A stretch of 64,000 nt of DNA from Planctomycetota bacterium (GTDB lineage: Bacteria; Planctomycetota; PLA2). The position numbers and the translations under genes are program-made. This document shows, in pieces, positions 1 through 64,000 of this stretch (positions within the stretch are counted from its first letter, which is position 1; every line of letters starts with the position of its first letter). The stretch lies in assembly GCA_021776735.1 (NCBI GenBank), contig JAJFFH010000042.1, forward strand, positions 8,767 to 72,766, read 5' to 3'. The notes beneath the pieces were generated by a model. The model worked only from the letters and a program-made list of their open reading frames with translations, made no database searches and had not been told where the DNA came from.

Positions 1-894
1 TGCAGCGGAGAAGTCTTGTTCCGCGAAGTCGGCGAGCGCCTTGTCCAGGAAGTCGGCCTTCGGGTCTGCGCGCACCGCGGCCACAAACAGATTCACACCT
101 GCCCGCAGCTCGCCCGGCGCGATCCCCTCACGTTCGGCCACGACGCCCAACGCGCGATCAAACAGCTCCTTGTCGGTGAGCTTCAGCTCCGCGAGTTGCG
201 CTTTTTGTTCGGTGTAGACGTTCGCGACCCGTCGAATGTAGCGGCGCTGCCGATCCAACTCGGTCTCGACCTCCGCCAGGCGTGCCTCGGTCTTCCCGGT
301 CCGGCCGGTCACCCACCAAAGACCACCGCCCAGAACCGCAAGCACCACCAACGCGACCACGACACCACGCCCAAGCCACGAGCCCGCCCGCCGCAGTTCT
401 TCCGCGAGCTTGTCCACACGAGCCTGCAACGCATGGACCCGCGCCGCGAGCGCTTCCGGCGAGTCGATCTCCTCAAAGATCTCGTCGCCGGACGTCACGC
501 GAGTTCGATGCGCGCGCTGGAGCTCCTCGTGCTCACCCTCGACCGGCGGATGGTCGTCGTAAGCGAAACCCTCCACACAAACAAACACGTACACCGGTTT
601 GCCCAACTCGCGCGCCAGCTCGTACTCGAGCTGCGTGTAGCTGCGGCGCGCCTCCGATGGAGATCGCTCTACCGGCTCAAACCCGTAGCTGCGTCCGACT
701 ACATGAATCATCCCATCACAGGTCTCGATGCGCGCCCGCAACATCTCGCGCACCTTCGAACCGTCCGGCGAAAAACTAGTCTGCTCGACCGGAACACAAC
801 CAATCGTGAGCAGCGCATCCCGAATCAACGCACGGCTACTGCGCAGGTCCGCACTGGTCGCGCTGACAAAGATCAAGGGACGACGAGCTGCCAT
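1..894 (-). CDS. DUF4062 (TIR-like) domain protein with coiled-coil and TM segment; 3' end runs off window
   Basis: Reverse-strand translation from the ATG at 894 gives MAARRPLIFVSATSADLRSSRALIRDALLTIGCVPVEQTSF...CDGMIHVVGRSYG, matching the DUF4062 signature (FISxT..DL..R..I..AL...G..PV..E.F...CD..I.i.G.rYG). A hydrophobic helix and coiled-coil follow. No stop within window. The plus-strand 16..1095 ORF is its antisense artefact. Confidence 0.5.
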   Translation of the reverse strand, partial: MAARRPLIFVSATSADLRSSRALIRDALLTIGCVPVEQTSFSPDGSKVREMLRARIETCDGMIHVVGRSYGFEPVERSPSEARRSYTQLEYELARELGKPVYVFVCVEGFAYDDHPPVEGEHEELQRAHRTRVTSGDEIFEEIDSPEALAARVHALQARVDKLAEELRRAGSWLGRGVVVALVVLAVLGGGLWWVTGRTGKTEARLAEVETELDRQRRYIRRVANVYTEQKAQLAELKLTDKELFDRALGVVAEREGIAPGELRAGVNLFVAAVRADPKADFLDKALADFAEQDFSAA

Positions 895-1264
895 GGAATC
901 CCGGGAAGCGAAGCATCCTACAACAAACAGGTCAGGGGGCCCGGGGGCAACAAACATCGCCGTCCGTACGCTCCCTCAAGTTCAACCCTCCGTGTTCAAC
1001 TTCAAATCGCGAATCACGCGGCGGCCGAGCACGATTGCGCGCGCGCCGTCACCAGAGCGATCGGACTCGGGTTCGGGAGTCTGGGTCGGGTATGAACTCG
1101 CACTGTGGGCGTCAATATTGATCCCGCGCGTCAACTCATGTTCTCCCCTCCTACCTTCGTGTTTCTTCGCGCGCTTCGTGTTTTGATTTCAGGTCGACAG
1201 ACCACGCCGCGGTCTGTCGATACCCCGCCGTTCGCACGCCCGCACGCGCCCGCCCGCTACGACG

Positions 1265-1744
1265 CTACGACGAGTTCGGCGTGCGTGCGACCGCGAACGC
1301 GGCGGCGGTGGAGAGGAGGGCGGCCGCGCCGAACAGGTAGATTCCGTAATGCAGGCTTACGGTCGTGCCGCCGGGGAAGGTTTTTGCGGCCAAGACCACC
1401 AGCGCCAGAACGAATACGTCCGCCATCGAGAATTTTGAGACCCGCGCCATCCAGGTGTGGATGGGACCGCTTTGACCTTCGTTCAGGCACGCGCGGGCGA
1501 GGGCGAGCTTGGCGATGGGGAAGACCACCGAGAACACAAACAACACGAGGCCGATGCCGGGTTGGCCGTCGAGGACCAGGTGGCGGATGCCGCCCGCGAT
1601 CGAGTACGTCTTTGGTGCGTCGAGCATGCCCAGCCAGCGGGCGAGGTCGTTGTGCGGCGCAAGGCGCGGGGTGACCGTGAAGGCGGGGGCGAACAGGCCC
1701 GCGCCGAGCAGGCCGTGCGCGAGCCAGTTGACGGCGCGCCACAT
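1265..1744 (-). CDS. PqiA-like (paraquat-inducible protein A family) integral membrane protein
   Basis: MWRAVNWLAHGLLGAG...DVFVLALVVLAAK; multiple TM helices. TAATG overlap with the upstream gene suggests translational coupling. Confidence 0.5.
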   Translation of the reverse strand: MWRAVNWLAHGLLGAGLFAPAFTVTPRLAPHNDLARWLGMLDAPKTYSIAGGIRHLVLDGQPGIGLVLFVFSVVFPIAKLALARACLNEGQSGPIHTWMARVSKFSMADVFVLALVVLAAKTFPGGTTVSLHYGIYLFGAAALLSTAAAFAVARTPNSS

Positions 1745-2373
1745 TACCGCACGAGGGTTTCGAACTCGACGCGGTCGAGCGGCAGGACGCGACAGTGCGC
1801 CTGCACCAGCCGGCCTCCGGGATTCCCGGGACTTTGAAACACCTGGTCGCCGATCTTGAGCTGCGTGACCGGCACCTCCCACTCCGCCACGAGATCGTCG
1901 CGCATGATGTCGGCATCAAGGACCTTGAATGTCACGGACTGGCCGTCGCGCACGGTGATGCGCGCCGCCTTGATGCTGTCGTCGAGCGACACCGCGCGGA
2001 CGAGGTTTTTCCAGTCGACCGACACGTTGCTCCACTTCGCCAGCAGGGTGTCCGCTTTCTTCGAGCTCTTGAAGACCTGTTGGCCCTGCCAGTCCACCGT
2101 GTAGATGAGGTCGGGAGCGCTGCCGTCCGCGTCCCACCGGCTCCCCTTCGCGGTGCGCGGCGACGCCTCCACCATGGAAAGCAGGACGTAGTACGACTTG
2201 CCGACGACGACCGGTTGTGGCTTGGGCTGGGTCGCCGGCTCCGTGCCGCCGCCCGCATTCCCTTGCTGCTTTGCAGCGATCGCAGGGCTCGCGTCCGCGC
2301 GCGGCCACCAGAAAAACGCTCCGGCGGACGCGACGACAAGCAGAGTGGTCAGGACAATCCAGAAAGCACGCAC
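1744..2373 (-). CDS. membrane-anchored hypothetical protein (N-terminal TM, periplasmic domain)
   Basis: MRAFWIVLTTLLVVASAGAFFWWP then a mixed-composition domain; coupled to the PqiA-like gene. Confidence 0.5.
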   Translation of the reverse strand: MRAFWIVLTTLLVVASAGAFFWWPRADASPAIAAKQQGNAGGGTEPATQPKPQPVVVGKSYYVLLSMVEASPRTAKGSRWDADGSAPDLIYTVDWQGQQVFKSSKKADTLLAKWSNVSVDWKNLVRAVSLDDSIKAARITVRDGQSVTFKVLDADIMRDDLVAEWEVPVTQLKIGDQVFQSPGNPGGRLVQAHCRVLPLDRVEFETLVR

Positions 2374-2485
2374 GACCGGAGTATAAGCCGACCGAGGGAG
2401 CGTTATTCGTTCAACGGCCGCGCAAAGTCCGAAGACATCGCCGTCCGTCCGCTACCGACCGAAGACCGCCCGATAGCCTCTGCGC

Positions 2486-3727
2486 CTACGCCTTGCGCTT
2501 CGGAACCGACACCCCCCACTGGCTCGGCGACCAACCGGAGCCGGTGACGGTCGCGAGGACACCGGTGAACCAGAGCGCGAGGCCTGCCACCGCACCACTC
2601 GCCGCCGACGTGCTGCCGGCCAGGAGCGCCGCGGTGACAAGAGACGCCGTCGCGATGCCGCCCAGGAACGCGAGCGCGAGAACGACGATGCCGCCGCCGA
2701 GCACGGCGTTGGTCAGGCGCACGTTGTTGGTCGCGAGCGAGAGGAGTCCGACGATCAGCAGGCCGGCGCCGGTCCCCAGCAGCGCGGGAAGGCCCAGCAC
2801 CGTTCCGGCAAGCAGCAGCGGTCCGGAGAGCCGCCACGCGAGCCAGCCGCCGCGTGCCGACCCGTCCGCACGCGGGTGCGGCTCGTGCAGCGGCGCATGC
2901 TGCGCGAACCCGTTCAGCACGAACGCGATCACGGCACGGACCTTTTGCGGGCCGAACGCGCCCCAGCGGCGCAGCTCCCACAGCTTTTGCTGCAAATCCT
3001 TGCGAAAGCGCATCCGCAAGTCCCACGGCACGAGCGAACTCGCCGGTTTGACCAGACGATCCGCGAAGCCGTTCGGCTTCACCGGCCCGTTCGCCAGCTC
3101 CGGATCCATCGCCGCATCGTGTGCGGGGGCGACCTGCTCGCCGACCTCGATGCCGCACGCCTCGGGATCGAGGTCGGTCGCGGTATCGGCGTCGGGATCG
3201 AACGGCATTTCCGGCTCGGACAGTGTCTCGGATTGGGACACCCCCGAGCTGATGGAGCGTGTCGAGTCCGTTTCGGGGGGGGCGGGGGCCGGCGCCGGAT
3301 CCGAAACCGGGTCCGGAACAACGTCGACGTGCTCCGGAATGATGATGATCTTTTTTGCGGTCTCTTCTTCGACGGCCTTGGAGTCCGTGGCTTCGGCGTC
3401 GGCGGTTTCGGCGCCCGCGGCTTGATCTGCCACGTGCTCGTCTTGTCCGGCACCCGCATTCTCGGGCTGCTCGGCGATCCGCCGTGCAGACTCCGCAGCC
3501 CCGGAACGGTTGGCGACGACGGTGTCGATGCGCGTAAAGACATCTTCGCGGAGTTCGTCGGGCACGCGCTGCAGGAACTCCTTGAAGTCGGGGTTCCAGC
3601 CTTCGTCCAAAAGACGAATGTATTCGCGTACGAACGGCTCGGCAAAAAGTGCCTGCGCGCGCTGTTCTGCGTCCAGTCGGACTGCCATCTCCACCTCCGG
3701 GGGGCCTTGGCCCAATGGGCCCTTCAC
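2486..3727 (-). CDS. hypothetical membrane protein with acidic low-complexity region and C-terminal TM helices
   Basis: Balanced composition, D/E-rich linker, 4+ C-terminal hydrophobic helices; the overlapping 469-aa R-rich ORF is an artefact. Start may be the internal M at ~3688. Confidence 0.5.
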   Translation of the reverse strand: MKGPLGQGPPEVEMAVRLDAEQRAQALFAEPFVREYIRLLDEGWNPDFKEFLQRVPDELREDVFTRIDTVVANRSGAAESARRIAEQPENAGAGQDEHVADQAAGAETADAEATDSKAVEEETAKKIIIIPEHVDVVPDPVSDPAPAPAPPETDSTRSISSGVSQSETLSEPEMPFDPDADTATDLDPEACGIEVGEQVAPAHDAAMDPELANGPVKPNGFADRLVKPASSLVPWDLRMRFRKDLQQKLWELRRWGAFGPQKVRAVIAFVLNGFAQHAPLHEPHPRADGSARGGWLAWRLSGPLLLAGTVLGLPALLGTGAGLLIVGLLSLATNNVRLTNAVLGGGIVVLALAFLGGIATASLVTAALLAGSTSAASGAVAGLALWFTGVLATVTGSGWSPSQWGVSVPKRKA

Positions 3728-3818
3728 GTCTCTCCATCGGAAGACTACCCCACGGTTTTTCAGGGGAAAGTGGCACCGAAAGAATCGAATCGGGACGGTC
3801 CCCCGCTCCCACCCCCCG

Positions 3819-6800
3819 TCAGCGCGGTCGCGCGGGCAGCTTCACCTCGATCGGCGCGCCCGGTTTCAGGTCGTGCAGGTAGCGCTGATAGGCAAAGGTC
3901 GCGTCGACTTTGAGCTCGGCGTAGATCTGATGGAGCACCGTCGGGCGCCCCAGCAGGACAAACCAACCCTCCGTGTTGGACTTCGTCTCCGCGAGCTTGT
4001 CGCCGGTCTTGGTGCGCAGCACGATGCGAACCCCCGGCGCCACGCGTCCGTCTGCAAACCGCACTACGCCGGCGAACTCCGCGCCTTTCTCGAGCCGTAG
4101 CGTGACCATGCCCCGACCGGGCCTCGCCTCGACGGGCGCCGGCCCCACGAGCCCTGCGGAGCCGCCGGTCACCCTGATGCGGAAGCGCCGGCGCGCCAAC
4201 CGCTCGAAGCGGACCTTCCCGTCGCGGCCGGTCGTGCCACGCTGCGCCTGCGGATCGGGCCGGGGAAACCGAAGCGTGTTGTGCGCCTCGACCCGCACGC
4301 CGGCGACCGGCTTGCCCGCGGGATCGACCACGCGCACCGTCAGCGTACGGTCGCGCGGCATCGCGCCGGTCCGCACGGTGATGCCGCTTGCCGGCGCGCG
4401 CACGCCGGGCGCCGCGCCGTAGACGGCGAGCGTTTCGGTGGACGGATGCGGGCGAGTGCCGTCGATCGCGATGTCCACGGTTTCGCCGCTCCGGAGCGAC
4501 AGCGCGAACCGACCCTGCCCGTCGGTCGTCGCGCGTGCACGCGGCCGGCCGGTCGCGGGGTCGTAGCCGACGACGAGCACCGCGCCGAGCGGCTCGCCAT
4601 TCGGCCCGAGCACGCGTCCCTGCACCCTGACCGCCTTCTCCAGAACAATCGTGATTTCTTCTTCCGACGGCACGACACGCTTTTCATGCCCGGCGAAGTG
4701 CGGCGTCCGACCCGGGTAGACGTCGATGTCGTAGGGCCGATACTCGAGCCCGTTCACGATCGCGTGGCCCGAAGGGTCGGTCTCGGCGTGATGGCGCTGC
4801 GCCACGCGCACGTGTGCACCCGCGACCGCATCGCCGTCCGTATCCACGACTCGGACTCGAAGCATGGCCGCAACAGGCACGTCCACCTCGAATCCGGAAA
4901 CCGCGCCATCGATCTCGACGTTGTGGCGCACGGCGGGGCGCCCGAACGGATGGACGGCAAGTTCGTACGAACCCGGTCCCAGATCGACGAACCGGAACCG
5001 GCCCAGGTCGTCGGTCCGCCGTCGCTCGATCGTCCCGTAGAACGCTCCTAGATGGTGCGCCTCGAGCAATCGCAGTTCTAGGCGCACGCGCGCCCGCGGC
5101 ACGGAAGCCCCCGTAACGCGCCCAGCCAGCGACGACGGCACCGGTAGACGGATGTCGCCCACCATCACGCGCCCGGCCCGTTCGGGATGCGGCGAAAAAT
5201 CGACCAGCTTGCGCCCGTGCCCCGCCGCTTGCACGACGAGCGTGTGCGCCAGATCGCGCCGAAGGCTCGTCAACACGAACAGGCCACGCGCGTCCGTCCG
5301 GGCATGCCGCGAATCGATGTGCTGCATGACGTCGTCATGCCGGCTCGCCATCGCGACGACCCGCGCCCCGGCCAGGGGACGACCGCCCGCGTCCAGCACC
5401 CGTCCGCTGCACTCGTCGCCTTCGTGCAACAGGAAATCGATCGCGGCCCGCGCGCCCGCATGCTTCTGCGCGGTCCCGAACCCGTCCGCGAACGCGAACA
5501 GGATCGGCGCGCGCGTCCGCAACTCGTAGTGCCCCGACGCATCCGTCAACACCGAGCGCCTGAGTTCCCAACCCTCGCCGACCCGCGCGCCGACGATCAG
5601 ACGACCGTTCGCACCGCGCACAAACCCGGTCACGAGCCGTCCGGCAAGCGGCCGCAGTTCCACACGCCCCGGCACATGCGCTGTCGCGGTCGCGATCCCG
5701 CCAAGGGGATGCCGCGCCGTGACCGTCACGGGACCGACCGGCAGCTGCAAGACCGCGCGTCCGGTCTTGTCCGCATGTGCCTGCACCGAAGCATGGGGAA
5801 GCAAACGGACGGCGATGTCCGCGCCCTGGACGGTCTGTACGACGAGTTCGCCCGCCGCACGGCGCAAGACGATCCGCACGCGCTCGCCCGCCTGACAGGG
5901 CTGCGCGACTTCGGCGGGATAACCGTCCGCCGCAACCCGCAGCGTCGCGCGCGCACCCCGGGACAACCGCAGCCGGAACCGCCCCACCGAGTCCGTCACG
6001 CTGTGCGGGCCGGCCTCGGGAGCGCCGCCGTGTAGGAGCGCCGCGCGGCTGAACGGCAAGGTCGTAGACACGCGCGCGCCGACGATCGGCTGACCATCGC
6101 CGTCCACAACCACACCGAACAGGTCACGCTCACGATCGGGCGCAGGCGACGCCGTAGTCGCGCCATCGACGCGCTTCTCCGGTGTCGTGTTCACGGGATC
6201 GGCTCCGTTGTCGGACGCGGTCCGCTCGGCCGTACGCTCCTGTCGCTCCGCAGGCTTGTCGCCGTCTTTCCACAACCACAGCGCCCCCACCGCGAGCACC
6301 CCCGCCGCGACGAGCGCAACACGCAGCGACATCGCGGACAAGAACACGGGCCACGGACGCGGGCGAACAGCAAGCGGCAAGAGCGCAAGCTGCCAGCGCG
6401 CGCGGTCGCCATGGGTGGCGTCGAGCCGCTCGCGCAGCATCCCCAGGGCCTTTTGCACACGCGAACGCACGGTGGACGCGGGCACCCCCTGCCGCTTGGC
6501 AATCTCGGCCGCAGAGCAGTCCTCCAAAAAACGCAGGAACACGGTCTCGCGGTACGGCTCCGGCAGCTCGCGCACGGCGCGGGCGACGGATTCCTGGATC
6601 TCGAGCCGCTCCGCGACCTCGTCCGGGCGCGCCGGGCCAGCCGAACCGGCCAAAGACATCGCCGTCCGTTCCTGACGTACGCGTCGTCGCCCCTCCGAGC
6701 GCCACTGCATCTTCACGAGATTGCGCAGCGTGCCGGCGAGATAGCCTCGCAGCGAGGTGCGCGGCGGCGGCGCCCGCAACGCGGCCACCATGGCGTCCTG

Positions 6801-6902
6801 CGCAAGGTCGTCGGCCAAATGCGGGTCGGCCACAAGACGCCGCGCAAGACCGCGCAGAAACCGCCCATGAGCCACGAGTTCGTCGGTACTTCTGTGTGTC
6901 AC
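3819..6902 (-). CDS. ECF sigma-70 domain fused to TM helix and periplasmic carboxypeptidase-regulatory-like repeat array (ECF fusion paralog 1)
   Basis: The N-terminal ~190 aa carry sigma2 (DLAQDAMVAAL) and sigma4 (ETVFLRFLEDCSAAEIAKRQGVPASTVRSRVQKAL) motifs. A TM helix LRVALVAAGVLAVGALWLW follows, then repeated GRVxDxxGxPxAGARV beta-sandwich units. Confidence 0.8.
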   Translation of the reverse strand: MTHRSTDELVAHGRFLRGLARRLVADPHLADDLAQDAMVAALRAPPPRTSLRGYLAGTLRNLVKMQWRSEGRRRVRQERTAMSLAGSAGPARPDEVAERLEIQESVARAVRELPEPYRETVFLRFLEDCSAAEIAKRQGVPASTVRSRVQKALGMLRERLDATHGDRARWQLALLPLAVRPRPWPVFLSAMSLRVALVAAGVLAVGALWLWKDGDKPAERQERTAERTASDNGADPVNTTPEKRVDGATTASPAPDRERDLFGVVVDGDGQPIVGARVSTTLPFSRAALLHGGAPEAGPHSVTDSVGRFRLRLSRGARATLRVAADGYPAEVAQPCQAGERVRIVLRRAAGELVVQTVQGADIAVRLLPHASVQAHADKTGRAVLQLPVGPVTVTARHPLGGIATATAHVPGRVELRPLAGRLVTGFVRGANGRLIVGARVGEGWELRRSVLTDASGHYELRTRAPILFAFADGFGTAQKHAGARAAIDFLLHEGDECSGRVLDAGGRPLAGARVVAMASRHDDVMQHIDSRHARTDARGLFVLTSLRRDLAHTLVVQAAGHGRKLVDFSPHPERAGRVMVGDIRLPVPSSLAGRVTGASVPRARVRLELRLLEAHHLGAFYGTIERRRTDDLGRFRFVDLGPGSYELAVHPFGRPAVRHNVEIDGAVSGFEVDVPVAAMLRVRVVDTDGDAVAGAHVRVAQRHHAETDPSGHAIVNGLEYRPYDIDVYPGRTPHFAGHEKRVVPSEEEITIVLEKAVRVQGRVLGPNGEPLGAVLVVGYDPATGRPRARATTDGQGRFALSLRSGETVDIAIDGTRPHPSTETLAVYGAAPGVRAPASGITVRTGAMPRDRTLTVRVVDPAGKPVAGVRVEAHNTLRFPRPDPQAQRGTTGRDGKVRFERLARRRFRIRVTGGSAGLVGPAPVEARPGRGMVTLRLEKGAEFAGVVRFADGRVAPGVRIVLRTKTGDKLAETKSNTEGWFVLLGRPTVLHQIYAELKVDATFAYQRYLHDLKPGAPIEVKLPARPR

Positions 6903-7005
6903 GCCAAGGAGTTGCCGCCGCCGCCCGAAGTGTCCATGATTATTCTGGATTGTCCTGCCGATCCGTTCAGCCGTGGTGACCCGGGCACTTCGCGCCCCGG
7001 CCCCC

Positions 7006-8520
7006 CTACTTCAACTGCTTGAGGGCTTGGGCGCAGCGCTTGCCGCTGCGGTGTTCCGGGGACTTTTTGACCACCGCTTCGTGCAGCGCGATGGCCTGCG
7101 CGCGGCGTTGCGGGTTCTTGTCCGCGAGCACCGTCTTCAGCGACCGTGCGTACAGGTCGTTGGACGCGTAGACCGTCAGGCAAAACGCCAGCGCGCGGTA
7201 GTACGGATCAAACCACGACTCGTCCTTGACCAGCCCGACGAGGTTGTCGAAAAGGCGCGGATTGTCGGTCGTCTCCAGGGTCTCGCGCGTCCACTTCTTC
7301 CAGCGCTCCTTGAAGTACGTTGTCGCGACTTGACTTGCGGGGCGCACATGGCCGGCGACATTCTCGCCGTACAACTTGGCGATCCACTCAAACAACTCGT
7401 CCTCGGGCGGGTGGCCGCGCCTGTAGGCGAGCTGATACATCCGCAGCGCCAGGGCCGGTTCCCTGAGCTTGCGCAGCCGGCGGGCCGCGGCGAGAGGAAC
7501 GGACGGCGATGTTGCGTAGCGGCGCGCGACCTTGTGGCAGTTCTCGAAAGGCTTGTCCGACTCGGCGGCTTCCTCGGCCTCGAGCTCCGGCACGCGCTTG
7601 CGCAACGGCTCCAGGAACGAACGGCGCTTCATCTCTGTGCGCAGCCACGCCAGCGCCTCGCGGCCGCTCTTTTGACGCAGCCCCTCGAGCCGACGGTCCG
7701 CGGCCTCCAGCGCGAACGCGCGCAGGCCCTTGTGTCCCGGTTCCTCGGCGAGCCCGCCGGCCGCGATGTCGAGTGCGCTCGCCGGATCAGATGCCGCCCG
7801 CGCTTCGTCCAGAGCGGTCTCGCCCGCGCTCGGCCGCAGTCCGAAAAACAGCGCGGCTCCGACAGCCGCCACGATGACGACCGCGGCGATCGCAATCACA
7901 GCGCGTCGGTTTCCCCCGGCGTCCACCCGATCCCGAAACCCGGTGATGACCGGCCCGCGCGGCGTGAGGCGCACGCCCGCGCGCACCCGCTGGCGCAGCG
8001 GACTGTTGTCGGGCTGCACGACGGAGAACACCTTCACGGGATACGGAATACCCTTGAACGTGTGCTCCCCGGCCGAGGCGGCGGGCGCCTCCTTGCGGTT
8101 CATCGTGAGATACACGGCTTCGGTGAAATAGACCTCACCGGGCTCGGCGATGGCCTCGAGCCGCGCCGCGATGTTGACCGGCTCGCCGAGGATGTCACCG
8201 TCGAGAAGCTCCACATCGCCGGAGTTGATCGCCACCCGAACGTGCAACCGTTCCTGCTCCGCGACCGTGCCGTTGTGCTGGCGCAGCACTTCCTGCACGG
8301 CGACCCCGCACATCACGGCGTTGGTCGAACTGTCGAAGCGGACCAGGAACGCGTCCCCGATCTCCTTGACGACCGTCCCCCCGAAGTGCCGAAAGACCGG
8401 CTGCAGCAGGTGCGCGTGCTGTTCCAGCAGGGTATTCAGATCGTCCCGACTCGAATCCGAGACCCGGGCCGTGAAGCCCTGGATGTCGGTGAACATGATC
8501 GTGAGATGCCGCGTCGCCAC
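7006..8520 (-). CDS. class III adenylate/guanylate cyclase with TM segment and C-terminal helical domain
   Basis: IMFTDIQGFTA...GDAFLVRF...EPVNIAARLE catalytic motifs. Confidence 0.85.
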   Translation of the reverse strand: MATRHLTIMFTDIQGFTARVSDSSRDDLNTLLEQHAHLLQPVFRHFGGTVVKEIGDAFLVRFDSSTNAVMCGVAVQEVLRQHNGTVAEQERLHVRVAINSGDVELLDGDILGEPVNIAARLEAIAEPGEVYFTEAVYLTMNRKEAPAASAGEHTFKGIPYPVKVFSVVQPDNSPLRQRVRAGVRLTPRGPVITGFRDRVDAGGNRRAVIAIAAVVIVAAVGAALFFGLRPSAGETALDEARAASDPASALDIAAGGLAEEPGHKGLRAFALEAADRRLEGLRQKSGREALAWLRTEMKRRSFLEPLRKRVPELEAEEAAESDKPFENCHKVARRYATSPSVPLAAARRLRKLREPALALRMYQLAYRRGHPPEDELFEWIAKLYGENVAGHVRPASQVATTYFKERWKKWTRETLETTDNPRLFDNLVGLVKDESWFDPYYRALAFCLTVYASNDLYARSLKTVLADKNPQRRAQAIALHEAVVKKSPEHRSGKRCAQALKQLK

Positions 8521-8602
8521 GCGCGGGATTCTACCTCCGGAGCCCCCTCGACAAATACAACGGAGACAACGGAAAAAAGCAGACGGACGGCGATGTCCTG
8601 GG

Positions 8603-9148
8603 CTATCGCCAATCGACGAGGTCGATCATCACCGCGTTCTTTGGACAATAGCGCTCGCCGTCCAGATAGCCGTCGAGATCGTCTTCCACGTCGGATGGCA
8701 GGCCATCGCACGGGCCCACGGCGTCGTCGGCAGCAATGATCGCGAAGTCCTCGTTGTCGAGATGCCAGGTCCACGGTCCGTTGTGGTCGTCCTGCCCACC
8801 GCCTTCCACGACGAATCCGTCGGGGATGCCATCGGTCACGCCGTCCCAGAGATCCAGCAGTTCGTCGATGCCGTCTTCGTCCGTCACCCAGACGCTGAAC
8901 AACTCGCCCTCGACGTCGAACGTCGCGACGACGCCGCCCTCAAGATAGATCGGACCCGGGAAGGGACCCGGCACCGGTACGGGTACGGGCACCGGAACGG
9001 GAACGGGGACGGGTGCCGGCCCCGGACCGCCGCCACCACCGTCAACCGGTATGACGACCTCGTCGTTCGAGCCGGTCGGCAGCGTCGTCTTGCCGGAGCC
9101 GCACGCGACCAGACCGAGAGCCAAAGCGATCGCAGCCAAGCAGCGCAT
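8603..9148 (-). CDS. lipoprotein with PV-repeat linker
   Basis: Internal start MRCLAAIALALGLVACGS (lipobox LVAC); PVPVPVPVPVPVPG repeat; acidic C-terminus. The longer 288-aa ORF has an R-rich N-terminal extension judged spurious. Confidence 0.55.
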   Translation of the reverse strand: MRCLAAIALALGLVACGSGKTTLPTGSNDEVVIPVDGGGGGPGPAPVPVPVPVPVPVPVPGPFPGPIYLEGGVVATFDVEGELFSVWVTDEDGIDELLDLWDGVTDGIPDGFVVEGGGQDDHNGPWTWHLDNEDFAIIAADDAVGPCDGLPSDVEDDLDGYLDGERYCPKNAVMIDLVDWR

Positions 9149-9426
9149 GGCGGGTTCTCCTGTTGCCGAGTCCGCGCGAGGCGTGGCACCGTCCGGCGCG
9201 CGGATGTATTCGGGCATAGGGATCGTTGGCGCACTTCCGGACCCGCAAGACGGCTGTTTTGCGGGGGTCTTGCGCCGTTTTGGAGCGCTTGTTGCGTCTT
9301 CGCGTCGATTGCGGGTGAAGGTGTCACCCGAAAGAATCGCCGTCCGTGTGCTGACTCGGCTCGACCCGGTTATCTTGGCGGCTGGCGGTGCGCCCCTAAC
9401 GGCAGCACATCTACCAGGAGGTCTCC

Positions 9427-10521
9427 ATGCGGTTTGTTGTTTTGGTCTTGGCTTTGGTCGCGTTCGCACCGGTTGTCGCGGCGCAAAGTCTCACGCCGGG
9501 CGCGGACGTACCCACGCTCGAGATCGAGAAGTGGGTCAAGGGCGACGCGTTCAAGTTCGAGAAGGGCAAGGTCTACGTCGTCGAGTTCTGGGCGACGTGG
9601 TGCGGGCCGTGCATCGCGAGCATGCCGCACCTGAGCGAGCTGCAGGAGCACTACGGCGATGTCACGTTCGTCGGGGTCACGAAAGAGGATCCGAACAACA
9701 GCCTCGCCGCCGTCGAGGAGATGGTCAGGGACAAGGGGCCCGGGATGGGCTACACCGTCGCCTGGGACGCGGCGGGCAAGACGTACGACAACTTCATGAC
9801 CGCGTCGGGGTCGCGCGGCATTCCAACGTCGTTCATCGTCGACCAGAACTCAAAGATCGCGTACATCGGGCATCCGATGGGACTCGACATTCCGCTCAAG
9901 ATGGTCGTCGCCGGCAAATGGGATCCGGCCAAGGCGCAGGAAATCATGGCGCCGATCAACGAGCGCATCCGCGACGCCGTCATGAAGGGCCGCGAGGATC
10001 CGCAGGCGGGCGTCGCGGCGATCGACGCGATCGTGAAGGACACCCCCGAGCTGGCGAACATGCTCGATCAGTTCAAGAATGCATTCCTGCTCAAGGCCAA
10101 GATGTGGGACGCGTACGATGCCCACGCCAAGAAGGCCGTCGCCAAGGCGATCAAGTACCGCAACCCGCAGACGCTCAACCAGGTTGCCTGGACAATCGTC
10201 GATCCGGCCGGCGAGATCGAGAAAAAGAACCTCGATCTGGCGCTGCGCGCCGCCCAAAAGGGCGTGGAGTTCACGCACGAAAAGGACGCCGCGATCCTCG
10301 ACACACTCGCGCGCGTGTGGTTCTTGAAGGCCAAGTTCGACAAGGCGGTCAAGCTCCAGGAGCAGGCCGTCGCGCTCCAGGTCGAAACGCTCAACAAAGC
10401 CAAGAAGAGCGGCGGCGCCAAGGCCGCCGAGCAACACCTCGGGTTGTTGATGGACCTCAAGAAAACGCTCGCCGAGTTCAAGGCGAAGGCCGGCGCGGGC
10501 GATGCCAAGAAGGTCGGCTAG
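9427..10521 (+). CDS. TlpA/ResA-family periplasmic thiol:disulfide oxidoreductase with C-terminal helical extension
   Basis: Signal peptide, WATWCGPC active site, GGAGG RBS 8 nt upstream. Confidence 0.85.
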   Translation: MRFVVLVLALVAFAPVVAAQSLTPGADVPTLEIEKWVKGDAFKFEKGKVYVVEFWATWCGPCIASMPHLSELQEHYGDVTFVGVTKEDPNNSLAAVEEMVRDKGPGMGYTVAWDAAGKTYDNFMTASGSRGIPTSFIVDQNSKIAYIGHPMGLDIPLKMVVAGKWDPAKAQEIMAPINERIRDAVMKGREDPQAGVAAIDAIVKDTPELANMLDQFKNAFLLKAKMWDAYDAHAKKAVAKAIKYRNPQTLNQVAWTIVDPAGEIEKKNLDLALRAAQKGVEFTHEKDAAILDTLARVWFLKAKFDKAVKLQEQAVALQVETLNKAKKSGGAKAAEQHLGLLMDLKKTLAEFKAKAGAGDAKKVG

Positions 10522-10593
10522 CGTCACGGGACGCCGAATCGCAATCGTTCATTCGGGGAGCGGCCACATGGTCGCTCCCTTTTTTTTTGACGC

Positions 10594-11676
10594 TCAACGC
10601 ATCAGGGCGGCGCGGGTCTTTTTGTCGTACACCTTCGGGAACGAGCGCTTGTCGCCGATCGCGCGGTGGATTCGCTTGGCCAGGCCGACGCAGGCGCGGT
10701 GCATTCGGTCGCCCGCCGGAACCGGTTGCGGATAGCCGCGCTTGAGCAAGGTGCGGACCCGCTTGCCTGCTTTCTTGTGGCGCTTTGCGATGGCGGCCAG
10801 GGCATCGACCGAGATGCCGGTCAGGCCGTTACGGATCGCGCCGCTGGTGGCATGCGGTGCGATCACGTCGATCGAACGCGCGTCGCCGCACGTGGCCAGC
10901 GCCTGCACCGCACGGATGCGCAGCACGTTCGGGTTCAGGCTGTTTTTTGGTTCGTGCACGAGGCTTTCAAGCGCTTCGCGCGCCTCGGGCCGCCCGAGTT
11001 TTCCAAGCAGTGCACACACGCGGTAGCGAAACGGGTCGTTCGGGGTCGCCAGGAGCGCACCCGCCCGCTCCGCGACGAGTCCGGGTTTTTTGTCGGTCAA
11101 GACCCCGAGCGCCACGTAACGCACGACGATGTCTTGGTCCTCGAGCCCCGCGCGCGCGAGCTTGACCGACTTCTTGGTTTCGATCGCGTCCGCCCGTTTC
11201 TCCGCTGCCGCCGCATCCTTGAGCACCGCGCGCGAGCGCGTCTTGGCAACCCGCGTGGCGCGGACCGCCGCCAGAAACGACGCCGTCTTGCGTCCCGTGT
11301 GCCGCAGAATCCGCAGCGTCGCCGGATCGGCCAGAAAAAGCTGCGGCCAGCTCGACACCCCGAACCGCCAATGCGTCCGGGTCGCCGCGCGGTCGGCGCC
11401 GGTGCCGCTGAAATCGGTGTAGACGTAGAGCCAGACCGCCTTGTCGTAGACCGCCCTGAGCTCCGGATTCGGAAGCAACTGCTTCTCGACGATGACGCAG
11501 TGCGGTCAGTAGGTCTTGGTGAAGTACATAAAAAGCGGCAGGCCCTTTTCGAGCGCCTGTGCCCGCGCCCGAGCCAGATCGCGCACCCAGGGCGGACCGA
11601 CGGGCGGCGTCTCGCTCTTGCCCGCCCAGGCGGACGTCCCCAGCACCAACAAGATAGGCAACGCACGCATTCGCAT
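10594..11676 (-). CDS. candidate selenoprotein: secreted thioredoxin-fold (Thioredoxin_7/DUF255-like) domain with UPHC redox motif fused to HEAT-repeat domain; in-frame TGA at 11506-11508
   Basis: Translation from ATG 11676: signal peptide MRMRALPILLVLGTSAWAG, then ...GLPLFMYFTKTY-[TGA]-PHCVIVEKQLLPNPELRAVYDKAVWLYVYTD, continuous in frame with the 294-aa ORF. The TGA sits exactly at the first Cys of a CxxC motif. A 5-bp hairpin (GAAGC AGTT GCTTC) lies ~20 nt downstream. Confidence 0.55.
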
Positions 11677-11774
11677 GCGGGCACTCTACGGGACTCACCG
11701 GCACAAGAGTATCGCCGTCCGTTCCTGTCCGCAGGGTTTGTCGCCGAACCCGACCGATCATCCATAGTGGCGCC

Positions 11775-12224
11775 GTGGAAACCCACACGTTCACCTTCTC
11801 TCTTTGGGCCTGCCTCATTCCGATCGCGATCTCGCTCGTACCGCTCCTCTTTGGCATCCGCAGCCTTCGCCGCCGAAGCCGCCCCCTCGGCTGGTTTCTC
11901 GTCGGCTCCGGGGTCGTGCTCGCCCTGGTCTTCGGACCGATGCTCTTCACCGACCGCATCGTGATCGACGACCGGCACATCGAACACACCACCGGATTCT
12001 GGTTCGCGCCGACCCGCAAGGGATTCGTGTTCGCCGAAACCGAGAGGGTCCGGATACGCACGGAGCGGGTCGCGGATCCGCGCTCAAGCCACAACGTGGA
12101 CGCTTGGTACGTGTATCTGAAGACGGGGAAAACCCGCCGCCTCGTCGCCGGCGATCTGTGGTCGAGCCATCACGACGAGATCCTCGAGCTGCTACGCGCC
12201 CGCGGCGTGGACGTTTCGCGTTGA
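11775..12224 (+). CDS. hypothetical small membrane protein
   Basis: GTG start, two N-terminal TM helices, GC3-rich codon usage. Confidence 0.45.
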   Translation: METHTFTFSLWACLIPIAISLVPLLFGIRSLRRRSRPLGWFLVGSGVVLALVFGPMLFTDRIVIDDRHIEHTTGFWFAPTRKGFVFAETERVRIRTERVADPRSSHNVDAWYVYLKTGKTRRLVAGDLWSSHHDEILELLRARGVDVSR

Positions 12225-12269
12225 TCGGGTCCGTTCCGGAAAAGGGGATCGGCAGAAACAGCGAAAAAA

Positions 12270-12405
12270 GCGGACGGACGGCGACATCTGCCGTCCGCCG
12301 GGGGCGCGCTGCGGCGCGCCCCCCCCCCCCATTAACAGGAAACCGGGGCCGCCCGGCCAAATCTGCCGTCCGCGGGGGGCGCGCGGGGGCGCGCCCCCGC
12401 CCCCC
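12270..12405. repeat. tandem ~45-bp units, each an ATCTGCCGTCCGC box followed by a perfect GC hairpin (GGGGGCGCGC...GCGCGCCCCC), preceded by a motif-containing hairpin
   Basis: Unit 1 at 12286-12330 and unit 2 at 12361-12405, separated by a 30-nt spacer; GCGGACGGACGGCGACATCTGCCGTCCGCC self-complementary at 12270-12299. Confidence 0.8.
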
Positions 12406-12569
12406 TTTACCTGTATCCCGGGTCCGCCGGGGAACCGGCTCCGCTTGTTTTTCCGCGATTCCGTGGGACACTGGCCGCGGATTGGATATGAGCGGCGGCC
12501 GCTGGCCTGCCGATATCCCTTCAAGGACCGAGGCGGCTATCCTGAATATCTGCGCCTCGAAGGCACTTC

Positions 12570-14027
12570 ATGACCCAAGAGACTCAACGGCGGCGGACGA
12601 ACCGCGCCGCCCCCGACAACGACAACAACAGTAGCGAGAGCGCGTTTGCCGCGCTCGGACTCTCGCGCCGGCTTTGCGACACCGTGGCCAACGCGGGCTA
12701 CACAACGCCGACGCCGATTCAGAAAAAGGCCATTCCCGACGTGCTCGCCGGACGCGACCTGCTGGGTTGCGCACAGACCGGCACCGGCAAGACGGCGGCG
12801 TTCGCGCTGCCGATTCTGGATCAGCTTTCCGGGCACCGTCGCGATCACGGGCGCCAGCGCGGACGCGGACCTTGTGTCCTCGTGCTGGCACCGACGCGCG
12901 AACTTGCGGCGCAGATCGGTGACAGCTTTCGTACCTACGGACGCGGCACCGGCTTGCGCGGCCATGTGATTTTCGGCGGCGTCGGCAAGGGACCGCAAAA
13001 AAAGGCACTGCGCGACGGCCTTGAGATTCTCGTCGCCACGCCGGGCCGCCTGCTCGACCTGATGGGCGAGGGCCTCGTCGATCTCTCCGGCATCTCGCAC
13101 TTCGTGCTCGACGAGGCGGATCGCATGCTCGACATGGGATTCATCCGCGACGTCCGGCGCATCATCCGCGAGATTCCGCGCGAGCGTCAGACACTCCTCT
13201 TTTCCGCGACGATGCCGACGCAAATCCGAACGCTGTCGCGCGAGATTCTCAACGATCCGCTCCACGTCGCGGTCGATCCCGTCTCCTCGACATGCGAGCC
13301 GACCTCGCAAGGGGTCCACTTCGTCGACCAAAACGAAAAGACGAACCTGCTGCTCGAGCTCTTGAACGACGCAGAGGTCGCCATTGACCGCGTGCTGGTG
13401 TTTACTCGCACGAAGCACCGCGCCAACCGCGTGACAAAACAACTCTGCCGCGCGGACGTCCCGGCTGCCGCGATCCACGGCAACAAGTCGCAGGCAGCAC
13501 GCGAGCGCGCGCTGGCCGGCTTCAAGCGGGGCGACCTGCGGGTTATGGTCGCCACCGACATCGCGGCGCGTGGCATCGACATCAAGGATCTGTCGCACGT
13601 CGTCAACTACGACCTGCCGAACGAGCCGGAGAGCTACGTCCACCGCGTCGGTCGCACCGGACGCGCCGGCCTCGCCGGAGCTGCCATCGCGTTTTGCTCT
13701 CCGGACGAGCGCGACTACCTGCGCGACATCGAGCGCCTGACCAAGCGGCCGCTGGACCGGATCGGCGGCATCGACCGCGCGCCGACCAAGCCCGCCCCGC
13801 GCCCCCAAAGCCGTGGCGGAAACCGCAACGCTCCCCGTAGTACTTCCCGGAATGGAGACCGAACCCGGAACGGAAACGGAAACGGCAACCGCAACGGGAA
13901 TCGGGACGGCGGACGGAACGGCGACCAAGGCGACCGCGCGAGCAGCCAGAACGGGGACCGCAACGCACCCCGAAACGGCGACGGCCCGCGACCGAGCCGC
14001 GGCGGACAGCGCCGACGCAGACGGTAG
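12570..14027 (+). CDS. rhlE: DEAD-box ATP-dependent RNA helicase (RhlE-like) with C-terminal RGG/NG-rich tail
   Basis: Q-motif, AQTGTGKT, DEAD, SAT and HRVGRTGRAG motifs. Confidence 0.9.
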   Translation: MTQETQRRRTNRAAPDNDNNSSESAFAALGLSRRLCDTVANAGYTTPTPIQKKAIPDVLAGRDLLGCAQTGTGKTAAFALPILDQLSGHRRDHGRQRGRGPCVLVLAPTRELAAQIGDSFRTYGRGTGLRGHVIFGGVGKGPQKKALRDGLEILVATPGRLLDLMGEGLVDLSGISHFVLDEADRMLDMGFIRDVRRIIREIPRERQTLLFSATMPTQIRTLSREILNDPLHVAVDPVSSTCEPTSQGVHFVDQNEKTNLLLELLNDAEVAIDRVLVFTRTKHRANRVTKQLCRADVPAAAIHGNKSQAARERALAGFKRGDLRVMVATDIAARGIDIKDLSHVVNYDLPNEPESYVHRVGRTGRAGLAGAAIAFCSPDERDYLRDIERLTKRPLDRIGGIDRAPTKPAPRPQSRGGNRNAPRSTSRNGDRTRNGNGNGNRNGNRDGGRNGDQGDRASSQNGDRNAPRNGDGPRPSRGGQRRRRR

Positions 14028-14030
14028 CCA

Positions 14031-14108
14031 ACGGACGGCGATACTCAGGGGGCGCTCCGGAGCCCCTGCAGCTCCCCCGGTCCACGGCCAAACGACATCG
14101 CCGTCCGT
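14031..14108. repeat. inverted pair of the dispersed ACGGACGGCGAT motif forming a long hairpin downstream of the DEAD-box helicase gene
   Basis: ACGGACGGCGAT at 14031-14042 and ATCGCCGTCCGT at 14097-14108, separated by 54 nt; candidate terminator-like structure. Confidence 0.7.
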
Positions 14109-14198
14109 ACGCTCCCTCAAGGACGCGCGCCCGTCCCCGCGAACCGGATACACTTCCGTTCATCGGTGCCCCACCACGAACGGCGAAGGAGCGGGTTC

Positions 14199-14876
14199 AT
14201 GTTCACCAGCAAGGCGTTCGCGTTTCTCAAGGAACTCGAGCACAACAACGACAAGGCGTGGTTTCACAAGAACCGTGGGCGCTACGAAGAGCATCCTCTT
14301 GAGCCGATGCTCGCGTTCATTCGCGCGATGGAGCCGCGGCTCGCGAAGATCTCGCGACACATCCGGGTGAGCGACAGAAAGGTCGGCGGCTCGTTGATGC
14401 GCTTTCACCGAGACGTACGGTTCTCGAAGGATAAATCGCCGTACAACACGTTCCTGGCGGCACGGTTCGGGCACGAAGCGGGCAAGGACGCGGGCGGCGT
14501 CGGATTCTATTTTCGGATCACGGCGAACGACTGCGCGCTCGGGACCGGCATCTGGAAACCCGAAACCGCATTGGCCCGGACGATCCGCGAGCACATCGCA
14601 AACGATCCCCAGGCGTGGAAGTCGGCGACGACGGGCAAGGCGTTTCGCGATGCGTTCGGCGGACTCGCGGGCGAAAGCCTGAAGCGACCGCCCAAGGGGC
14701 TTGATCCCGAACACAAGTTCATCGAGGACCTGAAGCGCAAGGACTTCGTCGCGTTCGCCGAGTGGAAGACGGCCGCGGCAAAGAAGCCGGATCTCGACAA
14801 GACGGTCGCACAGGCATACCGCGCGTCGTCGAAGCTGATCGCATTCTTGTGCGCGGCCATGGATCTGCCGTTTTAG
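14199..14876 (+). CDS. DUF2461 (TIGR02453) family protein
   Basis: AAGGAG RBS 7 nt upstream of ATG; FLKELEHNNDKAWFHKNRGRYE signature. Confidence 0.75.
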   Translation: MFTSKAFAFLKELEHNNDKAWFHKNRGRYEEHPLEPMLAFIRAMEPRLAKISRHIRVSDRKVGGSLMRFHRDVRFSKDKSPYNTFLAARFGHEAGKDAGGVGFYFRITANDCALGTGIWKPETALARTIREHIANDPQAWKSATTGKAFRDAFGGLAGESLKRPPKGLDPEHKFIEDLKRKDFVAFAEWKTAAAKKPDLDKTVAQAYRASSKLIAFLCAAMDLPF

Positions 14877-15367
14877 CGCGCGCCGCGAATGGCTTTCTTG
14901 AGGAGCGCGACCTGGCCCATGTGGTAGGCGTCGTGTTGCGCGAGGCCGTGAAGCATCACGGTGTAGGTCACACCCGAGCCCGCCGCCTGGTCACGCTTTG
15001 TTCCGAATCGTTCGGCCAAACGTGACGACGAGAGTCCCGCCAGACGCTCGACGAGAGTCCGGTGCGCTTGCTCGTGCGCGTGCAGCGTACTTTTCCACGC
15101 TGCGTCTGTGGTCTCCAATACGGGCGGCCAATCGCCGTCTTCGAACGCGTCTGTCGGGGTACCGGTCAAGAGCCGTTGCGCGACTTCGTTCGTCCACGCG
15201 GTGAGATGCACGAGGATCTCCCGGATCGTGTGCGCGCCAGGAATTGGGCGCGCTACAGCCTCCCGCGCCGTGACATCATCGAGGACCGCACGCGCTGAAG
15301 CCCCGTGCCACGGGTCACCGTCGTGTCCCCGCCGCAACTCGTCAAGCAAGACCTCGATTTCAGCCAT
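14873..15367 (-). CDS. DinB/YfiT-like (DinB_2) metal-dependent hydrolase superfamily protein
   Basis: H..H...H spacing (HLTAW, HAHEQAH, HDAYHMGQ). Confidence 0.7.
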   Translation of the reverse strand: MAEIEVLLDELRRGHDGDPWHGASARAVLDDVTAREAVARPIPGAHTIREILVHLTAWTNEVAQRLLTGTPTDAFEDGDWPPVLETTDAAWKSTLHAHEQAHRTLVERLAGLSSSRLAERFGTKRDQAAGSGVTYTVMLHGLAQHDAYHMGQVALLKKAIRGAR

Positions 15368-15857
15368 GCCGACATTTTAGCTGGGCGGACGAGGAGAAGT
15401 TCTTGCCACCGAGATCATAGAGGTCGCAGAGATGAGAGACGATCACGATTACTTCTTGGCCCGAGTCCCGTCCTACCTGAAAAGCACAGGGCTAGAGCGT
15501 GACATAGCCATCAACGTTGGTAGTCGGCGATTGGTGAATGGCATTCAGCGAGTCTCTCTGTGATCTCGGTGTCCTCTGTGGCTGAGACCCGGTTCCCGGC
15601 GCGGCCGCCCAACAAGCCGATGCAGCGGACGGCCCTTCGGGCCGCCGCTGATCAGCAAGGCGATCTACATTACTGTCATCCGAACCCGAACCGACGGTCA
15701 TGTCGCCTCCGAGTCACCGAGAACTCCCGGCGTTTCTGGGTGTCGCACACGATTTCCGCTCGCAACCTGGGTGCGCCGACCTGGCAGCGGCGGCGCGGCA
15801 GGACGGATTCCGCATCTGGTACTCTCACGATGTGGTGCGAATGTGGATGGTTCGCCG

Positions 15858-16877
15858 ATGAGCGCCCGAGTCGGCGTGTTCGGGGCCGGCTACTGGGGTG
15901 CGATCGCGGAGGCGGCGGCACGTTGGCTGCCGGACGACCTGTCCATCGACCGCGTCTGGTCGCGCCGCGGGGAGCGCGCCGACGCGCTGGCATCGCGGAT
16001 CGGATGCCGTGTCGCCCGTTCGCTCGATGACGTCGCGGATCTGGACGTGGCCGTCGCGGGCGTTCCGCCCACCGCGATCACTCCGGTGACCGAGGCGTGT
16101 CTCGAGCACGGCGTGCGCTGTATCTTGGAAAAACCCGTGTCGCTCGACCCGGCGCGGATTCGCCAGTGGGCGGCGTGGTTCGACGCTGCAGACCTGTCCA
16201 CCGCCGTCCACCTTCAGGGACGGTTCGTCCCGGCCATGCATGCCGTGCGCACAGCGGTCGCATCGGGGCGGTATGGACGCCTCCTCGAAGTAGACGTCAC
16301 GGCCCTGGGCAACCGCGGCTGCGACGCCTCGAAGGACCCGCACTCCTGGATCCACCGGGTCGAAGACGGGGGTGGCATCGCCGGGATCTCGGGGCCGCAT
16401 GCGGCCGAGTTCCTGCTCGCGCTCGCCGGAAACGGCGAAGCCGTGTTCTCGCGATCCTGGACGGAGGTGGCGAGCCGGCCCGATCGCGATGGCATCATGC
16501 AAGCGTGCACGGCCGACGACAACGTGGAGGTCCTGACGGCGCACGACAATGGCGTCCGCGGGCGTCTGCGGCTGGGCACGACGGCACGCAGGAAGGAAGA
16601 GACGTGGTCCGCGCGCTGCGAGGAGGGCACGCTGCGGATCGGTGCGGACGATCGCGCCGTGATCGTCGAGAACTTCGGAAAGACGACCCCACTGCCGTCG
16701 GACCGACACGACGTGCTGGCGAGCGTCGGCCTCGCCGACCACCCCGGGCTGTGCGAGTGCCCCGACGGCGTCTTTCCTGCGCTGGTATTGCTCACCGTGT
16801 TTGTGCGTAGCGAGGCGCCGCTGCCCGATCTCCCGCTCATGGCGAAGTGCATGGACCTGTTGTCCGCCCGCGCGTGA
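15858..16877 (+). CDS. Gfo/Idh/MocA family oxidoreductase
   Basis: VGVFGAGYWG Rossmann motif, EKP motif. Confidence 0.75.
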   Translation: MSARVGVFGAGYWGAIAEAAARWLPDDLSIDRVWSRRGERADALASRIGCRVARSLDDVADLDVAVAGVPPTAITPVTEACLEHGVRCILEKPVSLDPARIRQWAAWFDAADLSTAVHLQGRFVPAMHAVRTAVASGRYGRLLEVDVTALGNRGCDASKDPHSWIHRVEDGGGIAGISGPHAAEFLLALAGNGEAVFSRSWTEVASRPDRDGIMQACTADDNVEVLTAHDNGVRGRLRLGTTARRKEETWSARCEEGTLRIGADDRAVIVENFGKTTPLPSDRHDVLASVGLADHPGLCECPDGVFPALVLLTVFVRSEAPLPDLPLMAKCMDLLSARA

Positions 16878-16898
16878 CAAGCGGGGAATCGATACAGC

Positions 16899-18104
16899 GT
16901 GACCAAGGACTTTCGGCGCTTCTGGGCATCGCAGACGATTTCCGTGATCGGCACCCAGGTGCGCGAGATCGCGCTGCCGCTGGCCGCGATCACGCTGCTA
17001 CACGCGAGCGCGGCCCAGATGGGCTGGCTCGTTGCCATGCGGCACCTCCCCATGGCGGTGCTCGGACTCGCCGCGGGCGTGTGGGTCGATCGGCTGCGGC
17101 GCCGGCCGATCATGGTCGTCGCGGACCTCTCGCGCGCGCTGCTGGTCGGCTCGGTTCCCGTCGCGTTCCTCGTGTTCGATCGCCTCTCGATGATGCACCT
17201 CTATGCGGTGGCCCTGGGAACCGGCGCGTTCAAGGTCGTGTACGCCGTGGCCGACCGCGCCTACCTGCCGACGCTGCTCCCGCGCGATCAGCTCGTCGCC
17301 GCAAACAGCCGCATCTTTTTCAGTTTCTCGTTCGCGCGGACGGTCGGACCGGGTCTCGGTGGGCTGTTGGTCAAGCTCGCCACGGCGCCGCTGGCGCTGC
17401 TGATCGACGCGTTCTCGTTTCTGCTCTCGGGCGTGCTACTGCTGTTCATCCGCAAGGCAGAAGCGCCGCCGCGGTCGAAGACATCGGTCCCCATGGTGGC
17501 CGGAATCCGCGAAGGCCTCGGCCGCGTATGGCGCGACCCACTGCTGCGGCCACTCGTCCTGTGCGGCGGCACCCACAACATCTGCAGCACGGCGATCGTC
17601 GCACTCTATTTCTTGTACCTGTCCCGGTACCTCGGGTTTTCGGCAGCCGTGCTCGGCACCGTACTGCTGGTCGGCGGGGCCGGCGCGATCCTGGGATCGA
17701 TGGTGGCGGGCCGCCTGGCGCGGCGTCGCGGCATCGGTCCGACCCTGATCGTCGCCCAGGTGTTCAGCGGCATCGCGCGGCTGCTGGTCCCGCTCGCCGC
17801 CGGCCCCTCCCCCTGGGCGCTGGTCGTCCTGGCCGTTTCGGAACTCATGCTCGGCACGATGCGCGCGATCTTCAACATCACGCAGATCAGCCTGCGCCAG
17901 GCGATCACGGCCGACGCGTGGCAGGGCCGGGTCAACGGCACGATCGGATTTCTGCTGTGGGTGCTCACGCCGCTCGGAGCACTCGCCGGCGGCTACCTCG
18001 GTGACGCGTTCGGTCTGCGCCCGACGCTCTTCGGCGCAGCCCTCGGCGTGACCGCTTCCACTCTTTGGATGTGGCGATCGCCCTTGCGCACATACCGCGG
18101 CTGA
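16899..18104 (+). CDS. MFS transporter
   Basis: 12 predicted TM helices; FRRFWASQTISVIG N-terminus typical of MFS_3/enterobactin-exporter-like family. Confidence 0.85.
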   Translation: MTKDFRRFWASQTISVIGTQVREIALPLAAITLLHASAAQMGWLVAMRHLPMAVLGLAAGVWVDRLRRRPIMVVADLSRALLVGSVPVAFLVFDRLSMMHLYAVALGTGAFKVVYAVADRAYLPTLLPRDQLVAANSRIFFSFSFARTVGPGLGGLLVKLATAPLALLIDAFSFLLSGVLLLFIRKAEAPPRSKTSVPMVAGIREGLGRVWRDPLLRPLVLCGGTHNICSTAIVALYFLYLSRYLGFSAAVLGTVLLVGGAGAILGSMVAGRLARRRGIGPTLIVAQVFSGIARLLVPLAAGPSPWALVVLAVSELMLGTMRAIFNITQISLRQAITADAWQGRVNGTIGFLLWVLTPLGALAGGYLGDAFGLRPTLFGAALGVTASTLWMWRSPLRTYRG

Positions 18105-18216
18105 ACCCCGGACGGAAGCAGACGGACGGCGATTTCGCGGTGCACCGGCTCTGTGCCCCCGCCCCCCCATTCCACACATGGTTCTCGTCCCACGCGCTAC
18201 AGTGGCCCACAGTTCC

Positions 18217-18999
18217 ATGAGCACGTTCCCGGACAACTTCTCGGACCAGGCGGGCGCGTACAGCCGCCACCGGCCGCGCTATCCGGCCGCGATCTTTATG
18301 CATGTCGCCGGGCATGCGCCCGCCACCGATCGGGTGTGGGACTGCGCGACCGGCAACGGCCAGGCTGCACTCGGGCTCGTCGAGCATTTCGCAGAGGTCA
18401 TCGCGACGGACGCGAGCGCGGCGCAGCTCGAAAACGCGGTCCCGCATCCGGGCGTCACGTACCGCGAGGCACCGGCGGAGGAAAGCGGACTCGACGACGC
18501 GTCGGTCGATCTCGTCTACGTCGCGCAGGCGCTGCACTGGTTTGACTTCGACCGGTTCTACGCCGAGGTGCGACGCGTGCTGCGGCCCGGCGGTCTCGTC
18601 GCCGCCACGCTCTACCAGCAGACCGAGATCACCCCCGAAGTCGACGTCATCCTGCGCCGGTTCCACGACGACATCGTCGGCGCCCACTGGCCGCCGCAGA
18701 CCAAGTGGTCGCACGCGTACTACAAGACGATCCCGTTTCCCTTCGACGAGCCGCGCAAGCTGCAAGCACCGGCCGGCCTCGCAGCCGAGGCCGTATGGAC
18801 GTACGCGGACGCTCTGGGATACATCGAGAGCTGGTCGGCAACACAGCGCTACAAGCGCGCGCTCGACAAGAACCCGGTCGACGAAATCCGCACGGACCTC
18901 GAAGCCGCATGGGGACCGCCGGACATCCAACGCGCCGTTCGCTGGCCCCTGGTGGCCCGAATCGGAAGAGTAGAGAACCGCAGCGAAGAGAACCGGTAG
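18217..18999 (+). CDS. class I SAM-dependent methyltransferase (Methyltransf_11-like)
   Basis: VWDCATGNGQAA motif I; LVYVAQALHW. Confidence 0.8.
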   Translation: MSTFPDNFSDQAGAYSRHRPRYPAAIFMHVAGHAPATDRVWDCATGNGQAALGLVEHFAEVIATDASAAQLENAVPHPGVTYREAPAEESGLDDASVDLVYVAQALHWFDFDRFYAEVRRVLRPGGLVAATLYQQTEITPEVDVILRRFHDDIVGAHWPPQTKWSHAYYKTIPFPFDEPRKLQAPAGLAAEAVWTYADALGYIESWSATQRYKRALDKNPVDEIRTDLEAAWGPPDIQRAVRWPLVARIGRVENRSEENR

Positions 19000-19035
19000 C
19001 AAACGGACGGCGATTCTTGCGATTGCCGTTCGTCC

Positions 19036-19506
19036 ATGCCCAAGAAGACATCCAAGCCCTTTACTAAGCGTGTGCTCAAGCGTTACGCGGAAATGTTACT
19101 GCGCCACATCCACCAGTGCGGCGGACGCGACCGGTACGTTTCGGTCGAGGAGATCGAGGACGCCCTCGGGCTGGAAGCGTGGCTGGTGCTGCGTCTGTGC
19201 CGCACTCACCTGCGCGCCGACGTCCATGTGGCGCGGCGCGCGCCCGTACGGCTCGCCGACAGCGGCGATTTCCAGTCCACGCTCGAACGAGAGTGGATGC
19301 GCTGCCTGGTCGCCGAACCCCACGTCCGCATCCGCCCCTGCGCGGTGCGCCTGACGGAGAAGGAGCTGCTGCGTCCCAAGAAGCGCCCCCGGAGGAGCAA
19401 GCGCAAGAGCCGCAAACAGAGGAGTATCGCCGTCCGTCTGCTTTGGCCTGGGGGCTTGCCGTTTCGCAAGATATCGGGGATCGTGGGTGCGTGGCTGACG
19501 AACTGA
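19036..19506 (+). CDS. hypothetical basic protein
   Basis: ATG ORF of balanced composition until a lysine/arginine tail; the 3' end overlaps a dispersed-motif copy. Confidence 0.3.
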   Translation: MPKKTSKPFTKRVLKRYAEMLLRHIHQCGGRDRYVSVEEIEDALGLEAWLVLRLCRTHLRADVHVARRAPVRLADSGDFQSTLEREWMRCLVAEPHVRIRPCAVRLTEKELLRPKKRPRRSKRKSRKQRSIAVRLLWPGGLPFRKISGIVGAWLTN

Positions 19507-19874
19507 AGTTTCGGATCCGCGACGGCGTGCTTGCCGACGAAGGCTCGTGGCTCTACGTTTGGCGCCGTCCCGACACGGGCGAGATCGTCTACGTCGGGAC
19601 CACCGGCCTGCCGCCGGTCGTTCGGGCGTGGCTGCACATCAACGACAATGATCCGTCGATCGGCCGCATTCGCGCCGTACAGCCGGACGCGCTGTCCGGC
19701 GACATCGTCGTGCACGCGTTCCGAGTCCGTCCCGATCTCGACCGGCGCGACGTGAAGCGCGCGTTGCTGCGGCTTCTGGACGGGGAGAGCCGCGGCGAAA
19801 CCGACGCGTGGCGGGCGGCTGGGGCCATCCGGATACGTCTCGATGAGGCCGCGGCACAGCCGCCGGACGGCTAG
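19491..19874 (+). CDS. hypothetical protein
   Basis: GTG start; mixed composition MADELKFRIRDGVLADEGSWLYVWRRPDTGEIVYVGTTG; the upstream 252-aa ORF extension is R-rich. Confidence 0.4.
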   Translation: MADELKFRIRDGVLADEGSWLYVWRRPDTGEIVYVGTTGLPPVVRAWLHINDNDPSIGRIRAVQPDALSGDIVVHAFRVRPDLDRRDVKRALLRLLDGESRGETDAWRAAGAIRIRLDEAAAQPPDG

Positions 19875-19888
19875 GGGTGAGAGGCAAC

Positions 19889-20452
19889 ATGGACGGACAG
19901 CACTGGCTTGACGACGTGCGCAGACGGTACGACCGCTACCGGCGCCGGACCGAAAACGCTTCGGAGCAGGTGAACGACGAACAGTTCTTCGCGGTCCCGG
20001 GCGGCAACCCGAACAGCATCGCGGTCTTGATGAAACACGTCGGCGGCAACCTGCACGCGCGCTGGCGCGACTTCCTGACCACGGACGGCGAGAAGCGGGA
20101 CCGCAACCGCGACGCGGAGTTCATCGTCGATGGCGAAACACGGGCGTCGGTGCTCGGGCACTGGCAGCGCGGATGGGACACGGCGCTTGCGGAGCTCGAA
20201 CAGCTCGGGCCCGACGACCTCGAGCGAACGGTGACGGTGCGCGGGCAACCGCTCTCGGTTGTCGAAGCCATCCACCGCAACCTCGACCATGTCGTCTATC
20301 ACACGGGCCAGGTTGTCTGCCTGGCGCGCGGGTTCGCGGGCAACGATTGGCAAACGCAAAGCATCGCCCGGGGAGCCTCGGACGCACACAACGCGATGAT
20401 GCAGGAGCGCCACGGCGACTGGTGGTCCCCGCGCCCAGGCTCAGGCGTCTGA
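19889..20452 (+). CDS. DinB_2/DUF1572 family protein
   Basis: HVGGNLHARW...HRNLDHVVYHTGQ histidine triad. Confidence 0.7.
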   Translation: MDGQHWLDDVRRRYDRYRRRTENASEQVNDEQFFAVPGGNPNSIAVLMKHVGGNLHARWRDFLTTDGEKRDRNRDAEFIVDGETRASVLGHWQRGWDTALAELEQLGPDDLERTVTVRGQPLSVVEAIHRNLDHVVYHTGQVVCLARGFAGNDWQTQSIARGASDAHNAMMQERHGDWWSPRPGSGV

Positions 20453-23092
20453 CAGCGACCAGCGCCCGGCGCGCTCGATGCGTCCGAGCGCGAGTTGAGC
20501 CAGCGCGGTCTGGCAGCGCGCGCTCGGACCGGCCGGATCATGGTCCAGCAGGGCACGCGAGAGACTCGCGGTCTTGCTCGAGCCGCGAACCGCGTCCAAC
20601 ACGCCGCGGGCGGACTGGCCGACCGGGCAGGCGAGACCGATCAGGAGCTCGCGCAACAGTCCAAGTACATGCAGCGTGCCGCGGGGAAGCCCGGGCCCCG
20701 GGTCCAGATTCGCCAAGGAATCCTCGATGGTGTTCGCGACCACGAGTTCGTGCAACGGGGATGCCGCGGCGATTTCTTCCAGCGCCTTGGCAAGCCGACC
20801 GGGCTTGAGCCAGCCGTGCGGCGCAAGGCGTGCGAGCATGCGACCAAACGGTTCGGGGTGGCAGCGCCCGTCGTCGACGGCGTCCAGGAACACATCGATG
20901 GCGACGCCTTTCGCGTCCGCGTCGCGACCGGTCAGGGACAGGCACGCGACCAGCCACGCGAGGTCGCCCCAGTCGCGATCCGACGGTGCGATCAGATCCA
21001 CGCAGGCGTGCGTCGGCTCCATCGACGACGCCGTGTGATTGCGCCTTCCGGCGATGTTCTTGGCGCCGTGCGCGAGAACGTCGTCCAAGTCGGCAGGTTG
21101 CGCGCTGGCGATCCAGCCCAGCGCCCACGGCATGTGCGGGTACAGGGTGCGCCGCTTCTCGATGCTCATCCGCACCCAGCGGTAGATCTCGTCGCGAAAG
21201 CGGGACGTGCCCGGCTTGAGATGCCACGCACGAGTTCCGCTCCCGCCTCGCGTGTCGTCTTTCGCGAGCGCCTCGCGCAGAGCCTCGCCGCCCGGACCGT
21301 CGAGCTTCGCTGCCACGGCACGCGCCGCGGTCCACCCGTCTGGTGCCAAGCGAAGCAGCGCCTGCTTGAAGTCGGCCGATTCCGGGTCGCCGTCGCTTTC
21401 ACGCAGACGTTCCACCAAAACAGCGGCGTCGATCCAGCCCCCGGCATGGGTCGGAGCCGCCAAGAGCGGGCGAGGCTGACGGCGCTGAACCCAACCGATC
21501 ATCTCGCCCATTCGTTCTCCCAGCAACGGGACCGCCCAGCCCCAATCCGCCTCGAAGTCGATCTCCGGCGCCAGCCACGCTCTCAGCACGGCAGCGATTG
21601 CGGACATCCCCTCCGTGGTCAAGAGCCCACGCCCGGTCTCGGATGTCTTGATCGTCAGGATGCGCTTTCGCAGCGGCGCCGTTTTCGTCTCGAAGTCGGC
21701 CGGCCGCGCAGCGCAGAAACGACAGATGCCGTCGAGGACCCGTTCGACCTCGTCGGCGTTCGAGACCGTCTCTACAGCTTGCGCGGTGGTCTCGATCAGC
21801 TCGTCGAGTGTTGTGATCGGTTCGACCGGCGCGATTCCGGTCAACAACGGGACTTCGAGGGTGCGAAACGACAGGGGCGGCGGGAACGGCCCGCCTGCGA
21901 GCGCGCGGAGCGATGCATCGACGCCGGCGAACTCACGCCATCGCGGCGCGAGTGCGAGCGCGCGCGTCGCCAGCTCGGCAGAGTCCGGCGCGGCGGACTC
22001 CGGAGCGGAAGGCGCGGGATCAACGCGAAGCGAAGCGGGCATATCGGTGGCGTGTTCTTCGAGCCAGGCGGTATCGGCCAAGTCGGACGTCGCCCGGCAG
22101 ATCGTGACGGCGAGTCCCTGCACGTCGCGGTGTTCGTGCTTGAGTGCTGCCGCCAGCGCAGGACGCGCGACCGCGGCCAGATCCGGCTCCCGCTTCAGAG
22201 CACGCCGGAGGAGCGAGAGCGCGGCCACGCACGTTCCCTTGGTTTGCTGGAAAAACAACCGCGGCGCTGCTCGCAGAAACGCCTGCATGTCGAGCCGCCC
22301 CGTGCGTTCGAGCTTGCGCACCTCTCGCATCGCAAACGCCATCACCCGCGGCGTGCGGACAGCGAGCAGATCGAGATAGACATCATGGCGCGCGTCGATC
22401 TCGGCTGGCGTCGGCTTGAGCTGCTCGTGCAAGTCGGCGTAGCCCGAGAGAGTCGTCACCTTGAACCCGGACGACAACCCGCGCAGACAACCGTCGAGCA
22501 GCCGCTGCCGGTCGATTCGATCCTCGGCCGCGAGGTCCACCAGCGCCGGGACCCAGCCGTAGTGGGTAAACGCCTGCGTATCGACCTCGAAGAACCGCCA
22601 GACCTCGTCGATCCATTCTGGATACGCCCACATACGCCGTTGGATGCGCCTCTCGGTATCCTTCCGACGCCAACCGGGTCCGTGAATGAGCGCAAAGTAG
22701 TGGACAAACGCCTCCGATCGCGGTCGCGGACACGCCCCTTCGCGAACAAGCGTGTCCACGACCTCCCAGGAGAGACCGACAATATCTCGGTAGAACTTCC
22801 CCTCCAACCACGCGGGCAGCCAGCGGGGGCGGCGGTCGCTGAGAATCCGGGCGGCATGGACTGCGAAGTCGTCGCGCACCCACATGGCGGCTGCGTCTTT
22901 TGCAGTGCCGCAGGCAAGCAACGCCAGCGCCGGCAGGTCCCGGGATTCGAGCCAGGCAGCCGACGCCGGTCGGAGTGCGCGCACGCGCGGCCGCAACGCT
23001 CGGCGCTCCGACTCGGTGAGCGACGCGACCTCTTTCGCCAGCGCCGCCCCGTCCCCTGTGCGGATCAGTTCCTCTAGGCGATCCGGCGTCAC
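20441..23092 (-). CDS. large helical hypothetical protein of the type paired with SWIM zinc-finger proteins (DUF6493-like)
   Basis: 883 aa, W/Y-rich balanced composition; ATGA overlap with the upstream SWIM gene; the plus-strand 860-aa ORF is an antisense artefact. Confidence 0.55.
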   Translation of the reverse strand: MTPDRLEELIRTGDGAALAKEVASLTESERRALRPRVRALRPASAAWLESRDLPALALLACGTAKDAAAMWVRDDFAVHAARILSDRRPRWLPAWLEGKFYRDIVGLSWEVVDTLVREGACPRPRSEAFVHYFALIHGPGWRRKDTERRIQRRMWAYPEWIDEVWRFFEVDTQAFTHYGWVPALVDLAAEDRIDRQRLLDGCLRGLSSGFKVTTLSGYADLHEQLKPTPAEIDARHDVYLDLLAVRTPRVMAFAMREVRKLERTGRLDMQAFLRAAPRLFFQQTKGTCVAALSLLRRALKREPDLAAVARPALAAALKHEHRDVQGLAVTICRATSDLADTAWLEEHATDMPASLRVDPAPSAPESAAPDSAELATRALALAPRWREFAGVDASLRALAGGPFPPPLSFRTLEVPLLTGIAPVEPITTLDELIETTAQAVETVSNADEVERVLDGICRFCAARPADFETKTAPLRKRILTIKTSETGRGLLTTEGMSAIAAVLRAWLAPEIDFEADWGWAVPLLGERMGEMIGWVQRRQPRPLLAAPTHAGGWIDAAVLVERLRESDGDPESADFKQALLRLAPDGWTAARAVAAKLDGPGGEALREALAKDDTRGGSGTRAWHLKPGTSRFRDEIYRWVRMSIEKRRTLYPHMPWALGWIASAQPADLDDVLAHGAKNIAGRRNHTASSMEPTHACVDLIAPSDRDWGDLAWLVACLSLTGRDADAKGVAIDVFLDAVDDGRCHPEPFGRMLARLAPHGWLKPGRLAKALEEIAAASPLHELVVANTIEDSLANLDPGPGLPRGTLHVLGLLRELLIGLACPVGQSARGVLDAVRGSSKTASLSRALLDHDPAGPSARCQTALAQLALGRIERAGRWSLSDA

Positions 23093-24438
23093 GGTGTTTC
23101 AGGAGACTCGGGGGCCTCGGCAGACTCGGCAAAAAGACGCGCGGCGAGAACGTGCTTGCACGGACCGCGCTGTCCGCGGTACTTCGAAAACCAGGGACAG
23201 GTGCAGCGGTCCTGTCCGTCGCGGAGGCGCACGACATGCAAAACACCGGTGCCGCCGACGCCGAACACGGCCTGGCCCTCCGTGCTTTCATCGAGGCGAG
23301 ACACGCGATCCTGCTCGAGGAGCCGCCGCGCATTGCGCAGCCGGGGCTGGAGGAGTTCGACCCGGTCCAGATCGAACGGCAACTCGCGGTGGAAGTATGC
23401 GGCCGCCGCAACGTCGTAGCCGACCAGCCCCCGCGCCCCCAAAGCCGCCAGCGCGGCTGCAACGTCGTGCCCGCCGCGACCCACCGAACGCGCGAGCGCA
23501 TCCGCATCGACGCGGGCCTGCCACCGCAAGAGTCCCTGCACGCTCGCCACCAGCGGCTCTCCCCCAGCGCCGGCCAGATCGTGAAGCAACCCGCCCTCGC
23601 CGGAAAAGCCGCGGTAGACGCCGGGGCTCAGCAACAGAAAAAAACACCCACACCCGACGTCGAGCTGCCACGCGCTCGTGCCGTGCGCATCGTCCGCCCA
23701 CACCCGCAGAGAACGCGCCGAGGCAAGCAGAGGCTCGAGCAGACGCAGGCGATGGACCCCCTCGACGCGCACACGCCCGGCGCCGTCCCGTCGTGAAAAG
23801 CGCGGCCCGGTCCCGGTCGTCAACACGGGCAGTTTCGCGGTCCCGGTGCGCGGAAGCGAACGCAGCAGCGCGCGCGCCGCAAACCCCGCGAACTCCGCAT
23901 GAGGCCGCAACCGCTGCTGACACGCCTGCACCTCGCCGAACCCGGACAGCCAGCGCGCGGGTAACTTCACTTTCTTCTCGACATGAACCTCGCCACCATG
24001 GTCCAGCTCAACGGAGTCGGGCCCCACGGCAAGCCGGCACGGCTCGTCCTCGCGCACTCGCGTCAGCGCCGCGCGCATGGGATCGTTGAAATCGACATTG
24101 GTCGTGCCACGGCCGAGGATGCGGGCCGAAAACGAATCCGCGGGCAGGTCGATTCGCGCGTAGACCCCGGCACAACTGCTGAACGCCTCGAAACGCAGGA
24201 GTTCTTCGCTGGCCGTCACGACGGGATCGAATAGGTCGGGGTCGGGAATCCGAAAGTCGCTGCGCACAACATCGGTCAGCGCCAACAAGAGATCGCAGAC
24301 CGCCCGAGGCTCGTGCAACAACCCGTCGAAGAACCGCGGGTGCTTGAGCCGCGCGTCGCACGTGGCCAACCGAACGGCCGCCGCCCCCTCCCGCCGCTCG
24401 ACGAGCGAAGCAAACGGATAGCGGTAACAAAACTCCAT
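23089..24438 (-). CDS. SWIM zinc-finger family protein
   Basis: C-terminal CTCPWFSKYRGQRGPCKHV (CxCxnCxH); start placed at MEFCYRYPFASL, as the upstream 180 aa are R-rich. Confidence 0.65.
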   Translation of the reverse strand: MEFCYRYPFASLVERREGAAAVRLATCDARLKHPRFFDGLLHEPRAVCDLLLALTDVVRSDFRIPDPDLFDPVVTASEELLRFEAFSSCAGVYARIDLPADSFSARILGRGTTNVDFNDPMRAALTRVREDEPCRLAVGPDSVELDHGGEVHVEKKVKLPARWLSGFGEVQACQQRLRPHAEFAGFAARALLRSLPRTGTAKLPVLTTGTGPRFSRRDGAGRVRVEGVHRLRLLEPLLASARSLRVWADDAHGTSAWQLDVGCGCFFLLLSPGVYRGFSGEGGLLHDLAGAGGEPLVASVQGLLRWQARVDADALARSVGRGGHDVAAALAALGARGLVGYDVAAAAYFHRELPFDLDRVELLQPRLRNARRLLEQDRVSRLDESTEGQAVFGVGGTGVLHVVRLRDGQDRCTCPWFSKYRGQRGPCKHVLAARLFAESAEAPESPETP

Positions 24439-24522
24439 CGCCGGCGCGGAACCCACATGTACAGGATACGACAGATTCAGGGGCAGGAACGGACGGCGAT
24501 GTCTCCGCCTACAATCTGAGGG

Positions 24523-25086
24523 ATGAACGTAGCGGCGCGCGTGCTCACCTCCGACATGTGGAACGATGTGGTCGAGGTCTTTTCGGAGACCGCGGGTTGC
24601 GATGGTTGTTGGTGTTTCAACCACCACATCGCTCCGGGCCGGCCGGACGTGCGCGATGACGCGGCGCGCGCAGCCAAGGAGCTTGCAGTGCGTGATGGCC
24701 GTGCGTCTGGAGTTGTGGGCTATCTCGACGGCACGCCGGTCGGCTGGTGCGCGGTCGATCGGCGCCGGGACATTCCGGGGCACGACTGCGTGACGGAAAC
24801 GGGCGACGACGCGGCCGGCAACGTGTGGGCGATCCATTGTTTTTTTGTGCGGGAGACGGCGCGCGGGCACGGCGTGGCTCGCGCGATGTTGCAAACGACG
24901 GTGTCGTGGTTGCGCGACGCGGGCGCCAGCGAGGTCGAAGCGTTCCCGTCGCCGCCGGACCGCGAGCCGTTCTTTCACGGATTCGGCGGGCCGTTCACGC
25001 TGTATTCATCGCTGGGTTTCGAGCAGACCGACGATGTCGACGAGAACTACTGCCGCGTTGTTTGCATGCTCGAAGCCGCACGCTGA
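24523..25086 (+). CDS. GNAT family N-acetyltransferase
   Basis: FVRETARGHGVARAML acetyl-CoA binding motif. Confidence 0.8.
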   Translation: MNVAARVLTSDMWNDVVEVFSETAGCDGCWCFNHHIAPGRPDVRDDAARAAKELAVRDGRASGVVGYLDGTPVGWCAVDRRRDIPGHDCVTETGDDAAGNVWAIHCFFVRETARGHGVARAMLQTTVSWLRDAGASEVEAFPSPPDREPFFHGFGGPFTLYSSLGFEQTDDVDENYCRVVCMLEAAR

Positions 25087-25147
25087 CCGCTCCGCCACTT
25101 CGGCCCCCGCCCCCACCACCAACGCCCGGAATCGGTCCACGCCACGG

Positions 25148-26650
25148 TCAAGCCGGCGGCGGGATACCCGCGGCGGAGACCGTAGTGCAAAAACGCTCCG
25201 CGCGTTCTCGAGCGGCGCGTGCGGTGGCCGAGCGACGTCGCGGTCCGTCCAGCGCGAGGACATTTCCGGCGTGAATCCAACGTTCCCGGATCGGCGGCAA
25301 AACGCCATCGGGCAAGGCCGCCAGGGCTCGCTCGGCGGCCTCGAGTTGCGGCCACGCGTGCCGCGCCGAGACCCGCCGGGCGATCTGGCAGGCGGCCGCG
25401 GCTGCGACGAACTGCTCGCGGGGATCGGCGGAGTTCGCGGCCTCCTTGATGATCGGGTTCGATCGGTAGGCGCGCCACGCGGATCCCGCCCGGCCCTCGA
25501 GTGCTTCGGCAAGAGCGTGCGCCCGCGGCACCAGGGAGGCCAGGCGCGGTATCCCGGCCTGGGCGAGTGGAGCCTCCGCGAACGCGAGCAGACCACGCAG
25601 GATGGTCGCGTCTTCGCGCGAGAGAGCCATCCGGAGATACACGACGGCGTCCACGAACCGCGCCGGCGGTGTTCGCGTAGACCACGTCGCCGGCAGTCCG
25701 TCCGCCGCGGCGGCAGAGTCCTGAACTCCCATCAATTCGTGCGCGTTGACGAGAGCGGCACGGTTGATGAGCGCCCAATCGCCGAGGAGCGGCCACGCGT
25801 CGTGGATCAACTGCAAGGCACGAGGGCCGCGTTCCGGCATTTCCAACATCGCCAGCCCCTGCGCCGCCCGGAACGGCGCCCGCGCCGCCGGGCCGTCGTC
25901 CAGGTGCAGTGCGTCGAGCGCCCGCGCGACTCGTCGTGCCTCGCGGTAGCGCCCCACGCGCACGAGCGTCATCATGGTGTTGAGTTCCTTTTGCCGCTCC
26001 AGTTCCGTTTGCGCCGGACCACGCGCGAGATGACGGCGAAAAACGCGCCGCTGCCGCGTCAACGCCTCGTCGAGCCGCCCTCGCTCAAAGGCGATGTAGG
26101 CACGCGACTGTTCCAATTCCAGGCACAGGTCTTCGTCGTCGCAAAGACGCGCGACCTGGCCGGCCGCCTGCGCCAACTCCTCGCCGCGTTCCAGGCGCCC
26201 GGCTTCCAGCGTCCGCTCGAGATCCGCCACGACCCGGGCGAGGATCGGCTGCGTACGCTCGTGGAGCTTGGCGCGGGTCCGCTCGTAGGTCTCTAGCTGT
26301 CGATTCAACTCGCGCAGCACCTGCGCGTGGTCGCGTCCGGCGAGGGCTCCGAATCTCAGGCGCGTGACCCGCCCCATGGCCTGCACCAACTCAAGCAGCT
26401 CCCCCGCCATCCGCGCCGTGGCGCCCGTGATATCGGTCAGGTACGGCTCCCCTTCGCCGGCAAGCAGCCAGGCCGGATTCACGTCGAAATGCCGCACGAG
26501 CGCCACGCAAAAGGCAGCGGGAATGCGGCGGTCCTTGGCGTAGCGACTCACGCTGCTCTGGGGTACGCCCGTTGCACGCGCCACCTTCGCTTGCCCGTGC
26601 TCGTCCATGATGCGCGCCACGCGGGCACGCAGGGTTTTGGTCTCTCGCAT
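25148..26650 (-). CDS. XRE-family HTH transcriptional regulator with TPR-like C-terminal domain
   Basis: Start at MRETKTLRARVARIMDEHGQAKVARATGVPQSSVSRY (HTH); ~450 aa helical repeat region; divergent from the LRR gene. Confidence 0.7.
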   Translation of the reverse strand: MRETKTLRARVARIMDEHGQAKVARATGVPQSSVSRYAKDRRIPAAFCVALVRHFDVNPAWLLAGEGEPYLTDITGATARMAGELLELVQAMGRVTRLRFGALAGRDHAQVLRELNRQLETYERTRAKLHERTQPILARVVADLERTLEAGRLERGEELAQAAGQVARLCDDEDLCLELEQSRAYIAFERGRLDEALTRQRRVFRRHLARGPAQTELERQKELNTMMTLVRVGRYREARRVARALDALHLDDGPAARAPFRAAQGLAMLEMPERGPRALQLIHDAWPLLGDWALINRAALVNAHELMGVQDSAAAADGLPATWSTRTPPARFVDAVVYLRMALSREDATILRGLLAFAEAPLAQAGIPRLASLVPRAHALAEALEGRAGSAWRAYRSNPIIKEAANSADPREQFVAAAAACQIARRVSARHAWPQLEAAERALAALPDGVLPPIRERWIHAGNVLALDGPRRRSATARAARERAERFCTTVSAAGIPPPA

Positions 26651-26737
26651 AGGGGTCTGCTCCAGATCGTCATGCGTTTTAGCATGACAAAACCACAATC
26701 GTGCCCCCGGATACATGCGGATCGCGTTCAGAAGGTC

Positions 26738-28084
26738 ATGCGAATCCTGCCCGTCCTTGCTGTTCTCGCCCTCTCGTCCCTGGCACCCGCGTCTCTGGCA
26801 TCCGCCGAAGAGGTCGAGCCGGAGGACGGGTTCGCTTTCGTACGCCATGCCGCCGACGTAGACGCCCTGCTCGAGAGCACTACGCGTGTGCAGTTCTCGC
26901 GCAAGGCCGGCGACAAGGCCCTGGCCGCGCTGCGCGCCAAGCCGGCGGTCACCGAGCTGCTCCTGCGCGTCAACGACGCGATCACGCCCGACGGCACCAA
27001 GGCGCTTGCCGGTCACCCTGGACTCGCGATCATCGAATGGACCCACGCGTCCGGCGTTCGCGATGAGACCTTGGCGCCGCTCGCGAAGTTGCCGGCCCTC
27101 ACCACGCTGCTGCTCTCGGGATGTAGCGGACTGACCGCCGGCGCGGCCTCCCACCTCGGCGAAATCCCCACGCTGACGAAGCTCGATCTCTCGCACGCGA
27201 CCTGGATCAACCGGGACACCCTTGTCGAGCTCGCGAGCGCACCTGCGCTCCAGGACCTTTCATTGGCGGACTGCAGGCCGCTGCACGCCAAGGACCTTGC
27301 CGGGCTCGCGCGATCGAAGACTCTCCGGAAACTCGACCTGCGCAACACCGGCCTGGGGGACGAAGCGGTCAAGAGTCTGCTCAAACTCCGCAAGCTCACC
27401 CACTTGCGGCTCGGAAACTGCCGCGGACTGACCGACGCGGGCCTCGGCCGCCTGCGCAAGCTCGGGCAGCTTGAGTCGATCGACCTTTCTCTTTGCAGCG
27501 GTCTCACACGCGAGGGTCTTGCCGGACTCGCCAAGTGGCGCAAGCTGAACGCGCTCCAACTCGAGAGTCTCCCCATCGACGACGCGCTCCTGATGCGCTA
27601 CTGTCGCATGCGCAACCTTCGCGAGCTGCGACTTCGAGGCGCGAAACGGGTCACCGAGGCGGGACTCCTCAAGCTGAGCAAGGCGAAGAACCTGGAAGTG
27701 CTCGTCCTCGTACGCGTGCCGGCGTGCACCGATCGGGTTGCCGGCGCGCTCACAGATTGCCGCTCGCTTCGTGTTCTGGAACTCAGCCAGTGCCGTGCGC
27801 TGACGAACGCGGCCGCAGCACACCTCGCCCGGATCGCCACGTTGGAAGAGCTCGATCTCTCGGGCGCCAAGCTCCTTACGGACGCATGCCTCCGCGACCT
27901 CGGGAAGCTGACATCCTTGACCAGACTCGTGCTCGCAAGCACGCCCGTCACGGACAACGGCCTCATGCACCTAAACGACCTCAAGCGCCTCCGCACGCTC
28001 TACCTGTGGTTTTGCGAAGGCGTGAGCGAGCAGGGCATGGATCCGTTGCGCGCAGCTCTTCCCGAGTGCCGGATCGAAAAGTAA
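26738..28084 (+). CDS. secreted leucine-rich repeat protein
   Basis: Signal peptide MRILPVLAVLALSSLAPASLASA; repeated LxxLxLxxCxxLTD units. Confidence 0.8.
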   Translation: MRILPVLAVLALSSLAPASLASAEEVEPEDGFAFVRHAADVDALLESTTRVQFSRKAGDKALAALRAKPAVTELLLRVNDAITPDGTKALAGHPGLAIIEWTHASGVRDETLAPLAKLPALTTLLLSGCSGLTAGAASHLGEIPTLTKLDLSHATWINRDTLVELASAPALQDLSLADCRPLHAKDLAGLARSKTLRKLDLRNTGLGDEAVKSLLKLRKLTHLRLGNCRGLTDAGLGRLRKLGQLESIDLSLCSGLTREGLAGLAKWRKLNALQLESLPIDDALLMRYCRMRNLRELRLRGAKRVTEAGLLKLSKAKNLEVLVLVRVPACTDRVAGALTDCRSLRVLELSQCRALTNAAAAHLARIATLEELDLSGAKLLTDACLRDLGKLTSLTRLVLASTPVTDNGLMHLNDLKRLRTLYLWFCEGVSEQGMDPLRAALPECRIEK

Positions 28085-28099
28085 CGCCCTTGCCGGGGC

Positions 28100-29035
28100 T
28101 CACCGAGTGCGCACGTGGTCGTCGAGGACCTCGCGCATCGTGTGACGGGCCCAGCGAACGATCGCCGGATTGGTGTCGCGGTAATAGTCCAGCGCGATCA
28201 ACGCCATGGACAGCGCGAGGCCACGTCCGCGGAGCCAGGTGGCGTCATCGACTTGGAGCGACGTGCGAAACGCCTGGCGGCTCTCACCCGCAAACAGGTT
28301 CCACGCCGGAAGCAACTCGACCGCGGGATCGCCGACGCCCAAGCCGCCCCAGTCGATGACGGCGGAGAGCCGCCCGTTTGCCGCCAGCAGATTCCCCGGC
28401 GCGAGATCCCCATGGACCCAAACGGGAGACGCCGCCCAGACGGGCGCGTTCAGATCGGCCTGCCACGCCGCCGTTACCGCGACCGTATCGATGAGCCCAT
28501 CGCAGTTCGCGATCGCCTCGCGGGTCCGCGCATCGCGCCGCGCCAGCGGCACGCCCCGCAAGAAGTTGTGCGCGCCGGGCGCCGGCCCCGCACTCGGATC
28601 GATCCGCTGCAACGCAAGAATGAACTGCGCAAGATCGGCGGCCGCCTGCACGGGATCGGCAAGGCCATCCAGGGTCGGATTTTCCCCGTCGAGCCAGTCG
28701 CAAACCGTCCACGGCGCCGGATAGCCCTCGCCCGGCGCGCCCTTCGCAAGCGGTACCGGAAGAAGAAGCGGCAAGTTCGCGGCGAACTGCGGGAGCCACC
28801 GGTGCTCCTTGTCGATCTGCTCCAACTTGCCCGGACCTAGCTGAAGTGGCATACGGACGGCGATGCCGGGAAGAGCACCAAGCGGGCCGAGCCTGTAGAT
28901 CGCGTTCGACGTGCCGTCGGACGCCACGGGTTCTACGGCGAGATCCGCCCACTGCGGAAACTGCGCGCGCAAGAGCCGACGGACAAGCTCGGCGTCCGAC
29001 ACGAGCTGATCGGCGTGCATTCTCCTTTGACTCAT
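28100..29035 (-). CDS. aminoglycoside phosphotransferase (APH) family kinase
   Basis: DGTSNAIYRL, HGDLAPGNLL, IDWG motifs. Confidence 0.85.
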   Translation of the reverse strand: MSQRRMHADQLVSDAELVRRLLRAQFPQWADLAVEPVASDGTSNAIYRLGPLGALPGIAVRMPLQLGPGKLEQIDKEHRWLPQFAANLPLLLPVPLAKGAPGEGYPAPWTVCDWLDGENPTLDGLADPVQAAADLAQFILALQRIDPSAGPAPGAHNFLRGVPLARRDARTREAIANCDGLIDTVAVTAAWQADLNAPVWAASPVWVHGDLAPGNLLAANGRLSAVIDWGGLGVGDPAVELLPAWNLFAGESRQAFRTSLQVDDATWLRGRGLALSMALIALDYYRDTNPAIVRWARHTMREVLDDHVRTR

Positions 29036-29056
29036 CTGCCCCCGCCCCCCTAAACC

Positions 29057-29803
29057 CTACGCCCCCGCACGCCCGTACACCGACACGTGACGCGAGGCCG
29101 CGGCGGTGAACGGCGAGCGGTCCCACGACGCCCATCGATCGCAGAGCTCCAGACCAGCCAAACGTGCCATGAGATCGAGCTCGCTCGGCCACGCGTAGCG
29201 CATTGCAAGCGGCGCCATGCGCGTTCCGTTTTCGGTGAAAACGATGCGCTGGTAGTCGATCGTTTGCGCGACCGGATCGTGCCTGCGGATGTCGAGGCCG
29301 GCGGCGTCCCTGGTGACCCCCATGCCGTTCACGGCATGGCCATCGACGAAGGCGGAGAGGTCGGGCACGAACGTCTCGACGAGGAACACGCCGCGGGCGG
29401 TCAGACGGCGCGCCACGTTGCGAAAGCAGCACACCTGGGCTTCTTGCGACGTCATGTTGAAGATCGTGTTGAACAGCAGGAAGACCAGGTCGAACGTACC
29501 GTCGACAGAAACGTCCGCCATGTCGCCGATGGTTACCGGGATCGCGTCGCCCCCTGGCTTTTCGCGCAGCTTCGCGACCATCTTGTCCGACGCCTCGAGA
29601 CCGTGGACCGCCAAACCCCGCGCGGCGAGCGGCAGCGCCACGCGCCCGGTTCCGATCGCGAGCTCGAGGACCGTTCCGCCGGCGGCGAGGTCGGTGAGCA
29701 ACTCCACGGATTCCCGCGTATCCGCATCCATCGTGGTCCCCAGCTCCGCGTCATAGTCCTCGGCGTACAGATCGCCAAACGTCTCAGCTCCAAAGCCCTT
29801 CAT
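29057..29803 (-). CDS. class I SAM-dependent methyltransferase
   Basis: GAGGAG RBS before MKGFGAE; LELAIGTGR motif I. Confidence 0.8.
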   Translation of the reverse strand: MKGFGAETFGDLYAEDYDAELGTTMDADTRESVELLTDLAAGGTVLELAIGTGRVALPLAARGLAVHGLEASDKMVAKLREKPGGDAIPVTIGDMADVSVDGTFDLVFLLFNTIFNMTSQEAQVCCFRNVARRLTARGVFLVETFVPDLSAFVDGHAVNGMGVTRDAAGLDIRRHDPVAQTIDYQRIVFTENGTRMAPLAMRYAWPSELDLMARLAGLELCDRWASWDRSPFTAAASRHVSVYGRAGA

Positions 29804-29962
29804 CCGATTCTCCTCATCTTGATTCTCCGCGTCGGGGGAGTCTCCGCGTCGCGCACCGGTTGCTCGCGACGATAGTACCGGTGCGCGGATCGAAAGCACG
29901 GTGCCGGAGGCAGGATGCCGGAAGAAGGATGCCAAGAGAAGGATGCAAGAGAGGGATGTACG

Positions 29963-30487
29963 ATGCGAGCGATGTCGATCGCCATTCGGAAACTCACGCC
30001 GGCCGATGCCGCGGCGTATCACGCCCTCCGCTTGCGGGCCCTGGAAGAACACCCGGAGTCGTTCCTCATTACGCCAGACGAAGAGGCCGACGTCGATGCG
30101 CAGCGGGAGCGGCTGGCGAAGACGGAGGGGCGCGAAGACGATGTGATCTTCGGGGCGTTCGACGACGCATTCCTGGTCGGCATGTCGGCCACATTCCGCC
30201 AGACCCCGAACCGAATCCGGGGTCGCCATAGAGCGATGATCTGGGGAGTCTATGTCGCTCCAGAGGTCCGGGGCCAAGGGGTCGGGCGGCGTCTGACCGG
30301 GGCCGCGATCGACGTCGCGCGCAACGCCGAGGGCATCGAGCTGATCCACATCGGCGTTGCGGTGGAGAGTGTGCCGGCGCGCGCGCTCTACGCGAGCCTC
30401 GGGTTCGAGACGTGGGGCGTCGAAAGGAACTCGGCTCGGCTGGACGGTCGCTACATTGACACCGAGATGATGGTGCTGTTTCTCTAG
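29963..30487 (+). CDS. GNAT family N-acetyltransferase
   Basis: VAPEVRGQGVGRRL motif. Confidence 0.8.
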   Translation: MRAMSIAIRKLTPADAAAYHALRLRALEEHPESFLITPDEEADVDAQRERLAKTEGREDDVIFGAFDDAFLVGMSATFRQTPNRIRGRHRAMIWGVYVAPEVRGQGVGRRLTGAAIDVARNAEGIELIHIGVAVESVPARALYASLGFETWGVERNSARLDGRYIDTEMMVLFL

Positions 30488-30670
30488 CCCCGGGCCGGCC
30501 GGTACGCGCATTGTGATTCCGTTCGTCGAGGAAGAGAACATCCTGCGCGAAATCGGCAAGCGCAACAAGCGGCTCCGCATCCAGATCCACTGCGTCGCCC
30601 TGGGCTACGGTTCGTCCCTGCTCGAAAAACTCGCGGAACAGTCGGGCGGCACATACGTCGTGCGCCAGTG
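30471..30670 (+). pseudogene. C-terminal remnant of a von Willebrand factor A (vWA) domain gene
   Basis: Open frame with no plausible upstream start: ...RIVIPFVEEENILREIGKRNKRLRIQIHCVALGYGSSLLEKLAEQSGGTYVV*, typical of a vWA C-terminus. Confidence 0.45.
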
Positions 30671-30711
30671 ACCGGTCCCCCTTCCGTTCGCGGTCGTGCT
30701 AACGTGCGCGC

Positions 30712-31500
30712 GTGAGTCAGGACTCGGAGCACGGCGACCGCACCGGCGCGTCGTACTGGAACCGCCACTGGAAGGCCAGCCGCGGACTGCACAAGGCCCC
30801 GCACACCTCGCGCGCATTCCGTCGCTTCCTCACCGAGGTCCTCGACGCCGCAGGCCCGGGTGCGCACGACGTGCTCGAACTCGGCTGCGCACCGGGCACG
30901 ATGATCGGCCTCATGCATGCGCTGCGCCCCAACCACCGCTACGCCGGGCTGGACTACGACGCGGAACATCTCGCCGCCGCCGGGAAACACCTCGAGAGCG
31001 TCGGCATCTCGTGCGACCTCGTCCACGGCGACCTCCGCCAGGTCGAACCGCAACGGCGCTACGACATCGTGGTCTCGTTCGGACTCGTCGAACATTTCGA
31101 CGACCCCGCGTCGATCCTGCGCCATCACGCGCGGCTCGCCGAGCCCGGCGGCCTCGTCGCGGTCACGATCCCGAACTACACCTCGGCGCTCAACCGCTTC
31201 TTCATCCAGCGCATGGACCCAAAAGCACTCGAAGCGCACAACCTCGCGATCATGAGCGTGGACGCGCTGCACAATGCCGCCACGGCCGGCGGCCTCGCCG
31301 AACCGACGGCCGGCGGCTTCGGCCCCTGCAAGATTCGCAGCCGCTACGAAGGCCGCACGGTCAAGAACCGCGCCATGCGCTTGGCCGCCGTCGCGTGGAA
31401 CGGGGTCACGGCGGTGGTTCCCGGCCGCATCACCTGGCACGGCACGCTGTGGGCCCGCGGACGCGCGCCGGCCGAAGACGTCGTCCCCGGTCCGAGCTAA
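30712..31500 (+). CDS. class I SAM-dependent methyltransferase
   Basis: VLELGCAPGT motif I; GTG start. Confidence 0.8.
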   Translation: MSQDSEHGDRTGASYWNRHWKASRGLHKAPHTSRAFRRFLTEVLDAAGPGAHDVLELGCAPGTMIGLMHALRPNHRYAGLDYDAEHLAAAGKHLESVGISCDLVHGDLRQVEPQRRYDIVVSFGLVEHFDDPASILRHHARLAEPGGLVAVTIPNYTSALNRFFIQRMDPKALEAHNLAIMSVDALHNAATAGGLAEPTAGGFGPCKIRSRYEGRTVKNRAMRLAAVAWNGVTAVVPGRITWHGTLWARGRAPAEDVVPGPS

Positions 31501-31626
31501 GAACAGCACACGGACGGCGATATGGGCGTCGTACGCCCGGCCGCCTCCTGCCCGAAATGGGATGTGGGACTCCGTGCCGAGCCGACCGATCTGCCGAGGA
31601 AAGCGCACTCTGCGAGGAAAAACAAC

Positions 31627-32046
31627 ATGCGACCCACCCCCACTCTCGCGATCCTGCTCGCCTGTCTCGCGGGATGCCAGACCTTCGTCCCCGACGAAGA
31701 GAACACGGACAAGAAGACCGCCGCCGTTCCGACACAGGAAGAAATGATCGGGATGTGGCACGGCACATCGTCGCGCAGGGCGGACTGCCTGCTGACGCTT
31801 GACCCGGGCGGCACGGGCACCATCGCCCATGGCGGACCCTTCGCCGACATCACTCTTTGGCGGATCGAATCGAGCGGCACGCTCTCGATTCAGACGAACG
31901 AACCACTCGGTCCCCGTGTTCGTCGTTTCGACGCGACCGCCCGCGGCGAGATCATCGTGCTGCGCTATCTCGCGGCGGATGGTGCGGAGGTCGATCGGGC
32001 CGCCCTACGAAGATTCGCGCCAAAACAACCACGGACGAAGCCATGA
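31627..32046 (+). CDS. lipoprotein
   Basis: AGGAAA RBS; MRPTPTLAILLACLAGCQ lipobox. Confidence 0.7.
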   Translation: MRPTPTLAILLACLAGCQTFVPDEENTDKKTAAVPTQEEMIGMWHGTSSRRADCLLTLDPGGTGTIAHGGPFADITLWRIESSGTLSIQTNEPLGPRVRRFDATARGEIIVLRYLAADGAEVDRAALRRFAPKQPRTKP

Positions 32047-33176
32047 ACGTGCGGATACGACTTCTTCTCTTCGGAACCGGCGTGATTTCGCTCACCGCAT
32101 GTGGCCCGCGCTCACGCGAGGAAACGACAACCACCGCCGTCGCGAAAGCGCACACGGTCCGAATATCCTTCGAGAACGCGGGGCAGGACAAGGACTCCGT
32201 GCGCAGCCGCTACGTGCAACTCGCGGACCACACCGTCCACGGCAAGGAACCGGTCAAGAACTCTTGGGACATGGAATGGAGCTCGCTCCCCGACTCGGGA
32301 ATCCTCATCGAAGGAAACGGCGAACAAAACATCCTGTATCTCGGCACCGGTACAGAGGAGAGCTTCCGCCAGATCACCCTGTCAGCGAAGTGGTGGGTTC
32401 TTCGAAACCTCGAACGCGCTGCCGCCCATGAGGGCGTTGATCTATCGCAGTGCCGATGGCCGTGGAGTACACGGGTTCTGCCGCATGCCGAGACCGGGAT
32501 GATGTTCGCAACGCGACACGAGAGCGGTATCGGCGCCGGTGCCTTGGTGTTTGTCCGCACGGTCGTTCCGAAGCGCACCGTGACGATGCTCATCGCGGAC
32601 GCTCCAAGGAAGCTCACGCTGTCCGATCACAGGAGCGAACCGGGCCCGTCGATGCATTCCAAAGTGCATGTAGTGCCCGTGTTCTTCGACGAGCGGCACG
32701 GATCAGGCGATCGTTGTCTAAACGTCGCCGATCACACGGTACGCTCCCCGGATCAGCTCAAGGCAGCCCTCCCAAGCAAGCGTGTGTGTGACCTGGCGCT
32801 CGGCTTGATCGATGCCGCAAGGGCCAGAATCTCCGGGGACGGAACGCGCAACGTCATGCTCGTTGGCGAGGCCACGGAGCAAGGTTTCCGCAACATTGTC
32901 GCGTCTCCGAAATGGTGGGTTCTCAAGAATCTCGGGTCGGCGGCGACGCGCGAGGGCGTCGATCGTTCGAAGGGTCGGTCCTATTGGAGTCCGGGCGTTG
33001 CTCCGGAAGCACGCGCCGGAATGCTGATCGCCACGCGCCACAAGAGCGGCGTCGGCGCGAGCGGACTCGTGTTTGTCCAACGAGTCGGCCCAAAAAACAC
33101 GATGGCCCTTCTGGTGGCAAGCGCGCCGGCGGCCCTAGACAACCCCGATCACCGAGCCTCCAACAACGCGAAGTAG
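32043..33176 (+). CDS. lipoprotein with internal tandem domain duplication
   Basis: ATGA overlap with the preceding gene; LTAC lipobox; two ~110-aa repeats (..KWWVLRNLERAAAHEGVD.. and ..KWWVLKNLGSAATREGVD..). Confidence 0.7.
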   Translation: MNVRIRLLLFGTGVISLTACGPRSREETTTTAVAKAHTVRISFENAGQDKDSVRSRYVQLADHTVHGKEPVKNSWDMEWSSLPDSGILIEGNGEQNILYLGTGTEESFRQITLSAKWWVLRNLERAAAHEGVDLSQCRWPWSTRVLPHAETGMMFATRHESGIGAGALVFVRTVVPKRTVTMLIADAPRKLTLSDHRSEPGPSMHSKVHVVPVFFDERHGSGDRCLNVADHTVRSPDQLKAALPSKRVCDLALGLIDAARARISGDGTRNVMLVGEATEQGFRNIVASPKWWVLKNLGSAATREGVDRSKGRSYWSPGVAPEARAGMLIATRHKSGVGASGLVFVQRVGPKNTMALLVASAPAALDNPDHRASNNAK

Positions 33177-33373
33177 CGCATGGGCGGCGACCCATGAGTT
33201 ACCGGGCCATCCCGCCGGTCGGGGCGGGCCGCCAACCGGCTGAACGGCGCCAACCCCCGCCTTGCCGATCTCCGCGTTCGATGTACGCGCGCGCCAAAGG
33301 CGCCCGCATCACGGACCATCGCCCCCCGGACAGCACCGGTCGATACAATGACGCGAGAGGACAGGAGTTGCCC

Positions 33374-34309
33374 ATGACCGTCGAAGCGTTCAAGTCCGAG
33401 TTGGTCGATCAGGCTCTGAGCAGGGTGGCGCTGATCCATCACCAACACAGCATCAAGTGCTGTTTGGCGATCCACAGGCTGCTCGACCGGTTTCCCCACT
33501 GGGGACTGGAAGTCGGCGGACAACTCGCCGAGATCATGGACGAGGAACCGCGAGTTCCGGCGCTCGGAGATTTGCTCTCCTATGACATGGACTTCGGCGG
33601 GGACGCCACGGCCGTTGTAGAGAAAGGCCTGTTTCCGGCGGCGTATGTTGCCATGCGCCATCGCGTGGACCAGTCGTCGCTGGACGAGGTGCTCGCCGAG
33701 TATCTCGACATCGCCGTGAACAACCCGGAATACCTCGGCCACAACGTGTCGATCATGTGCGCGTTCATCGGCATGAGGCCGTTGATCGAGGGAAGCGACG
33801 AGCGACGAGGCCTGTTTCTCGATCGCCTCGCGGAGCTTGCGACGGCCGCGTTCCACAACACGCAAAACCGAATCGTCTTCGAACCACGGCCCGCCGGGCT
33901 CGCGGAAGAACTCTCGGAGCTGGAAGTGCTGCGATCAGGATTCCGGCAACCGGGCTACTTTGGGCACCAGCTGCTCACATTTGTCTGGTCACGGCGATAT
34001 CGTGATCAGCTTGGCAGCGCGGGCTATCGAGGTGCACTGCGCAGCATCTGGGAGACTTCCCACTGGGAGATCCCGGAGAAAAACAAGTTCTCGATCGAGC
34101 CGACGACCCGGCCTTTGGATGATCGTGCGTTCGAGAACGCAGTCAAAGGCCTGGCGTTGACCGGTCCGCGCAACATCCATCGAGTGACTCTGGCCGAAGC
34201 GCTTGTGGATCTCTGGGATCAAGAACAGGACGAGACAATCCGCGCACAGGTGTACGCGGCCGCGCTGCGATTCACGAAGTCCGCACGTCCGGTCACGGCA
34301 TCCGCTTAG
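33374..34309 (+). CDS. conserved hypothetical protein, paralog A (HSIKCCLAIHRLLDRFP family)
   Basis: AGGAG RBS; ~70% identical to the 59789..60721 product. Confidence 0.7.
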   Translation: MTVEAFKSELVDQALSRVALIHHQHSIKCCLAIHRLLDRFPHWGLEVGGQLAEIMDEEPRVPALGDLLSYDMDFGGDATAVVEKGLFPAAYVAMRHRVDQSSLDEVLAEYLDIAVNNPEYLGHNVSIMCAFIGMRPLIEGSDERRGLFLDRLAELATAAFHNTQNRIVFEPRPAGLAEELSELEVLRSGFRQPGYFGHQLLTFVWSRRYRDQLGSAGYRGALRSIWETSHWEIPEKNKFSIEPTTRPLDDRAFENAVKGLALTGPRNIHRVTLAEALVDLWDQEQDETIRAQVYAAALRFTKSARPVTASA

Positions 34310-34332
34310 CAGGCCCGGCGTGAAGCCAATCC

Positions 34333-34560
34333 ATGAGAGTCGTCAGCATAAACATCGGACAACGGGGAAGTCGTGCGGGGGCCCAAATTCGAAACGGAAA
34401 GCGGGATCAACAAGCCCCCCGTATCCGCACGGGTTGCCGTCGGGAAACTGGGGCTGGAATCGGACGAGATCGTCCACACCGAACACCATGGCGGCGAGGA
34501 TCAGGCGGTCTACATCTATCGATCCGCACACGCTCATGTACGGCAACGGCCTCGGGCATC
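34333..34560 (+). pseudogene. frameshifted N-terminal fragment of a MOSC-domain gene
   Basis: MRVVSINIGQRGS then, in the +1 frame, FETESGINKPPVSARVAVGKLGLESDEIVHTEHHGGEDQAVYIYR; parallels the N-terminus of the intact MOSC gene at 36232. Confidence 0.55.
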
Positions 34561-34889
34561 ACCTCGTGTGGAACGGGAGGCGCGCTGGGGCTCAAAGGAA
34601 CTCCGGGAGACCCATCGAAAGAACACGTCCTTTACGGTGTGCCGCCTCTACCTCGGACGCGTTCTCGTCGCGGAAGGACCCGCCGACGAGCGCTACGGAG
34701 CGTTCAGGTGCTATCCGGGCTTCCGCCCAGCTATCGCGAGGGACGGGGAGACATCGGTTGGGCCTTGCCATCGCGGGCCAGGTGAGCAAGGCCCGGGAGA
34801 AGCTCGCGGACCTCGAACAGCGTGCGGCCTCCCGCGGGAGAACGTTCGCCCCCGGTGTTCTCGCCGTCCGTCCGAAAAGGCACGCGGCA

Positions 34890-35981
34890 CTACTCGAAAT
34901 CCGTCGGTTTGAGCCAGGCCTTGAACCGCCAGCGGTTGCCGCTCGACCAGTGCAGGCCCTTGTCGTCCCAGTAGATCGTAAAGCGCTTCTTCGACTCCAG
35001 GTCATGGACCGACAGCGTGTTGGCCAGGATCGGCAGGAAGAAGAGCCGACCGGAATAGCGAATGCGACCGACGGCGCGGGTCCGGCCCTTCGTGCGCAAC
35101 GGTGCAGCCATGATCTTCTTCATGGCGCTCCTCGCGCCGGCGAGCCAGTACACGACACCGTGACGCGCGACGATGTACGAGCGGTCGGGAACCAGATCGC
35201 CCTCGTCCTCCTTGCGAACGGCGACGACGCGCCGGGCGCCGACGACGTAGCGGCCGTCGAACGCTTGAACGGTTTCGGGGCCCGGAGGCGTCGCGTACGG
35301 CTTCCACCCGCCCGGCGTCAAGGAGTAGACGCCCTGCGGCGTCGCGATTTTGTCGCCGTGCCGGACCACGTCGATGCTGAAGGTCTCGCGCGATCGGGGA
35401 TAGGAACACATCTTGCGCGCCTTCTTCATGTCCGCGCCGCGAGCGCCCCAGGGGACCCAGTACAGCGTGGTGGTCTTCCCCCCCTTCTTCCACCTGTGCG
35501 GATGATAGGCGACCATCCCGTCCGGGTACAACGCAACCACGCCGGCCCGGGTCTTGTTCACGACACATGTCTCGAAGTGCCTGAGGCCGCTCGCCCGGAC
35601 GAACGCCAGCTTGTGCTGGAGGGAATCGAGGAACACGAGGACGCCGTCGTCGCGCACCGTGACGGGCTTCATGGTGATGATGGCCGCGTCCTTGGGATCG
35701 CCGGACATCGACAGCTGCTGAACCGGAACCACGCGCACGTCCTTGGGCCGGCCCGTTCTCTGCAGAACGTAGACGTCCCGGAACTTTTCCATGACCTCGG
35801 CGGCCTTCGAGCGGGGGAACCTCGGTCCGCCGCCCCCTTCGAGGGACGCACCCTTGTCGTCGGGCTTCCAGAGCAACCACTTCGACGTGGCGTGGACGAG
35901 CCGGGCCTCTCCCGGCTTGTACGTGTGTTCCTGCGCGAGGGTCAACGTCGAGAGCAGGGCTACGAGAGCGAGGCGCGACAT
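34890..35981 (-). CDS. secreted hypothetical protein
   Basis: Signal peptide MSRLALVALLSTLTLA; balanced composition; overlapping R-rich ORFs are artefacts. Confidence 0.65.
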   Translation of the reverse strand: MSRLALVALLSTLTLAQEHTYKPGEARLVHATSKWLLWKPDDKGASLEGGGGPRFPRSKAAEVMEKFRDVYVLQRTGRPKDVRVVPVQQLSMSGDPKDAAIITMKPVTVRDDGVLVFLDSLQHKLAFVRASGLRHFETCVVNKTRAGVVALYPDGMVAYHPHRWKKGGKTTTLYWVPWGARGADMKKARKMCSYPRSRETFSIDVVRHGDKIATPQGVYSLTPGGWKPYATPPGPETVQAFDGRYVVGARRVVAVRKEDEGDLVPDRSYIVARHGVVYWLAGARSAMKKIMAAPLRTKGRTRAVGRIRYSGRLFFLPILANTLSVHDLESKKRFTIYWDDKGLHWSSGNRWRFKAWLKPTDFE

Positions 35982-36231
35982 ACGGCCACACTAACCGATG
36001 GAGCCTTCGCCGGAACCTGCTTCTTCGGCGCACCTCCCGAACCAGGAAACCGGAACACGGGAAACGAGGTGCGCATGCAGGATCGAATGATCGGACGCAG
36101 GGCGCTGGACGCGCGCTCGAAGCGCATCTCGCGGGACCGCACGTACTCGTCGGTGGCAACGGCACCTGACCGCGGGGTCGGCGCGAAGCAAAAACCGAGA
36201 TCGCAAACGGACGGCTGTAGCATCGACGGCG

Positions 36232-36885
36232 ATGAAAGTCGTCAGCGTCAACGTAGGCCGTTGTGAAACCGTCACCGGCCCCGGCTTCGAGGCGGAAAGC
36301 GGAATCGTCAAGCGCTCCGTGCCCGGGCCTGTAGCGGTCGGCAGCCTCGGTCTTGAATCGGACGAAATCGTCCATTTGGAGCACCACGGCGGACCGGATC
36401 AGGCCGTCTACGTCTACCGCACGGAGGATTACGACTGGTGGTCAACCGAACTCGGGCGAACGCTCGACCCCGGCCTGTTCGGCGAGAACCTCACGCTGTC
36501 CGGACTCCCCGGCGCGGACCCGGTGATCGGCACCCGGATCAGGTTCGCAAACCTGGAACTCGAGGTGACGGCGCCGCGGATTCCATGCGCCACGTTTTCC
36601 GCCCGCATGAACGACCCCGACTTCATCAAGCGCTTCAAGGACGCCGCGCGGCTCGGTGCGTATTGCCGCGTGATCGCGCCCGGTCATGTGGAAGCGGGCG
36701 AATCGTTCACGTTCTCGGCGCCCGCCGATAGCGACACCGCGGTCTCGGTCGTCGATCTGTTCCGCGCGCACTATCGCGGACTCGACGCCGACGAAGTCCG
36801 TCGTTTCCTGGCCGCTCCCATCGACCACCGAACCCGCACGTGGCTGGAACACAAGCTGCGCGAGCTGCGAAAAAGCAACCAGTAG
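36232..36885 (+). CDS. MOSC domain-containing protein (YiiM-like)
   Basis: MKVVSVNVG...ESDEIVHLEHHGGPDQAVYVY...C-terminal MOSC beta-barrel. Confidence 0.8.
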   Translation: MKVVSVNVGRCETVTGPGFEAESGIVKRSVPGPVAVGSLGLESDEIVHLEHHGGPDQAVYVYRTEDYDWWSTELGRTLDPGLFGENLTLSGLPGADPVIGTRIRFANLELEVTAPRIPCATFSARMNDPDFIKRFKDAARLGAYCRVIAPGHVEAGESFTFSAPADSDTAVSVVDLFRAHYRGLDADEVRRFLAAPIDHRTRTWLEHKLRELRKSNQ

Positions 36886-36902
36886 CCGTCTCGTGCCGAG
36901 AC

Positions 36903-37340
36903 CTACGCGCTGAGGAAGTCCCGGAGCGCATCGCGCAACGCACCGTCGGCCTCGGGGTCGAACCGGCGCGCGGTCTTCCAGTCGTAGCCGACGAACGCCG
37001 GGTGGGCGCGGATCTTTGGCTCTTCCCATTCATAGCGGGCGGTGACGTGAGCGTGCAGCGCCTGTTCCGTGTTGCCGAGGATCTCGTAATTGATGCGGTA
37101 GGCGTCGGTGCAGGCCAGCAGTCCATCGCCCAGTCGCACCATGTCCCGCAGGTACTGTTCCCTTACCGCCCCCTCGAGGTCGTTGATGCCTGCCACGACC
37201 GGGTCCGGCAAGAGCAGCGTGTAGCCCGGCACGGGCTGCACGTCTCCCATGACCGCCCAACCCGACGGCATCCTGGTGATCACATACGGGTTCTCGCCTC
37301 GGCGCGCCGCCTCGACACGGTCATGGATCATCGTCCGCAT
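36903..37340 (-). CDS. HIT-like family protein
   Basis: Start at MRTMIHDRVEAARRGENPYVI; C-terminal ALHAHVTARYEW resembles a histidine-triad motif. Confidence 0.5.
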   Translation of the reverse strand: MRTMIHDRVEAARRGENPYVITRMPSGWAVMGDVQPVPGYTLLLPDPVVAGINDLEGAVREQYLRDMVRLGDGLLACTDAYRINYEILGNTEQALHAHVTARYEWEEPKIRAHPAFVGYDWKTARRFDPEADGALRDALRDFLSA

Positions 37341-37551
37341 CGGGCTAGGGTAGCAACCGCGGCGGGGAACACGCTCCACCTCCGCGGTCGCGATCGGCGG
37401 CTTCGCCGTCCGCGGATCCGCCGGGTTCCGAGCACCCGGCCATAGCTGGGGCATCTCCCGTCGTGGATGTGCTTGAGGCCAGCGCCATGAGCGCGATAGT
37501 GCCCCGTGTCGCATGGAAGCTCCCTTGTTCAGGGGAGCGATCCCGAGATGG

Positions 37552-38109
37552 ATGCAAGAACATCCGCTGGCGATACCTCAGGCCGAAGTGGTATCCTTGG
37601 CGTTCGTGGAGTCTCTCGCGCGAACGTGGTTCCGGCGGGTCTGGACCGAACTCGATGCAACGGCCATCGACGAACTGTTCGCCGAGGACGGCGAGGCCTA
37701 CGGCATCCACGGCGAGACCATCGAAGGACCGCGCGGATTCCGCGAGTTCCACACGTCGTTTTGCGCCGTCTTCTCCGACATCGCCATCGAGGTCGTCAAG
37801 GAGGTTGCGAACAGCGACGAGTCGGCCGCCCAGTGCCGGGCGACGATGGTTCACCGCATGACCGGCGCGCCGGTCGTGATGACCGGTACCGTCTTCTTCG
37901 CGTTTCGCGGCGAGCAAATCCACCGCGCCTGGAACCACTGGGATTTCCTCGGCCTCCTCGAGTCGATGCAGCTCATGCCAGCGCGCTCGTTCGAGCTCGC
38001 CGTCTCGGGGCGCCTCGCGGCGCACCCCGGCGAAGCCTCGACTGCGCACCCCGGCGAAGCCTCGACTGGGCACCCCGGCGAAACCTCGGCGGGCTTCGCC
38101 GAGGCCTGA
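37552..38109 (+). CDS. SnoaL-like (NTF2-fold) protein with C-terminal AHPGEAST tandem repeats
   Basis: NTF2-like core; three copies of the 8-aa repeat encoded by 24-nt tandem units at 38019-38090. Confidence 0.6.
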   Translation: MQEHPLAIPQAEVVSLAFVESLARTWFRRVWTELDATAIDELFAEDGEAYGIHGETIEGPRGFREFHTSFCAVFSDIAIEVVKEVANSDESAAQCRATMVHRMTGAPVVMTGTVFFAFRGEQIHRAWNHWDFLGLLESMQLMPARSFELAVSGRLAAHPGEASTAHPGEASTGHPGETSAGFAEA

Positions 38110-38126
38110 ACCCGCGGACCCGGTCT

Positions 38127-38606
38127 TCAGGAAACGAGCCGGTCCAGGATCGCCAAGTAGGCAGCCGCCAGTCCGCCCCCCAGCGCCGCAATCAGCACGA
38201 AGCAGGTCACGACCCACTTCTTGGTCGCAACCGCCGCCGTGACGACTCCGGCATCTACTCCGAGACCGGCCTTCGCCTCGCCCGCCAGCAGGACCACAAG
38301 GGCCGTCGGGCCGAGTCGCCGGCGCAGCTCCGCGAGCCCACGCCGAACGCGCGCCTTGGCGGCGGCCTCCGAGACACGCTGGGCCTCCGCAACCTCACGG
38401 AATGTGCGTCCGGTGAGATAGCGTGTTTCGCAAAGGGCGGAGAAGTCGATCCCACGATCGCCGGAGAGACCGCTTGGCAACTCGTGCTGGCGCCGGACCC
38501 GGTCCCAGAGCCCAGTACGCTGCTCCTGACGGGGCTCGCGGGCGCGGGCCTTTTGTGGCGCCTCCGCCGCAAGATGTAGCCGGACCCACCAACGGGCGAC
38601 AGCCAA
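38127..38606 (-). CDS. ECF sigma region-4 plus TM fragment (possible remnant or anti-sigma-like protein)
   Basis: ETRYLTGRTFREVAEAQRVSEAAAKARVRRGLAELRRRL (sigma4 HTH) followed by two hydrophobic helices; no sigma2 region. Confidence 0.4.
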   Translation of the reverse strand: MAVARWWVRLHLAAEAPQKARAREPRQEQRTGLWDRVRRQHELPSGLSGDRGIDFSALCETRYLTGRTFREVAEAQRVSEAAAKARVRRGLAELRRRLGPTALVVLLAGEAKAGLGVDAGVVTAAVATKKWVVTCFVLIAALGGGLAAAYLAILDRLVS

Positions 38607-38642
38607 GGACGGCTGTGTCTTTGCCGCTACGGTCGGGGTTTC

Positions 38643-38677
38643 TTGACGTACTTACGTCGTAAGCCTACGGTGTAAGC
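38643..38677 (+). promoter_or_regulatory. sigma70-like promoter with embedded 13-bp palindrome (candidate TetR operator); likely leaderless transcript
   Basis: TTGACG at 38643-38648, 17-nt spacer, TACGGT at 38666-38671, ATG at 38678; palindrome CTTACGTCGTAAG at 38651-38663. Confidence 0.45.
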
Positions 38678-39718
38678 ATGACAGCCACCACCAGCCCCCG
38701 AACCCCCGAAACATCGCCGTCCTTGGCTGTCTCGGAGTCTTCCACGCCCATGACGGCCGCGCTGCAGGAGCGCTACGGCCGGCCGGACCAACTCTGCCTG
38801 GGACAAGTCGAACGGCCCGCGGTCGGTGACGACGACCTCGTGATTCGGGTGCACGCCGCCGCGGTCTGCCGCGGCGATTGGCACTTGCAGACCGGTCGCC
38901 CGTATCTCGTCCGCGCGGTCTTCGGGCTGCGCCGGCCGAGAATCCGCATCCCGGGGCAGGGTGTTGCCGGGCGGGTCGAGGTTGTCGGGCGCAACGTCAC
39001 CGGCTTTGAGCCGGGAGACGCGGTGTTCGGTGCGCTGCGGGGCGGCGCGTTCGCGGAGTACGCTTGCGCCTCGGCGGACGAGGTCGTGCACGTGCCGGCG
39101 AATCTCACGCTCGAGCAGGCGGCGGCGGTTCCGACCGGTGGTTTCACCGCTCTGCAGGGTCTGCGCGCGGGCGGGTCGATCGAGCCCGGGCAAGACGTGT
39201 TGATCAACGGTGCGTCCGGCGGGGTCGGTTCGCTCGCCGTTCAGATCGCGCGGCACTTCGGGGCGCGGGTGACCGGGGTGTGCAGCACGAAAAACGTCGA
39301 AGAGGTGTTGTCGCTTGGTGCCCATGACGTCATCGACTACACGCGCGAGGACTTCACGAAGAGCGACGCGCGCTTCGACCTGATGCTCGACCTCGTCGGC
39401 AAGCGGTCGCCGTCGCAGTGCCGGCGCGTGCTGAAGCCGAAGGGGACGTACGTTTCGTCGGCAGGACCGGCCGGGGATTGGATCGCGCCGCTGATTCAGC
39501 TGCTCAAGGTAGCCGTCGGCTCGCTCGTCGGAAGCCAACGGATGGTGTCGCTGCTGGCGAAGCCGAACCGCGAGGATCTGCTGGTGCTGCGCGAACTGCT
39601 CGCGTCCGGAGCGATCGTGCCGGTCGTCGGGCGGCGCAGAACCCTGGGCGACCTACCCGATGCGCTGCGCCAAGTGGGCGAGGGACACTCCCGGGGTACG
39701 GCCGTGTTGACGGTCTGA
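38678..39718 (+). CDS. MDR-family zinc-type alcohol dehydrogenase / NADPH:quinone oxidoreductase
   Basis: GASGGVGSLAVQIARHFGARV cofactor motif. Confidence 0.85.
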   Translation: MTATTSPRTPETSPSLAVSESSTPMTAALQERYGRPDQLCLGQVERPAVGDDDLVIRVHAAAVCRGDWHLQTGRPYLVRAVFGLRRPRIRIPGQGVAGRVEVVGRNVTGFEPGDAVFGALRGGAFAEYACASADEVVHVPANLTLEQAAAVPTGGFTALQGLRAGGSIEPGQDVLINGASGGVGSLAVQIARHFGARVTGVCSTKNVEEVLSLGAHDVIDYTREDFTKSDARFDLMLDLVGKRSPSQCRRVLKPKGTYVSSAGPAGDWIAPLIQLLKVAVGSLVGSQRMVSLLAKPNREDLLVLRELLASGAIVPVVGRRRTLGDLPDALRQVGEGHSRGTAVLTV

Positions 39719-39722
39719 CGCG

Positions 39723-40427
39723 ATGGGTGCGGCAAACGACAAGAACCGCGCGCACGACCGCCCCCCGCTGAACCGCAAGCGGGTGTTGCGTGCGGCGTTG
39801 CGCCTCGCCGACGAGGCGGGGATCGACGCGCTCACGATGCGGCGTCTGGGCCAGGAACTCGGCGTGCAGGCGATGTCGCTCTACAACCACGTCGCCAACA
39901 AAGACGACATCCTGGACGGCCTCGTCGAGGAAACTGTCGAGGAGATCGTGGGCGAAATCGATGCGCCGCCGGCGCAGGGTGTCGATTGGAGAGCCGCCCT
40001 ACGCCGGCGCGCGATCTCTGCCCGCAACGTCTTGCTCCGTCATCCCTGGGCGACGCACCTGATCGTGTCGCGGATCAACATCGGCCCCATGATGTTGGGC
40101 TACGTGGACCGCACCATCGGCACGTTACGACAAGCGGGTTTCTCGATCGCGATGGTCGATCATGCCTGGAACGCCATCGACAGCTACATCTACGGCTTTA
40201 CGCTCCAAAAGCTGAACTTCCCCATCGACCCGACAGAGTACGCGGACGCCGCCGCCGGCTACCTCCCGCAACTTTCGGACACGGAACACCCCCATCTCCG
40301 CGAAATGACCAAAGCGGTTGCAGAGCGCCGGCACGACGGCATGCCCGACTTCGAGTTCGGCCTGGACCTGATCCTCGACGGGCTGGGGAAGATCGCCGAC
40401 GCGCCGCGATCACGCGACGGTCCGTAA
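39723..40427 (+). CDS. TetR/AcrR family transcriptional regulator
   Basis: N-terminal HTH (LTMRRLGQELGVQAMSLYNHV); C-terminal TetR_C domain. Confidence 0.85.
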   Translation: MGAANDKNRAHDRPPLNRKRVLRAALRLADEAGIDALTMRRLGQELGVQAMSLYNHVANKDDILDGLVEETVEEIVGEIDAPPAQGVDWRAALRRRAISARNVLLRHPWATHLIVSRINIGPMMLGYVDRTIGTLRQAGFSIAMVDHAWNAIDSYIYGFTLQKLNFPIDPTEYADAAAGYLPQLSDTEHPHLREMTKAVAERRHDGMPDFEFGLDLILDGLGKIADAPRSRDGP

Positions 40428-40704
40428 GCAACCGTTCAAATCGGGAGCTAGTCGGCGCGCGTCAAGGTCGGCAAGTACCCGACATGGAGGCCCCGGGCAG
40501 CCGACGCGCAAGGGTCCGCGTAAGGCGTCGTCCTCAAGCAGGCGGGCGGCATCCAGCGATTCCATGGTTCTCAACAGGCTGTGGTCGAGGGGTCCGGAAA
40601 TGTCCCACCGAGAAGACGCTTCGCCCCGAATCCGCAAGCCGCGACCGGGCGGCTGACCCCGAGAACAGCCGTCGTGCGCGGCGCAACCGCAACCCGTAGG
40701 CGGC

Positions 40705-43700
40705 TCAGCGCGCGCGTTCGAGACGCACTTCGATCGCCCGCGGCTGGCCCGGTTCGAGCGTGACCGTGCGCGTCTTCGTCCGGAAGCCCTCGGCGGCGAT
40801 CGAAAGCTGCACCGGCCCGAGCGGCAGGAACGGCTTGCGCAGGATCCCATCGCCTCCGGTACGGGAGCAGCCGTGCCCCTCCGGCTCCCGCCATGGCATG
40901 GTCGAGGAGTCCATCGGAGCAAGGGCCGGGCACGTCCACGTCAATTCGGCGTTCGCCAGGGGCCGGGATCGGTCGTCGACGACACGAATGGTGAGCGGCG
41001 CCGGCGCTGCGAGCTGTACCGCGACCTCGTTCGTCACGCCGCCCTCCACATCGACCGAGTGCACCGCAAACGGATGCCGCGGCGACAGTACGCACACCGC
41101 GTATCGTCCCGGCCGCAACAGCCACACGGTCGAGTGCCCCCGTTGGTTCGTCAGCGTGCCAGGGAACCCGGTCTCGCGCCCGGGCGGCAGCGCGTACACG
41201 GCAGCCCAGCGCACCGCGTTGCCGAGCGGGTCCGTCACTTTGGCCGACACGCGCCCTTCATCGCCCAGACGGATCCCGCCGAGGTCGACCGTCTTGCCCG
41301 CCGTGACCCGCAACGGCTCGGAGAGAAACGGCGCATGACTCTCCGCCGCGATTTCGATCACCCACTTCCCGGGCGGGACCGCGGTCAAGAAGGTACCGCT
41401 CTCGCTTTCAATGTCCTCGACGTTTTCCTCGACCCGCACCAGCTTCGACATCCGGTACAGCGCCACGACGTAGCTCGTCAACGGCAGGCCGGTGCGTTTC
41501 GACCGGACGCGTCCCTTCACGTACCCGCCGGCGAACGGCACAACAAGCGTTACGTCCCGCCCGCCGGCCTCGACGGTCCAGGGTTCGAACGCGGGATCAA
41601 ACTGGAGAGCGAGGTCGGTGCGGCTGACGCCGACCTTGTACAGGCCGGGCAACAGGCTCCGGAACGTGAACGTGCCGTCGCGGCGCACCTCATTCGGCCC
41701 GAACGCTTCGCCCGCATAGTCGCGGTAGGGCTGCTTCGCATCCGAGCTGACGATCATCACGTACCGACCGCGAACCGGCTCGCCCGCGGGCATGACAACG
41801 CGCCCGGTGATCGACTTGCACTCCCGCACCTCGAGTACGGTGGTGCCGGACGCTTCGGAGCCGGCCTCCACCTCCACGCTCGGGCTGCGGTTGCCGTCGC
41901 GATCGAACGCGACCAGCCACGCGGCTCCGACTCGCAAGCCGCGGATCTCGAACGAACCGTCCGGCAGGATGGCTGAGGACTTGCCGCCCGTCGAATCCAC
42001 GCGACCGGCTCGAACGGGGTTGCCGTCCGGGCCCAACACCCGCCCCTTGACCGTGCAACGCCCTGCTCCCTTGCGTGTCCCGACGTCGAGCTCTTGACCC
42101 GGCTCGACTCGCACGCCCGGGCCGGGCTGCGAAAAGAAGTGGGTATCCGACTGGAGAAGCACGAAGATTTCGGACGCATTCTGTAGCGCGAACGGTCCCA
42201 GCCTGAATCGACCCTCCTTGTTCGAGTACGCCACGGTGTCAACCCACCGGTCCTCGCGTAACACGACGCTCGCGCGAACTCCGGCGACCGGCTGGCCCCT
42301 TTCGTCGGTGACGCGGCCCGTGATCGTCGTCGGGGACGAGAGCACGATGTCGATTCCGGTCTCGACGTCGCCGGACGGCAGGTTCAACGCGATCGGACCT
42401 CCCCACCCGAGGCCCGGTCCGAAGTAGCCAGGCGCGAAGCCATCGGCTTCGGCTCGAATATAGGCCTCCCATGGGGGGATAGCCGGGAGCCGATAGCGTC
42501 CGTTCGCATCGGAGTGCACGACAGTGACGCGCCGGCCCTGTACATGCACGCGAGCGCCGGCGACCGGGTTGCCGTCCGGATCGGTAACTCGTCCTTCCAC
42601 TACGCCGCCCGGGTCCAGCTCCAACCTCACGTCGGCCGGGGCCGCGGGGACCGTTTTCGAAGCCGACACGAAGCCGAGCTGGTGGGCGAAGACGGTGACG
42701 GAGCCGCGCACCGCGCCGAGGCGCGCGCGCCCTTCTGCGTCGGTCGTCCGGGGGGCGAAGCTCTCGTCGTCCTCGTCCTCGCCCGTTGCGCTGAACCAGC
42801 CCGTCACGATCGCGCCGGCGACAGGTTCGCCGTCGACAGTTGTGACGACCACCGCGAGCGGAGTACCGCGGTTCAGGACCATCCGCACGTCCCCGGCGGC
42901 CTGCGTATCGACCCAGCGCTCCGCGGTGAAGCACTCCGGGTGCGAGACCCGCAAGAGTACGTAGCGCGACGGCCCTGCGTTCGCTTCGAAATCGCCGGAC
43001 GGGCCCGTGCGAACGGCGGCTCCGTCCAAGGCTCGCACCTGCGCGCCTTCGAGCGGCTGGTCCCGGTCGTCCACGACGACACCGCGCATCGGGCCGACGT
43101 TCCGCTCTGCATCGCCCGCGACTGCCTTAGACAACAAGGCGGCGCCGCGGTCTATGCGCATGCGCGGCCGCTCGTCCGCGGTGTGCGGCACCAGCACGAT
43201 CGTGAGTACCGTGACTGCCGCCAAGAGTCCCATCACGAGACGGGCCCCGCCGAAAGCGACCGCGGGTGCAGCGGACGCCCGGGAGGACGCGAGAAGCCCG
43301 ACCAGCGCGGCGCACCACGCACCGCGCCCGCGAAACACCCGGTCGAGCGCCCCGCGCAACTTCGCAAGCCCGCGCTGCTGGCGGCTCTTGACCGTTTCGA
43401 CGGAGACGCCCAGCCTCTTCGCGATGCGACGCGGCGGAAGATCCTCGAAGAACCGCATCACGATGACCGTGCGGTGCTCCCGATCGAGTTTACGTACGGC
43501 TTCGACGAGGCGCCGCTGGGCCTCGAGGCGGGCTAGATCGTCCACCGTAGCCGGCACACCCTCGCTCTTTGCCCGCCTTCGCTCGCGCGCCGCGCGCCGT
43601 TCGCGGGAACGAAGCGAGACGCCGACACGATTCCGAACGACGCCGCGCAGCCACGCACGCAGCGAGCGCCGCGGCGCGTCCTGGTCCTCCATCGCGATGA

Positions 43701-43815
43701 CGAGAGCGTCCTGCGCAACATCGGCCGCCTCGTGTTCATCGAACAAGAGCCTCCGGGCGAGCGCGTGCACGAATCGCGAGTGCGCAACGAATTCGTCCGA
43801 CGTCGGGTCTGTCAT
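40705..43815 (-). CDS. ECF sigma-70 domain fused to TM helix and periplasmic carboxypeptidase-regulatory-like repeat array (paralog 2)
   Basis: MTDPTSDEFVAHSRFVHALARRLL..DVAQDALVIAM (sigma2), RTVIVMRFFEDLPPRRIAKRLGVSVETVKSRQQRGL (sigma4), TM helix, then GRVTDPDGNPVAGARV-type repeats. Confidence 0.8.
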   Translation of the reverse strand: MTDPTSDEFVAHSRFVHALARRLLFDEHEAADVAQDALVIAMEDQDAPRRSLRAWLRGVVRNRVGVSLRSRERRAARERRRAKSEGVPATVDDLARLEAQRRLVEAVRKLDREHRTVIVMRFFEDLPPRRIAKRLGVSVETVKSRQQRGLAKLRGALDRVFRGRGAWCAALVGLLASSRASAAPAVAFGGARLVMGLLAAVTVLTIVLVPHTADERPRMRIDRGAALLSKAVAGDAERNVGPMRGVVVDDRDQPLEGAQVRALDGAAVRTGPSGDFEANAGPSRYVLLRVSHPECFTAERWVDTQAAGDVRMVLNRGTPLAVVVTTVDGEPVAGAIVTGWFSATGEDEDDESFAPRTTDAEGRARLGAVRGSVTVFAHQLGFVSASKTVPAAPADVRLELDPGGVVEGRVTDPDGNPVAGARVHVQGRRVTVVHSDANGRYRLPAIPPWEAYIRAEADGFAPGYFGPGLGWGGPIALNLPSGDVETGIDIVLSSPTTITGRVTDERGQPVAGVRASVVLREDRWVDTVAYSNKEGRFRLGPFALQNASEIFVLLQSDTHFFSQPGPGVRVEPGQELDVGTRKGAGRCTVKGRVLGPDGNPVRAGRVDSTGGKSSAILPDGSFEIRGLRVGAAWLVAFDRDGNRSPSVEVEAGSEASGTTVLEVRECKSITGRVVMPAGEPVRGRYVMIVSSDAKQPYRDYAGEAFGPNEVRRDGTFTFRSLLPGLYKVGVSRTDLALQFDPAFEPWTVEAGGRDVTLVVPFAGGYVKGRVRSKRTGLPLTSYVVALYRMSKLVRVEENVEDIESESGTFLTAVPPGKWVIEIAAESHAPFLSEPLRVTAGKTVDLGGIRLGDEGRVSAKVTDPLGNAVRWAAVYALPPGRETGFPGTLTNQRGHSTVWLLRPGRYAVCVLSPRHPFAVHSVDVEGGVTNEVAVQLAAPAPLTIRVVDDRSRPLANAELTWTCPALAPMDSSTMPWREPEGHGCSRTGGDGILRKPFLPLGPVQLSIAAEGFRTKTRTVTLEPGQPRAIEVRLERAR

Positions 43816-43912
43816 CTCACACTCTTAGTTACCGTGGATCGCGAATCGAGTTCAAACGCTCACGTCCGGAGCGCGCGTGGCCCGCAGACGTCCCCGGTCA
43901 GGTCCGCTTCGG

Positions 43913-44290
43913 TCATCCCCTCCCGGAAGGGACGGTGCACAGCCGTCGAAAAGACGTAGATGGCCACGATACACCGCCGCGGCCCGCCGCGGCGAAGAGC
44001 TTGGACGCGACGCTTGTGTCCCGCCGTTCAAAGTCCTCGTCCGGCTCGTCCCACATCAGGGCCGCGTGGACACGATCTGTGTGATCCCGGACACCGCTGA
44101 AGAACGAGTCCAACAACCGCGCAGCTCATGTCGACCACTCGCAGATTCTGCAAGAACTTCGCGCTGCCATAGGCCATGGCCGCAGCGATGCGTATGCCGC
44201 GCATGAGCAGCTCCATATCTTTCTCGCTCGGGGTCACCTGACCTTTCTTGATGAAGATGGTCTCGGTGCCGTCGGATCATGGCAAGTCGC
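43913..44290 (-). pseudogene. degraded gene remnant (frameshifted), lower GC
   Basis: Two frame fragments: DGTETIFIKKGQVTPSEKDMELLMRGIRIAAAMAYGSAKFLQNLRVVDMS and LDSFFSGVRDHTDRVHAALMWDEPDEDFERRDTSVASKLFAAAG; no intact ORF. Confidence 0.4.
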
Positions 44291-44438
44291 CGCTATTTTT
44301 TTGGCACACTCAGCCGGTCGATGGCGCATGGGAGAGGTAAACGCGAGTCCGGTCGGCGGCTGAATGGCCTGGCATCGCGGGTCGGTATCTGGTCTTCTTA
44401 GCATGCGGCGCTTTCGGCGGCCCGGAAAGGAGCAACGA

Positions 44439-45182
44439 ATGTCAATGCAGTGGATTTCGTTCCCGAGTGTGAACCCCTACAGCGAGTGGCCCATCACCTT
44501 CGCGGGGGCCAATGCGCCGCCGGGCACGACACCGGTGGGTGCGTTCTTCTTCTTGAGTGGACAGTTCCAGCGCAACTCGCCGGGGATGTTCGGGATAGAC
44601 ATCGTGCTGAATGGCAACGTGCTCGGTACGGCGTGGGCGTACGTGGACGCCACGGAGGGGTACCAGCTCATCAACGAGGTGCTCGTGCCCATCTCGCCGA
44701 TCGCCCCGAGCTACGAGATCGGCCTCCAGCCTCATCCGGGGCCGTTGACGTTCGGTCAACTGACCCCGGAGTGCTCCATGTCGGGCACGCTCGTGACGCT
44801 CTTCGGGCCGCAGGGGCTGGGCCAGATCCAGACCGCGAATGCCCGCGCGTCGTCCAACCCTCCGATCGAAGCCAGCGTCGGCATCCCGCCGGCGGGCCCT
44901 GCCATCGACGCGTTCATGCTGCTCTCGGGCCAGGTACTCCATCTGCAGTCGGCTCCCGGCGAGACGATTCTGCAGGTCGACAGCCCGAGTGGAAGCGGCA
45001 CGTCGCAAGGCTATGCGGCGATTTCGAGCCAGTCGCCCATGGCGCCGTTCTTGTTGGCGGCGGAGCAGCTGCCGCCGGACGGGCAATACCAGGCGCTCTT
45101 CAGCACGCCGACACCGGGGATCGTCGGAGCCACGTCGTCCCAGACCGCGAGCGTGGTCGAACTCGAACAGCCCGACAGGTAG
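44439..45182 (+). CDS. hypothetical protein P1 (two-domain), C-terminal tail ASVVELEQPDR
   Basis: AAGGAG RBS; ~55% GC; internal similarity to P2 (APFLLAAEQLPPDGQYQALF vs PAVLFAAAPNNGAYQLQF). Confidence 0.6.
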   Translation: MSMQWISFPSVNPYSEWPITFAGANAPPGTTPVGAFFFLSGQFQRNSPGMFGIDIVLNGNVLGTAWAYVDATEGYQLINEVLVPISPIAPSYEIGLQPHPGPLTFGQLTPECSMSGTLVTLFGPQGLGQIQTANARASSNPPIEASVGIPPAGPAIDAFMLLSGQVLHLQSAPGETILQVDSPSGSGTSQGYAAISSQSPMAPFLLAAEQLPPDGQYQALFSTPTPGIVGATSSQTASVVELEQPDR

Positions 45183-45191
45183 GAGGATCCG

Positions 45192-45551
45192 ATGAACTAC
45201 TTCAAATCCGCAATGGTCAATCAACAGGCCAATCAGAACGGCATTCAGACGATCACGCTGGAGACCGGAACGAACTCCTCCGCAAGCGCGCTCGTTCTCG
45301 TGTCACCGATGGTCCTCGTCACGGCAATCGGGCCTGTGGCAGTGGATATCGAATGCGACGGCGTGACTTGGGAAACCTACGGTCAGGCGGCCGAGACCGG
45401 CTACTTCCGGCTGCCAGCCGTGCTGTTCGCGGCTGCACCGAACAACGGCGCGTACCAATTGCAGTTCAGAGTTTCCATGACCAGCTCCACCTTCGACGAC
45501 AGCTGCTGGATCACCGCCAGCGTCGTCGAACTCGAACAGCCCGACAGGTAA
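45192..45551 (+). CDS. hypothetical protein P2 (single-domain paralog of P1), identical C-terminal tail ASVVELEQPDR
   Basis: Lies 9 nt after P1; its last 33 nt are 31/33 identical to the P1 3' end. Confidence 0.6.
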   Translation: MNYFKSAMVNQQANQNGIQTITLETGTNSSASALVLVSPMVLVTAIGPVAVDIECDGVTWETYGQAAETGYFRLPAVLFAAAPNNGAYQLQFRVSMTSSTFDDSCWITASVVELEQPDR

Positions 45552-45556
45552 CGCGC

Positions 45557-48500
45557 CTATCCGGGCGGCAGGGCATCGTCTGCCGCCCGGATCTTTTCCT
45601 CGAGCGGCGCGTAGCCCATCGCGACCGCCCCCGCGAGCCCTTCCGCGAACTCCCGGCGCGCGACATCCGTGTCCCCCAGATGCGCAGCGATCCTGCCAGC
45701 GAGGAAGTGGCCGATCGCGGCATGCGCGGCACGCCGGTACGCGACCGGAACCGCGCGGCGCGAATCCAGCATCGCGGCCAGGTCCGTCGCCGCCGGCGCC
45801 TCCGCGGCGAGCCCGTCCACGACCCGAAAGAGGAGGTGCCCGACTTCCCCGCCGTCAACTTTGCGGGCCCATTCCGGCCGCGGCGCGTCCAAGAGCAGCG
45901 CCATCGCCGCGCCCTCGGCCGTCGCGGAGGTCAAAGGAGGCGCGAGCTCTGCGAGTCGCGTCGCCGCATCGTCGCGGCGACCCTGGAGCATCGCGAGCTG
46001 CGCCTGGGCGACAATGACCTCGGCCTGGATCGCCTCGTTGTTCTGTTCGATGGCGAGCGCGCGCGCCTCCGCCAGAAGCGTCATAGCCTCGTCCGCGTCG
46101 CCGGTCGCCACGCTCAGCAGTCCCAGGTTCAGCAGCACGTGTACAAGGGCGAGCGTGTTGCGGGTCTCGCGCAGGACCGGCAGCGCGGTCTCGATTTCGC
46201 GCTTCGCGCCCGCCAAGTCGCCCTCCGCCTCCCGGACCTTCGCGAGAATCCACCGCGCCTGGGCGGCGTTACTGCGATGCCCTTCCAGCGCTAGCGTCCG
46301 GATCGCCCTCTCGAGCGCCGGCTTCGCCCCCTCGAGCTTTCCCGCCGATAACGTCGCGATGGCCAGGTTGACCCGGCTGCTCGCTGCGTTGCCCCGCCGG
46401 CCCGCCCGGTCCGCGAGATCGGCGGCTTCGGCGTAGAGCGCTGCTGCTTCGTCGAACTGCAGCCGTCGTAGCGCGACGGAGCCGAGTTGATCGACCGCGG
46501 CGGAGCGCAAGGCGACATCGTCGAGCCGCTTGAGCTGCGTGATCGCGAGCTGCAAGAACTCAGCGGCCTCTTCCAGCTCGTTGCGGCGTTTGAGCGCCGT
46601 ACCAAGGAGGAGGTTTGCATCGGCGCCGGCGCGCGTGTTCGCCAGCCGCTCGGCGCAGTCGCGCAACAGCGCCTCGTCCGCCCGGCCCTTCGTGGTGAGC
46701 TCCACCCGCTCCCGGCGCACGAGGCTGCGCAGCGCCAGCTCCTCGTCGCCGCGGTCGCGCGCGGCATGAGCGAGGCGTTCAAGCAGCGACAGCGCGGCGT
46801 CGCTCTCGCCCTCCTCGATCAGCGTGGAGGCGACGCGCTCGACCAACGTCGCCTGGTCGATCAACAGGTCGTCCGCGCAGTCGGCTTCGAGCAGGCCCGC
46901 TTGGCGCGCGAAGCGAAGGCACTCGCGGCGCCGCATCGCCTGCGCGGCCTCCTGCGACGCCCGCAGCAGGTGCGGCCGCGCGCGGCCCGCCTCGTTGCAG
47001 GCGGTCCAGTGGCGGGCGAGTCGCTTCGGGTCGATCTCTTCGCGCGGCTCAAGATGCGTCGCAAGCGCCCGGTGCGTGGCTGTCCGCAGCTCGGGCGCCA
47101 TCTGCTCGTAGAGCGCCTCTTGCAGGATCGGGGTCGCGAAGAGGTAGCCTGAAGGCGCGGTGCGCAGGACGGCCGGCGCGCGACAGAGACGCTGCAGATG
47201 CCGCAGCGTGGCGAGGAGTGGCAGGCCCGCGACGGCCGCGACCGCCTGACCCTCGACTTCGACCCCGTCGACGGCCGCGACCTCGAGGAGCAGCCGATCC
47301 TCTTCGGCGAGGCGAACGATGCGGGCTTCCGCAAGGTCGCGAAAGCGCGCCGGAAGCGCCTCCTCGCGCCAGCCCGGCCGAAGCGTGAACCGGTTGGCTT
47401 CGCGGACGATCGCCCCCGACGCCTCGAGGTCCTCGAGCAGTTCGATTCCGAAGCGGGGGTTGCTCGCGCAGCGCTCCGCGATGGTCTGCGCAAGCTCGGG
47501 CGGGAGCGCCACGCCGGCGCGCTCTTCGAGGAGCGAGAAGAGAGCCTCGGCCGCGAGCCCTTCGAGCTCGAGCCGGAGCGACCCATCGACCTCGGCCAGC
47601 TCGGTGGCGGCGCCGGGACGGGCGCCGACCCAGATCCGCCAACCGGAGCCGGCGAGCCGGCGGACCAGCGTAGTGAGCAAAGCGAGCTCGTCCGCCTGGA
47701 GGTGTTCGACGTGGTCGCAACAGAGGTCCGCGGGTGCGCCGCCCGACCAGCGGTGGAGCGCCGCCTCCGCCGCTTCGGCGAAGACCGCCGGCGACTCCGA
47801 CGACAACGCGCGGTGCAGCGCCGATCGGAGGCCGCCCGCGAGGCCGCCGCCCGCGGTGAACTCGAGGTCGCACCAGTGGCGGCCGTGCTCGCGAACGCGC
47901 CGCCGCGCGTCGACGAGGAGAGCGGTCTTGCCAACGCCCGACTCGCCGGTGACCAGAACGAGGCCGGCCCGTCCCTCCCGGATCCAGCCGTCGATCCGGT
48001 CGGTCTCGGACTCGCGACCGAACAGTGGCGCGCCGGAGTCGTCGCGCGGCGCCAGGGTCGCGAGGGGCCGGTCGAGGATGTCGAGCAGCTCCGCGCTCGA
48101 TTGCGCGCGCGCGACGGGGTCTGCGACCAGACAGCGCTCGATCACGCGCGCGACTCCCGGGTCGATGTCGCGGGGCGGCTCGTATTCGGCCGACTGCACG
48201 GCGCGGAAAAGCGCGCTCAGGTCGGTGCGCGGGAAGGGCGGCTCGCCGCAGGCGAGTTCGTAGGCCAGCACGCCGATGCTCCAGAGGTCCGAGGCGATAC
48301 TCGCGGACCTGCCGAGCAGGATCTCGGGCGCCATGTAGCTCGGCGTTCCGACGGGACCGCGCGCCTCGGTCGCGCCCGCGAGATCGGCGACGGTGAGCGC
48401 GAGGCCGAAGTCCGTCAGCCGCGGCGCGCCGTCAGCCGCGAGGAGCACGTTGGCCGGCTTGACATCGCGATGGAGGATGCCCGCGTCGTGGGCCGCAGCC

Positions 48501-49045
48501 AGGCCTGCCAGAACACCGCGCAGCATCTCACGCACGCGGGCGGCCGGAAGCGGGCGGCCGCTCGCGACGATGTCGTGCAGAGTCCCGCGCGGCACGTACT
48601 CCATCTCGAGCATGACGTCGCCGTCGCTCTCGTGCAATCGCAGCAGCGTGACGATGTGCGGCGACTGGAGCCGCGCCACCAGCCTCGCCTCCACCAGGAA
48701 GGGCGCCGGATCGGTGTGCGCGGTGTGCACGACCTTGAGCGCCACGCGTCGCCCGAGTTTTTCGTCGCGCGCGAGGTAGACGACGCCGAAGCCGCCGCGC
48801 CCCAGCTCCCGTTCGATCACCAGGTGTCCAGCGCCGGCGATCCGCGTCGCTTCCCCCTGCGGTGGATCCGACGGCGCCGTCACTTCCGAAAGAAACGGTC
48901 CCGCCCGGTCGTGGGCGTCCAGCAGCTCGTCGACCGCCCGGCGGAGCGCAGCGTCACTCCCGCAGAGGCGCTTCAGCGCACGCGCCCGCTCCTCACCGTC
49001 CAGGTCGAACACCCCCGTGAAGATTGAACGAGCGGAATCGGTCAC
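45557..49045 (-). CDS. Ser/Thr protein kinase fused to AAA (STAND-like) ATPase and TPR repeats
   Basis: HRDVKPANVLL, DFGLA, SYMAPE kinase motifs; GESGVGKTAL P-loop; long TPR region; GTGA overlap with the upstream ECF sigma stop. Confidence 0.85.
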   Translation of the reverse strand: MTDSARSIFTGVFDLDGEERARALKRLCGSDAALRRAVDELLDAHDRAGPFLSEVTAPSDPPQGEATRIAGAGHLVIERELGRGGFGVVYLARDEKLGRRVALKVVHTAHTDPAPFLVEARLVARLQSPHIVTLLRLHESDGDVMLEMEYVPRGTLHDIVASGRPLPAARVREMLRGVLAGLAAAHDAGILHRDVKPANVLLAADGAPRLTDFGLALTVADLAGATEARGPVGTPSYMAPEILLGRSASIASDLWSIGVLAYELACGEPPFPRTDLSALFRAVQSAEYEPPRDIDPGVARVIERCLVADPVARAQSSAELLDILDRPLATLAPRDDSGAPLFGRESETDRIDGWIREGRAGLVLVTGESGVGKTALLVDARRRVREHGRHWCDLEFTAGGGLAGGLRSALHRALSSESPAVFAEAAEAALHRWSGGAPADLCCDHVEHLQADELALLTTLVRRLAGSGWRIWVGARPGAATELAEVDGSLRLELEGLAAEALFSLLEERAGVALPPELAQTIAERCASNPRFGIELLEDLEASGAIVREANRFTLRPGWREEALPARFRDLAEARIVRLAEEDRLLLEVAAVDGVEVEGQAVAAVAGLPLLATLRHLQRLCRAPAVLRTAPSGYLFATPILQEALYEQMAPELRTATHRALATHLEPREEIDPKRLARHWTACNEAGRARPHLLRASQEAAQAMRRRECLRFARQAGLLEADCADDLLIDQATLVERVASTLIEEGESDAALSLLERLAHAARDRGDEELALRSLVRRERVELTTKGRADEALLRDCAERLANTRAGADANLLLGTALKRRNELEEAAEFLQLAITQLKRLDDVALRSAAVDQLGSVALRRLQFDEAAALYAEAADLADRAGRRGNAASSRVNLAIATLSAGKLEGAKPALERAIRTLALEGHRSNAAQARWILAKVREAEGDLAGAKREIETALPVLRETRNTLALVHVLLNLGLLSVATGDADEAMTLLAEARALAIEQNNEAIQAEVIVAQAQLAMLQGRRDDAATRLAELAPPLTSATAEGAAMALLLDAPRPEWARKVDGGEVGHLLFRVVDGLAAEAPAATDLAAMLDSRRAVPVAYRRAAHAAIGHFLAGRIAAHLGDTDVARREFAEGLAGAVAMGYAPLEEKIRAADDALPPG

Positions 49046-49611
49046 GCCGCGCCACCCGTCATAAGCTGGTAGAGGCGCGCCCGCGCGTAGGACCACTCGC
49101 GGTGGACGGTGCGCCGCGAACGCTTTAGCGCGAGCGCGGTCTCGTCCACGCTCAGGCCCGCGAAGAAGCGGAGCCGGACGACACGGGCGAGGCCCTCGTC
49201 TTCCGTCGCGAGCTTTGCCAGGGCGTCGTCCACCGCGAGGATGTCGATGGCGTCGCCCTCCGACGCGAGGTCGATGAGGCCGAGGGGCAGCCGCGCGGCA
49301 CCGCCCCCCCGCTTGTCCCGGCCGCGCGCACGGGCGTGCTCGACGAGGATGCGGCGCATCGCCTCCGCGGCAGCGCCATAGAAGTGCGCGCGGTTCTCCC
49401 AGGCGACATCGGGCGCGTGGACGAGGCGAAGGTAAGCCTCATGGACAAGCGCGGTCGTCTGCAGCGTGTGATCGGCACGCTCCTTGGCCATGCGGTGTTG
49501 CGCGATCTTGCGGAGCTCGCCGTAGACGGCGTCGAAGAGCGGCGCGGAGACATCGCGCCCGGTCGTTGCGTCGCGCAACAGATTGGTCACGTCCTCGGGG
49601 CCGGCCGTCAT
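49042..49611 (-). CDS. ECF sigma factor, TIGR02999 (kinase-associated) type
   Basis: LFDAVYGELRKIAQHRMAKERADHTLQTTALVHEAYLRL and C-terminal ETALALKRSRRTVHREW; start placed at MTAGPEDVTNLL. Confidence 0.8.
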   Translation of the reverse strand: MTAGPEDVTNLLRDATTGRDVSAPLFDAVYGELRKIAQHRMAKERADHTLQTTALVHEAYLRLVHAPDVAWENRAHFYGAAAEAMRRILVEHARARGRDKRGGGAARLPLGLIDLASEGDAIDILAVDDALAKLATEDEGLARVVRLRFFAGLSVDETALALKRSRRTVHREWSYARARLYQLMTGGAA

Positions 49612-49915
49612 CGCGCGAATGATAGCGAATCCGCCCCGAAACGGATCGCCGCAGGGTGTGGGGACAGGCGGATCGCGACCGGACAACGAGGGCCGCGAGT
49701 TCACAGGAGATCGTCTCCGTCATCTTCCTCGGGGTCGAATCAATGCCCCCACTGTGCCGCCCCCGGCGCGCGGCTGCGAATGATCGACTTCCCGGGACCG
49801 CTCATGCTCGACCTGAGGCGCGTCCAGCGGACCGCCTTCGACCACGGACAGCGATGCGGCGCCCTGTTTCGAGAGACCGACGCAGACTCAGCCAGTAGAA
49901 TCCCGAGTTCGAGAC

Positions 49916-49951
49916 GACCCCGTAGCTCAGCTGGATGGAGCGGCTGATTCC
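49916..49951 (+). other. tRNA-Arg 5'-half pseudo-copy (positions 1-35, 1 mismatch)
   Basis: GACCCCGTAGCTCAGCTGGATgGAGCGGCTGATTCC matches the tRNA at 62114 through the anticodon-loop base 35, then diverges. Confidence 0.7.
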
Positions 49952-50147
49952 CAGTACTCGCGGCGCGCCCCCGGTTGGCACTGAGTAACCCCGGATTGGT
50001 GACGACTTCAGCTGTTTCGTGAGGGGAATCTCGCGTGCAACCCCGGCGGCCCCTGGTTAGCCCCGGACACTCGCCTTGCTATCGCCTTGTTCCGAGAGAG
50101 CGCCGGTTCCCGTCTGCGAAGCTCGACCGACTTGAGAGACTCTTGGA

Positions 50148-51074
50148 GTGACAAACGCGATCCTCGAGACCATTGGTGACACGCCGGTTGTGAGGCTCCA
50201 ACGCCTCCCGGCTCAAGACTCCGGGGCCGTGTTCGTCAAAATCGAAGGGATGAACCCCACCGGCTCGTACAAGGATCGAGTCGCGCTTGCGATGGTCGAT
50301 GGAGCCGAAGCTGCCGGGTTCCTCACACCGTTCACGCGACTCTTGGAGTGCACGGGCGGCAGCACGGGCACCTCACTCGCCTTCGTCTGCGCCGCGAAAC
50401 AGATCCCGTTGACGATCATCTCTTCGGACGCCTACGCGAGCGCGAAGCTACACTCCATGACGGCTCTAGGAGCCGAGCTTCTTGTTGAGCCAAGCGTGGG
50501 GGGAATGGTCACGCCTGACCTCTGGCCGAGGATGCGTAAGCGTGCCGAGGCACTGGTTGCGGCAGGTACTCACCACTGGGTCGATCAGTTCAACAACCCA
50601 CACGCACTCGGAGGCTATGCCGCGATGGGTATCGAGCTGGTTGAGCAGGTCAACCAGCGCATCGACGCGTTCTGTGGATGTGTCGGGACTGCGGGCATGA
50701 TCGTCGGGGTCGGAAGCGTCGTGCGCGAACACTATCCGGACGCGCAGGTGATCGCGTTGGAACCGGACACGTCTCCGGTGCTTTCCGGTGGATCGCCGGG
50801 AGCACACGGGATCGACGGTACGGCAGCCGGATTCGTGCCTCCGTTGTTTGACCGCGAGGTCGTAACGAGCGTGCAAGCACTATCCGAAGCGGGCGCGCGC
50901 AAGATGGCGAGACGCCTGGCGAACGAGGAAGGCATCTTCGCAGGGACATCCAGCGGCATGAACGTCATGGCTGCGCTTGAACTTGCGGAACGACTCGGAC
51001 CAGATTCGACTGTGGTGACGGTCGCGTGCGACACCGGTTTCAAATACCTGCAAGAAGACCTGTTCCGGCTGTAA
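50148..51074 (+). CDS. PLP-dependent cysteine synthase family enzyme
   Basis: NPTGSYKDRVA lysine motif; GTSSG; ~58% GC. Confidence 0.8.
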   Translation: MTNAILETIGDTPVVRLQRLPAQDSGAVFVKIEGMNPTGSYKDRVALAMVDGAEAAGFLTPFTRLLECTGGSTGTSLAFVCAAKQIPLTIISSDAYASAKLHSMTALGAELLVEPSVGGMVTPDLWPRMRKRAEALVAAGTHHWVDQFNNPHALGGYAAMGIELVEQVNQRIDAFCGCVGTAGMIVGVGSVVREHYPDAQVIALEPDTSPVLSGGSPGAHGIDGTAAGFVPPLFDREVVTSVQALSEAGARKMARRLANEEGIFAGTSSGMNVMAALELAERLGPDSTVVTVACDTGFKYLQEDLFRL

Positions 51075-51158
51075 TCAACCGGCGACTTCGATCGTCGCGC
51101 ATCTTGATGCGGAACGGCTGTGCGCTACTGGCAACGAGTCATCGGCGCCGACACTTCG

Positions 51159-52103
51159 TTACGGGGATCGAGTTCCAGGAGGAAGCGATTCAATGATGTT
51201 CCACGCCTTCTCGCACGGCCCGACCCGTAATCGCCGGAGAGCCAACGCCAGAGCAGCTATATTGCGTTTGCGCTTCGCGCACTCCGATGCCAGGTCTAGT
51301 AGTGCCGCGGGTACCGCATGCCTGTCAGGATCCCTTGAATGTTGTCCCTTGCGCACTGATGTCACTAGCCAACTGAAGCGCTCCTCGCCCGTCGCGAGGG
51401 TTGACGCCTCCCAGTAGGCGCGAGCACTGGACGCGGCCGGGCGCAAACTTCGCCGGTAGATCCCAAGCGAGCGCATGCGGGCTGCTCGAGCTCGTCTGCG
51501 ATCCCGATCGTTGAGAGAGTCCTCTCTCAACCAACTCGCCGCTGTCAACTCCAGCCCAACGGTGGCGAGCAGCGTGATATACCGCAGATTGCGGTCGCCG
51601 CGTAGTCGCCCGGCGAGCCTCCGAGCGCAGCGCAGGAGATACTCTCGCGGCGCGTCTCGACGCTTGGCTGCCCCGGAGAGCGCCTTGAGCGACTTGCGCG
51701 TTTCGCCTGTCCGGGAGTAGGCGTCGCCAAGATATGTGAGAGCGATCCCGGTCTCCTTCTTCGCAATGGCCTCGACAAGCACCTCGATCGCTCTCGTCGA
51801 GTTTCGTGCCCGAAGATAAAGGTAGCCGGCGCTCTCCAGCGATTCGTGAGTCCGAGTGCGACCCGGGAGGTCCATGATCCAGTCCGCTGCAGCCGCCGGA
51901 GTCTTGAGCACGCCCCGCATCCGAACCACTTCGCGAACGACGCCGGCAACGTGCGTGGAGCCGGCCGCGATCGTCGACGTCATCAGCGAGCGCCCGTCCG
52001 AGGCACGTTCCACGGCCTCCCGGTATGCTCCGCGCCGGATTTGCTCGTCGAGGCTCTCCGCTTGCCAGCCGACGAGCAGGAGGACCAGTGTCGCTACTTG
52101 CAA
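51159..52103 (-). CDS. hypothetical helical protein
   Basis: Overlaps the upstream gene stop; lower GC; last gene of the putative 5-gene minus-strand operon. Confidence 0.45.
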   Translation of the reverse strand: MQVATLVLLLVGWQAESLDEQIRRGAYREAVERASDGRSLMTSTIAAGSTHVAGVVREVVRMRGVLKTPAAAADWIMDLPGRTRTHESLESAGYLYLRARNSTRAIEVLVEAIAKKETGIALTYLGDAYSRTGETRKSLKALSGAAKRRDAPREYLLRCARRLAGRLRGDRNLRYITLLATVGLELTAASWLREDSLNDRDRRRARAARMRSLGIYRRSLRPAASSARAYWEASTLATGEERFSWLVTSVRKGQHSRDPDRHAVPAALLDLASECAKRKRNIAALALALRRLRVGPCEKAWNIIESLPPGTRSP

Positions 52104-53092
52104 AAGTGCGCCATCCAGTTCCGCGCGTCCGCGCCAAGGTCCGTACCGACAAGGTCGGCGAGGGCGGCGCGCACCTCCGGCCCGTCGACAGGATGACCGA
52201 GAGCGTCAAGGAGTGCCTGCAGGTGAGACGTGTCGCCCGATCGAAGTGCGCGAAATGCCGTCCTCAAGCGCGGGTCGTGCGGCGGTGGGACCTTGGCGGG
52301 CTTTCCCTTCAGTCGCTGCTTCCACCACGCACCGCGCTTGGGATCGATCGCTGCCGCAATTTCGAGATAGGCGGGACCGTCTTCCACGTAGAGCCGGACG
52401 AGGGCGAATGCGGATCGCGGAGACTCCTTCAGCGCCGCGAACCACTTCGGGCTCGGCGCCGCCTCACAGAGGAGGAGCAGCACCGCGGGTGCGAGTGGAT
52501 CGTCACGCTTCAGGTACTCGATCGGACTCAGACCTCCGCGAAGTTCTCGCATGACCCCGCGTCGGGTTCCGCTTGCGAGTGCTAGGGCCCGAGCAGGCGC
52601 GACCTTGACGAGCGCGAGCTCGCACGCTCTCTGCAGTTCACCCTCCTCTATCGCGAACTCTTTGCGCCAGAGCAATGTTCCGTCGGGAGCGAGGATGACG
52701 TGTTGGGGGGAGATAATCTCGTTGTCGTTCGACCAACGCTGCAGCGAGAGATTCAGAACATCACGGTGAGTTCCGCAATCCGTGGATCCATAACGCGCGC
52801 ACGTTCCGTCTCGATCGTGATCGTGGGGATTCGCAACCAAGCAGATCATCGGCCGAGCCGCCGCAACAAGACCGTGGCTCGCGTACGCGTTCGACATCGC
52901 AGCGTCACGGCCGCGGGCACGGTCAAGCGCGTTGATCACGATCAGGATTGGCCGCCCTTCATTCTGTGCTCGCGTAACACTACCCCTAAGTCCACGGGCC
53001 CACTGGATGCGCTTTGCGGACTCCGTGGCTCCGATTTGGTGCGGTGATAGGAGCGCACATAGGATCAGGGAGCACGCAAGCCGCGTTGTCAT
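52094..53092 (-). CDS. secreted thioredoxin-fold-like protein lacking CxxC (noncatalytic paralog) with helical C-terminal domain
   Basis: Signal peptide; RPILIVINALDRARG...QHVILAPDGTLLWRKE resembles the Thioredoxin_7 scaffold with the CxxC replaced; ATGA overlap with ECF fusion 3. Confidence 0.45.
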   Translation of the reverse strand: MTTRLACSLILCALLSPHQIGATESAKRIQWARGLRGSVTRAQNEGRPILIVINALDRARGRDAAMSNAYASHGLVAAARPMICLVANPHDHDRDGTCARYGSTDCGTHRDVLNLSLQRWSNDNEIISPQHVILAPDGTLLWRKEFAIEEGELQRACELALVKVAPARALALASGTRRGVMRELRGGLSPIEYLKRDDPLAPAVLLLLCEAAPSPKWFAALKESPRSAFALVRLYVEDGPAYLEIAAAIDPKRGAWWKQRLKGKPAKVPPPHDPRLRTAFRALRSGDTSHLQALLDALGHPVDGPEVRAALADLVGTDLGADARNWMAHFCK

Positions 53093-56055
53093 CGCTCGCC
53101 CTCAAACCGAAACCGTAGCAGCGCTGCCACGCCCGACTTGACGGTGATCGGCGCACTTCCGTCCTGTAACCACCGACCGTCCCGGAGGAACCAGAGAGTC
53201 GCGCTGTACTTGCCCGGCCCAACCTTGGCGAACTCGAACTTACCTGCCGCGTCCGCCTTCACCGGCGCGAGGCTGCGATCGACCGCTCGCGACATCAGGG
53301 TTGACTCGCTCATGTCATACTTTGGTACAAGTCGAATACGTGCCGACCCACCGAGGCCAACATCGACTCTCCCGTGAACGGTGCCAGGCGATTCGAACTC
53401 CACCCTTACTGACGTCGTTCGATTTGCGGCTGCCACGTACGGAACCGCTCTCCATCCATGACCGCGCGCTCGAACCAGAACTACGCCGGCCCCAGGTGTC
53501 ATGGGTCGCGTTGCCCGGCCGTCATACTTGACGAAACCGGATCCCTGTGGAATCCCCAGTCCGCGCTCCGTAGTCACCGCGTACTCCAAGGATTTCTCAT
53601 CCGCGCCGCGGACGATCAACTTCAGCCTCGCTGGACCACTGGGCAGTCGAATAGCGGCCTCGGAATCCAAGGCAACTGGCACTCGCAGCGCGGCGACGAT
53701 CGGGTCCTTCTTCGCCGAGAGTGAGTACGGACCAGGAGCCAGGTCGTCGAACCGAAACGCACCATCTGCAGAAGTCGAAGTCATTCCCGGGCTCGGTCCG
53801 TGAAGTGTGACGGTGAGTCCGGGGACCGGCTCACCGGCCCCGTCAAGAACTCGGCCGTACACCGATCTACCACCTCCCCGAGCGACGCGAATACGCCTGA
53901 ACTCTCCGGCTCCAATCGCAAAGTGCCGGCGGAGTGAGCCCGCGCAAACGAGATACTCGCCGGCGGGAAGTCGATCGAATTCAACGTGCCCTTCTTTGTC
54001 TGTCGTCGATAGAGATTCGTGCTCCAACGCGAACAGAAAGGCCTCGTAGCGGCGGGGCTCGTCTTCGCGTGCTTTCACTCGGCGCGTGAGCGACACGGTG
54101 GCGTCAGAGACCGGGTGACCGGAGACCTCGTGAACTTCCAGAGAGACGCGACTGGATTCTGTGCCGACGAGTTCCACCGACACTCGCGTTCCGGGCCGGA
54201 CGTCAAGGCCATCGAGGAGGGCCGGAGCGCTGCCCGGTATCAGCGCAGCCAACGTACTCGCCCCACTGGACGAAACATGGGACGCGCCTATCAGCTTGAC
54301 TTCAACTTCAAAGCGGCCGTTCGGATCCGACCACCCGTGAACGACCGGGAGGCCAACCAGCGCTCTCGCAAAGATGCGCTGACGGAATAGTAGGAGGGGG
54401 GCATCGACAACCTCATCGCCACGCGAGTTCCGAACCACGCCATTGATGTACATCGAATGTCGCAACCGAACTTCTGCGCCTCGGACTGGCAGCAGCTCGT
54501 ACCCCGGCGCAGAGACGAAACACGTCGAGTATTCACGCTGTACCGGGTATCGGATCAGCCCATCGGCGTTCGCAACAAGTCGCCGTCGCGCAATCTCCTG
54601 TCCGTACACCGCGCCGCGGCCGGCTGAACTCGCAACGATGAGATACGCATCTGGTATGGGTGCACCAGAAGTGGCCGAGACCGCGCGCACGGTACGGGTC
54701 CTGACTTCTTGAAGAACGATCTCGATCATGCCGCGGTCCGTGAGATAGCTCTGTTCCACATAGGCCAGGCCCGCCTGCAGTGGGACAATGGAGAGGCGAA
54801 ATCGATGTGAGGGGGCCGACGGAAGGCGCGCGAGCCCTCGTGCATCGGTCACTGTCTCAGCGAAGACCTGGCGAGCGACACCGCCAAGATGCAACGTCAC
54901 GACTTGGATTGTCACGCGCTCCACCGGTCTTCCGCTCGTCTCACGCACACGAATCTCGACAGGATTCTGTTCGCGCACGGTAATCGTCGATTCGTCGCCC
55001 GGGCGGATTGACCCGACAAACGCGGGCGCGAATCCCTTGGCGCTGACGGTCACACCGTGCCGAGCGCCACCCGTTCGCTTGAAGGAAAACTGCCCATCCG
55101 AACCTGTCACAGTCTCGAACGGCCTCCGCCTTTCGCGTTCCCGTCTCAACACTGCGGCTGGCGCGACAAGTGATCCGCCGCGGACCTCCGTGGAGAGATA
55201 GACCAACCGGACTCGGGCCCCAGGCACCCCTTTCCCAGCTTCGTCGACAACCCGTCCCTCATAGCCACTCGTAGCGGGGTCAGTTTCGTCCCTCGCAGGA
55301 GGAGCGATCACAGTTTCCGCGTGTGTCGGGTCACGGCCGGGAGTTCGCGTTCGCGCCCCGTAGTCTGCAACGCGCTCCACTTCTGCTCCGCCGCTGACCC
55401 ACATCGCAACTCCCACGCCGAGGACTCCGAACACGGCTGCGCCCAGTGCACCGAGCCGGAACCATGCCGAGTCAGTCACGGCGGGACTCGTACGCACGGT
55501 CTCGCGCGAAGGCAGCCCCCAGAGTGCGACGACAGGCAACCAAGCGTGACGCTTACCGTCGTAAGCGCGATCAAGTGCATCTCGCAGCTCCGAAAGCGCG
55601 CGGTATAGCCTTGACTCCACCGTCCGAACCGAGATCGACTCTGATTGCGCAATTTCCGTAGGTGTGCGGCCGTCAAGGTAGCGGTAGACGATCATCGACT
55701 GATAGGGTTCTCGGAGCGAGTAGACGGCCGCAACCACTCGCTTCTGCAGTTCGATCTTCGCCGCTACATCTTGGGTCGACGGGGACGTTGCGCTCTGTGC
55801 GACAGCCAGCTCGCGACGGCGCCGCCTTCCCCGTGTCCGATGGGAGCGCTTGGCCAAGTTTCGCGCGATCGTTGCCAACCAACCGCGAACGTTGGTCTGG
55901 GTCTTCAGGGGTCGCTCGAGGGCGACTAGAATCGTCTCGTGCGCCAAGTCTTCCGCGTCGTTGAAGTCGACGACGAGTCCGCGGGCGAGCCTTCGCACGA
56001 ACTCGAAGTGATTCCCGAGTTCCTCGGGCGGGAGCAGCGGCCGCGGTCCATTCAT
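53089..56055 (-). CDS. ECF sigma-70 domain fused to TM helix and periplasmic carboxypeptidase-regulatory-like repeat array (paralog 3)
   Basis: DLAHETILVAL (sigma2), QSMIVYRYLDGRTPTEIAQSESISVRTVESRLYRAL (sigma4), TM helix, GRVVDEAGKGVPGARV-type repeats. Confidence 0.8.
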   Translation of the reverse strand: MNGPRPLLPPEELGNHFEFVRRLARGLVVDFNDAEDLAHETILVALERPLKTQTNVRGWLATIARNLAKRSHRTRGRRRRRELAVAQSATSPSTQDVAAKIELQKRVVAAVYSLREPYQSMIVYRYLDGRTPTEIAQSESISVRTVESRLYRALSELRDALDRAYDGKRHAWLPVVALWGLPSRETVRTSPAVTDSAWFRLGALGAAVFGVLGVGVAMWVSGGAEVERVADYGARTRTPGRDPTHAETVIAPPARDETDPATSGYEGRVVDEAGKGVPGARVRLVYLSTEVRGGSLVAPAAVLRRERERRRPFETVTGSDGQFSFKRTGGARHGVTVSAKGFAPAFVGSIRPGDESTITVREQNPVEIRVRETSGRPVERVTIQVVTLHLGGVARQVFAETVTDARGLARLPSAPSHRFRLSIVPLQAGLAYVEQSYLTDRGMIEIVLQEVRTRTVRAVSATSGAPIPDAYLIVASSAGRGAVYGQEIARRRLVANADGLIRYPVQREYSTCFVSAPGYELLPVRGAEVRLRHSMYINGVVRNSRGDEVVDAPLLLFRQRIFARALVGLPVVHGWSDPNGRFEVEVKLIGASHVSSSGASTLAALIPGSAPALLDGLDVRPGTRVSVELVGTESSRVSLEVHEVSGHPVSDATVSLTRRVKAREDEPRRYEAFLFALEHESLSTTDKEGHVEFDRLPAGEYLVCAGSLRRHFAIGAGEFRRIRVARGGGRSVYGRVLDGAGEPVPGLTVTLHGPSPGMTSTSADGAFRFDDLAPGPYSLSAKKDPIVAALRVPVALDSEAAIRLPSGPARLKLIVRGADEKSLEYAVTTERGLGIPQGSGFVKYDGRATRPMTPGAGVVLVRARGHGWRAVPYVAAANRTTSVRVEFESPGTVHGRVDVGLGGSARIRLVPKYDMSESTLMSRAVDRSLAPVKADAAGKFEFAKVGPGKYSATLWFLRDGRWLQDGSAPITVKSGVAALLRFRFEGER

Positions 56056-56119
56056 GGGTCACCCCCATTAGAAGCCCGCGAACGAGATTGACACTGCACG
56101 CTCCTCGGAGATTTGGCTG

Positions 56120-57862
56120 TTAGCGATCGCAATCCACCACCAACTCCAACGACGTGTTCTTGTCCTTGACCCTCCATTCCGCGGTGGCCCTCGCTCGGCC
56201 ACGACGGGCTTCGAGTCTCAGCTCACGGTGCTTTTCATCAACCTCCACGACGTATCGGCCCCGACTGTCGGTGCGGCCCCATGTGAGTTCGCGCGCGCGC
56301 GGATCTACGGGGTAGACGCGTACCATCACGTTTGCGAGTGCGATCCCCTCCGGGGTTCGCACGGCACCCTCGATGCGGCGCACAACGCCGAGCTGCACTT
56401 TCAGAGTCTCCGTTCCCGAACCCGGGAGCCGTCGTTCGAAGGCCCGCACGGCGAGGAACCCTCTGCAACGAACGCCGATTCGCACAGTTGTATTGGCTTC
56501 GCTTGTGATGACTACGGTGCCGCGGGCGTCGGTCCGATAGGGGACCGGCTCCATCAGTGCATAAAAGGGCAAGTTTGCCGTGCCGAATTTCAACAACGTG
56601 TTGGGCACGATGGTCACGATCGCGTCTGGCAACGGCTCCTTCTTTGGTCCGACCACCGAGATCTTGAGAGACCCGGCGGAAGTTCGTCGCAGCATGGCCT
56701 CCGTCTCGCTACCCGGCTCGCCGGTAACACCAAATTGGGCGGCGTTCCGCATGCGCCCCGACGGATTGACGCGAACGACGAAACGCGCATGCGGGACCAC
56801 ACCACGAAACTCGTAACGGCCGTCCGCTGAAAGGCGGACGACTGAGTGTGTTCTCACGCCCAGATTCGGAACCGGAAACGAGAGCGTGGCAAGCTCAACG
56901 AGTGTCTTCGTCCCGCGAGCACCCTGGGCTCGGCCGCGTAGAGTGACGGGCTTCTTGAGCGTAACTGTCGCGACGCCGTCGATCGTTGAGCAGGGCTGAA
57001 TCCCGTTCGGCATGACCTTGAGAAGCGCGACGCCGCCTGCCGCGTCGACGAGTTCGACCGTGGCGTAGTTTGGGAAACTCGGTAGCGAGAACTTGCCGTC
57101 GCGCCCTCGGATGAGCCGGTGGCCGTCCGCATCAGTCAACCCGACGACACGGATTCGAACACTCTGGGCTGGCTTTCCGTTTGCAAGCACTACCTCCAGC
57201 GGGTGCGTGCGCCCGTGCCCAACAACAGTCGATTGCCTCGACGCGGAATCGGCGTCGACAGCGAACTCCGATACAGACGTTCGCTCGTACCCCCACGCGT
57301 CGATGGAGCCGTCGTACCGCCCCGGCATCACGCCCTCGAACACGGCGGTGCCTTTGGAGTCGGCTCGGGTTGAGACCGCTCGCACACCTCGGCGGCGCGG
57401 AGTGGGCCGGATGCTGACGATTGCATGTGGAACCGGGCCACCGGCAGGACTCACGACCTGTACAACCACTTGGCTGCCCGGACGCACAGTGATCGTGACC
57501 GGGTCGCCGGAACGAACCCCCTCGACCTCACCTGCTGCCCGAGACCCGGCGTGCTGAGCGCGCAGCCGCATCGAAAACGCTGTAGGACCGGCCAACTGCA
57601 CGGTCCCGTCCTTTCCGGTCGTGTCCGGAGCTGACCGTTTCGACCACCAGTGCCTGTGCGGTACGGTCCGCGTGATTCGCACGGTAGCGCCCTGTAGCGG
57701 CCGCCCATTAACATCAACGACCGTTACGATCGTGCGCCGGTCATCTTCGGCTGCAGCAGCTGTGAGCAGAGAGAACAGCACGAAGATCACGAGGCACACT
57801 CGTGCGCCGTTCCTAGCGGTCGGCATGCTGCCCACCCTTCTTTTCATCCGCGCTCTCAGCAA
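56120..57862 (-). CDS. secreted/membrane-anchored protein made of carboxypeptidase-regulatory-like beta-sandwich repeats
   Basis: N-terminal hydrophobic segment; repeats such as VVDVNGRPLQGATVRI and VVSPAGGPVPHAIVSI. Confidence 0.7.
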   Translation of the reverse strand: MLRARMKRRVGSMPTARNGARVCLVIFVLFSLLTAAAAEDDRRTIVTVVDVNGRPLQGATVRITRTVPHRHWWSKRSAPDTTGKDGTVQLAGPTAFSMRLRAQHAGSRAAGEVEGVRSGDPVTITVRPGSQVVVQVVSPAGGPVPHAIVSIRPTPRRRGVRAVSTRADSKGTAVFEGVMPGRYDGSIDAWGYERTSVSEFAVDADSASRQSTVVGHGRTHPLEVVLANGKPAQSVRIRVVGLTDADGHRLIRGRDGKFSLPSFPNYATVELVDAAGGVALLKVMPNGIQPCSTIDGVATVTLKKPVTLRGRAQGARGTKTLVELATLSFPVPNLGVRTHSVVRLSADGRYEFRGVVPHARFVVRVNPSGRMRNAAQFGVTGEPGSETEAMLRRTSAGSLKISVVGPKKEPLPDAIVTIVPNTLLKFGTANLPFYALMEPVPYRTDARGTVVITSEANTTVRIGVRCRGFLAVRAFERRLPGSGTETLKVQLGVVRRIEGAVRTPEGIALANVMVRVYPVDPRARELTWGRTDSRGRYVVEVDEKHRELRLEARRGRARATAEWRVKDKNTSLELVVDCDR

Positions 57863-59627
57863 CCCTCGGTCGAGTCGCGCGCAGGTACGTCGCCTTGGCG
57901 TCCGCGCGGAGAAGCGAGCGCCAACGCGCGGGCCACTTCTTGGGCTCGCGTCCCCGGTACATCTCGACCGGTTTCACCGTGAAGTCGTAGATTCTCGCGC
58001 GCGTGGGCAGCACGACTCGCATTTCATCGTCCGTGGTGGACGGGCGTGCCTTCCGCACTCGCATGATCTCGACGGAGACAAGGCTGTCGGAGAGCGAACT
58101 CGCGTTCCGAAGTTGGACGACGAGAACCGGGAAGAGATAGCCGCCCCAGTCGCCGTAAACGGCGAACCCGAGGGTTCGAAAACCCTCGTCGTTCGGCAAG
58201 CGGGGAGGACCGCCCTTCATTGCTGCCGGCGCGGCGGATCGTCCCCACACGATCGGCAACCCGCTCGCTGAGCAGTGGATCGACTTGTCGCTCTTGACAC
58301 CGAGTTGCCAGACCCCTTTCGTCACATAGGAGTCCGCGATTATCGTCGCGGCCCCGCCAAAGGGCAGAGGCGCTAGAAGGACTGGAGGGCGACTGGTTGT
58401 GCCTGCTTGACCTGCAGGCAGTATCTGCACCGAGTTGCGGTTCTCGGAAAACAGAATCGCGAACTCGGGGGTGGAGAGCAACTGCTGGCGTTGGATGGCG
58501 CGGCCGTCGGTGAGATTGGGCGCGAGACGGTCACCAAGAAGCTTCGGCGTCAGCAGCTTCGTGACATCGATTCGAGCCACCTCCAAGAATCGAACTCCAT
58601 GACTCAGCATCGTCACGTCCCGGATCCCCGCGTGACCCGGAAAGACGGGACCGACTGACTCGGCGCTCGTCTCAAAGGCCCCGGCCTTTGGTTTCTGGAT
58701 CAGGACCGCCTGGATTTCCTTCCAGAGTTCCTCCACGGTTGACTCGCGAGCAGACTGCAGTTTCGCGCCAGCCGCCTGGACGCGGACCAAGAGGCCGGCA
58801 AATCGATTGCCGTCCACGAGTTTCCAAGGCACCATCTGCCCGACCACACTCATCTCCACGAGGGAGTTCTTCAGCGACTTGACATCGTTCGGCCACCGCT
58901 CCGCGAATCTACCAAGTGCCTGTCGTGCCACCCCGCGGTCTCCGGGCGATGAGCGGAATTCAACGCGGCTTCGCGGCTGGAGCTTAGGTTGGCCCGAGAC
59001 CCGGCGCGCTGGCCGAAGGTTCTTCCGGGCATCAGCGAGCTTCACCCGGTGGTTCCTGCTGGCCGCTGCATAGGCCTTGAGGAAGGCGACCTCAGAGGAG
59101 CTTGAGTCGAAGACCCTCTGTGCGACCTCTACAACGGCATCGACTCGTCTAAAGTAGTTCAGCAGTGTGTGGCAGTGCGCGGCAGCGTCAACCCACCGCT
59201 GCTCGTTCTGTGCTTCGATCATCGCTCTCTGAACCGGCGATGCGAGGGCCTGCACAAACTGTTCAGGCCCCGGCCCGCCCGCGCTGTTCAGGAGCACGGT
59301 TCCGGTGGGGTCCATGAGCACCAACGTCGGGAAAGCGCTGACGTCAAATCTCTTGCGAAGTCGTACTTTGGCCGCCGCTCTTCCATCCTTGACCTTCAAG
59401 CACACGAGGCGATCCAGGAACTCCCGCACATCACGGCGCGGAAACGTACGCAATTCCATTGCGCGGCAGGCGCCTCACCAGTCTGCGTCGAAGTCGATGA
59501 ACAGTAGCTTTCCCTCTTTCACAGAGCGCTCGCGAGCACGTTCGAAATCGGTCTCCCACTTGATCTCCTCGGCATGGGACCAGGCGACGAAGAGGAGCAG
59601 GACGGTCAGGGTCTTGATAATGCGCAT
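57813..59627 (-). CDS. candidate selenoprotein: secreted thioredoxin-fold domain with WUGAC motif (in-frame TGA at 59475-59477) plus ~530-aa C-terminal domain
   Basis: From ATG 59627 (GGAGA 8 nt upstream): MRIIKTLTVLLLFVAWSHA EEIKWETDFERARERSVKEGKLLFIDFDADW-[TGA]-GACRAMELRTF..., continuous with the 548-aa ORF. The TGA replaces the first Cys of WCxxC. A 6-bp hairpin CGCAAT-GGA-ATTGCG starts 12 nt after the TGA. Confidence 0.6.
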
Positions 59628-59788
59628 GAGTGTCTCCGAGCAAGACTGCCGCACGACACGGCTGGCTGCTCACGTAGATAAGCCCGCGAACGGCATCGAG
59701 ACTGCACGAAAGACACCGCCGACCGTGTCGGGGTCTCTGATAGCGACAGAGTCGATCGGCTAGAAGGACGGGAGGAGGCTGAAAACTC

Positions 59789-60721
59789 GTGGATCTCGAA
59801 AAGTTCAAGGAGGAACTCGTGGATCAGGCTGTCGGCCGAGTCGCCTTGTTCCATTGCCAGCACAGTATCAAGTGCTGCCTCGCGATCCACCGCCTGCTTG
59901 ATCGTTTCCCCGACTGGGGAGTCGATGCGGGCACTCGGCTGGCGGACACTATGGGCGAGGAACCGCCCGTCGATGCGCTCGGCGATCGTCTCCCTCACGA
60001 CCTTGATTGGGGCGGAGATTGCAGAGGGATCCTGGAGAAGGGGCTCTTTGCCGCCGCCTACGTCGCGATGCGAAATTTGGTGAGGGACTCGTCGCTCGAC
60101 GCGGTCCTGTCCGAGTATGTCGATCGCGCGTGCAACGACCCGGAACACCTTGGCCACAACGTGTCGATTCTCTGCGCGTTTCTCGGCATGCTGCCGCTGC
60201 TCGAAGGGCGAGACGATCGCCTCGGGCTGTTCCTCGACCGCCTCACCGAGTTCGTCACGGCGGCGTTCCACAACATCCAGAATCGCCTTGTCTTCGACGC
60301 GCGCCCCATGCCCGATCACGAGCCGACCCAACAGGAGGTGCTGCGGGCAGCGTTCAAGCAGCCGGGCTACTTCGGGCACCAACTTCTCACGTCCGTGTGG
60401 TCGCGACGTTACCGGGGCCAGTTGGGCGCGGACGGGTACAGCAACGCGATCCGAGGGATCTGGGAGACGTCCCACTGGGAGATACCCGAGAAGAACCGTT
60501 TTTCGATCGAGCCCACGGAACGTCCCCTGGACGACGAGCGATTCGCCGAAGCCGTGAGGGGACTGGCCCTCCACGGCCCTAAGAACATCCACCGGGTCAC
60601 CCTTGCCGAGGCTCTCGTGGACCTGTGGGACCAGGCGGAGGACGACGCGACGCGCGCACGGGCGTTCTCGGCCGCGGAGCGCTTTAGTCAGTCGGCGCGT
60701 CCGGTCGCGACATCCGCGTAG
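59789..60721 (+). CDS. conserved hypothetical protein, paralog B (HSIKCCLAIHRLLDRFP family)
   Basis: ~70% identical to the 33374..34309 product. Confidence 0.7.
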   Translation: MDLEKFKEELVDQAVGRVALFHCQHSIKCCLAIHRLLDRFPDWGVDAGTRLADTMGEEPPVDALGDRLPHDLDWGGDCRGILEKGLFAAAYVAMRNLVRDSSLDAVLSEYVDRACNDPEHLGHNVSILCAFLGMLPLLEGRDDRLGLFLDRLTEFVTAAFHNIQNRLVFDARPMPDHEPTQQEVLRAAFKQPGYFGHQLLTSVWSRRYRGQLGADGYSNAIRGIWETSHWEIPEKNRFSIEPTERPLDDERFAEAVRGLALHGPKNIHRVTLAEALVDLWDQAEDDATRARAFSAAERFSQSARPVATSA

Positions 60722-60752
60722 TCTCTAGAAGACAATCGGACGCCGCTAGTCA

Positions 60753-61481
60753 TCACGAGGCTCCGACTCCGCCCGAAAGGCGGTACGCCGAGTAGTGAAT
60801 ATTTGCGCCAAGCGAGCGCCGCTCTCCGAACGCCGCGAGTTCACTTGTCAATGCCGGGAATGGATCCGCGGCGCCGTAGTTTTGCTCAAACGCTGCGTGG
60901 CGTCGGGCGTTCGACAGCAAGACGTGAGCGAGTTCTTCCACGGTGACTTCCAGCGTCACCCGCTCTTCACGGACAACGGTCTCGACGAAATTGTCGACAT
61001 CGGAGAAGTTCACGCGGTAGTCATATGTCGGTGCAGCGTCGGGCAGCAGGACGCCAAGCTGGCGCAAGACATCGCCCAACAGCACGTCGAAGTCATAGGG
61101 AATCACCAGCGCAGGCCGGCGACAGACCCTTTCCAACTCTGCGACCAGCGCGGCAGACTTCGTGTAATACAGCGACCCCGCGAATGTAACCACGTCCACG
61201 GAGTTCGCCGCGAGCAGGATTCTCTCTCCGGCGCCGCAGAGGTACGTCACGCGGTCGTGCGGGACTGCCTGATCGAGCATCGATTGGGCGGGTTCCAGAC
61301 CATGGACGTGCCGACAGTACTTGGCCAACGCGACCGAAGAACGCCCCGTGCCACAACCAATGTCCAATCCATCGCTAAACGACTCACGCTCTGACAGAAC
61401 GCGAGCCAGAATCAAACGATGGAGTGGCGGTCGATAAGACGAGTAGTGATTGGCGACGGACTCGTTGTACTGTTCGCTCAT
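60753..61481 (-). CDS. class I SAM-dependent methyltransferase
   Basis: LDIGCGTGR motif I; start at MSEQYNESVANHY. Confidence 0.75.
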   Translation of the reverse strand: MSEQYNESVANHYSSYRPPLHRLILARVLSERESFSDGLDIGCGTGRSSVALAKYCRHVHGLEPAQSMLDQAVPHDRVTYLCGAGERILLAANSVDVVTFAGSLYYTKSAALVAELERVCRRPALVIPYDFDVLLGDVLRQLGVLLPDAAPTYDYRVNFSDVDNFVETVVREERVTLEVTVEELAHVLLSNARRHAAFEQNYGAADPFPALTSELAAFGERRSLGANIHYSAYRLSGGVGAS

Positions 61482-61612
61482 GGTCGGAAGGTGCCCTCCA
61501 CGCGGCCGAGGATCGAAGCACAGACGTCGTAAGTGTAATCCCGGAAAGTGCGAAGCGCGTACCGAGACCCGACGAACCATGATGCGGCACGGCATTCACC
61601 GTGGAGAACGCG

Positions 61613-62008
61613 ATGGCACACGACGAGGCGCGAACCAGTTTCGAACGATGCGAGGCCGCGGGCGACTTCGCGGAGCGGTTCTACGAGATCTTCCTGAACT
61701 CGTCGCCCGAGATCGCGCCCCTCTTCGCGCAGACCGACTTCGAGAAGCAGCGCAAGCTCCTCGGGGCCACTGTCTACATCACGGTCACGCGCGACGTCGA
61801 CGACCCGAAGGCGCGGGAGGCGCTGGAAGAGGATTGGCCGGTCGCACGCGCGCTCGCAGCTCGACATCAAGCCGAGCTCTACGAACTGTGGCTCGACGGC
61901 GTCTGCGAAACGGCGAAGCGCATGGACCCCGTGTGGACGTCCGAGGTGGAGGCTGCGTGGAGGCACCAGCCCCGGCCCGGCATCGCGCTGATCACGTCGC
62001 TCTATTGA
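61613..62008 (+). CDS. bacterial globin-like protein
   Basis: FAERFYEIFLNSSPEIAPLF..KQRKLL pattern typical of the globin fold. Confidence 0.6.
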   Translation: MAHDEARTSFERCEAAGDFAERFYEIFLNSSPEIAPLFAQTDFEKQRKLLGATVYITVTRDVDDPKAREALEEDWPVARALAARHQAELYELWLDGVCETAKRMDPVWTSEVEAAWRHQPRPGIALITSLY

Positions 62009-62113
62009 AGCGGGCGTTATGCCCTCATCGCCGAAGGACTGAACCCGCGCGCAGCATGGACACGCGGCACTTCCTGACGAAGTGCGGCCGGCGCGATAGA
62101 ATCACCGGCCGAC

Positions 62114-62187
62114 GACCCCGTAGCTCAGCTGGATAGAGCGGCTGATTCCTAATCAGCAGGTCGCAGGTTCGAGTCCTGCCGGGGTCG
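62114..62187 (+). tRNA. tRNA-Arg (anticodon CCT)
   Basis: Acceptor GACCCCG/CGGGGTC, D-arm GCTC..GAGC, anticodon stem GCTGA/TCAGC with loop TTCCTAA, T-arm GCAGG TTCGAGT CCTGC, discriminator G. Confidence 0.85.
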
Positions 62188-62332
62188 CTTGATCACGAAC
62201 GTGGGGGGTAGGGGATGGCCGGAGCCAACAAGCGCAGCGAGTTGGCGCAGGACAGATCCGTAGGGGGGACGCTGTCCCCCCTGAAAAGCTGCGCCCCGCG
62301 AAGCGTCTGCGCAGCGAAGCGCAGCATGCGTG

Positions 62333-62362
62333 AGCAGGTTCGAGTCCTGCCGGGGTCGCCAC
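62333..62362 (+). repeat. duplicate of tRNA-Arg 3' end (T-arm, acceptor, discriminator, CCA), att-like
   Basis: GCAGGTTCGAGTCCTGCCGGGGTCGCCA identical to tRNA positions 49-73 and followed by CA. Confidence 0.75.
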
Positions 62363-62932
62363 GCAATACGACCGCGGCCAGCCGTTTCTCGCTGCAGAAA
62401 CATGGCCTCCCCCATTGGCAGCAATCCCGAACCCGCTCACCTGAGTACGACGCACTCGCGTCGACGAGGCCGTGCGTGCACTTCTTCCCGAGTTGGCCAA
62501 TGTCGACCAAGGAGCGCGAGCCCCAGGAAAACGCCAGTCATGGCATGGAGGTAAGTCTCGGCGTCTTCATATCGGCTCACTCGGATCCCGTGATGGCTGG
62601 CTTCGATCTCTCCTGTCTAAACACGGGAACCAACACGAAGTTGCGCGAGAGGCGCCCTTAAGATCAACTTCAGGACTGGGGCGCTGAGCCAGGAGGCAGG
62701 TTCGCCGGGCCATCGGCCCATCTGTTCCTGGAACCCATCGGTCCCGACTGCGGTGAGCTCCTCCCGGGTTCGGCACCGATGCGGAGCGCGTGCGCCCTCA
62801 CCAGGTACCGAGACGGGAGGTACCGAGGCGGGAATGGTCGTCGCATCTTGAAGCGCTGGGTCAGCTCAACCTGCGACGACCATTCCCGCCCCGTCCTGAA
62901 CAACTGGTGCGCGCGCTAGTAAGATCGCCGCC

Positions 62933-63601
62933 ATGAACACGAAGCAGGTGATGGCCCGACTCGACGAGTTGGGCGACGAGAAGCGGCGCGCCTTTAACGC
63001 CAAGCGCGGGGCGGGCGACAACCAGTTCGGCGTCAAGACCGGCGACATCCGCAAGCTGGCCAAGGAGATCAAGGTCGACCACGAACTCGGTCTTTCGCTC
63101 TGGGAGACCGGCAACGCGGACGCGCAGATGCTCGCCATCCTGCTCGTGCGCCCCAAGGACCTCGACGCGAAGCAACTCGCCACGATGGCCAAGGAAGGCA
63201 CCTGCGAGTGGGTCGCGGACTGGCTGAACTCCTATGTGATCAAGAAGCACCCGGACAAGGAGTCGTTGCGCGAGAAGTGGATGAAGTCGAAGGACGCGAT
63301 GACCAAGCGCGCGGGTTGGAGCATGACCTCGGAGCGGATCGCCAAGAACCCGGACGGGCTCGACCTCGATGCGCTGCTCGATCGCATCGAGAAGGAGATG
63401 CCCAAGGCCGCGCCCCAGGCCCAGTGGACGATGAACGTGTGCCTGGCCAACATCGGCATCCACCACGCGGAGCACCGCGACCGCGCCCTCGCGATCGGCG
63501 AGGCGTTGGGGATCTACCGGGACTATCCGGTGTCGAAGGGCTGCACCTCGCCGTTCGCGCCGATCTACATCAACGAGATAGTGAGCCGACGGAAGGCGTA
63601 G
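62933..63601 (+). CDS. DNA alkylation repair protein (AlkD/AlkC HEAT-like repeat family)
   Basis: Helical repeats; family-typical RAFNAKRGAGDNQFGVKTGDIRKLAKE. Confidence 0.7.
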   Translation: MNTKQVMARLDELGDEKRRAFNAKRGAGDNQFGVKTGDIRKLAKEIKVDHELGLSLWETGNADAQMLAILLVRPKDLDAKQLATMAKEGTCEWVADWLNSYVIKKHPDKESLREKWMKSKDAMTKRAGWSMTSERIAKNPDGLDLDALLDRIEKEMPKAAPQAQWTMNVCLANIGIHHAEHRDRALAIGEALGIYRDYPVSKGCTSPFAPIYINEIVSRRKA

Positions 63602-63797
63602 AGAGCGCAGCAGAGGTGCAAGCCGCAACTCACCGAACGACCTCCTCTCCCTTCGCAGAAGTACCGAACCGGGTGCAACGTCGTCACAAACCCGCCGACG
63701 GTGAGCCAACAAGCGCAGCGAGTTGACGTAGGACAGACCCGCAGGGGCATTACCCGTACGCCATCCTGGACGTCGATCTCGAGTGCTTGGCCGTGCC

Positions 63798-64000
63798 GTT
63801 CAGCGAACGGACCGCGGCGCGCTCGCTCCTTGCGGTGCCGCGCGGTAGTTCGATTCCACTCCCGAGCGGACGGGTCGTCCGCTTGTTTCTGCATTGGGCC
63901 CAGCCCGACCGCATTCGCGTCGATCTCGACCTCTCGGTGTCGTTCTACGATGCCGCCTGGGAGTTCCTCGGTGCATGCGACTACACCAACCTTCGATTCC
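63798..64000 (+). CDS. hypothetical protein, 5' partial call (continues past window end)
   Basis: Open frame with mixed composition (...SSIPLPSGRVVRLFLHWAQPDRIRVDLDLSVSFYDAAWEFLGACDYTNLRF); no in-frame ATG, possible GTG start at ~63798. Confidence 0.3.

Follow-up and report, generated by a model that had tools for sequence, protein, structure and literature searches.

Two adjacent genes in a stretch of DNA from a planctomycete, a soil bacterium, here called P1 and P2, encode proteins with the same ending, ASVVELEQPDR. Is this ending a signal carried by two separate proteins, a piece of DNA exchanged between two genes, or a part of a structure that the two proteins build together? We have followed up an earlier note on the locus by computational analysis of the window (the whole 64-kb stretch of DNA in which the genes lie) and of the related loci found elsewhere.

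The locus and its relatives

P1 and P2 are, as first read, intact open reading frames of the plus strand, with coding-like base composition in frame: the frame-specific GC3 is 0.87 in P1 and 0.78 in P2, and its periodicity is strong. The features on which the argument depends are as follows.

43840..44334, minus strand: probable degraded gene (frame plot, six-frame translation)
44352..44438, plus strand: 5′ region of the operon, kept in two related loci, L001 and L002 (DNA alignment)
44439..45182, plus strand: P1, 247 aa, two predicted jelly-roll domains, stop codon TAG (ORF, GC3, orthologues P0002, P0003 and P0007)
44439-44810, plus strand: P1-N domain, about residues 1-124 (domain alignments)
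44811-44828, plus strand: P1 linker QGLGQI, short, joining P1-N to P1-C
44829-45179, plus strand: P1-C domain, residues 131-247 (domain alignments)
45144..45179, plus strand: P1 tail TASVVELEQPDR, predicted last beta-strand of P1-C plus the extension EQPDR; repeat with 45513-45550
45180..45191, plus strand: coupling junction TAGGAGGATCCG
45192..45551, plus strand: P2, 119 aa, one predicted TNF/C1q-like jelly-roll domain of nine beta-strands (AlphaFold2, Foldseek, orthologues)
45513..45548, plus strand: P2 tail TASVVELEQPDR, predicted last beta-strand of P2 plus EQPDR
45559..45592, plus strand: hairpin resembling an intrinsic terminator, directly 3′ of P2 (terminator scan)
45557..49096, minus strand: Ser/Thr kinase-AAA_16-TPR (MalT-like) gene, convergent with P1-P2 (Pfam, synteny)

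The family to which these genes belong is extremely rare and patchy, being found on six other contigs among about 15 billion proteins. The window shares its gene order, two domains followed by one (2+1), with L001, L002 and L003; L004 is identical to the locus of the window. Three of the four distinct 2+1 loci (window, L001 and L002) are close relatives. L005 and L006 form a distant subfamily with the order 1+2. At every locus found, two tightly coupled genes together encode three domains, either 2+1 or 1+2. The P2 orthologues are P0005, P0006 and the gene of L003. When the P1 alignment was run against GTDB genomes, JGI metagenome contigs and IMG/VR, no further loci came up, although the JGI negatives are weaker than they look because that collection evidently lacks the short contigs L001 and L002. 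Likewise, tblastn against plasmids and GenBank phages returned no relatives of P1 or P2.

The layout of the two genes shows tight coupling of their translation. P1 has a Shine-Dalgarno sequence, AGGAG, at 44428-44432, 6 nt ahead of its ATG; a promoter scan of the operon 5′ region found no sigma-70 consensus promoter. At the junction the P1 stop overlaps the Shine-Dalgarno sequence of P2, the gap is 9 nt, and P2 lies in the frame of P1. The layout is the same in L001, L002 and L003. The junction of L005 and L006, TGAGGAGGAGGCGATG, is analogous to that of the window, but there the second gene is out of frame. The overlap of stop and Shine-Dalgarno sequence, with a gap of 9-10 nt, is therefore common to both subfamilies. 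Read-through of the P1 TAG into P2 was considered, the frame being common to all four 2+1 loci, and was treated as incidental because the TAG is accounted for by the Shine-Dalgarno overlap; in the 1+2 subfamily the two genes differ in frame. The hairpin behind P2 has a 14-bp stem followed by CTTTTCC (RNA fold z = -3.06) and overlaps the convergent kinase gene, lying within its last codons.

The kinase gene is followed by a Sigma70_ECF gene, and Pfam bears out this arrangement as it was originally described. The kinase gene holds the same position in L001 and L002 and is absent from L005 and L006; its PADLOC matches fall mostly within its kinase domain. Upstream of the operon, the degraded gene that had been placed at 43913-44290 is only partly substantiated. 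The minus strand has coding-like GC3 periodicity that changes frame twice, near 44110 and near 43975, as fits a degraded gene; there is no start codon, and no homologue or family was found for it in Pfam, NCBIfam, PHROGs, PADLOC, a GTDB scan or PDB sequences. The 27 ORFs of the window that were scanned against Pfam, an incomplete survey, include no peptidase, chaperone or secretion gene.

Three domains of a TNF/C1q-like fold

That P1 and P2 are paralogous, as the earlier note proposed, is clear from the C-terminal half of P1, which matches P2 by BLASTP (34% identity, E 1e-6) and by hhalign (probability 98.6%, E 5.4e-16). The two repeats claimed within P1 stand less firmly. The multiple alignments (A2 and A5), by which the domain units are defined, and weak C1q-like Foldseek matches speak for them, but pairwise comparison gives only E 0.04 for P1-N against P2 (in register over 92 columns) and E 0.012 for P1-N against P1-C (21 columns).

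The family is a sequence orphan without a Pfam or NCBIfam model; neither P1, P2 nor the upstream remnant had a match in Pfam, NCBIfam, PHROGs or PADLOC. Structure prediction assigns a TNF/C1q-like fold. The AlphaFold2 model of P2 is all-beta, with nine strands (pLDDT 90, pTM 0.82). A Foldseek search of the PDB with this model matched, at probability 1.00 (E 5e-7 to 3e-5, TM 0.44-0.65), dozens of chains from TNF, C1q and TNF-like lectins, among them the BC2L-C N-domain, PLTL, EDA-A1/A2, the C1q domain of Caprin-2, adiponectin, C1QL1/2, the Pgp3 C-domain and ExsFA. Matches in BFVD were to uncharacterized, collagen-repeat and tail proteins of phages and to collagen-like proteins of giant viruses. 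P2 is accordingly modelled as a TNF/C1q-like jelly roll. The model of P1 alone is poor (pLDDT 55, with the C-domain below 50) and carries no information on domain packing; at this low confidence its Foldseek matches, to Pgp3, C1QL and Cbln1, are weak.

The fold leaves no trace in the sequence profiles. Neither C1q (PF00386) nor TNF (PF00229) was matched by P1, P2 or their orthologues in Pfam or NCBIfam at E up to 1, and a domain profile run against PDB sequences gave nothing relevant, only chance-level matches to EccB3 (E at least 1). Since there is no sequence similarity to known TNF/C1q families, their ligand-binding residues cannot be transferred to P1 and P2. Neither protein has a Gly-X-Y run, and the fold of P2 begins at residue 5. 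The reported lack of a signal peptide holds as well: no hydrophobic N-terminus is seen by eye, and residues 5-12 of P2 already form a beta-strand of the predicted fold.

The shared tail

Both proteins do end in ASVVELEQPDR, and the match of 31 of the last 33 nt extends to 36 of 38 (45144-45181 vs. 45513-45550, BLAST E 5.6e-11). A 26-nt exact core has only these two copies in the window and never turned up in shuffled sequences, and the pair of tails is the only DNA repeat of P1 or P2 segments within the window. The search for other ORFs with this ending, which had been suggested, gave none in the window besides P1 and P2. A degenerate DNA pattern of the tail had 0 matches in JGI metagenome and IMG/VR contigs (the former with the reservation already made). 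The idea of a dispersed repeat is thus rejected, and that of a recombination site finds no support, as there are two copies only, both at the ends of ORFs. An RNA element fared no better: with fold z-scores of +0.26, -0.53 and -1.32 the RNA of the tails folds no better than shuffled sequences, there is no Rfam match, and a structured RNA or riboswitch, whether at the tail or at the junction, was rejected.

In the P2 model, a strand at residues 106-114 reads WITASVVEL, and residues 115-119, EQPDR, lie outside it; the mean pLDDT of the last ten-residue block is 75. The shared tail is thus predicted to be the last beta-strand of the domain plus a five-residue end piece, not a detachable tag. All nine domain units of the subfamily to which the window belongs have Pro after the last strand; this holds even for P1-N, whose last strand continues into the linker. 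A PEP-CTERM/exosortase signal was also considered and rejected, as the tail (...VVELEQPDR) has no hydrophobic helix and neither protein matches PF07589. A true PEP-CTERM protein is encoded elsewhere in the window, at 37506-38579.

Among P1 orthologues the tail is invariant apart from exchanges of E for D and R for K. Between the window and L003 the amino acids of the P1 tail are kept, although just 4 of its 11 codons agree; dN is about 0 and dS is saturated. Because the synonymous sites of the P1 tail vary and dN is near 0, the constraint on the tail is one on the peptide. The earlier note had left a choice between gene conversion and selection on a C-terminal signal; the second is favored by these data, and the first is possible only.

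The rest of the two proteins behaves differently. The dN/dS of the gene bodies is 0.6-2.5 (0.95-2.3 for P1 and 0.63-0.78 for P2), dropping to 0.65-0.70 at the longest distance. Judged by these substitutions, amino-acid evolution of P1 and P2 is fast everywhere except in the tail, which alone is strictly conserved, and the ratios near or above 1 could partly mean relaxed constraint. A DGR target was considered and set aside, as, apart from the tails, no part of P1 or P2 is repeated in the window, and the substitutions between L001 and L002 are not adenine-biased.

A proposed split pseudo-threefold head

Characterized members of the TNF/C1q-like fold are usually trimeric. From this habit, and from the three domains at each locus, we infer that P1 and P2 may form a pseudo-trimer. 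One P1 and one P2 would make a pseudo-threefold head of three non-equivalent protomers, a natural but split counterpart of a single-chain TNF or of the heterotrimeric C1q head. Taken jointly, the reading of the operon as three divergent TNF/C1q-like domains that probably assemble 1:1 into one such head has, in our estimate, about an even chance of being right. The suggestion that the genes might encode a toxin, effector, cargo or structural pair survives in its last form, as a structural pair would fit the hetero-oligomer; Pfam, PADLOC and PHROGs gave no match for a toxin, effector or cargo protein.

In the TNF/C1q fold the last strand belongs to the inner sheet, which packs around the threefold axis. 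The strand TASVVEL would then line the axis of the head, and EQPDR would be a short charged extension at its base. The head would have two free and identical C-termini, because the C-terminus of the third domain serves as the linker of P1. As a terminal strand with a charged extension at the base, the tail may have been kept by selection for assembly, or for docking of base to base or to a partner. Occasional short-tract gene conversion between the 3′ ends may help to keep the two tails in step. The rapidly diversifying remainder suggests ligand recognition of a lectin- or adhesin-like kind, on the analogy of the TNF-like lectins of bacteria and of the fibre proteins matched by predicted structure; this is the weakest step of the proposal. 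Since there is no signal peptide, a surface or lectin role would require non-classical export.

Several known systems bear on the proposal. Among the closest are the BC2L-C N-domain of Burkholderia cenocepacia (2wq4, 6tig) and PLTL of Photorhabdus laumondii (9ib7), jelly rolls of small bacterial proteins to which P2 matches with Foldseek E of about 1e-6 and TM of 0.52-0.62, at 9-15% identity in the structural alignments. In PLTL the C-termini are on the axis, the C-terminal residues form a trimer-trimer interface, and the sugar sites lie between protomers (PMC12914763). BC2L-C and PLTL, however, are homotrimers of a single-domain chain, whereas P1 and P2 comprise three different domains, spread 2+1 over two genes. 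In this respect the best analogue of the proposed pseudo-trimer is the C1q head, in which three unlike modules of the fold are united: it is a heterotrimer of ghA, ghB and ghC, non-identical modules that are each free to specialize (PMC3334295). C1q differs in being eukaryotic and secreted, with three chains and collagen stalks; P1 and P2 have no collagen repeat and two of their modules are fused, and their heteromer is a proposed one.

Fusion of protomers is not foreign to the fold. TNF and TRAIL protomers tolerate head-to-tail fusion via short linkers (PMC3032523), and a mussel protein, HcC1qDC6, has three tandem gC1q domains in one natural chain (PMC5519582). These are single chains, with identical copies where engineered, whereas P1 and P2 are split 2+1 and their natural linker is about 6-8 residues. 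When the literature was searched for TNF/C1q domains in tandem or in split form in bacteria, only an animal protein with three C1q domains came up.

Other relatives of the fold are more distant in context. The C-domain of Chlamydia Pgp3 (PDB 4jdn, 4jdm) resembles P2 in being bacterial and TNF-like with no classical family signature, but a Pgp3 chain has a single jelly-roll domain, to which, according to the entry titles, further parts are joined on the N-terminal side, a coiled coil among them. The BFVD predictions of fibre or collagen-repeat proteins from phages and giant viruses match the fold at E of about 3e-7 to 6e-6. These viral proteins and P1/P2 may both be fast-evolving recognition modules. 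Unlike the viral fibres, P1 and P2 have no phage context, PHROG matches, relatives in IMG/VR or GenBank phages, or fibre shaft. P2 also matches structurally ExsFA of the Bacillus exosporium (PDB 7r5i); BclA, another bacterial spore-surface protein, has a C1q-like structure (PMC3334295). ExsFA and BclA differ from P1/P2 in phylum and endospore context, in having one domain per chain and in lacking an equivalent of the conserved tail, and BclA has a collagen-like region.

Alternative explanations

The three domains need not meet in one head. P1 and P2 could form separate homotrimers, of six and three domains, respectively, with the tail as a docking or sorting peptide that a further component reads, such as the TPR region in the neighboring kinase, or a lattice or envelope partner. 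This would suit the conservation of EQPDR outside the last strand, the use of C-terminal residues for higher-order assembly in PLTL, and the presence of a TPR-bearing kinase as a conserved neighbor in the window, L001 and L002. But it leaves unexplained why three domains in two coupled genes recur in two gene orders, the three loci with the kinase are close relatives while L005 and L006 have none, and the tail is on no other ORF of the window, its DNA pattern being unmatched in the JGI metagenome and IMG/VR. We consider it unlikely, though worth keeping in mind. The identity of the tails could, alternatively, be mainly a matter of DNA, the peptide having no special role: gene conversion would act between 38-nt direct repeats, or the repeats would be a recombination site by which P2 is deleted or duplicated. 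The codons speak on both sides. P1 and P2 of the window agree in 10 of 12 tail codons (background 0.38, P = 0.002), an E-to-D change (GAA to GAC) is common to both L003 tails, and all nine P2 tail codons compared between the window and L003 are identical (P = 0.0004), so some homogenization of the two tails at the DNA level is possible. Yet in L003 P1 and P2 agree in just 7 of 10 tail codons (P = 0.26), and codons specific to P1 (GCG, GTG) and to P2 (GCC, GTC/GTT) stay separate in the window, L001 and L002. Moreover, 7 of the 11 P1 tail codons change while the amino acids are kept, and conversion alone does not explain the missing non-synonymous change. As the main cause, an effect on DNA thus seems to us rather improbable.

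The earlier note described a low-GC islet of about 55% GC that could be an acquired module, and a horizontally acquired accessory module (a toxin, effector or cargo pair) beside a decayed gene would fit the mild GC dip, the pseudogene-like spacer upstream, the extremely patchy distribution and the hot spot of divergence that near-identical strains show at the locus. The GC figure was too low, however: 43913-45551 has 63.1%, P1 66.1% and P2 58.9%, against 66.4% on average for the window and 69-72% for the genes on either side, and a stretch near 58251, at 60.9%, is lower in GC than this region. The GC3 of P1 and P2 is host-like (0.83-0.86 in neighbor genes), so the dip stems from amino-acid composition, and a mild dip of this kind does not support recent acquisition. 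Nor was an integrase, transposase or tRNA signature seen adjoining the locus, or relatives in plasmids, phages or IMG/VR, or matches to toxin or defence families; we give this explanation a low probability. Least probable of all is that P1 and P2 are decaying or spurious ORFs, no longer selected. The high dN/dS, of P1 especially, would be expected of such ORFs, but four loci, at dS of up to about 1, have preserved both frames and lengths, GC3 periodicity is strong, the fold is predicted with confidence, several strands are conserved along with the tail, and the ratio falls at the longest distance. A bolder variant of the split heterotrimer, which we think very unlikely, would keep it inside the cell: a hypervariable recognition head whose two invariant ELEQPDR-COOH ends would be read by the TPR sensor of the adjacent STAND-type Ser/Thr kinase, the capture of a ligand being passed on to the neighboring ECF sigma factor. 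If true, this would be an undescribed input module of kinase/ECF signalling, possibly for sensing foreign molecules.

Concluding remarks

Each of the bacterial proteins matched in this analysis has one type of domain, but C1q shows that three unlike modules can be united in one head. If the split pseudo-threefold head is real, a family that always has three diverged domains in two coupled genes would amount to an experiment of nature on how threefold symmetry can be broken, parallel to the engineered single-chain TNF ligands, and this sequence-orphan family would join the small set of bacterial TNF-like proteins. The combination of fast surface evolution with an invariant C-terminal strand and tail, as modelled, would separate the part that assembles from the part that probably recognizes. 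As P1 and P2 are, judging from their sequences, two small soluble proteins, this split of roles should be directly testable.

The P1-P2 operon

P1 and P2 form a compact two-gene operon, laid out as follows.

44439-45182, + strand: P1, intact ORF of 247 aa (halves P1-N and P1-C)
45192-45551, + strand: P2, intact ORF of 119 aa
45559-45592, directly 3′ of P2: strong hairpin, then a T-run

In a frame plot, the third codon position of P1 and P2 has the highest GC over the full length, so the long antisense ORFs are high-GC shadows. An AGGAG Shine-Dalgarno lies 6 nt upstream of the P1 ATG. The P1 stop falls within TAGGAGGA, which is also the Shine-Dalgarno of P2, and P2 starts nine nucleotides on. 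The operon faces a Ser/Thr kinase-AAA_16-TPR gene and a Sigma70_ECF gene in convergent orientation; a gap of 623 nt lies between it and a divergent ECF-sigma/CarboxypepD_reg fusion gene. The operon terminator hairpin (45557-45592) lies inside the final codons of that kinase gene, and a single hairpin may serve both transcripts.

The earlier note had described the locus as a low-GC islet (about 55%) and a possible acquired module. Measured GC comes to 63.1% over the region (P1 66.1%, P2 58.9%), and the GC minimum of the window lies elsewhere. GC3 is host-like (P1 0.87, P2 0.78; neighbours 0.83–0.86), so composition is a weak argument for recent acquisition. Upstream of P1, where a gene remnant had been proposed (43913-44290), the minus strand of the spacer does have the periodicity of coding DNA, switching frame twice; no homologue was found in any of the resources tried.

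Domain units and fold

By sequence comparison, P1-C and P2 are clear homologues (BLASTP E 1e-6; hhalign 98.6%, E 5e-16). P1-N aligns with P2 in register over 92 columns with weak statistics (E 0.04), the alignment ending in C-x-x-S/T-G/A-T/S-L/V-V-x-L-x-x-P; the match between P1-N and P1-C is also weak (21 columns, E 0.012). Nine-unit and fifteen-unit alignments support one domain of about 115–125 aa, present in three copies per locus.

The AlphaFold2 model of P2, built with the nine-unit alignment, has nine beta-strands (pLDDT 90, pTM 0.82). Foldseek matched it in the PDB to TNF/C1q-like jelly rolls with probability 1.00, including the BC2L-C N-domain, PLTL, EDA-A1/A2, Caprin-2 C1q, adiponectin, C1QL1/2, the Pgp3 C-domain and ExsFA. 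In BFVD the matches were phage proteins (uncharacterised, collagen-repeat and tail) and giant-virus collagen-like proteins. The model of P1, though poor (pLDDT 55), still matched Pgp3, C1QL and Cbln1. No Pfam or NCBIfam model matched, nor was there a sequence-level match to the structural neighbours. The predicted TNF/C1q-like fold is a solid assignment; a lectin-like role in recognition is a guess from analogy.

The common tail

Both proteins end in TASVVELEQPDR. The near-identity of the two 3′ ends reported earlier (31/33 nt) is correct and extends to 36/38 nt (45144-45181 vs 45513-45550, E 5.6e-11) with an exact core of 26 nt; it is the region's sole repeat within the whole window. In the P2 model the last strand is WITASVVEL (residues 106–114), so that the fold's terminal strand makes up most of the tail; EQPDR lies beyond it, and the final block has a mean pLDDT of 75. 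The window subfamily has an invariant Pro after the last strand (9/9 units), also in P1-N, whose chain runs on past it into the linker.

The last-strand motif opens with a shared (T/S)(A/G)(S/T), and three or four residues ahead of it both P1-N (PEC) and P2 (xxCW) have a conserved Cys; in P1-C the position is Ser or Tyr:

P1 residue 112 (about 44772-44774): conserved Cys
P2 residue 105 (about 45504-45506): conserved Cys

The Cys may form a disulfide or a metal site, which would tell the three positions apart.

Distribution

The family is extremely rare. Protein searches covering 5.8 billion clusters and 1.84 billion representatives recovered the window's own proteins and six loci: two close ones from JGI metagenomes (L001, L002), a more distant one from ENA (L003, about 39% identity), an exact window copy in a Logan assembly (L004), and a distant subfamily on two ENA contigs with names reading farmland (L005) and forest (L006). 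No relatives were found in GTDB genomes, JGI metagenome contigs, IMG/VR, plasmids or phages. The L001 and L002 contigs stop about 80–100 nt upstream of P1 (their position 1 is at about 44352-44370), and these ends coincide with the edge of the pseudogene-like spacer; in those populations the sequence upstream of P1 may vary between strains or be repetitive.

Divergent bodies and a constant tail

The locus stands out as a hot spot of divergence with sharp bounds. Between L001 and L002, two metagenomic strains, identity is 98–100% in the kinase gene, 72–97% in P1 and 88–95% in P2 (mapped to 44400-45520), worst at 44938-44994. By Nei-Gojobori, dN/dS is 0.95–2.3 for P1 (about 2.3–2.5 for L001 vs L002), 0.63–0.78 for P2 and 0.15–0.49 for the neighbouring kinase in its C-terminal part. 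Decaying genes could give such values, but the reading frames are intact as far as dS reaches about 1, at which distance dN/dS is 0.65–0.70; P1 and P2 are thus functional and fast-evolving. The signature of a DGR was absent.

The exception is the tail, with dN about 0. Only 4/11 P1 tail codons are the same in the window and L003; this free divergence places the constraint on the peptide. Homogenisation at the DNA level is hinted at by codon sharing: the two window tails have 10/12 codons in common (P = 0.002), the same GAA-to-GAC change is present in both tails of L003, and P2 tail codons agree at 9/9 across the deepest split. Against it, paralogue-specific tail codons are stable in three close loci, and gene conversion is at most a contributor to the tail identity. 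In that P2 comparison, window 45513-45548 vs L003 1204-1240, the nine codons are those of conserved residues (P = 0.0004; body same-codon rate 0.42). Codon bias, or a DNA/RNA constraint by the terminator, is a possible cause of this asymmetry between P2 and P1 tails. An RNA element within the tail was rejected, the tail-coding RNA having no special structure.

Other genes in the window

Three proteins start with an ECF sigma factor (regions 2 and 4) that is fused to a long array of CarboxypepD_reg/Big_1-like beta-sandwich repeats, an unusual paralogous sigma-factor architecture to recur within 64 kb.

3819-6902, 40705-43815, 53089-56055, − strand: ECF-sigma/repeat fusions, about 1000 aa each
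56120-57862, − strand: fourth gene, CarboxypepD_reg/Big_1-like repeats only
20441-23092, − strand: DUF6493/DUF7824/DUF7825 protein
23089-24978, − strand: SWIM zinc-finger protein
37506-38579, + strand: protein ending in a PEP-CTERM motif

The DUF6493/DUF7824/DUF7825 protein overlaps the start of the SWIM protein, and the pair looks conserved. The PEP-CTERM motif, unrelated to the ELEQPDR tail, implies that the host has a sorting system of the exosortase type.

Three domains per locus

The two-domain gene precedes the single-domain gene in the window, L001, L002 and L003. The order is reversed in L005 and L006, where a 111-aa single-domain gene comes first and a two-domain gene of 221 or 222 aa begins 10 nt on; here too the first stop overlaps a Shine-Dalgarno. 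All three domains there have the last-strand motif ND-x-F-x-x-[SA]-[VLM]-[IY]-[FYD]. The L005 pair lies downstream of NiFe hydrogenase and HycI genes and upstream of a hybrid histidine kinase; L006 neighbours a zinc-ribbon membrane protein. As neighbours differ between subfamilies, the pair itself is the conserved unit.

P2 is in the reading frame of P1 in 4/4 loci of the first order (window 44439-45551, L001–L003), with only TAG and three codons between, so that read-through would yield a three-domain chain. The shared frame is probably incidental, since the other subfamily is out of frame.

Members of the TNF/C1q fold family are described as usually trimeric (PMC12914763, PMC3334295). The simplest explanation of a constant three domains in two coupled genes, despite differences in fusion, is a 1:1 P1:P2 pseudo-trimer; it is the best-supported inference, to which we give about an even chance. 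Its ingredients have precedents in the heterotrimeric C1q head (PMC3334295), single-chain TNF/TRAIL (PMC3032523) and the three tandem gC1q domains of a mussel protein (PMC5519582).

Pairwise identities between L005 (2303-3314) and the window (44439-45551) are only 21–24%. Tentatively, P1-N would correspond to the C-terminal one of the two domains in the L005 two-domain protein, and P1-C and P2 to the two remaining domains of L005. If this pairing is true, the order of the fused pair differs between subfamilies and the total is still three. P1 and P2 are a small feature, but real and unusual: a bacterial family of TNF/C1q-like jelly rolls, orphan by sequence, always with three domains per locus split over two coupled genes, with hypervariable surfaces and an invariant C-terminal strand and tail.

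What the first reader, a model, noticed from the sequence alone, without database searches (positions are those of the whole stretch)
49916..62362. tRNA-Arg(CCT) flanked by a 5'-half copy 12 kb upstream and a 3'-end+CCA copy 150 bp downstream, bracketing a lower-GC block without integrase
The intact tRNA is at 62114-62187. A 36-nt copy of its 5' half (to anticodon position 35) is at 49916-49951. A 28-nt copy of the T-arm, acceptor 3' strand, discriminator and CCA is at 62335-62362. The ~12-kb interval between the 5'-half copy and the tRNA is ~58-60% GC versus ~70% elsewhere. It carries the selenoprotein-ECF operon, a cysteine-synthase-like gene, paralog B of a duplicated gene, a methyltransferase and a globin. 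No integrase, excisionase or transposase is present. This looks like one or two decayed integrative elements that used this tRNA as attB. The 5'-half repeat is atypical, since most elements duplicate the 3' end.
Basis: partly seen in the sequence, partly recalled or inferred. Interest (0 to 1): 0.6.

Follow-up and report, generated by a model that had tools for sequence, protein, structure and literature searches.

The report
tRNA-Arg integration scars, no integrase
A tRNA-Arg gene is flanked by exact copies of its own front half and tail end, the usual scars of mobile DNA that inserts into tRNA genes. The 12 kb between the front-half copy and the gene is most likely an inserted island of a known but uncommon type that has no recombinase gene of its own.

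Summary
tRNA-Arg(CCT) lies at 62114-62187. A 39-nt copy of its 5' part (one mismatch) lies at 49913-49951. A 28-nt copy of T arm, acceptor strand and CCA lies at 62334-62361. Chance expectation for either repeat is 0.

Both copies end at the two classical crossover sites of tRNA-targeting tyrosine integrases: inside the anticodon loop and at the start of the T stem. Both have the orientation and side required of displaced fragments.

The GC claim is overstated: 63.0% against 67.3%, not 58-60% against 70%. A third-codon GC drop is real for seven of the nine genes.

No integrase or transposase domain was found in the genes or in six-frame scans of the gaps.

Five of nine metagenome contigs carrying the same 5' half show it cut at the anticodon loop and followed by a conserved junction and different cargo. 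None carries an integrase.

The 145-nt filler before the 3' fragment has a homologue at the equivalent place in one of these contigs.

No empty site was found. The sister species loses synteny 264 bases (49649 to 49913) left of the 5' fragment.

Verdict: integrase-less tRNA-integrated island of the rare 5'-fragment type, plus a minimal 3'-type scar. Known kind, moderate interest.

The parts
49896..49901 (+). TAGAAT, a -10-like hexamer 14 nt before the 5' fragment; presumed promoter of the displaced original gene
   Evidence: Read. The same TAGAAT/TGGAAT/TAGGAT box precedes every copy in alignment A1. The consensus scan did not call it, at 8 of 12 matches.
49913..49951 (+). Displaced 5' fragment of tRNA-Arg(CCT): GAC plus positions 1-36, one mismatch, ending after CC of the anticodon
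   Evidence: (D2)
49952..50147 (+). Left junction and leader. It starts CAGTACTCGCGGCGCGCC, resembling the junction in L007. Four CCCCGG motifs lie in a 27-nt imperfect direct repeat (49969-49995 and 50041-50067).
50148..51074 (+). PLP-dependent cysteine-synthase-family gene, GC3 0.72
51159..52103 (-). Unknown 314-aa protein with weak TPR-like similarity, GC3 0.70
52094..53092 (-). Unknown secreted 332-aa protein, GC3 0.69
53089..56055 (-). ECF sigma factor fused to CarboxypepD_reg repeats, 988 aa, GC3 0.66; paralogs at 3819-7010 and 40705-43824
56120..57826 (-). CarboxypepD_reg repeat protein, 568 aa as called, GC3 0.71
57813..59627 (-). Thioredoxin-like selenoprotein candidate: ATG at 59627, in-frame TGA at 59477-59475 in FDADW-U-GAC
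59789..60721 (+). Paralog B, 310 aa, 68% identical to 33374-34306, GC3 0.80 (host-like)
60753..61481 (-). SAM-dependent methyltransferase, GC3 about 0.69
61613..62008 (+). Globin-like protein, 131 aa, GC3 0.86 (host-like)
62074..62102 (+). Sigma-70-like promoter CTGACG-17-TAGAAT of the intact tRNA gene; in the model it was brought by the inserted DNA
62114..62187 (+). Intact tRNA-Arg(CCT); no encoded CCA, followed by CTTG
62189..62333 (+). X module: 145-nt strongly structured filler between the tRNA and its displaced 3' fragment. It is homologous, in reverse orientation, to L004 5166-5295.
   Evidence: fold z -4.5; Smith-Waterman z 15.7
62334..62361 (+). Displaced 3' fragment: T stem, T loop, acceptor 3' strand, discriminator and CCA, 28/28
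   Evidence: (D5)
62933..63601 (+). AlkD-like DNA alkylation repair gene, GC3 0.94. It is 91-92% nt identical to copies in unrelated contexts elsewhere, so it is possibly a further acquired module.
63703..63747 (+). Second, partial copy (45 nt, 91%) of the X module segment 62222-62266
   Evidence: (D1)

Best explanation
The tRNA-Arg(CCT) gene has been used at least twice as a site-specific integration target, and the window shows the scars.

Event A. DNA whose attachment site carried a promoter plus the first 36-39 nt of the tRNA recombined with the chromosomal gene inside the anticodon loop. The incoming promoter and 5' part (62074-62149) now complete the gene. The original promoter and 5' part were pushed 12.2 kb upstream (49896-49951). 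Everything between (49952-62110) is the inserted DNA. This is the minority '5'-fragment' configuration of tDNA islands.

Event B. A second element, whose site carried the T arm to the 3' end, recombined at the T stem/loop. The incoming 3' end lacks CCA and is followed by CTTG. The original 3' end, with its encoded CCA, was displaced to 62334-62361. Only a 145-nt structured remnant or mini-element (X) lies between.

Neither insert now encodes a recombinase. Either it was lost or it acts from elsewhere.

Shown: the repeats, their exact end points, their configuration, the absence of recombinase domains, the GC3 shift, and the recurrence of the same scars in related contigs.

Inferred: that a tyrosine integrase made them, which half of the present gene is incoming, and the order of events.
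For: 1. The repeats are exact and non-random.
2. The 5' copy ends within the 7-nt anticodon loop. The 3' copy starts at the first base of the T stem and runs to the gene end. These are the two symmetric crossover sublocations described for tDNA integrases (Islander Table 1 footnote).
3. The 5' fragment is upstream, the 3' fragment is downstream, and both are in direct orientation and are end fragments. This is what Islander's configuration, orientation and internal-fragment filters require.
4. The displaced 3' copy keeps CCA, as do the intact genes in L004, L008 and L009. The present gene end (CTTG) matches L010.
5. Of nine metagenome contigs with the identical 5' half, five have it cut at the anticodon loop. 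It is followed by a conserved junction (TTCCTAA|AGCGCGGGYGGC, or TTCC|CGGAACGCGGGCGGCC) and then unrelated cargo.
6. L004 has the full architecture: 5' half, 2.6 kb, then the intact tRNA. The region upstream of its 5' half is 87.6% identical to the region upstream of the intact gene in L008.
7. L003 and L006 share about 150 nt after the junction, including a 35-nt block that is 100% identical, despite different cargo. This is as expected of an att arm.
8. X (62189-62333) is homologous to the filler between two 5' fragments in L004 (z 15.7).
9. GC3 of seven of the nine genes is 0.66-0.73 against 0.82 +/- 0.05 elsewhere (p = 4e-4). No other 12.2-kb stretch is below 65.6% GC.
10. Two contigs of a sister species (89-91% nt) are collinear through the kinase and ECF genes and diverge completely from 49649 rightwards.
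11. An analogous integrase-less arrangement exists at tRNA-Pro in L021.
Against: - No integrase, excisionase or transposase domain was found in the window interval or in the cargo of L004, L006 and L003/L005. The defining enzyme was therefore never seen.
- No empty site was found in any collection.
- The sister-species break is 264 bases (49649 to 49913) left of the 5' fragment, so the fragment's own upstream DNA is not shown to be ancestral.
- Paralog B and the globin-like gene next to the tRNA have host-like GC3.
- Tetranucleotide distance of the block is within 1 sd of the window mean.
- The block's gene families (ECF fusions, CarboxypepD_reg, thioredoxin-like) also occur in the host part of the window and next to the ECF gene of the sister species.
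- In L004 the intact tRNA differs from the adjacent 5' half by a compensated base pair in the anticodon stem. A simple hybrid gene (new 5' half plus old 3' half) does not predict this.
Confidence: 0.6

Rival explanations
1. Non-autonomous cargo modules. The inserts at this tRNA were never self-sufficient islands. They are small cassette-like modules carrying a tRNA-derived attachment site, inserted and perhaps excised by a recombinase encoded elsewhere in the genome. This is conceptually like integron cassettes or Xer-exploiting elements, but with tDNA sites.
For: - All complete inserts seen lack a recombinase and several are small: window 12.2 kb; L004 2.6 kb (two genes); L003/L005 about 2.9 kb (one gene); X fillers of 130-145 nt; and the 1266-bp AlkD segment at tRNA-Pro in L021.
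- In L021 the segment starts and ends with two pieces that are contiguous in the tRNA. It looks like a circle opened in the T loop, with no overlap duplication.
- The junction and arm are conserved while the cargo differs.
- The AlkD gene is 91-92% nt identical across unrelated contexts.
Against: - No candidate recombinase was identified.
- Loss of integrase genes from old islands is common and would give the same picture.
- The sample is small: nine short contigs plus three others.
- AlkD homology stops at the ORF, so no shared att site is seen around it.
- The L021 filler shows no similarity to X.
Confidence: 0.2
2. Local rearrangement without site-specific recombination. An ancestral second copy of the tRNA-Arg gene, or a partial duplication of it, was truncated by deletions or illegitimate insertions. 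The 12 kb between is ordinary, fast-evolving chromosomal DNA.
For: - The block's gene families are also found in the host part of the window and in the sister species' neighbourhood.
- The genes closest to the tRNA are host-like in GC3.
- The k-mer signature is not anomalous.
- The synteny break is not at the fragment.
Against: - Random truncation does not explain a break in the anticodon loop in six independent junctions (the window plus five contigs) and a break at the first base of the T stem for the 3' copy.
- It does not explain the conserved junction sequence next to different cargo.
- It does not explain why each 5' fragment has its own, different promoter-proximal sequence.
Confidence: 0.1
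3. The 5' half is kept because it is used. The displaced tRNA promoter and 5' half serve as promoter and leader of the co-oriented cysteine-synthase-like gene (50148), or give a tRNA-half-like small RNA. This concerns retention, not origin, and is compatible with the best explanation.
For: - The -10 box is retained at 49896-49901.
- The PALP gene is on the same strand, 196 nt downstream, with no terminator-like site between.
- The 5' halves are 100% conserved in five contigs although the flanks diverge. L004 and L007 share the next gene at only 86.5% nt.
Against: - In L003, L004, L006 and L007 the next gene is on the opposite strand.
- Perfect 5' halves are equally explained by recent independent insertions.
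- No Rfam family matches, and with two sequences no covariation can be tested.
Confidence: 0.08
4. Interrupted or split tRNA gene: a group I intron in the anticodon loop, or halves joined in trans.
For: The break is in the anticodon loop. RNAalifold pairs the 5' acceptor strand with a G-rich stretch about 170 nt downstream in L003 and L006.
Against: - No intron or other RNA family was found in the window or in L003, L004, L006 and L007.
- No 3' exon follows within 1-4 kb.
- An intact gene is present.
- The pairing lies in a block without variation, so it is untested.
Confidence: 0.02

Closest known systems
tDNA-integrated genomic islands with a 5' tDNA fragment (Islander class; 159 of 3919 islands, PMC4383910)
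   Same: An intact tRNA gene has a cognate 5' end fragment upstream in direct orientation. The crossover is centred on the anticodon loop. The inserted DNA supplies the 5' part, and therefore a promoter, of the regenerated gene. The size is within 2-200 kb.
   Different: There is no tyrosine integrase inside, so Islander's integrase filter would reject it. No empty site is known. Composition is only mildly deviant.
Classical 3'-fragment tDNA islands at the T-loop/T-stem sublocation (about 96% of Islander islands have a 3' fragment)
   Same: A 26-nt identity block runs from the first base of the T stem to the gene end. The displaced fragment is downstream. The displaced copy keeps the ancestral CCA.
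   Different: Only 145 nt lie between the gene and the fragment. This is far below any autonomous element and below Islander's 2-kb minimum. It has no genes.
Integron gene cassettes and Xer-exploiting integrative elements (IMEX)
   Same: Cargo units have no recombinase of their own. They are short, carry one to a few genes, and have different cargo behind a conserved recombination site.
   Different: The sites here derive from a tRNA gene, not from attC/attI or dif. No IntI or Xer link was tested. The resemblance is functional only and rests on my general knowledge of those systems.
tRNA-dependent lysogeny of mycobacteriophages (PMC10865867; title and abstract only, seen)
   Same: Integration at a tRNA gene is combined with a tRNA gene supplied by the incoming element. 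This is one way to read the compensated anticodon-stem pair in L004.
   Different: No phage genes are present. In the window the present gene could be a hybrid. The displaced 3' fragment does not continue the 5' half, because 13 nt are missing between them.

Membership tests
tDNA-integrated genomic island (Islander signature) | Intact tDNA plus a cognate tDNA fragment on the same replicon, in direct orientation | tested here: met
tDNA-integrated genomic island (Islander signature) | The fragment is an end fragment on the correct side (5' fragment upstream, 3' fragment downstream) | tested here: met
   The 5' copy covers positions 1-36 and lies upstream. The 3' copy covers position 50 to the end and lies downstream. 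The rule is stated in PMC4383910.
tDNA-integrated genomic island (Islander signature) | Crossover at the anticodon loop, or at the T loop / T-acceptor junction | tested here: met
   Identity ends after CC of the anticodon and begins at the first T-stem base. In L003, L004 and L006 it ends exactly at the end of the 7-nt loop.
tDNA-integrated genomic island (Islander signature) | A tyrosine integrase gene (PF00589) within or overlapping the interval | tested here: not met
   Pfam and NCBIfam scans of all long ORFs and six-frame scans of the gaps found none. The same holds for related inserts.
tDNA-integrated genomic island (Islander signature) | Length 2-200 kb | tested here: met
   12.2 kb for the 5'-type interval. 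Not met for the 145-nt 3'-type interval.
Genomic island in general | Absent from close relatives, with an empty target site | tested here: inconclusive
   The sister species diverges from 49649 rightwards but shows no tRNA there. No contig joins the two flanks.
Genomic island in general | Deviant composition | tested here: inconclusive
   GC is 4 points lower and GC3 is lower in seven of the nine genes (p = 4e-4). Tetranucleotide distance is not an outlier.
Integron cassette array | attC sites with RYYYAAC...GTTRRRY structure after each ORF, and an intI gene with attI | tested here: not met
   No integrase was found. The 45-nt repeat contains GCCAAC...GTTGGC but is a 25-nt hairpin, seen in only two copies, and is not adjacent to ORF ends in the attC manner.
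Group I intron in a tRNA anticodon loop | Intron RNA fold followed by the 3' exon | tested here: not met
   Rfam found no intron family. No 3' half follows the 5' halves.
CRISPR-associated transposon homing spacer or CRISPR spacer copy of a tRNA | The tRNA-matching segment is flanked by CRISPR repeats, with cas/tns genes nearby | tested here: not met
   No repeats flank 49913-49951. No such domains are in the interval.
Prophage | Phage structural or replication genes; matches in viral collections | tested here: not met
   No phage-type Pfam domains were found. Three IMG/VR scans gave 0 hits. The PHROGs library was not run.

The most novel reading that the evidence does not exclude
In this uncultured, probably planctomycete lineage, tRNA genes may serve as docking sites for a population of recombinase-less cargo modules. 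These range from about 0.1 kb to 12 kb and each carries a tRNA-derived half-site: promoter plus 5' half, or T arm to 3' end. They would be inserted on either side of the gene by a recombinase acting in trans. That would be a tDNA-based analogue of a cassette system, and it would explain why none of the complete inserts seen (at tRNA-Arg and at tRNA-Pro) encodes an integrase.
Probability: 0.2. Interest if true: 0.7.

Novelty: new member of a known kind. Interest (0 to 1): 0.4.

Why it matters
As it stands this is a well-documented example of a rare configuration. The island replaces the promoter and 5' half of a tRNA gene rather than its 3' end. It occurs in a poorly sampled lineage, together with a minimal 3'-type scar at the same gene.

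It matters in three ways:
- It marks 49952-62110 as probably acquired. This includes a thioredoxin-like selenoprotein and an ECF-sigma operon.
- Island finders that require an integrase, or expect 3' fragments only, would miss it.
- If the repeated absence of integrases in related inserts is not simple decay, it points to trans-mobilised tDNA-targeting modules. That hypothesis can be tested directly with the reads of the source sample.

Tried and rejected
- **Exact tRNA in GTDB genomes.** The full 74-nt tRNA gave 0 hits in 185,579 species genomes. The 30-nt D-arm/anticodon part gave one hit, a Planctomycetota MAG with an ordinary intact gene. No empty site came from genomes.
- **Viral contigs.** The 5' half, the junction and the 35-nt arm block all gave 0 hits.
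- **Walking beyond the window.** The source contig is 73,241 bp, but only a Logan contig was retrievable. It covers window 45982-62178 and ends inside the tRNA. Two start variants of the AlkD gene were not on record. The DNA right of 64000 was therefore not seen.
- **Cluster-size argument.** All nine block proteins are singletons at 90% identity. However, six of six control host proteins are singletons too, so this says nothing. Rejected as evidence.
- **Ortholog of the sister species' neighbouring gene in the source genome.** The search returned nothing.
- **Contexts of PALP homologues** (79-81% identity). No tRNA and no shared neighbours.
- **Hidden recombinase among the unknown ORFs.** The sequences look TPR-like, thioredoxin-fold-like and of an unknown family. 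None has a recombinase-like hit. Structures were not predicted.
- **Similarity of the window's left junction or AlkD flanks to X or to other junctions.** Only the short junction resemblance was found, nothing significant.
- **Tandem duplication as the origin of the 3' copy.** Rejected, because the sequences after the two 26-nt copies differ at once.
- **The two fragments as the two halves of one split gene.** Rejected, because 13 nt (positions 37-49) are missing and the bases before 62334 do not match.

Full report
**1. Observation**

ARAGORN finds one tRNA in the window, tRNA-Arg(CCT) at 62114-62188. Rfam gives 62114-62187. The linear layout is:
- acceptor 1-7;
- D arm 10-26;
- anticodon stem 28-32;
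- loop 33-39 (TTCCTAA);
- stem 40-44;
- variable region 45-49;
- T stem 50-54;
- T loop 55-61 (TTCGAGT);
- T stem 62-66;
- acceptor 67-73;
- discriminator G74.

The gene is followed by CTTG, so CCA is not encoded.

The repeat finder and pattern searches confirm two partial copies.
- 49913-49951 equals 62111-62149: 39 nt with one mismatch, comprising three bases upstream of the gene plus positions 1-36.
- 62334-62359 equals 62163-62188, 26/26. With the next two bases this gives T stem to CCA, 28/28, at 62334-62361.

Shuffles give 0 expected matches for either copy. No further fragment above chance exists in the window.

**2. Where the copies end**

The 5' copy stops after the second C of the anticodon, inside the 7-nt loop. 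The 3' copy starts at the first base of the T stem and runs to the gene end. These are the two symmetric sublocations (anticodon-centred, T-stem region) at which tDNA-targeting tyrosine integrases cross over. The Islander paper summarises this and defines the island signature as a tDNA, a cognate end fragment on the proper side in direct orientation, and an integrase between them (PMC4383910).

Its Table 1 lists 3760 islands with a 3' fragment and 159 with a 5' fragment. The 5' configuration is therefore rare but known. It requires the incoming DNA to supply a promoter.

Both copies here are preceded by TAGAAT:
- 49896-49901, before the 5' fragment;
- 62097-62102, before the intact gene, where it is called as CTGACG-17-TAGAAT.

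Otherwise the upstream sequences are unrelated.

**3. Content and composition of the interval**

Genes:
- a cysteine-synthase-family gene on + strand;
- a five-gene minus-strand cluster, consisting of a thioredoxin-like selenoprotein candidate, a CarboxypepD_reg protein, an ECF sigma fused to CarboxypepD_reg repeats, and two unknown proteins;
- paralog B of 33374-34306;
- a methyltransferase;
- a globin-like protein (PA3967, E 1.4e-13).

No integrase, excisionase or transposase domain appears in any long ORF. None appears in six-frame translations of the four gaps either.

GC is 63.0% against 67.3% to the left. No other 12.2-kb stretch falls below 65.6%.

GC3 is 0.66-0.73 for seven genes against 0.82 +/- 0.05 for 30 other genes (p = 4e-4). 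Paralog B (0.80) and the globin-like gene (0.86) are host-like. Tetranucleotide distance is unremarkable. Composition therefore supports foreign origin only moderately, and the interval may be a mosaic.

**4. Relatives**

The genome is poorly represented. The exact tRNA is absent from 185,579 species genomes. The nearest genome hit is a Planctomycetota MAG.

The ECF sigma gene left of the interval has 94%-identical orthologues. Contigs L001 and L019 of this sister species are 89-91% identical in nucleotides to window 44659-49649. They then diverge completely and have no tRNA within 1.4 kb. A variable region therefore begins at 49650, 264 bases (49649 to 49913) left of the 5' fragment. This fits a hot spot but is not an empty site.

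**5. The same scar elsewhere**

A metagenome scan with the 36-nt 5' half returned nine contigs. Four carry the identical intact gene. Five carry the 5' half followed by non-tRNA DNA.
- In L003, L004 (= L011) and L006 the identity runs to the last base of the anticodon loop. It is followed by AGCGCGGGYGGC.
- In L007 it stops after TTCC and is followed by CGGAACGCGGGCGGCC.
- The window has TTCC|CAGTACTCGCGGCGCGCC.

L004 shows the whole architecture in order:
- a decayed first fragment (5137-5165);
- a 130-nt filler;
- a perfect 5' half (5296-5339);
- 2.6 kb carrying a Peptidase_M90/SEC-C gene and an AlkZ-like gene;
- an intact tRNA with CCA.

The region upstream of L004's 5' half is 87.6% identical over 89 nt to the region upstream of the intact gene in L008. 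This fits the fragment being the original gene start.

L003 overlaps L005 from the same sample. This suggests a 5' half, about 2.9 kb with one large ORF, then the tRNA.

L003 and L006 share about 150 nt after the junction, including a 35-nt block that is 100% identical at the same distance, but have different cargo. L004 and L007 share the first cargo gene (86.5% nt) but not the left flank.

None of the cargo proteins is a recombinase. No known RNA family, including introns, matches these regions.

**6. The 3' side**

The 145 nt between the gene and the 3' fragment fold far better than shuffles (z -4.5). Their reverse complement aligns with the L004 filler between its two 5' fragments (score 51, z 15.7 with dinucleotide shuffles). 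In both cases the end that starts CGCTTCGCT abuts the displaced fragment. A 45-nt part recurs at 63703-63747. X is thus a conserved small module tied to these scars. It could be an att arm left after deletion or a miniature element.

The gene after the 3' fragment is an AlkD-like repair gene with GC3 0.94. It belongs to a 47-member cluster at 90% identity. It is 91-92% identical in nucleotides to copies in L020, L021 and L022, with homology confined to the ORF.

In L021 it follows tRNA-Pro(GGG). A 25-nt copy (T loop CAAAT to CCA+GTTC) lies 76 nt after the gene. A 24-nt copy (anticodon loop to T loop TT) lies after AlkD. The two pieces are contiguous in the tRNA and bracket 1266 bp in permuted order. 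Again there is no integrase. This makes the right side of the window's tRNA look acquired as well, but I could not read beyond 64000.

**7. Interpretation**

The best-supported reading is two site-specific integration events at one tDNA.
- Event A is a 5'-fragment type event at the anticodon loop, bounding 49952-62110.
- Event B is a 3'-fragment type event at the T stem, bounding X.

The recombinase step is inferred, not shown.

The main unresolved point is why every complete insert seen lacks an integrase. Decay is the conservative answer. Trans-mobilised modules are the more novel one. I give these 0.6 and 0.2.

Random duplication or truncation (0.1) does not explain six junctions in the same loop, nor the conserved junction next to different cargo. 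An intron or split gene is excluded for practical purposes. Use of the displaced promoter by the co-oriented cysteine-synthase-like gene is possible, but it concerns retention rather than origin.

**8. Weak points**

- No empty site and no enzyme were found.
- The synteny break is offset from the fragment.
- The genes next to the tRNA are host-like.
- The gene families of the block are also present in host DNA.
- The compensated anticodon-stem pair in L004 does not fit a simple hybrid gene.
- A cluster-size test that seemed to favour foreignness failed its control and was dropped.

**9. Verdict**

This is a new member of a known kind: a tDNA island of the rare 5'-fragment class, integrase-less, with a tandem 3'-type scar. 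Interest is moderate (0.4). It would rise if read-level junctions or a trans-acting recombinase are found.

Noticed in passing
window 57813-59627 (-), TGA at 59477-59475: Thioredoxin-like protein with a signal peptide. Its reading frame continues through an in-frame TGA in FDADW-U-GAC. A hairpin CGCAAUGGAAUUGCG starts 13 nt after the UGA and could be a SECIS element. The public gene call splits it into 50 aa + 548 aa.
   Followed up: partly
window 62933-63601; L020 9999-10690; L021 9988-10667; L022 94-788: The AlkD-like gene is 91-92% nt identical across four unrelated genomic contexts, with homology ending within 10-26 nt of the ORF. It sits in a 47-member 90% cluster, while six control host genes of the window are singletons. 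It looks like a recently spread single-gene unit.
   Followed up: partly
L021 9564-10986: tRNA-Pro(GGG) is followed by a 25-nt copy of its T-loop-to-CCA end (9721-9745). After the AlkD gene comes a 24-nt copy of its anticodon-loop-to-T-loop part (10963-10986). The two pieces are contiguous in the tRNA, so the 1266-bp segment looks like a circle opened in the T loop. No integrase is present.
   Followed up: partly
window 62222-62266 and 63703-63747; L004 5166-5295: A structured module (X) contains a GCCAAC...GTTGGC hairpin and a G6...C6 hairpin. It is repeated (45 nt, 91%) on both sides of the AlkD region and is homologous in reverse orientation to the filler between two tRNA 5' fragments in L004.
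   Followed up: partly
L003 894-928 (-) and L006 2614-2648 (+): The 35-nt block GCGTGAGCTCCCGTCCGGGGGCTTCTGCGGGGGCG is 100% conserved at the same distance (111-145 nt) after the 5' half in two contigs with different cargo. It forms a GC-rich hairpin and could be an att arm site or a terminator.
   Followed up: partly
window 56072-56100 and 59680-59708: A 29-nt motif (86% identical) lies upstream of both the ECF-fusion gene and the selenoprotein gene on the minus strand. It is possibly a shared ECF-dependent promoter.
   Followed up: no
window 33374-34306 vs 59789-60721; 3819-7010 and 40705-43824 vs 53089-56055: Paralog pairs link the block to the rest of the window: an unknown 310-aa family (68% aa) and three large ECF-sigma fusion proteins (33-39% over the N-terminal part). 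The region 32-35 kb around paralog A is also low in GC (62-64%).
   Followed up: partly
window 62824-62893: A 28-nt inverted repeat (89% complementary, 14-nt spacer) lies 40 nt upstream of the AlkD-like gene.
   Followed up: no
L008 (locus strand) about 295-1373: An IS3-family transposase pair lies immediately upstream of an intact, identical tRNA-Arg(CCT). L005 carries a 138-nt remnant similar to it upstream of its tRNA.
   Followed up: no
window 45982-62178 (Logan contig SRR15505515_40605): An independent assembly of the same sample breaks inside the tRNA gene at about 62178. This is as expected if repeats or population variants meet there.
   Followed up: no
window 49042-49704 / 45557-49096 and L021 13492-16294: An ECF sigma (PF07638) followed by a Ser/Thr kinase with AAA and TPR domains is a conserved gene pair in this lineage. 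The kinase gene is the compositional extreme of the window (72% GC).
   Followed up: no

What the first reader, a model, noticed from the sequence alone, without database searches (positions are those of the whole stretch)
51159..59627. Putative five-gene envelope operon: thioredoxin-fold selenoprotein (WUGAC), beta-sandwich repeat protein, membrane-tethered ECF sigma fusion, CxxC-less thioredoxin-like paralog, helical protein
All five genes are on the minus strand with overlapping or near-abutting boundaries (57862/57813 overlap, 56120/56055 gap, 53092/53089 ATGA, 52103/52094 overlap), which suggests co-transcription. The first gene has a signal peptide and a textbook thioredoxin active-site context (FIDFDADW-x-GAC) in which the first Cys codon is TGA. 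The reading frame continues for another ~550 codons, as expected for selenocysteine. The ECF sigma in this operon is a fusion with no separate anti-sigma. This points to a periplasmic selenol/thiol redox module coupled to a one-component sigma, an arrangement I do not recognise as described. The block is lower GC (~58-60%) than the rest of the window and lies inside the tRNA-Arg-bounded region.
Basis: partly seen in the sequence, partly recalled or inferred. Interest (0 to 1): 0.85.

Follow-up and report, generated by a model that had tools for sequence, protein, structure and literature searches.

The report
Secreted thioredoxin-like selenoprotein gene cluster
The "stop" codon in the first gene almost certainly encodes selenocysteine in a secreted thioredoxin-like protein that databases split into two genes, but this is a new variant of a known kind, and the proposed link to the neighbouring sigma factor is only weakly supported.

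Summary
The minus-strand ORF 59627-57813 has one in-frame TGA (59477-59475) exactly where a Thioredoxin_7/DsbD-gamma-like domain has the first Cys of CxxC.

The selenocysteine reading is well supported:
- All 11 distinct relatives whose DNA I read carry TGA in the same column.
- Cys-containing homologues exist (CEPC, CPHC, CHYC).
- The Sec forms carry a downstream hairpin under synonymous-site selection. The window's own copy is weak.
- A second, unrelated Trx_7 gene in the window (11676-10594) has the same TGA-for-Cys pattern. It belongs to a large Planctomycetota family.

The Sec machinery could not be checked.

Gene 1 is a unique fusion of the Sec-thioredoxin domain to a LolA/LolB-like domain. 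In other genomes that domain is a separate protein paired with a gene-2-like beta-sandwich protein.

The ECF sigma with a membrane anchor and a long C-terminal extension is a type already described in Planctomycetes, and the window holds three of them. Its adjacency to the selenoprotein recurs in only one other locus.

A 28-nt element occurs only upstream of gene 1 and of gene 3. This suggests two co-regulated units rather than one transcript.

The cluster lies in a 12-kb, lower-GC stretch flanked by tRNA-Arg repeats.

Verdict: new variant of a known kind, of moderate interest.

The parts
57813..59627 (-). Gene 1, full selenoprotein ORF (604 codons incl. Sec51). It consists of a signal peptide, a Thioredoxin_7/DsbD-gamma-like domain with U-G-A-C, a helical linker and a LolA/LolB-like domain. 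Databases annotate it as two genes (50 aa + 548 aa).
59475..59477 (-). In-frame TGA, read as selenocysteine (codon 51), in the column of the first Cys of CxxC
59571..59627 (-). Predicted signal peptide MRIIKTLTVLLLFVAWSHA (read from the sequence; the same N-terminal pattern occurs in Sec and Cys relatives)
59238..59558 (-). Thioredoxin_7 / DsbD-gamma-like domain (residues ~24-130)
59448..59464 (-). It is a candidate SECIS for this copy but is not statistically distinguishable from background.
59439..59458 (-). Position of the family-wide hairpin (nt 20-39 from the U of UGA). In this copy 7 of 8 pairs form with one U.U mismatch, -3.8 kcal/mol.
57858..58940 (-). Domain X of gene 1 (residues ~230-590). 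The predicted fold is LolA/LolB-like. Homologues elsewhere are stand-alone secreted proteins with a C-terminal membrane anchor.
56120..57826 (-). Gene 2: a signal-anchored protein of CarboxypepD_reg/transthyretin-like beta-sandwich repeats. It overlaps gene 1 by 14 nt. Homologues follow domain-X genes in L094-L096.
53089..56055 (-). Gene 3: ECF sigma (sigma2 + sigma4, residues ~16-165), a single TM helix (residues 198-224) and about 760 residues of extracytoplasmic beta-sandwich repeats. No anti-sigma domain was detected.
52094..53092 (-). Gene 4: a secreted protein with a weak thioredoxin-like N-terminal region lacking CxxC, a conserved C-x-R-[YF]-G-x3-C-x2-H motif and a helical C-terminus. 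It overlaps gene 3 by ATGA. A homologue sits next to a Sec-Trx gene in L092.
51159..52103 (-). Gene 5: a helical protein with no family assignment (one faint TPR-like hit)
59680..59707 (-). Copy 1 of the 28-nt element GTGCAGTNTCNATNNCGTTCGCGGGCTT, 53-80 nt upstream of the gene 1 ATG. Candidate shared promoter or operator.
56072..56099 (-). Copy 2 of the same 28-nt element, 17-44 nt upstream of the gene 3 ATG, inside the 64-nt gap between genes 2 and 3
49916..49951 (+). A 36-nt copy (1 mismatch) of the 5' half of tRNA-Arg(CCT). It forms the left boundary of the 12-kb lower-GC stretch that holds the cluster.
62114..62188 (+). Intact tRNA-Arg(CCT), the right boundary. An exact 26-nt copy of its 3' end follows at 62334-62359.
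10594..11676 (-). Second selenoprotein gene in the window (supporting evidence for Sec decoding in this genome). It has a signal peptide, a Trx_7 domain with U-P-H-C (TGA 11508-11506) and HEAT repeats.

Best explanation
**Gene 1 (largely shown).** Gene 1 is one gene whose UGA at codon 51 is decoded as selenocysteine. Its product is exported by an N-terminal signal peptide. It carries a DsbD-gamma-like thioredoxin domain with the redox motif U-G-A-C, which would do selenol/thiol-disulfide exchange in the cell envelope. This domain is fused to a LolA/LolB-like domain, a half-barrel that normally binds hydrophobic ligands. In other genomes that domain is a separate, membrane-anchored protein encoded just before a gene-2-like beta-sandwich protein.

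**The cluster (inferred).** It lies in a 12-kb, lower-GC, tRNA-Arg-flanked stretch of a Planctomycetota-like genome. It is probably two co-regulated units, genes 1-2 and genes 3-5, each preceded by the same 28-nt element. The simplest reading is that the membrane-tethered ECF sigma of gene 3 drives its own unit and the gene 1-2 unit from that element. Its extracytoplasmic repeats would be the sensing part. How the sigma is activated was not tested: it could be released by proteolysis or act while tethered. Whether the selenoprotein is an output or an input of that switch was not tested either.
For: **Sec reading**
- The Thioredoxin_7 profile spans the TGA, and each half matches its own half of the profile.
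- Coding periodicity is continuous across the TGA.
- An exhaustive HMMER search gave 60 relatives. Many begin exactly at the conserved Met 6 codons after the TGA, i.e. they are truncated gene calls. Full-length relatives have CEPC, CPHC or CHYC in that column.
- All 11 distinct related loci whose DNA I read have TGA in that column, with conserved signal peptide and beta1/alpha1 upstream.
- Six of the 12 family sequences (window included) have a perfect 8-bp hairpin at nt 20-39 after the UGA, and two have a 6-bp version shifted by one base.
- Pairing is 81% in register against 28-56% when the partners are slid.
- Stability against synonymous recoding: mean z = -2.14 in Sec forms and -0.33 in 80 Cys forms (Mann-Whitney p = 1.4e-5).
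- A second Trx_7 gene in the window has TGA in the same column. Its family has about 100 truncated clusters and about 15 full-length TKTYCPHC forms, mostly from Planctomycetota. TGA was confirmed in L097 and L099.

**Architecture**
- Domain X followed by a gene-2 homologue is a conserved pair in L094-L096, with the same 14-nt overlap in L096.

**Regulation**
- The 28-nt element occurs exactly twice in 64 kb, upstream of gene 1 and of gene 3, with 0 expected by chance.
- Sigma2 and sigma4 are present, and TIGR02937 scores above its cut-off. There is a single TM helix at residues 198-224.

**Island**
- tRNA-Arg repeats flank the stretch. GC is 63.0% inside and 67.2% outside.
Against: - The window's own candidate SECIS is weak. 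Stability is no better than synonymous recodings (z = -0.08).
- No Rfam family matches.
- selA, selB, selD and tRNA-Sec are absent from the 64 kb, and the rest of the genome could not be searched.
- Gene 1's fusion architecture is a singleton among 5.8 billion clusters, so it has no orthologue to confirm it.
- Covariation in the family hairpin is thin: one pair with a double change, in three related sequences.
- Adjacency of an ECF fusion to a Sec-Trx gene recurs only in L004. It is absent in L087 (a close relative of L004), L089, L092 and L100/L101. With three such fusions in 64 kb, chance adjacency is plausible.
- The 28-nt element has no recognisable -35/-10 consensus, and the promoter scan found nothing.
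- No integrase was found in the putative island.
Confidence: 0.7

Rival explanations
1. The TGA is a true stop, as in the public annotation. A 50-residue secreted peptide and a separate 548-residue cytoplasmic protein starting at ATG 59459 are made, and no selenium is involved.
For: Gene callers in two sources split the ORF this way. An ATG lies 6 codons after the TGA. The local hairpin is not statistically supported in this copy. The Sec machinery is unverified.
Against: - The split would cut a thioredoxin fold in two, leaving the signal peptide on one piece and most of the domain on the other.
- The same TGA column and the same following Met recur in 11/11 distinct relatives, while the Cys forms are continuous.
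- That Met is also conserved in the Cys forms, so it is a structural residue and not a start signal.
Confidence: 0.05
2. Gene 1 is a recent pseudogene. A TGC-to-TGA nonsense mutation, or a sequencing error, hit a Cys-type thioredoxin fusion carried on a decaying genomic island.
For: The fusion is a singleton. It lies in a lower-GC island without an integrase. This copy has the weakest hairpin among the F/Y-type family members.
Against: - The closest relatives of the Trx domain are Sec forms, not Cys forms.
- The ORF is otherwise intact over 604 codons with a normal coding signature.
- The same sequence is found in an NCBI assembly and in an independent Logan assembly.
- ACG-UUU-CC, the 3' arm of the family hairpin, is retained.
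- A second Sec gene lies in the same contig.
Confidence: 0.07
3. The five genes are not a functional system. A domain-X/beta-sandwich pair (genes 1-2) and an ECF-fusion unit (genes 3-5) merely sit side by side in an island, and the sigma has no particular relation to the selenoprotein.
For: - ECF fusions of this type are very frequent here, with three in 64 kb.
- Planctomycete ECF duplicates are reported to insert fortuitously (PMC7671368).
- The linkage is not conserved in L087, L089, L092 or L100/L101.
- The conserved partner of domain X is gene 2, not a sigma.
Against: - The 28-nt element is shared only by the two upstream regions.
- An ECF-CarboxypepD_reg fusion sits directly upstream of a Sec-Trx gene in L004.
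- A gene-4 homologue sits next to a Sec-Trx gene in L092.
- The five genes are tightly packed and co-directional, bounded by opposite-strand genes on both sides.
Confidence: 0.3

Closest known systems
Bacterial thioredoxin-fold UxxC selenoproteins, e.g. [quoted passage not shown]
   Same: Sec replaces the N-terminal, nucleophilic Cys of CxxC in a thioredoxin fold. Cys-containing homologues coexist. A hairpin lies shortly downstream of the UGA inside the coding region. Annotation truncates the genes. Gene 1 also passes the PF13098 cut-off (34 bits against 27).
   Different: - The best domain match is Thioredoxin_7/DsbD-gamma (PF13899), for which the 2026 inventory lists only a CxxU Trx7/PDZ family.
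- No curated NCBIfam selenoprotein model reaches its cut-off.
- The family has its own helical tail.
- Gene 1 alone adds a LolA-like domain.
C-terminal (gamma) domain of DsbD, and the solved Trx_7 protein 2kuc
   Same: These are the closest solved relatives by sequence profile (2kuc E=3e-20; DsbD-gamma about 1e-14). They are periplasmic thioredoxin-fold reductase domains with a CxxC in the same position.
   Different: Gene 1 is a soluble secreted protein, not part of a membrane electron transporter. It has Sec instead of Cys. No DsbD/CcdA-type membrane partner lies in the cluster.
Planctomycete ECF sigma factors with long C-terminal extensions (Pinto & da Fonseca 2020, PMC7671368; ECF classification 2.0, PMC7826278). 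From my own recollection, the sigma/anti-sigma hybrid IutY of Pseudomonas putida is a studied single-chain, membrane-spanning example.
   Same: One polypeptide carries sigma2 and sigma4, with no sigma3, then a membrane helix and a large extracytoplasmic part. No separate anti-sigma gene is present. The family is multi-copy within one genome.
   Different: The extension here consists of CarboxypepD_reg/transthyretin-like repeats, which the two papers do not mention. The linker between sigma4 and the membrane helix is only about 30 residues, too short for a classical anti-sigma domain. Assignment to a numbered ECF group was not tested.
LolA/LolB lipoprotein carriers, and RseB/MucB (LolA-fold periplasmic partners of the RseA/MucA anti-sigma factors)

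Membership tests
Bacterial selenoprotein gene (UGA decoded as Sec) | The in-frame UGA aligns with a Cys, usually redox-active, in homologues | tested here: met
   The column holds C in P0005 (CEPC), P0013 (CPHC), P0015 (CHYC) and 80 genome loci (CGPC, CEPC, CGAC, CEAC)
Bacterial selenoprotein gene (UGA decoded as Sec) | The UGA and the reading frame on both sides are conserved in independent relatives | tested here: met
   11 of 11 distinct related loci (L002-L004, L085-L092) have TGA in the same column with homologous flanks
Bacterial selenoprotein gene (UGA decoded as Sec) | A SECIS stem-loop lies within the coding region shortly 3' of the UGA. From my recollection of bSECISearch: apical loop 16-37 nt from the UGA, with a G in the first two loop positions. 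| tested here: inconclusive
   Family: an 8-bp or shifted 6-bp hairpin in 8 of 12 sequences, synonymous-recoding z = -2.14 against -0.33 in Cys forms, one covarying pair. This copy: two mutually exclusive weak hairpins that fit the geometry, but z = -0.08. No Rfam hit.
Bacterial selenoprotein gene (UGA decoded as Sec) | selA, selB, selD and tRNA-Sec are present in the genome | not testable with these tools
   None is in the 64-kb window. The genome is not in the searchable species collection. Indirect support: a second conserved Sec gene in the same contig, and some Planctomycetes are known to have the machinery (PMC4807772).
Thioredoxin_7 / DsbD-gamma-like thioredoxin fold | The profile match exceeds the curated cut-off across the whole domain | tested here: met
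   PF13899 scores 45.5 bits against a cut-off of 27, profile 2-83/83, with U read as C. The family profile hits 2kuc and DsbD-gamma in the PDB.
Thioredoxin_7 / DsbD-gamma-like thioredoxin fold | The active-site dyad (C/U)xxC is present, together with the conserved Pro of the loop before beta3 | tested here: met
   U51-G-A-C54 is present. C54 and P100 are invariant in the family alignment.
Curated NCBIfam selenoprotein families (e.g. TsoB NF045694, Trx7/PDZ NF041199) | The score reaches the family's trusted cut-off | tested here: not met
   TsoB scores 41 bits against 805, over the DsbD-like part only. Trx7/PDZ gave no hit for gene 1, and 20.6 bits against 300 for the second selenoprotein.
ECF (group 4) sigma factor with a C-terminal extension | sigma2 and sigma4 are present, sigma3 and sigma1 are absent, and the extension is fused in one ORF | tested here: met
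   PF04542 and PF08281 are above cut-off. TIGR02937 scores 61.5 against 42.9. There is a TM helix at 198-224 followed by CarboxypepD_reg repeats.
ECF (group 4) sigma factor with a C-terminal extension | No cognate anti-sigma factor is encoded nearby | tested here: met
   No anti-sigma domain family matched genes 1-5 at E<0.01 in Pfam or NCBIfam. A divergent, unmodelled anti-sigma domain cannot be excluded.
LolA/LolB/RseB superfamily (domain X of gene 1) | An unclosed beta-barrel with a helical lid, shown by structure comparison | tested here: met
Single polycistronic operon of five genes | The genes are co-directional, with overlapping or short junctions and no internal promoter | tested here: inconclusive
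   The junctions are -14, +64, -4 and -10 nt. The 64-nt gap carries a copy of the 28-nt element that also precedes gene 1. There are no transcript data.
tRNA-associated genomic island | Direct repeats of part of the tRNA flank the stretch, its composition differs from the surroundings, and it encodes an integrase | tested here: inconclusive
   Repeats are present: a 36-nt 5' half at 49916, the intact tRNA at 62114, and a 26-nt 3' copy at 62334. GC is 63.0% against 67.2%. No integrase was found.

The most novel reading that the evidence does not exclude
The Sec-thioredoxin::LolA-like protein is the periplasmic sensor of the switch, not merely its output. In an RseB-like manner it would bind the extracytoplasmic repeats of the membrane-tethered ECF sigma, or of gene 2. 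It would release them when its selenylsulfide is reduced or oxidised, or when a hydrophobic ligand fills the LolA-like cavity. That would make a selenium-dependent envelope redox and lipid stress signalling module, carried on a mobile island.
Probability: 0.08. Interest if true: 0.8.

Novelty: new variant of a known kind. Interest (0 to 1): 0.45.

Why it matters
**Annotation.** Two families of secreted thioredoxin-like proteins in Planctomycetota-type genomes appear to be selenoproteins that are systematically mis-annotated. They are recorded as a tiny upstream ORF plus a truncated 'hypothetical' or 'HEAT repeat' protein. One of the two families has more than 100 such clusters. Neither family has a curated model. 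Fixing this would enlarge the known selenoproteome of a phylum that the 2026 inventory I consulted (PMC13188914) does not mention.

**Biology.** Selenocysteine at the attacking position of an exported DsbD-gamma-like domain suggests that selenium chemistry is used for disulfide or peroxide handling in the planctomycete envelope. The fusion to a LolA-like domain next to a membrane-tethered sigma factor gives a concrete, testable candidate for how such a redox protein could be wired to gene regulation. The wiring itself is not yet shown.

Tried and rejected
- **Rfam.** A scan of the whole window at gathering thresholds, and of the TGA region at E<=10, found no SECIS or other RNA family. Rfam may simply lack a model for this element.
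- **Word-indexed protein searches.** The full gene 1 found only itself. The Trx domain alone found nothing. Only the exhaustive HMMER search found relatives.
- **First genome-contig scan.** Gene 1 gave no hit, so the source genome is not among the species representatives.
- **Second genome-contig scan.** Its search pattern required Cys, so it returned only Cys forms. I used these as controls.
- **Alignments.** Alignments A1 and A3 were too divergent for locus searches.
- **Promoter and terminator scan.** The consensus scan found nothing above chance.
- **MFE z-scores.** This does not support it as a SECIS.
- **Gene 4 structure.** The single-sequence model had pLDDT 45 and was not taken to a fold search.
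- **Conserved ECF linkage.** I considered that an ECF fusion is a conserved neighbour of the Sec-Trx family, and rejected it after L087, L089, L092 and L100/L101.
- **Alternative genetic code.** I considered TGA read as Trp or Gly, and rejected it. TGA ends ordinary genes here, for example gene 3 in the ATGA overlap.
- **sel genes.** Pfam scans of 42 ORFs across the window found no selA, selB or selD.

Full report
**1. What is in the sequence**

The five minus-strand ORFs exist at the stated coordinates.

- Gene 1, read from ATG 59627, gives MRIIKTLTVLLLFVAWSHAEEIKWETDFERARERSVKEGKLLFIDFDADW-TGA-GACRAMELRTFPRRDV... It then stays open for 553 codons to 57813.
- The pattern of low GC at codon position 2 and high GC at position 3 runs unbroken through the TGA.
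- With the TGA read as Cys, Pfam Thioredoxin_7 matches residues 24-107 over its whole length (E=8.3e-12).
- The 50 residues before the TGA match profile positions 2-28 on their own. The residues after it match positions 31-83. The TGA therefore sits at the first Cys of the CxxC dyad.
- Across the whole window, only this TGA and one other (11508-11506) combine a UxxC/CxxU context with a coding signature on both sides.
- Corrections: the cluster's GC is 63.1%, not 58-60%. Gene 2 more plausibly starts at ATG 57826, which gives a clean signal anchor and a 14-nt overlap with gene 1.

**2. Is the TGA selenocysteine?**

Word-indexed searches were blind to this divergent protein. An exhaustive HMMER search with the post-TGA part returned 60 relatives.

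- Nine of them (P0006, 8, 9, 11, 12, 14, 20, 55, 56) begin at residue 1 exactly where the query has the Met six codons after the TGA.
- Full-length relatives carry about 50 extra N-terminal residues and have CEPC, CPHC, CHYC or SNAC in the dyad.
- I fetched DNA for every such relative I could: L002-L004, L085-L092, and L093, which is identical to L092. All 11 distinct loci have an in-frame TGA in the same column (T-U-GPC, W-U-GPC, G-U-KTC, W-U-PPC, G-U-HYC, W-U-GYC, G-U-HFC, W-U-PHC, T-U-PPC).
- In each the TGA is preceded by a homologous signal peptide and the I-x-W-E...EGKLLF segment. The gene callers had cut off a 44-57-codon upstream 'gene'.
- In a genome scan that could only find Cys forms, 287 stretches encoded relatives. 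The best 80 were kept, and all 80 have Cys in the same column.

This is the standard comparative signature of a Sec/Cys family.

**3. SECIS**

But the region is no more stable than shuffles (z = 0.0) or synonymous recodings (z = -0.08).

The family shows a different element, U-GGA-NNN-G / loop of 4 / C-NNN-UCC-A at nt 20-39.

- It is a perfect 8-bp stem in 6 of 12 sequences (-10.5 to -11.8 kcal/mol).
- It is a 6-bp version shifted by one base in L003 and L092 (-9.5 kcal/mol).
- It is weaker in L086, L004 and L087.
- In the window it forms 7 of 8 pairs with a U.U mismatch (-3.8 kcal/mol).
- Pairing in register is 81%, against 28-56% when the partners are slid by 1-3 columns.
- Only one pair shows a two-sided change: A-U to U-A in three related sequences. 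At the protein level this is Glu...Phe against Asp...Tyr.
- Against synonymous recodings that keep the protein sequence, Sec forms average z = -2.14 and the 80 Cys forms z = -0.33 (Mann-Whitney p = 1.4e-5).

So the family carries an RNA-level constraint right after the UGA that Cys relatives lack. The window's copy keeps its 3' arm (ACG-UUU-CC) but is a weak example. Which of the two mutually exclusive hairpins works in this gene is open. Rfam has no matching family.

**4. Does this genome decode Sec?**

I could not search the rest of the genome. The contig is not among the species representatives, and no sel gene or tRNA-Sec lies in the window. The window does give independent evidence.

- A second gene (ATG 11676 to stop 10594) encodes a signal peptide, a Trx_7 domain with FMYFTKTY-TGA-PHC, and HEAT repeats.
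- Its search returned 123 relatives. About 100 are truncated products of about 295 residues that start ten codons after the TGA column. Those with a source name come from Planctomycetota MAGs and are called 'HEAT repeat domain-containing protein'.
- About 15 are full-length forms with TKTYCPHC, including one from Gemmataceae.
- DNA of L097 and L099 shows the TGA and the same GAAGC-AGUU-GCUUC hairpin. In the window that hairpin region has z = -2.2.

Two unrelated Trx_7 genes with TGA at the same catalytic position in one contig, each with conserved Sec relatives, make a nonsense mutation or a sequencing error very unlikely. Some Planctomycetes are known to have selA, selB and selD (PMC4807772). 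I put the Sec reading at about 0.85-0.9.

**5. What the protein is**

- The thioredoxin domain is closest to the solved Trx_7 protein 2kuc and to the gamma domain of DsbD. NCBIfam's best partial matches are DsbD and the DsbD-like part of TsoB, far below their cut-offs.
- Typical family members are 190-270 residues: a Trx domain plus a helical tail. Gene 1 is different.
- Its residues ~230-590 are homologous to stand-alone secreted proteins with a C-terminal membrane anchor (P0002, P0003, P0004, P0021).
- In L094/L095 and L096 the stand-alone version is followed by a homologue of gene 2, either directly or after a DUF1573-like gene. In L096 the overlap is the same 14 nt.

So genes 1 and 2 are a conserved 'LolA-like + beta-sandwich' pair, onto which a Sec-thioredoxin module has been fused in this genome only. 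It is a singleton cluster.

**6. The sigma factor and the other genes**

- Gene 3 has sigma2 and sigma4 (TIGR02937 above cut-off), a linker of about 30 residues, one TM helix (198-224) and about 760 residues of CarboxypepD_reg-type repeats.
- Two paralogues with the same layout lie at 3819-6902 and 40705-43815. Their sigma parts are about 40% identical to gene 3's.
- Planctomycete ECFs with long and varied C-terminal extensions, arising by duplication, are already described (PMC7671368, PMC7826278). The 'one-component sigma' is therefore not new as a type.
- Gene 4 shows only weak profile similarity to the Trx family (hhalign probability 11.5%, rising to 40% with one homologue added). It has no CxxC. 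It shares a C-x-R-[YF]-G-x3-C-x2-H motif with a HEAT-containing homologue that sits next to the Sec-Trx gene of L092. Its single-sequence structure model was unusable.
- Gene 5 has no assignable family.

**7. One system or neighbours?**

For a functional link:
- The five genes are tightly packed and bounded by opposite-strand genes.
- An ECF-CarboxypepD_reg fusion sits directly upstream of the Sec-Trx gene in L004.
- The gene-4-like neighbour occurs next to a Sec-Trx gene in L092.
- Above all, a 28-nt element (GTGCAGTNTCNATNNCGTTCGCGGGCTT) occurs exactly twice in 64 kb. One copy is 53-80 nt upstream of gene 1. The other is 17-44 nt upstream of gene 3, inside the only real intergenic gap. Chance expectation is zero.

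ECF sigmas usually autoregulate; that is established knowledge of the family. The economical reading is that the element is the promoter recognised by gene 3's sigma, and that it also heads genes 1-2. This is inference. The element has no recognisable consensus, and the promoter scan was silent.

Against a functional link:
- The ECF linkage is absent in L087 (a close relative of L004), L089, L092 and the Cys-form loci L100/L101.
- With three fusions in 64 kb, chance adjacency is not negligible.

**8. Setting**

- The first 36 nt of tRNA-Arg(CCT) (intact at 62114-62188) recur with one mismatch at 49916-49951. Its last 26 nt recur exactly at 62334-62359.
- The 12.2 kb between the 5'-half copy and the tRNA holds the cluster. 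It has 63.0% GC against 67.2% elsewhere, but no integrase.
- This looks like an old integration at the tRNA. The second selenoprotein lies outside it, so Sec decoding belongs to the host.

**9. Comparison and verdict**

- UxxC selenoproteins with a thioredoxin fold are a known kind (PMC13188914, PMC1794560, PMC1088965).
- This family is not covered by any curated selenoprotein model. A PF13899 UxxC family does not appear in the 2026 inventory, as far as I could search it.
- The Sec-Trx::LolA-like fusion is unique.
- I therefore rate it a new variant of a known kind.
- The selenocysteine call is strong. The 'redox module coupled to a sigma' idea is a reasonable but weakly supported hypothesis.

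Noticed in passing
window 10594-11676 (-), TGA at 11508-11506: A second selenoprotein gene: signal peptide + Trx_7 with U-P-H-C + HEAT repeats. About 100 related clusters are truncated ~295-aa products, named 'HEAT repeat domain-containing protein' where a source names them, from Planctomycetota MAGs. About 15 are full-length TKTYCPHC forms. TGA and the same hairpin were confirmed in L097 and L099.
   Followed up: yes
window 3819-6902 (-), 40705-43815 (-), 53089-56055 (-): Three paralogous ECF sigma + single TM helix + CarboxypepD_reg-repeat fusions lie within 64 kb. Their sigma parts are about 40% identical. This implies a very large family in this genome.
   Followed up: partly
window 59680-59707 and 56072-56099 (-): A 28-nt element occurs exactly twice in the window, upstream of gene 1 and of gene 3. 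It is a candidate shared promoter or operator.
   Followed up: partly
window 49916-49951 (+); 62114-62188 (+); 62334-62359 (+): A copy of the 5' half of tRNA-Arg(CCT), the intact tRNA, and an exact 26-nt copy of its 3' end lying 146 nt after the tRNA. These look like traces of one or two integration events at this tRNA. No integrase was found.
   Followed up: partly
window 59789-60721 (+) and 33374-34306 (+): The 310-aa ORF divergent from gene 1 has no Pfam family. It has a 68%-identical paralogue 26 kb away, outside the putative island.
   Followed up: no
L092 6913-8244 (-) and window 52094-53092 (-): The gene-4 family shares a conserved C-x-R-[YF]-G-x3-C-x2-H motif, possibly a metal or redox site. 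In L092 it lies next to a Sec-Trx gene. L092 comes from a sequencing run adjacent in number to the one that holds this window (SRR15505517 and SRR15505515), so it may be the same or a related organism.
   Followed up: partly
window 45557-49704 (-): A PF07638-type ECF sigma sits directly upstream of a 1179-aa Ser/Thr kinase with AAA_16 and TPR regions. From my recollection this is the planctomycete ECF-kinase pairing.
   Followed up: no
window 9427-10521 (+): A 364-aa AhpC/TSA-Redoxin-like protein lies convergent with the second selenoprotein gene. An adenylate-cyclase-domain gene (7006-8520) lies between it and ECF fusion 1. I did not examine its active-site residues.
   Followed up: no
L094 1067-1477 (+): A 136-aa, very Cys-rich secreted protein is encoded just upstream of the stand-alone domain-X gene.
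   Followed up: no
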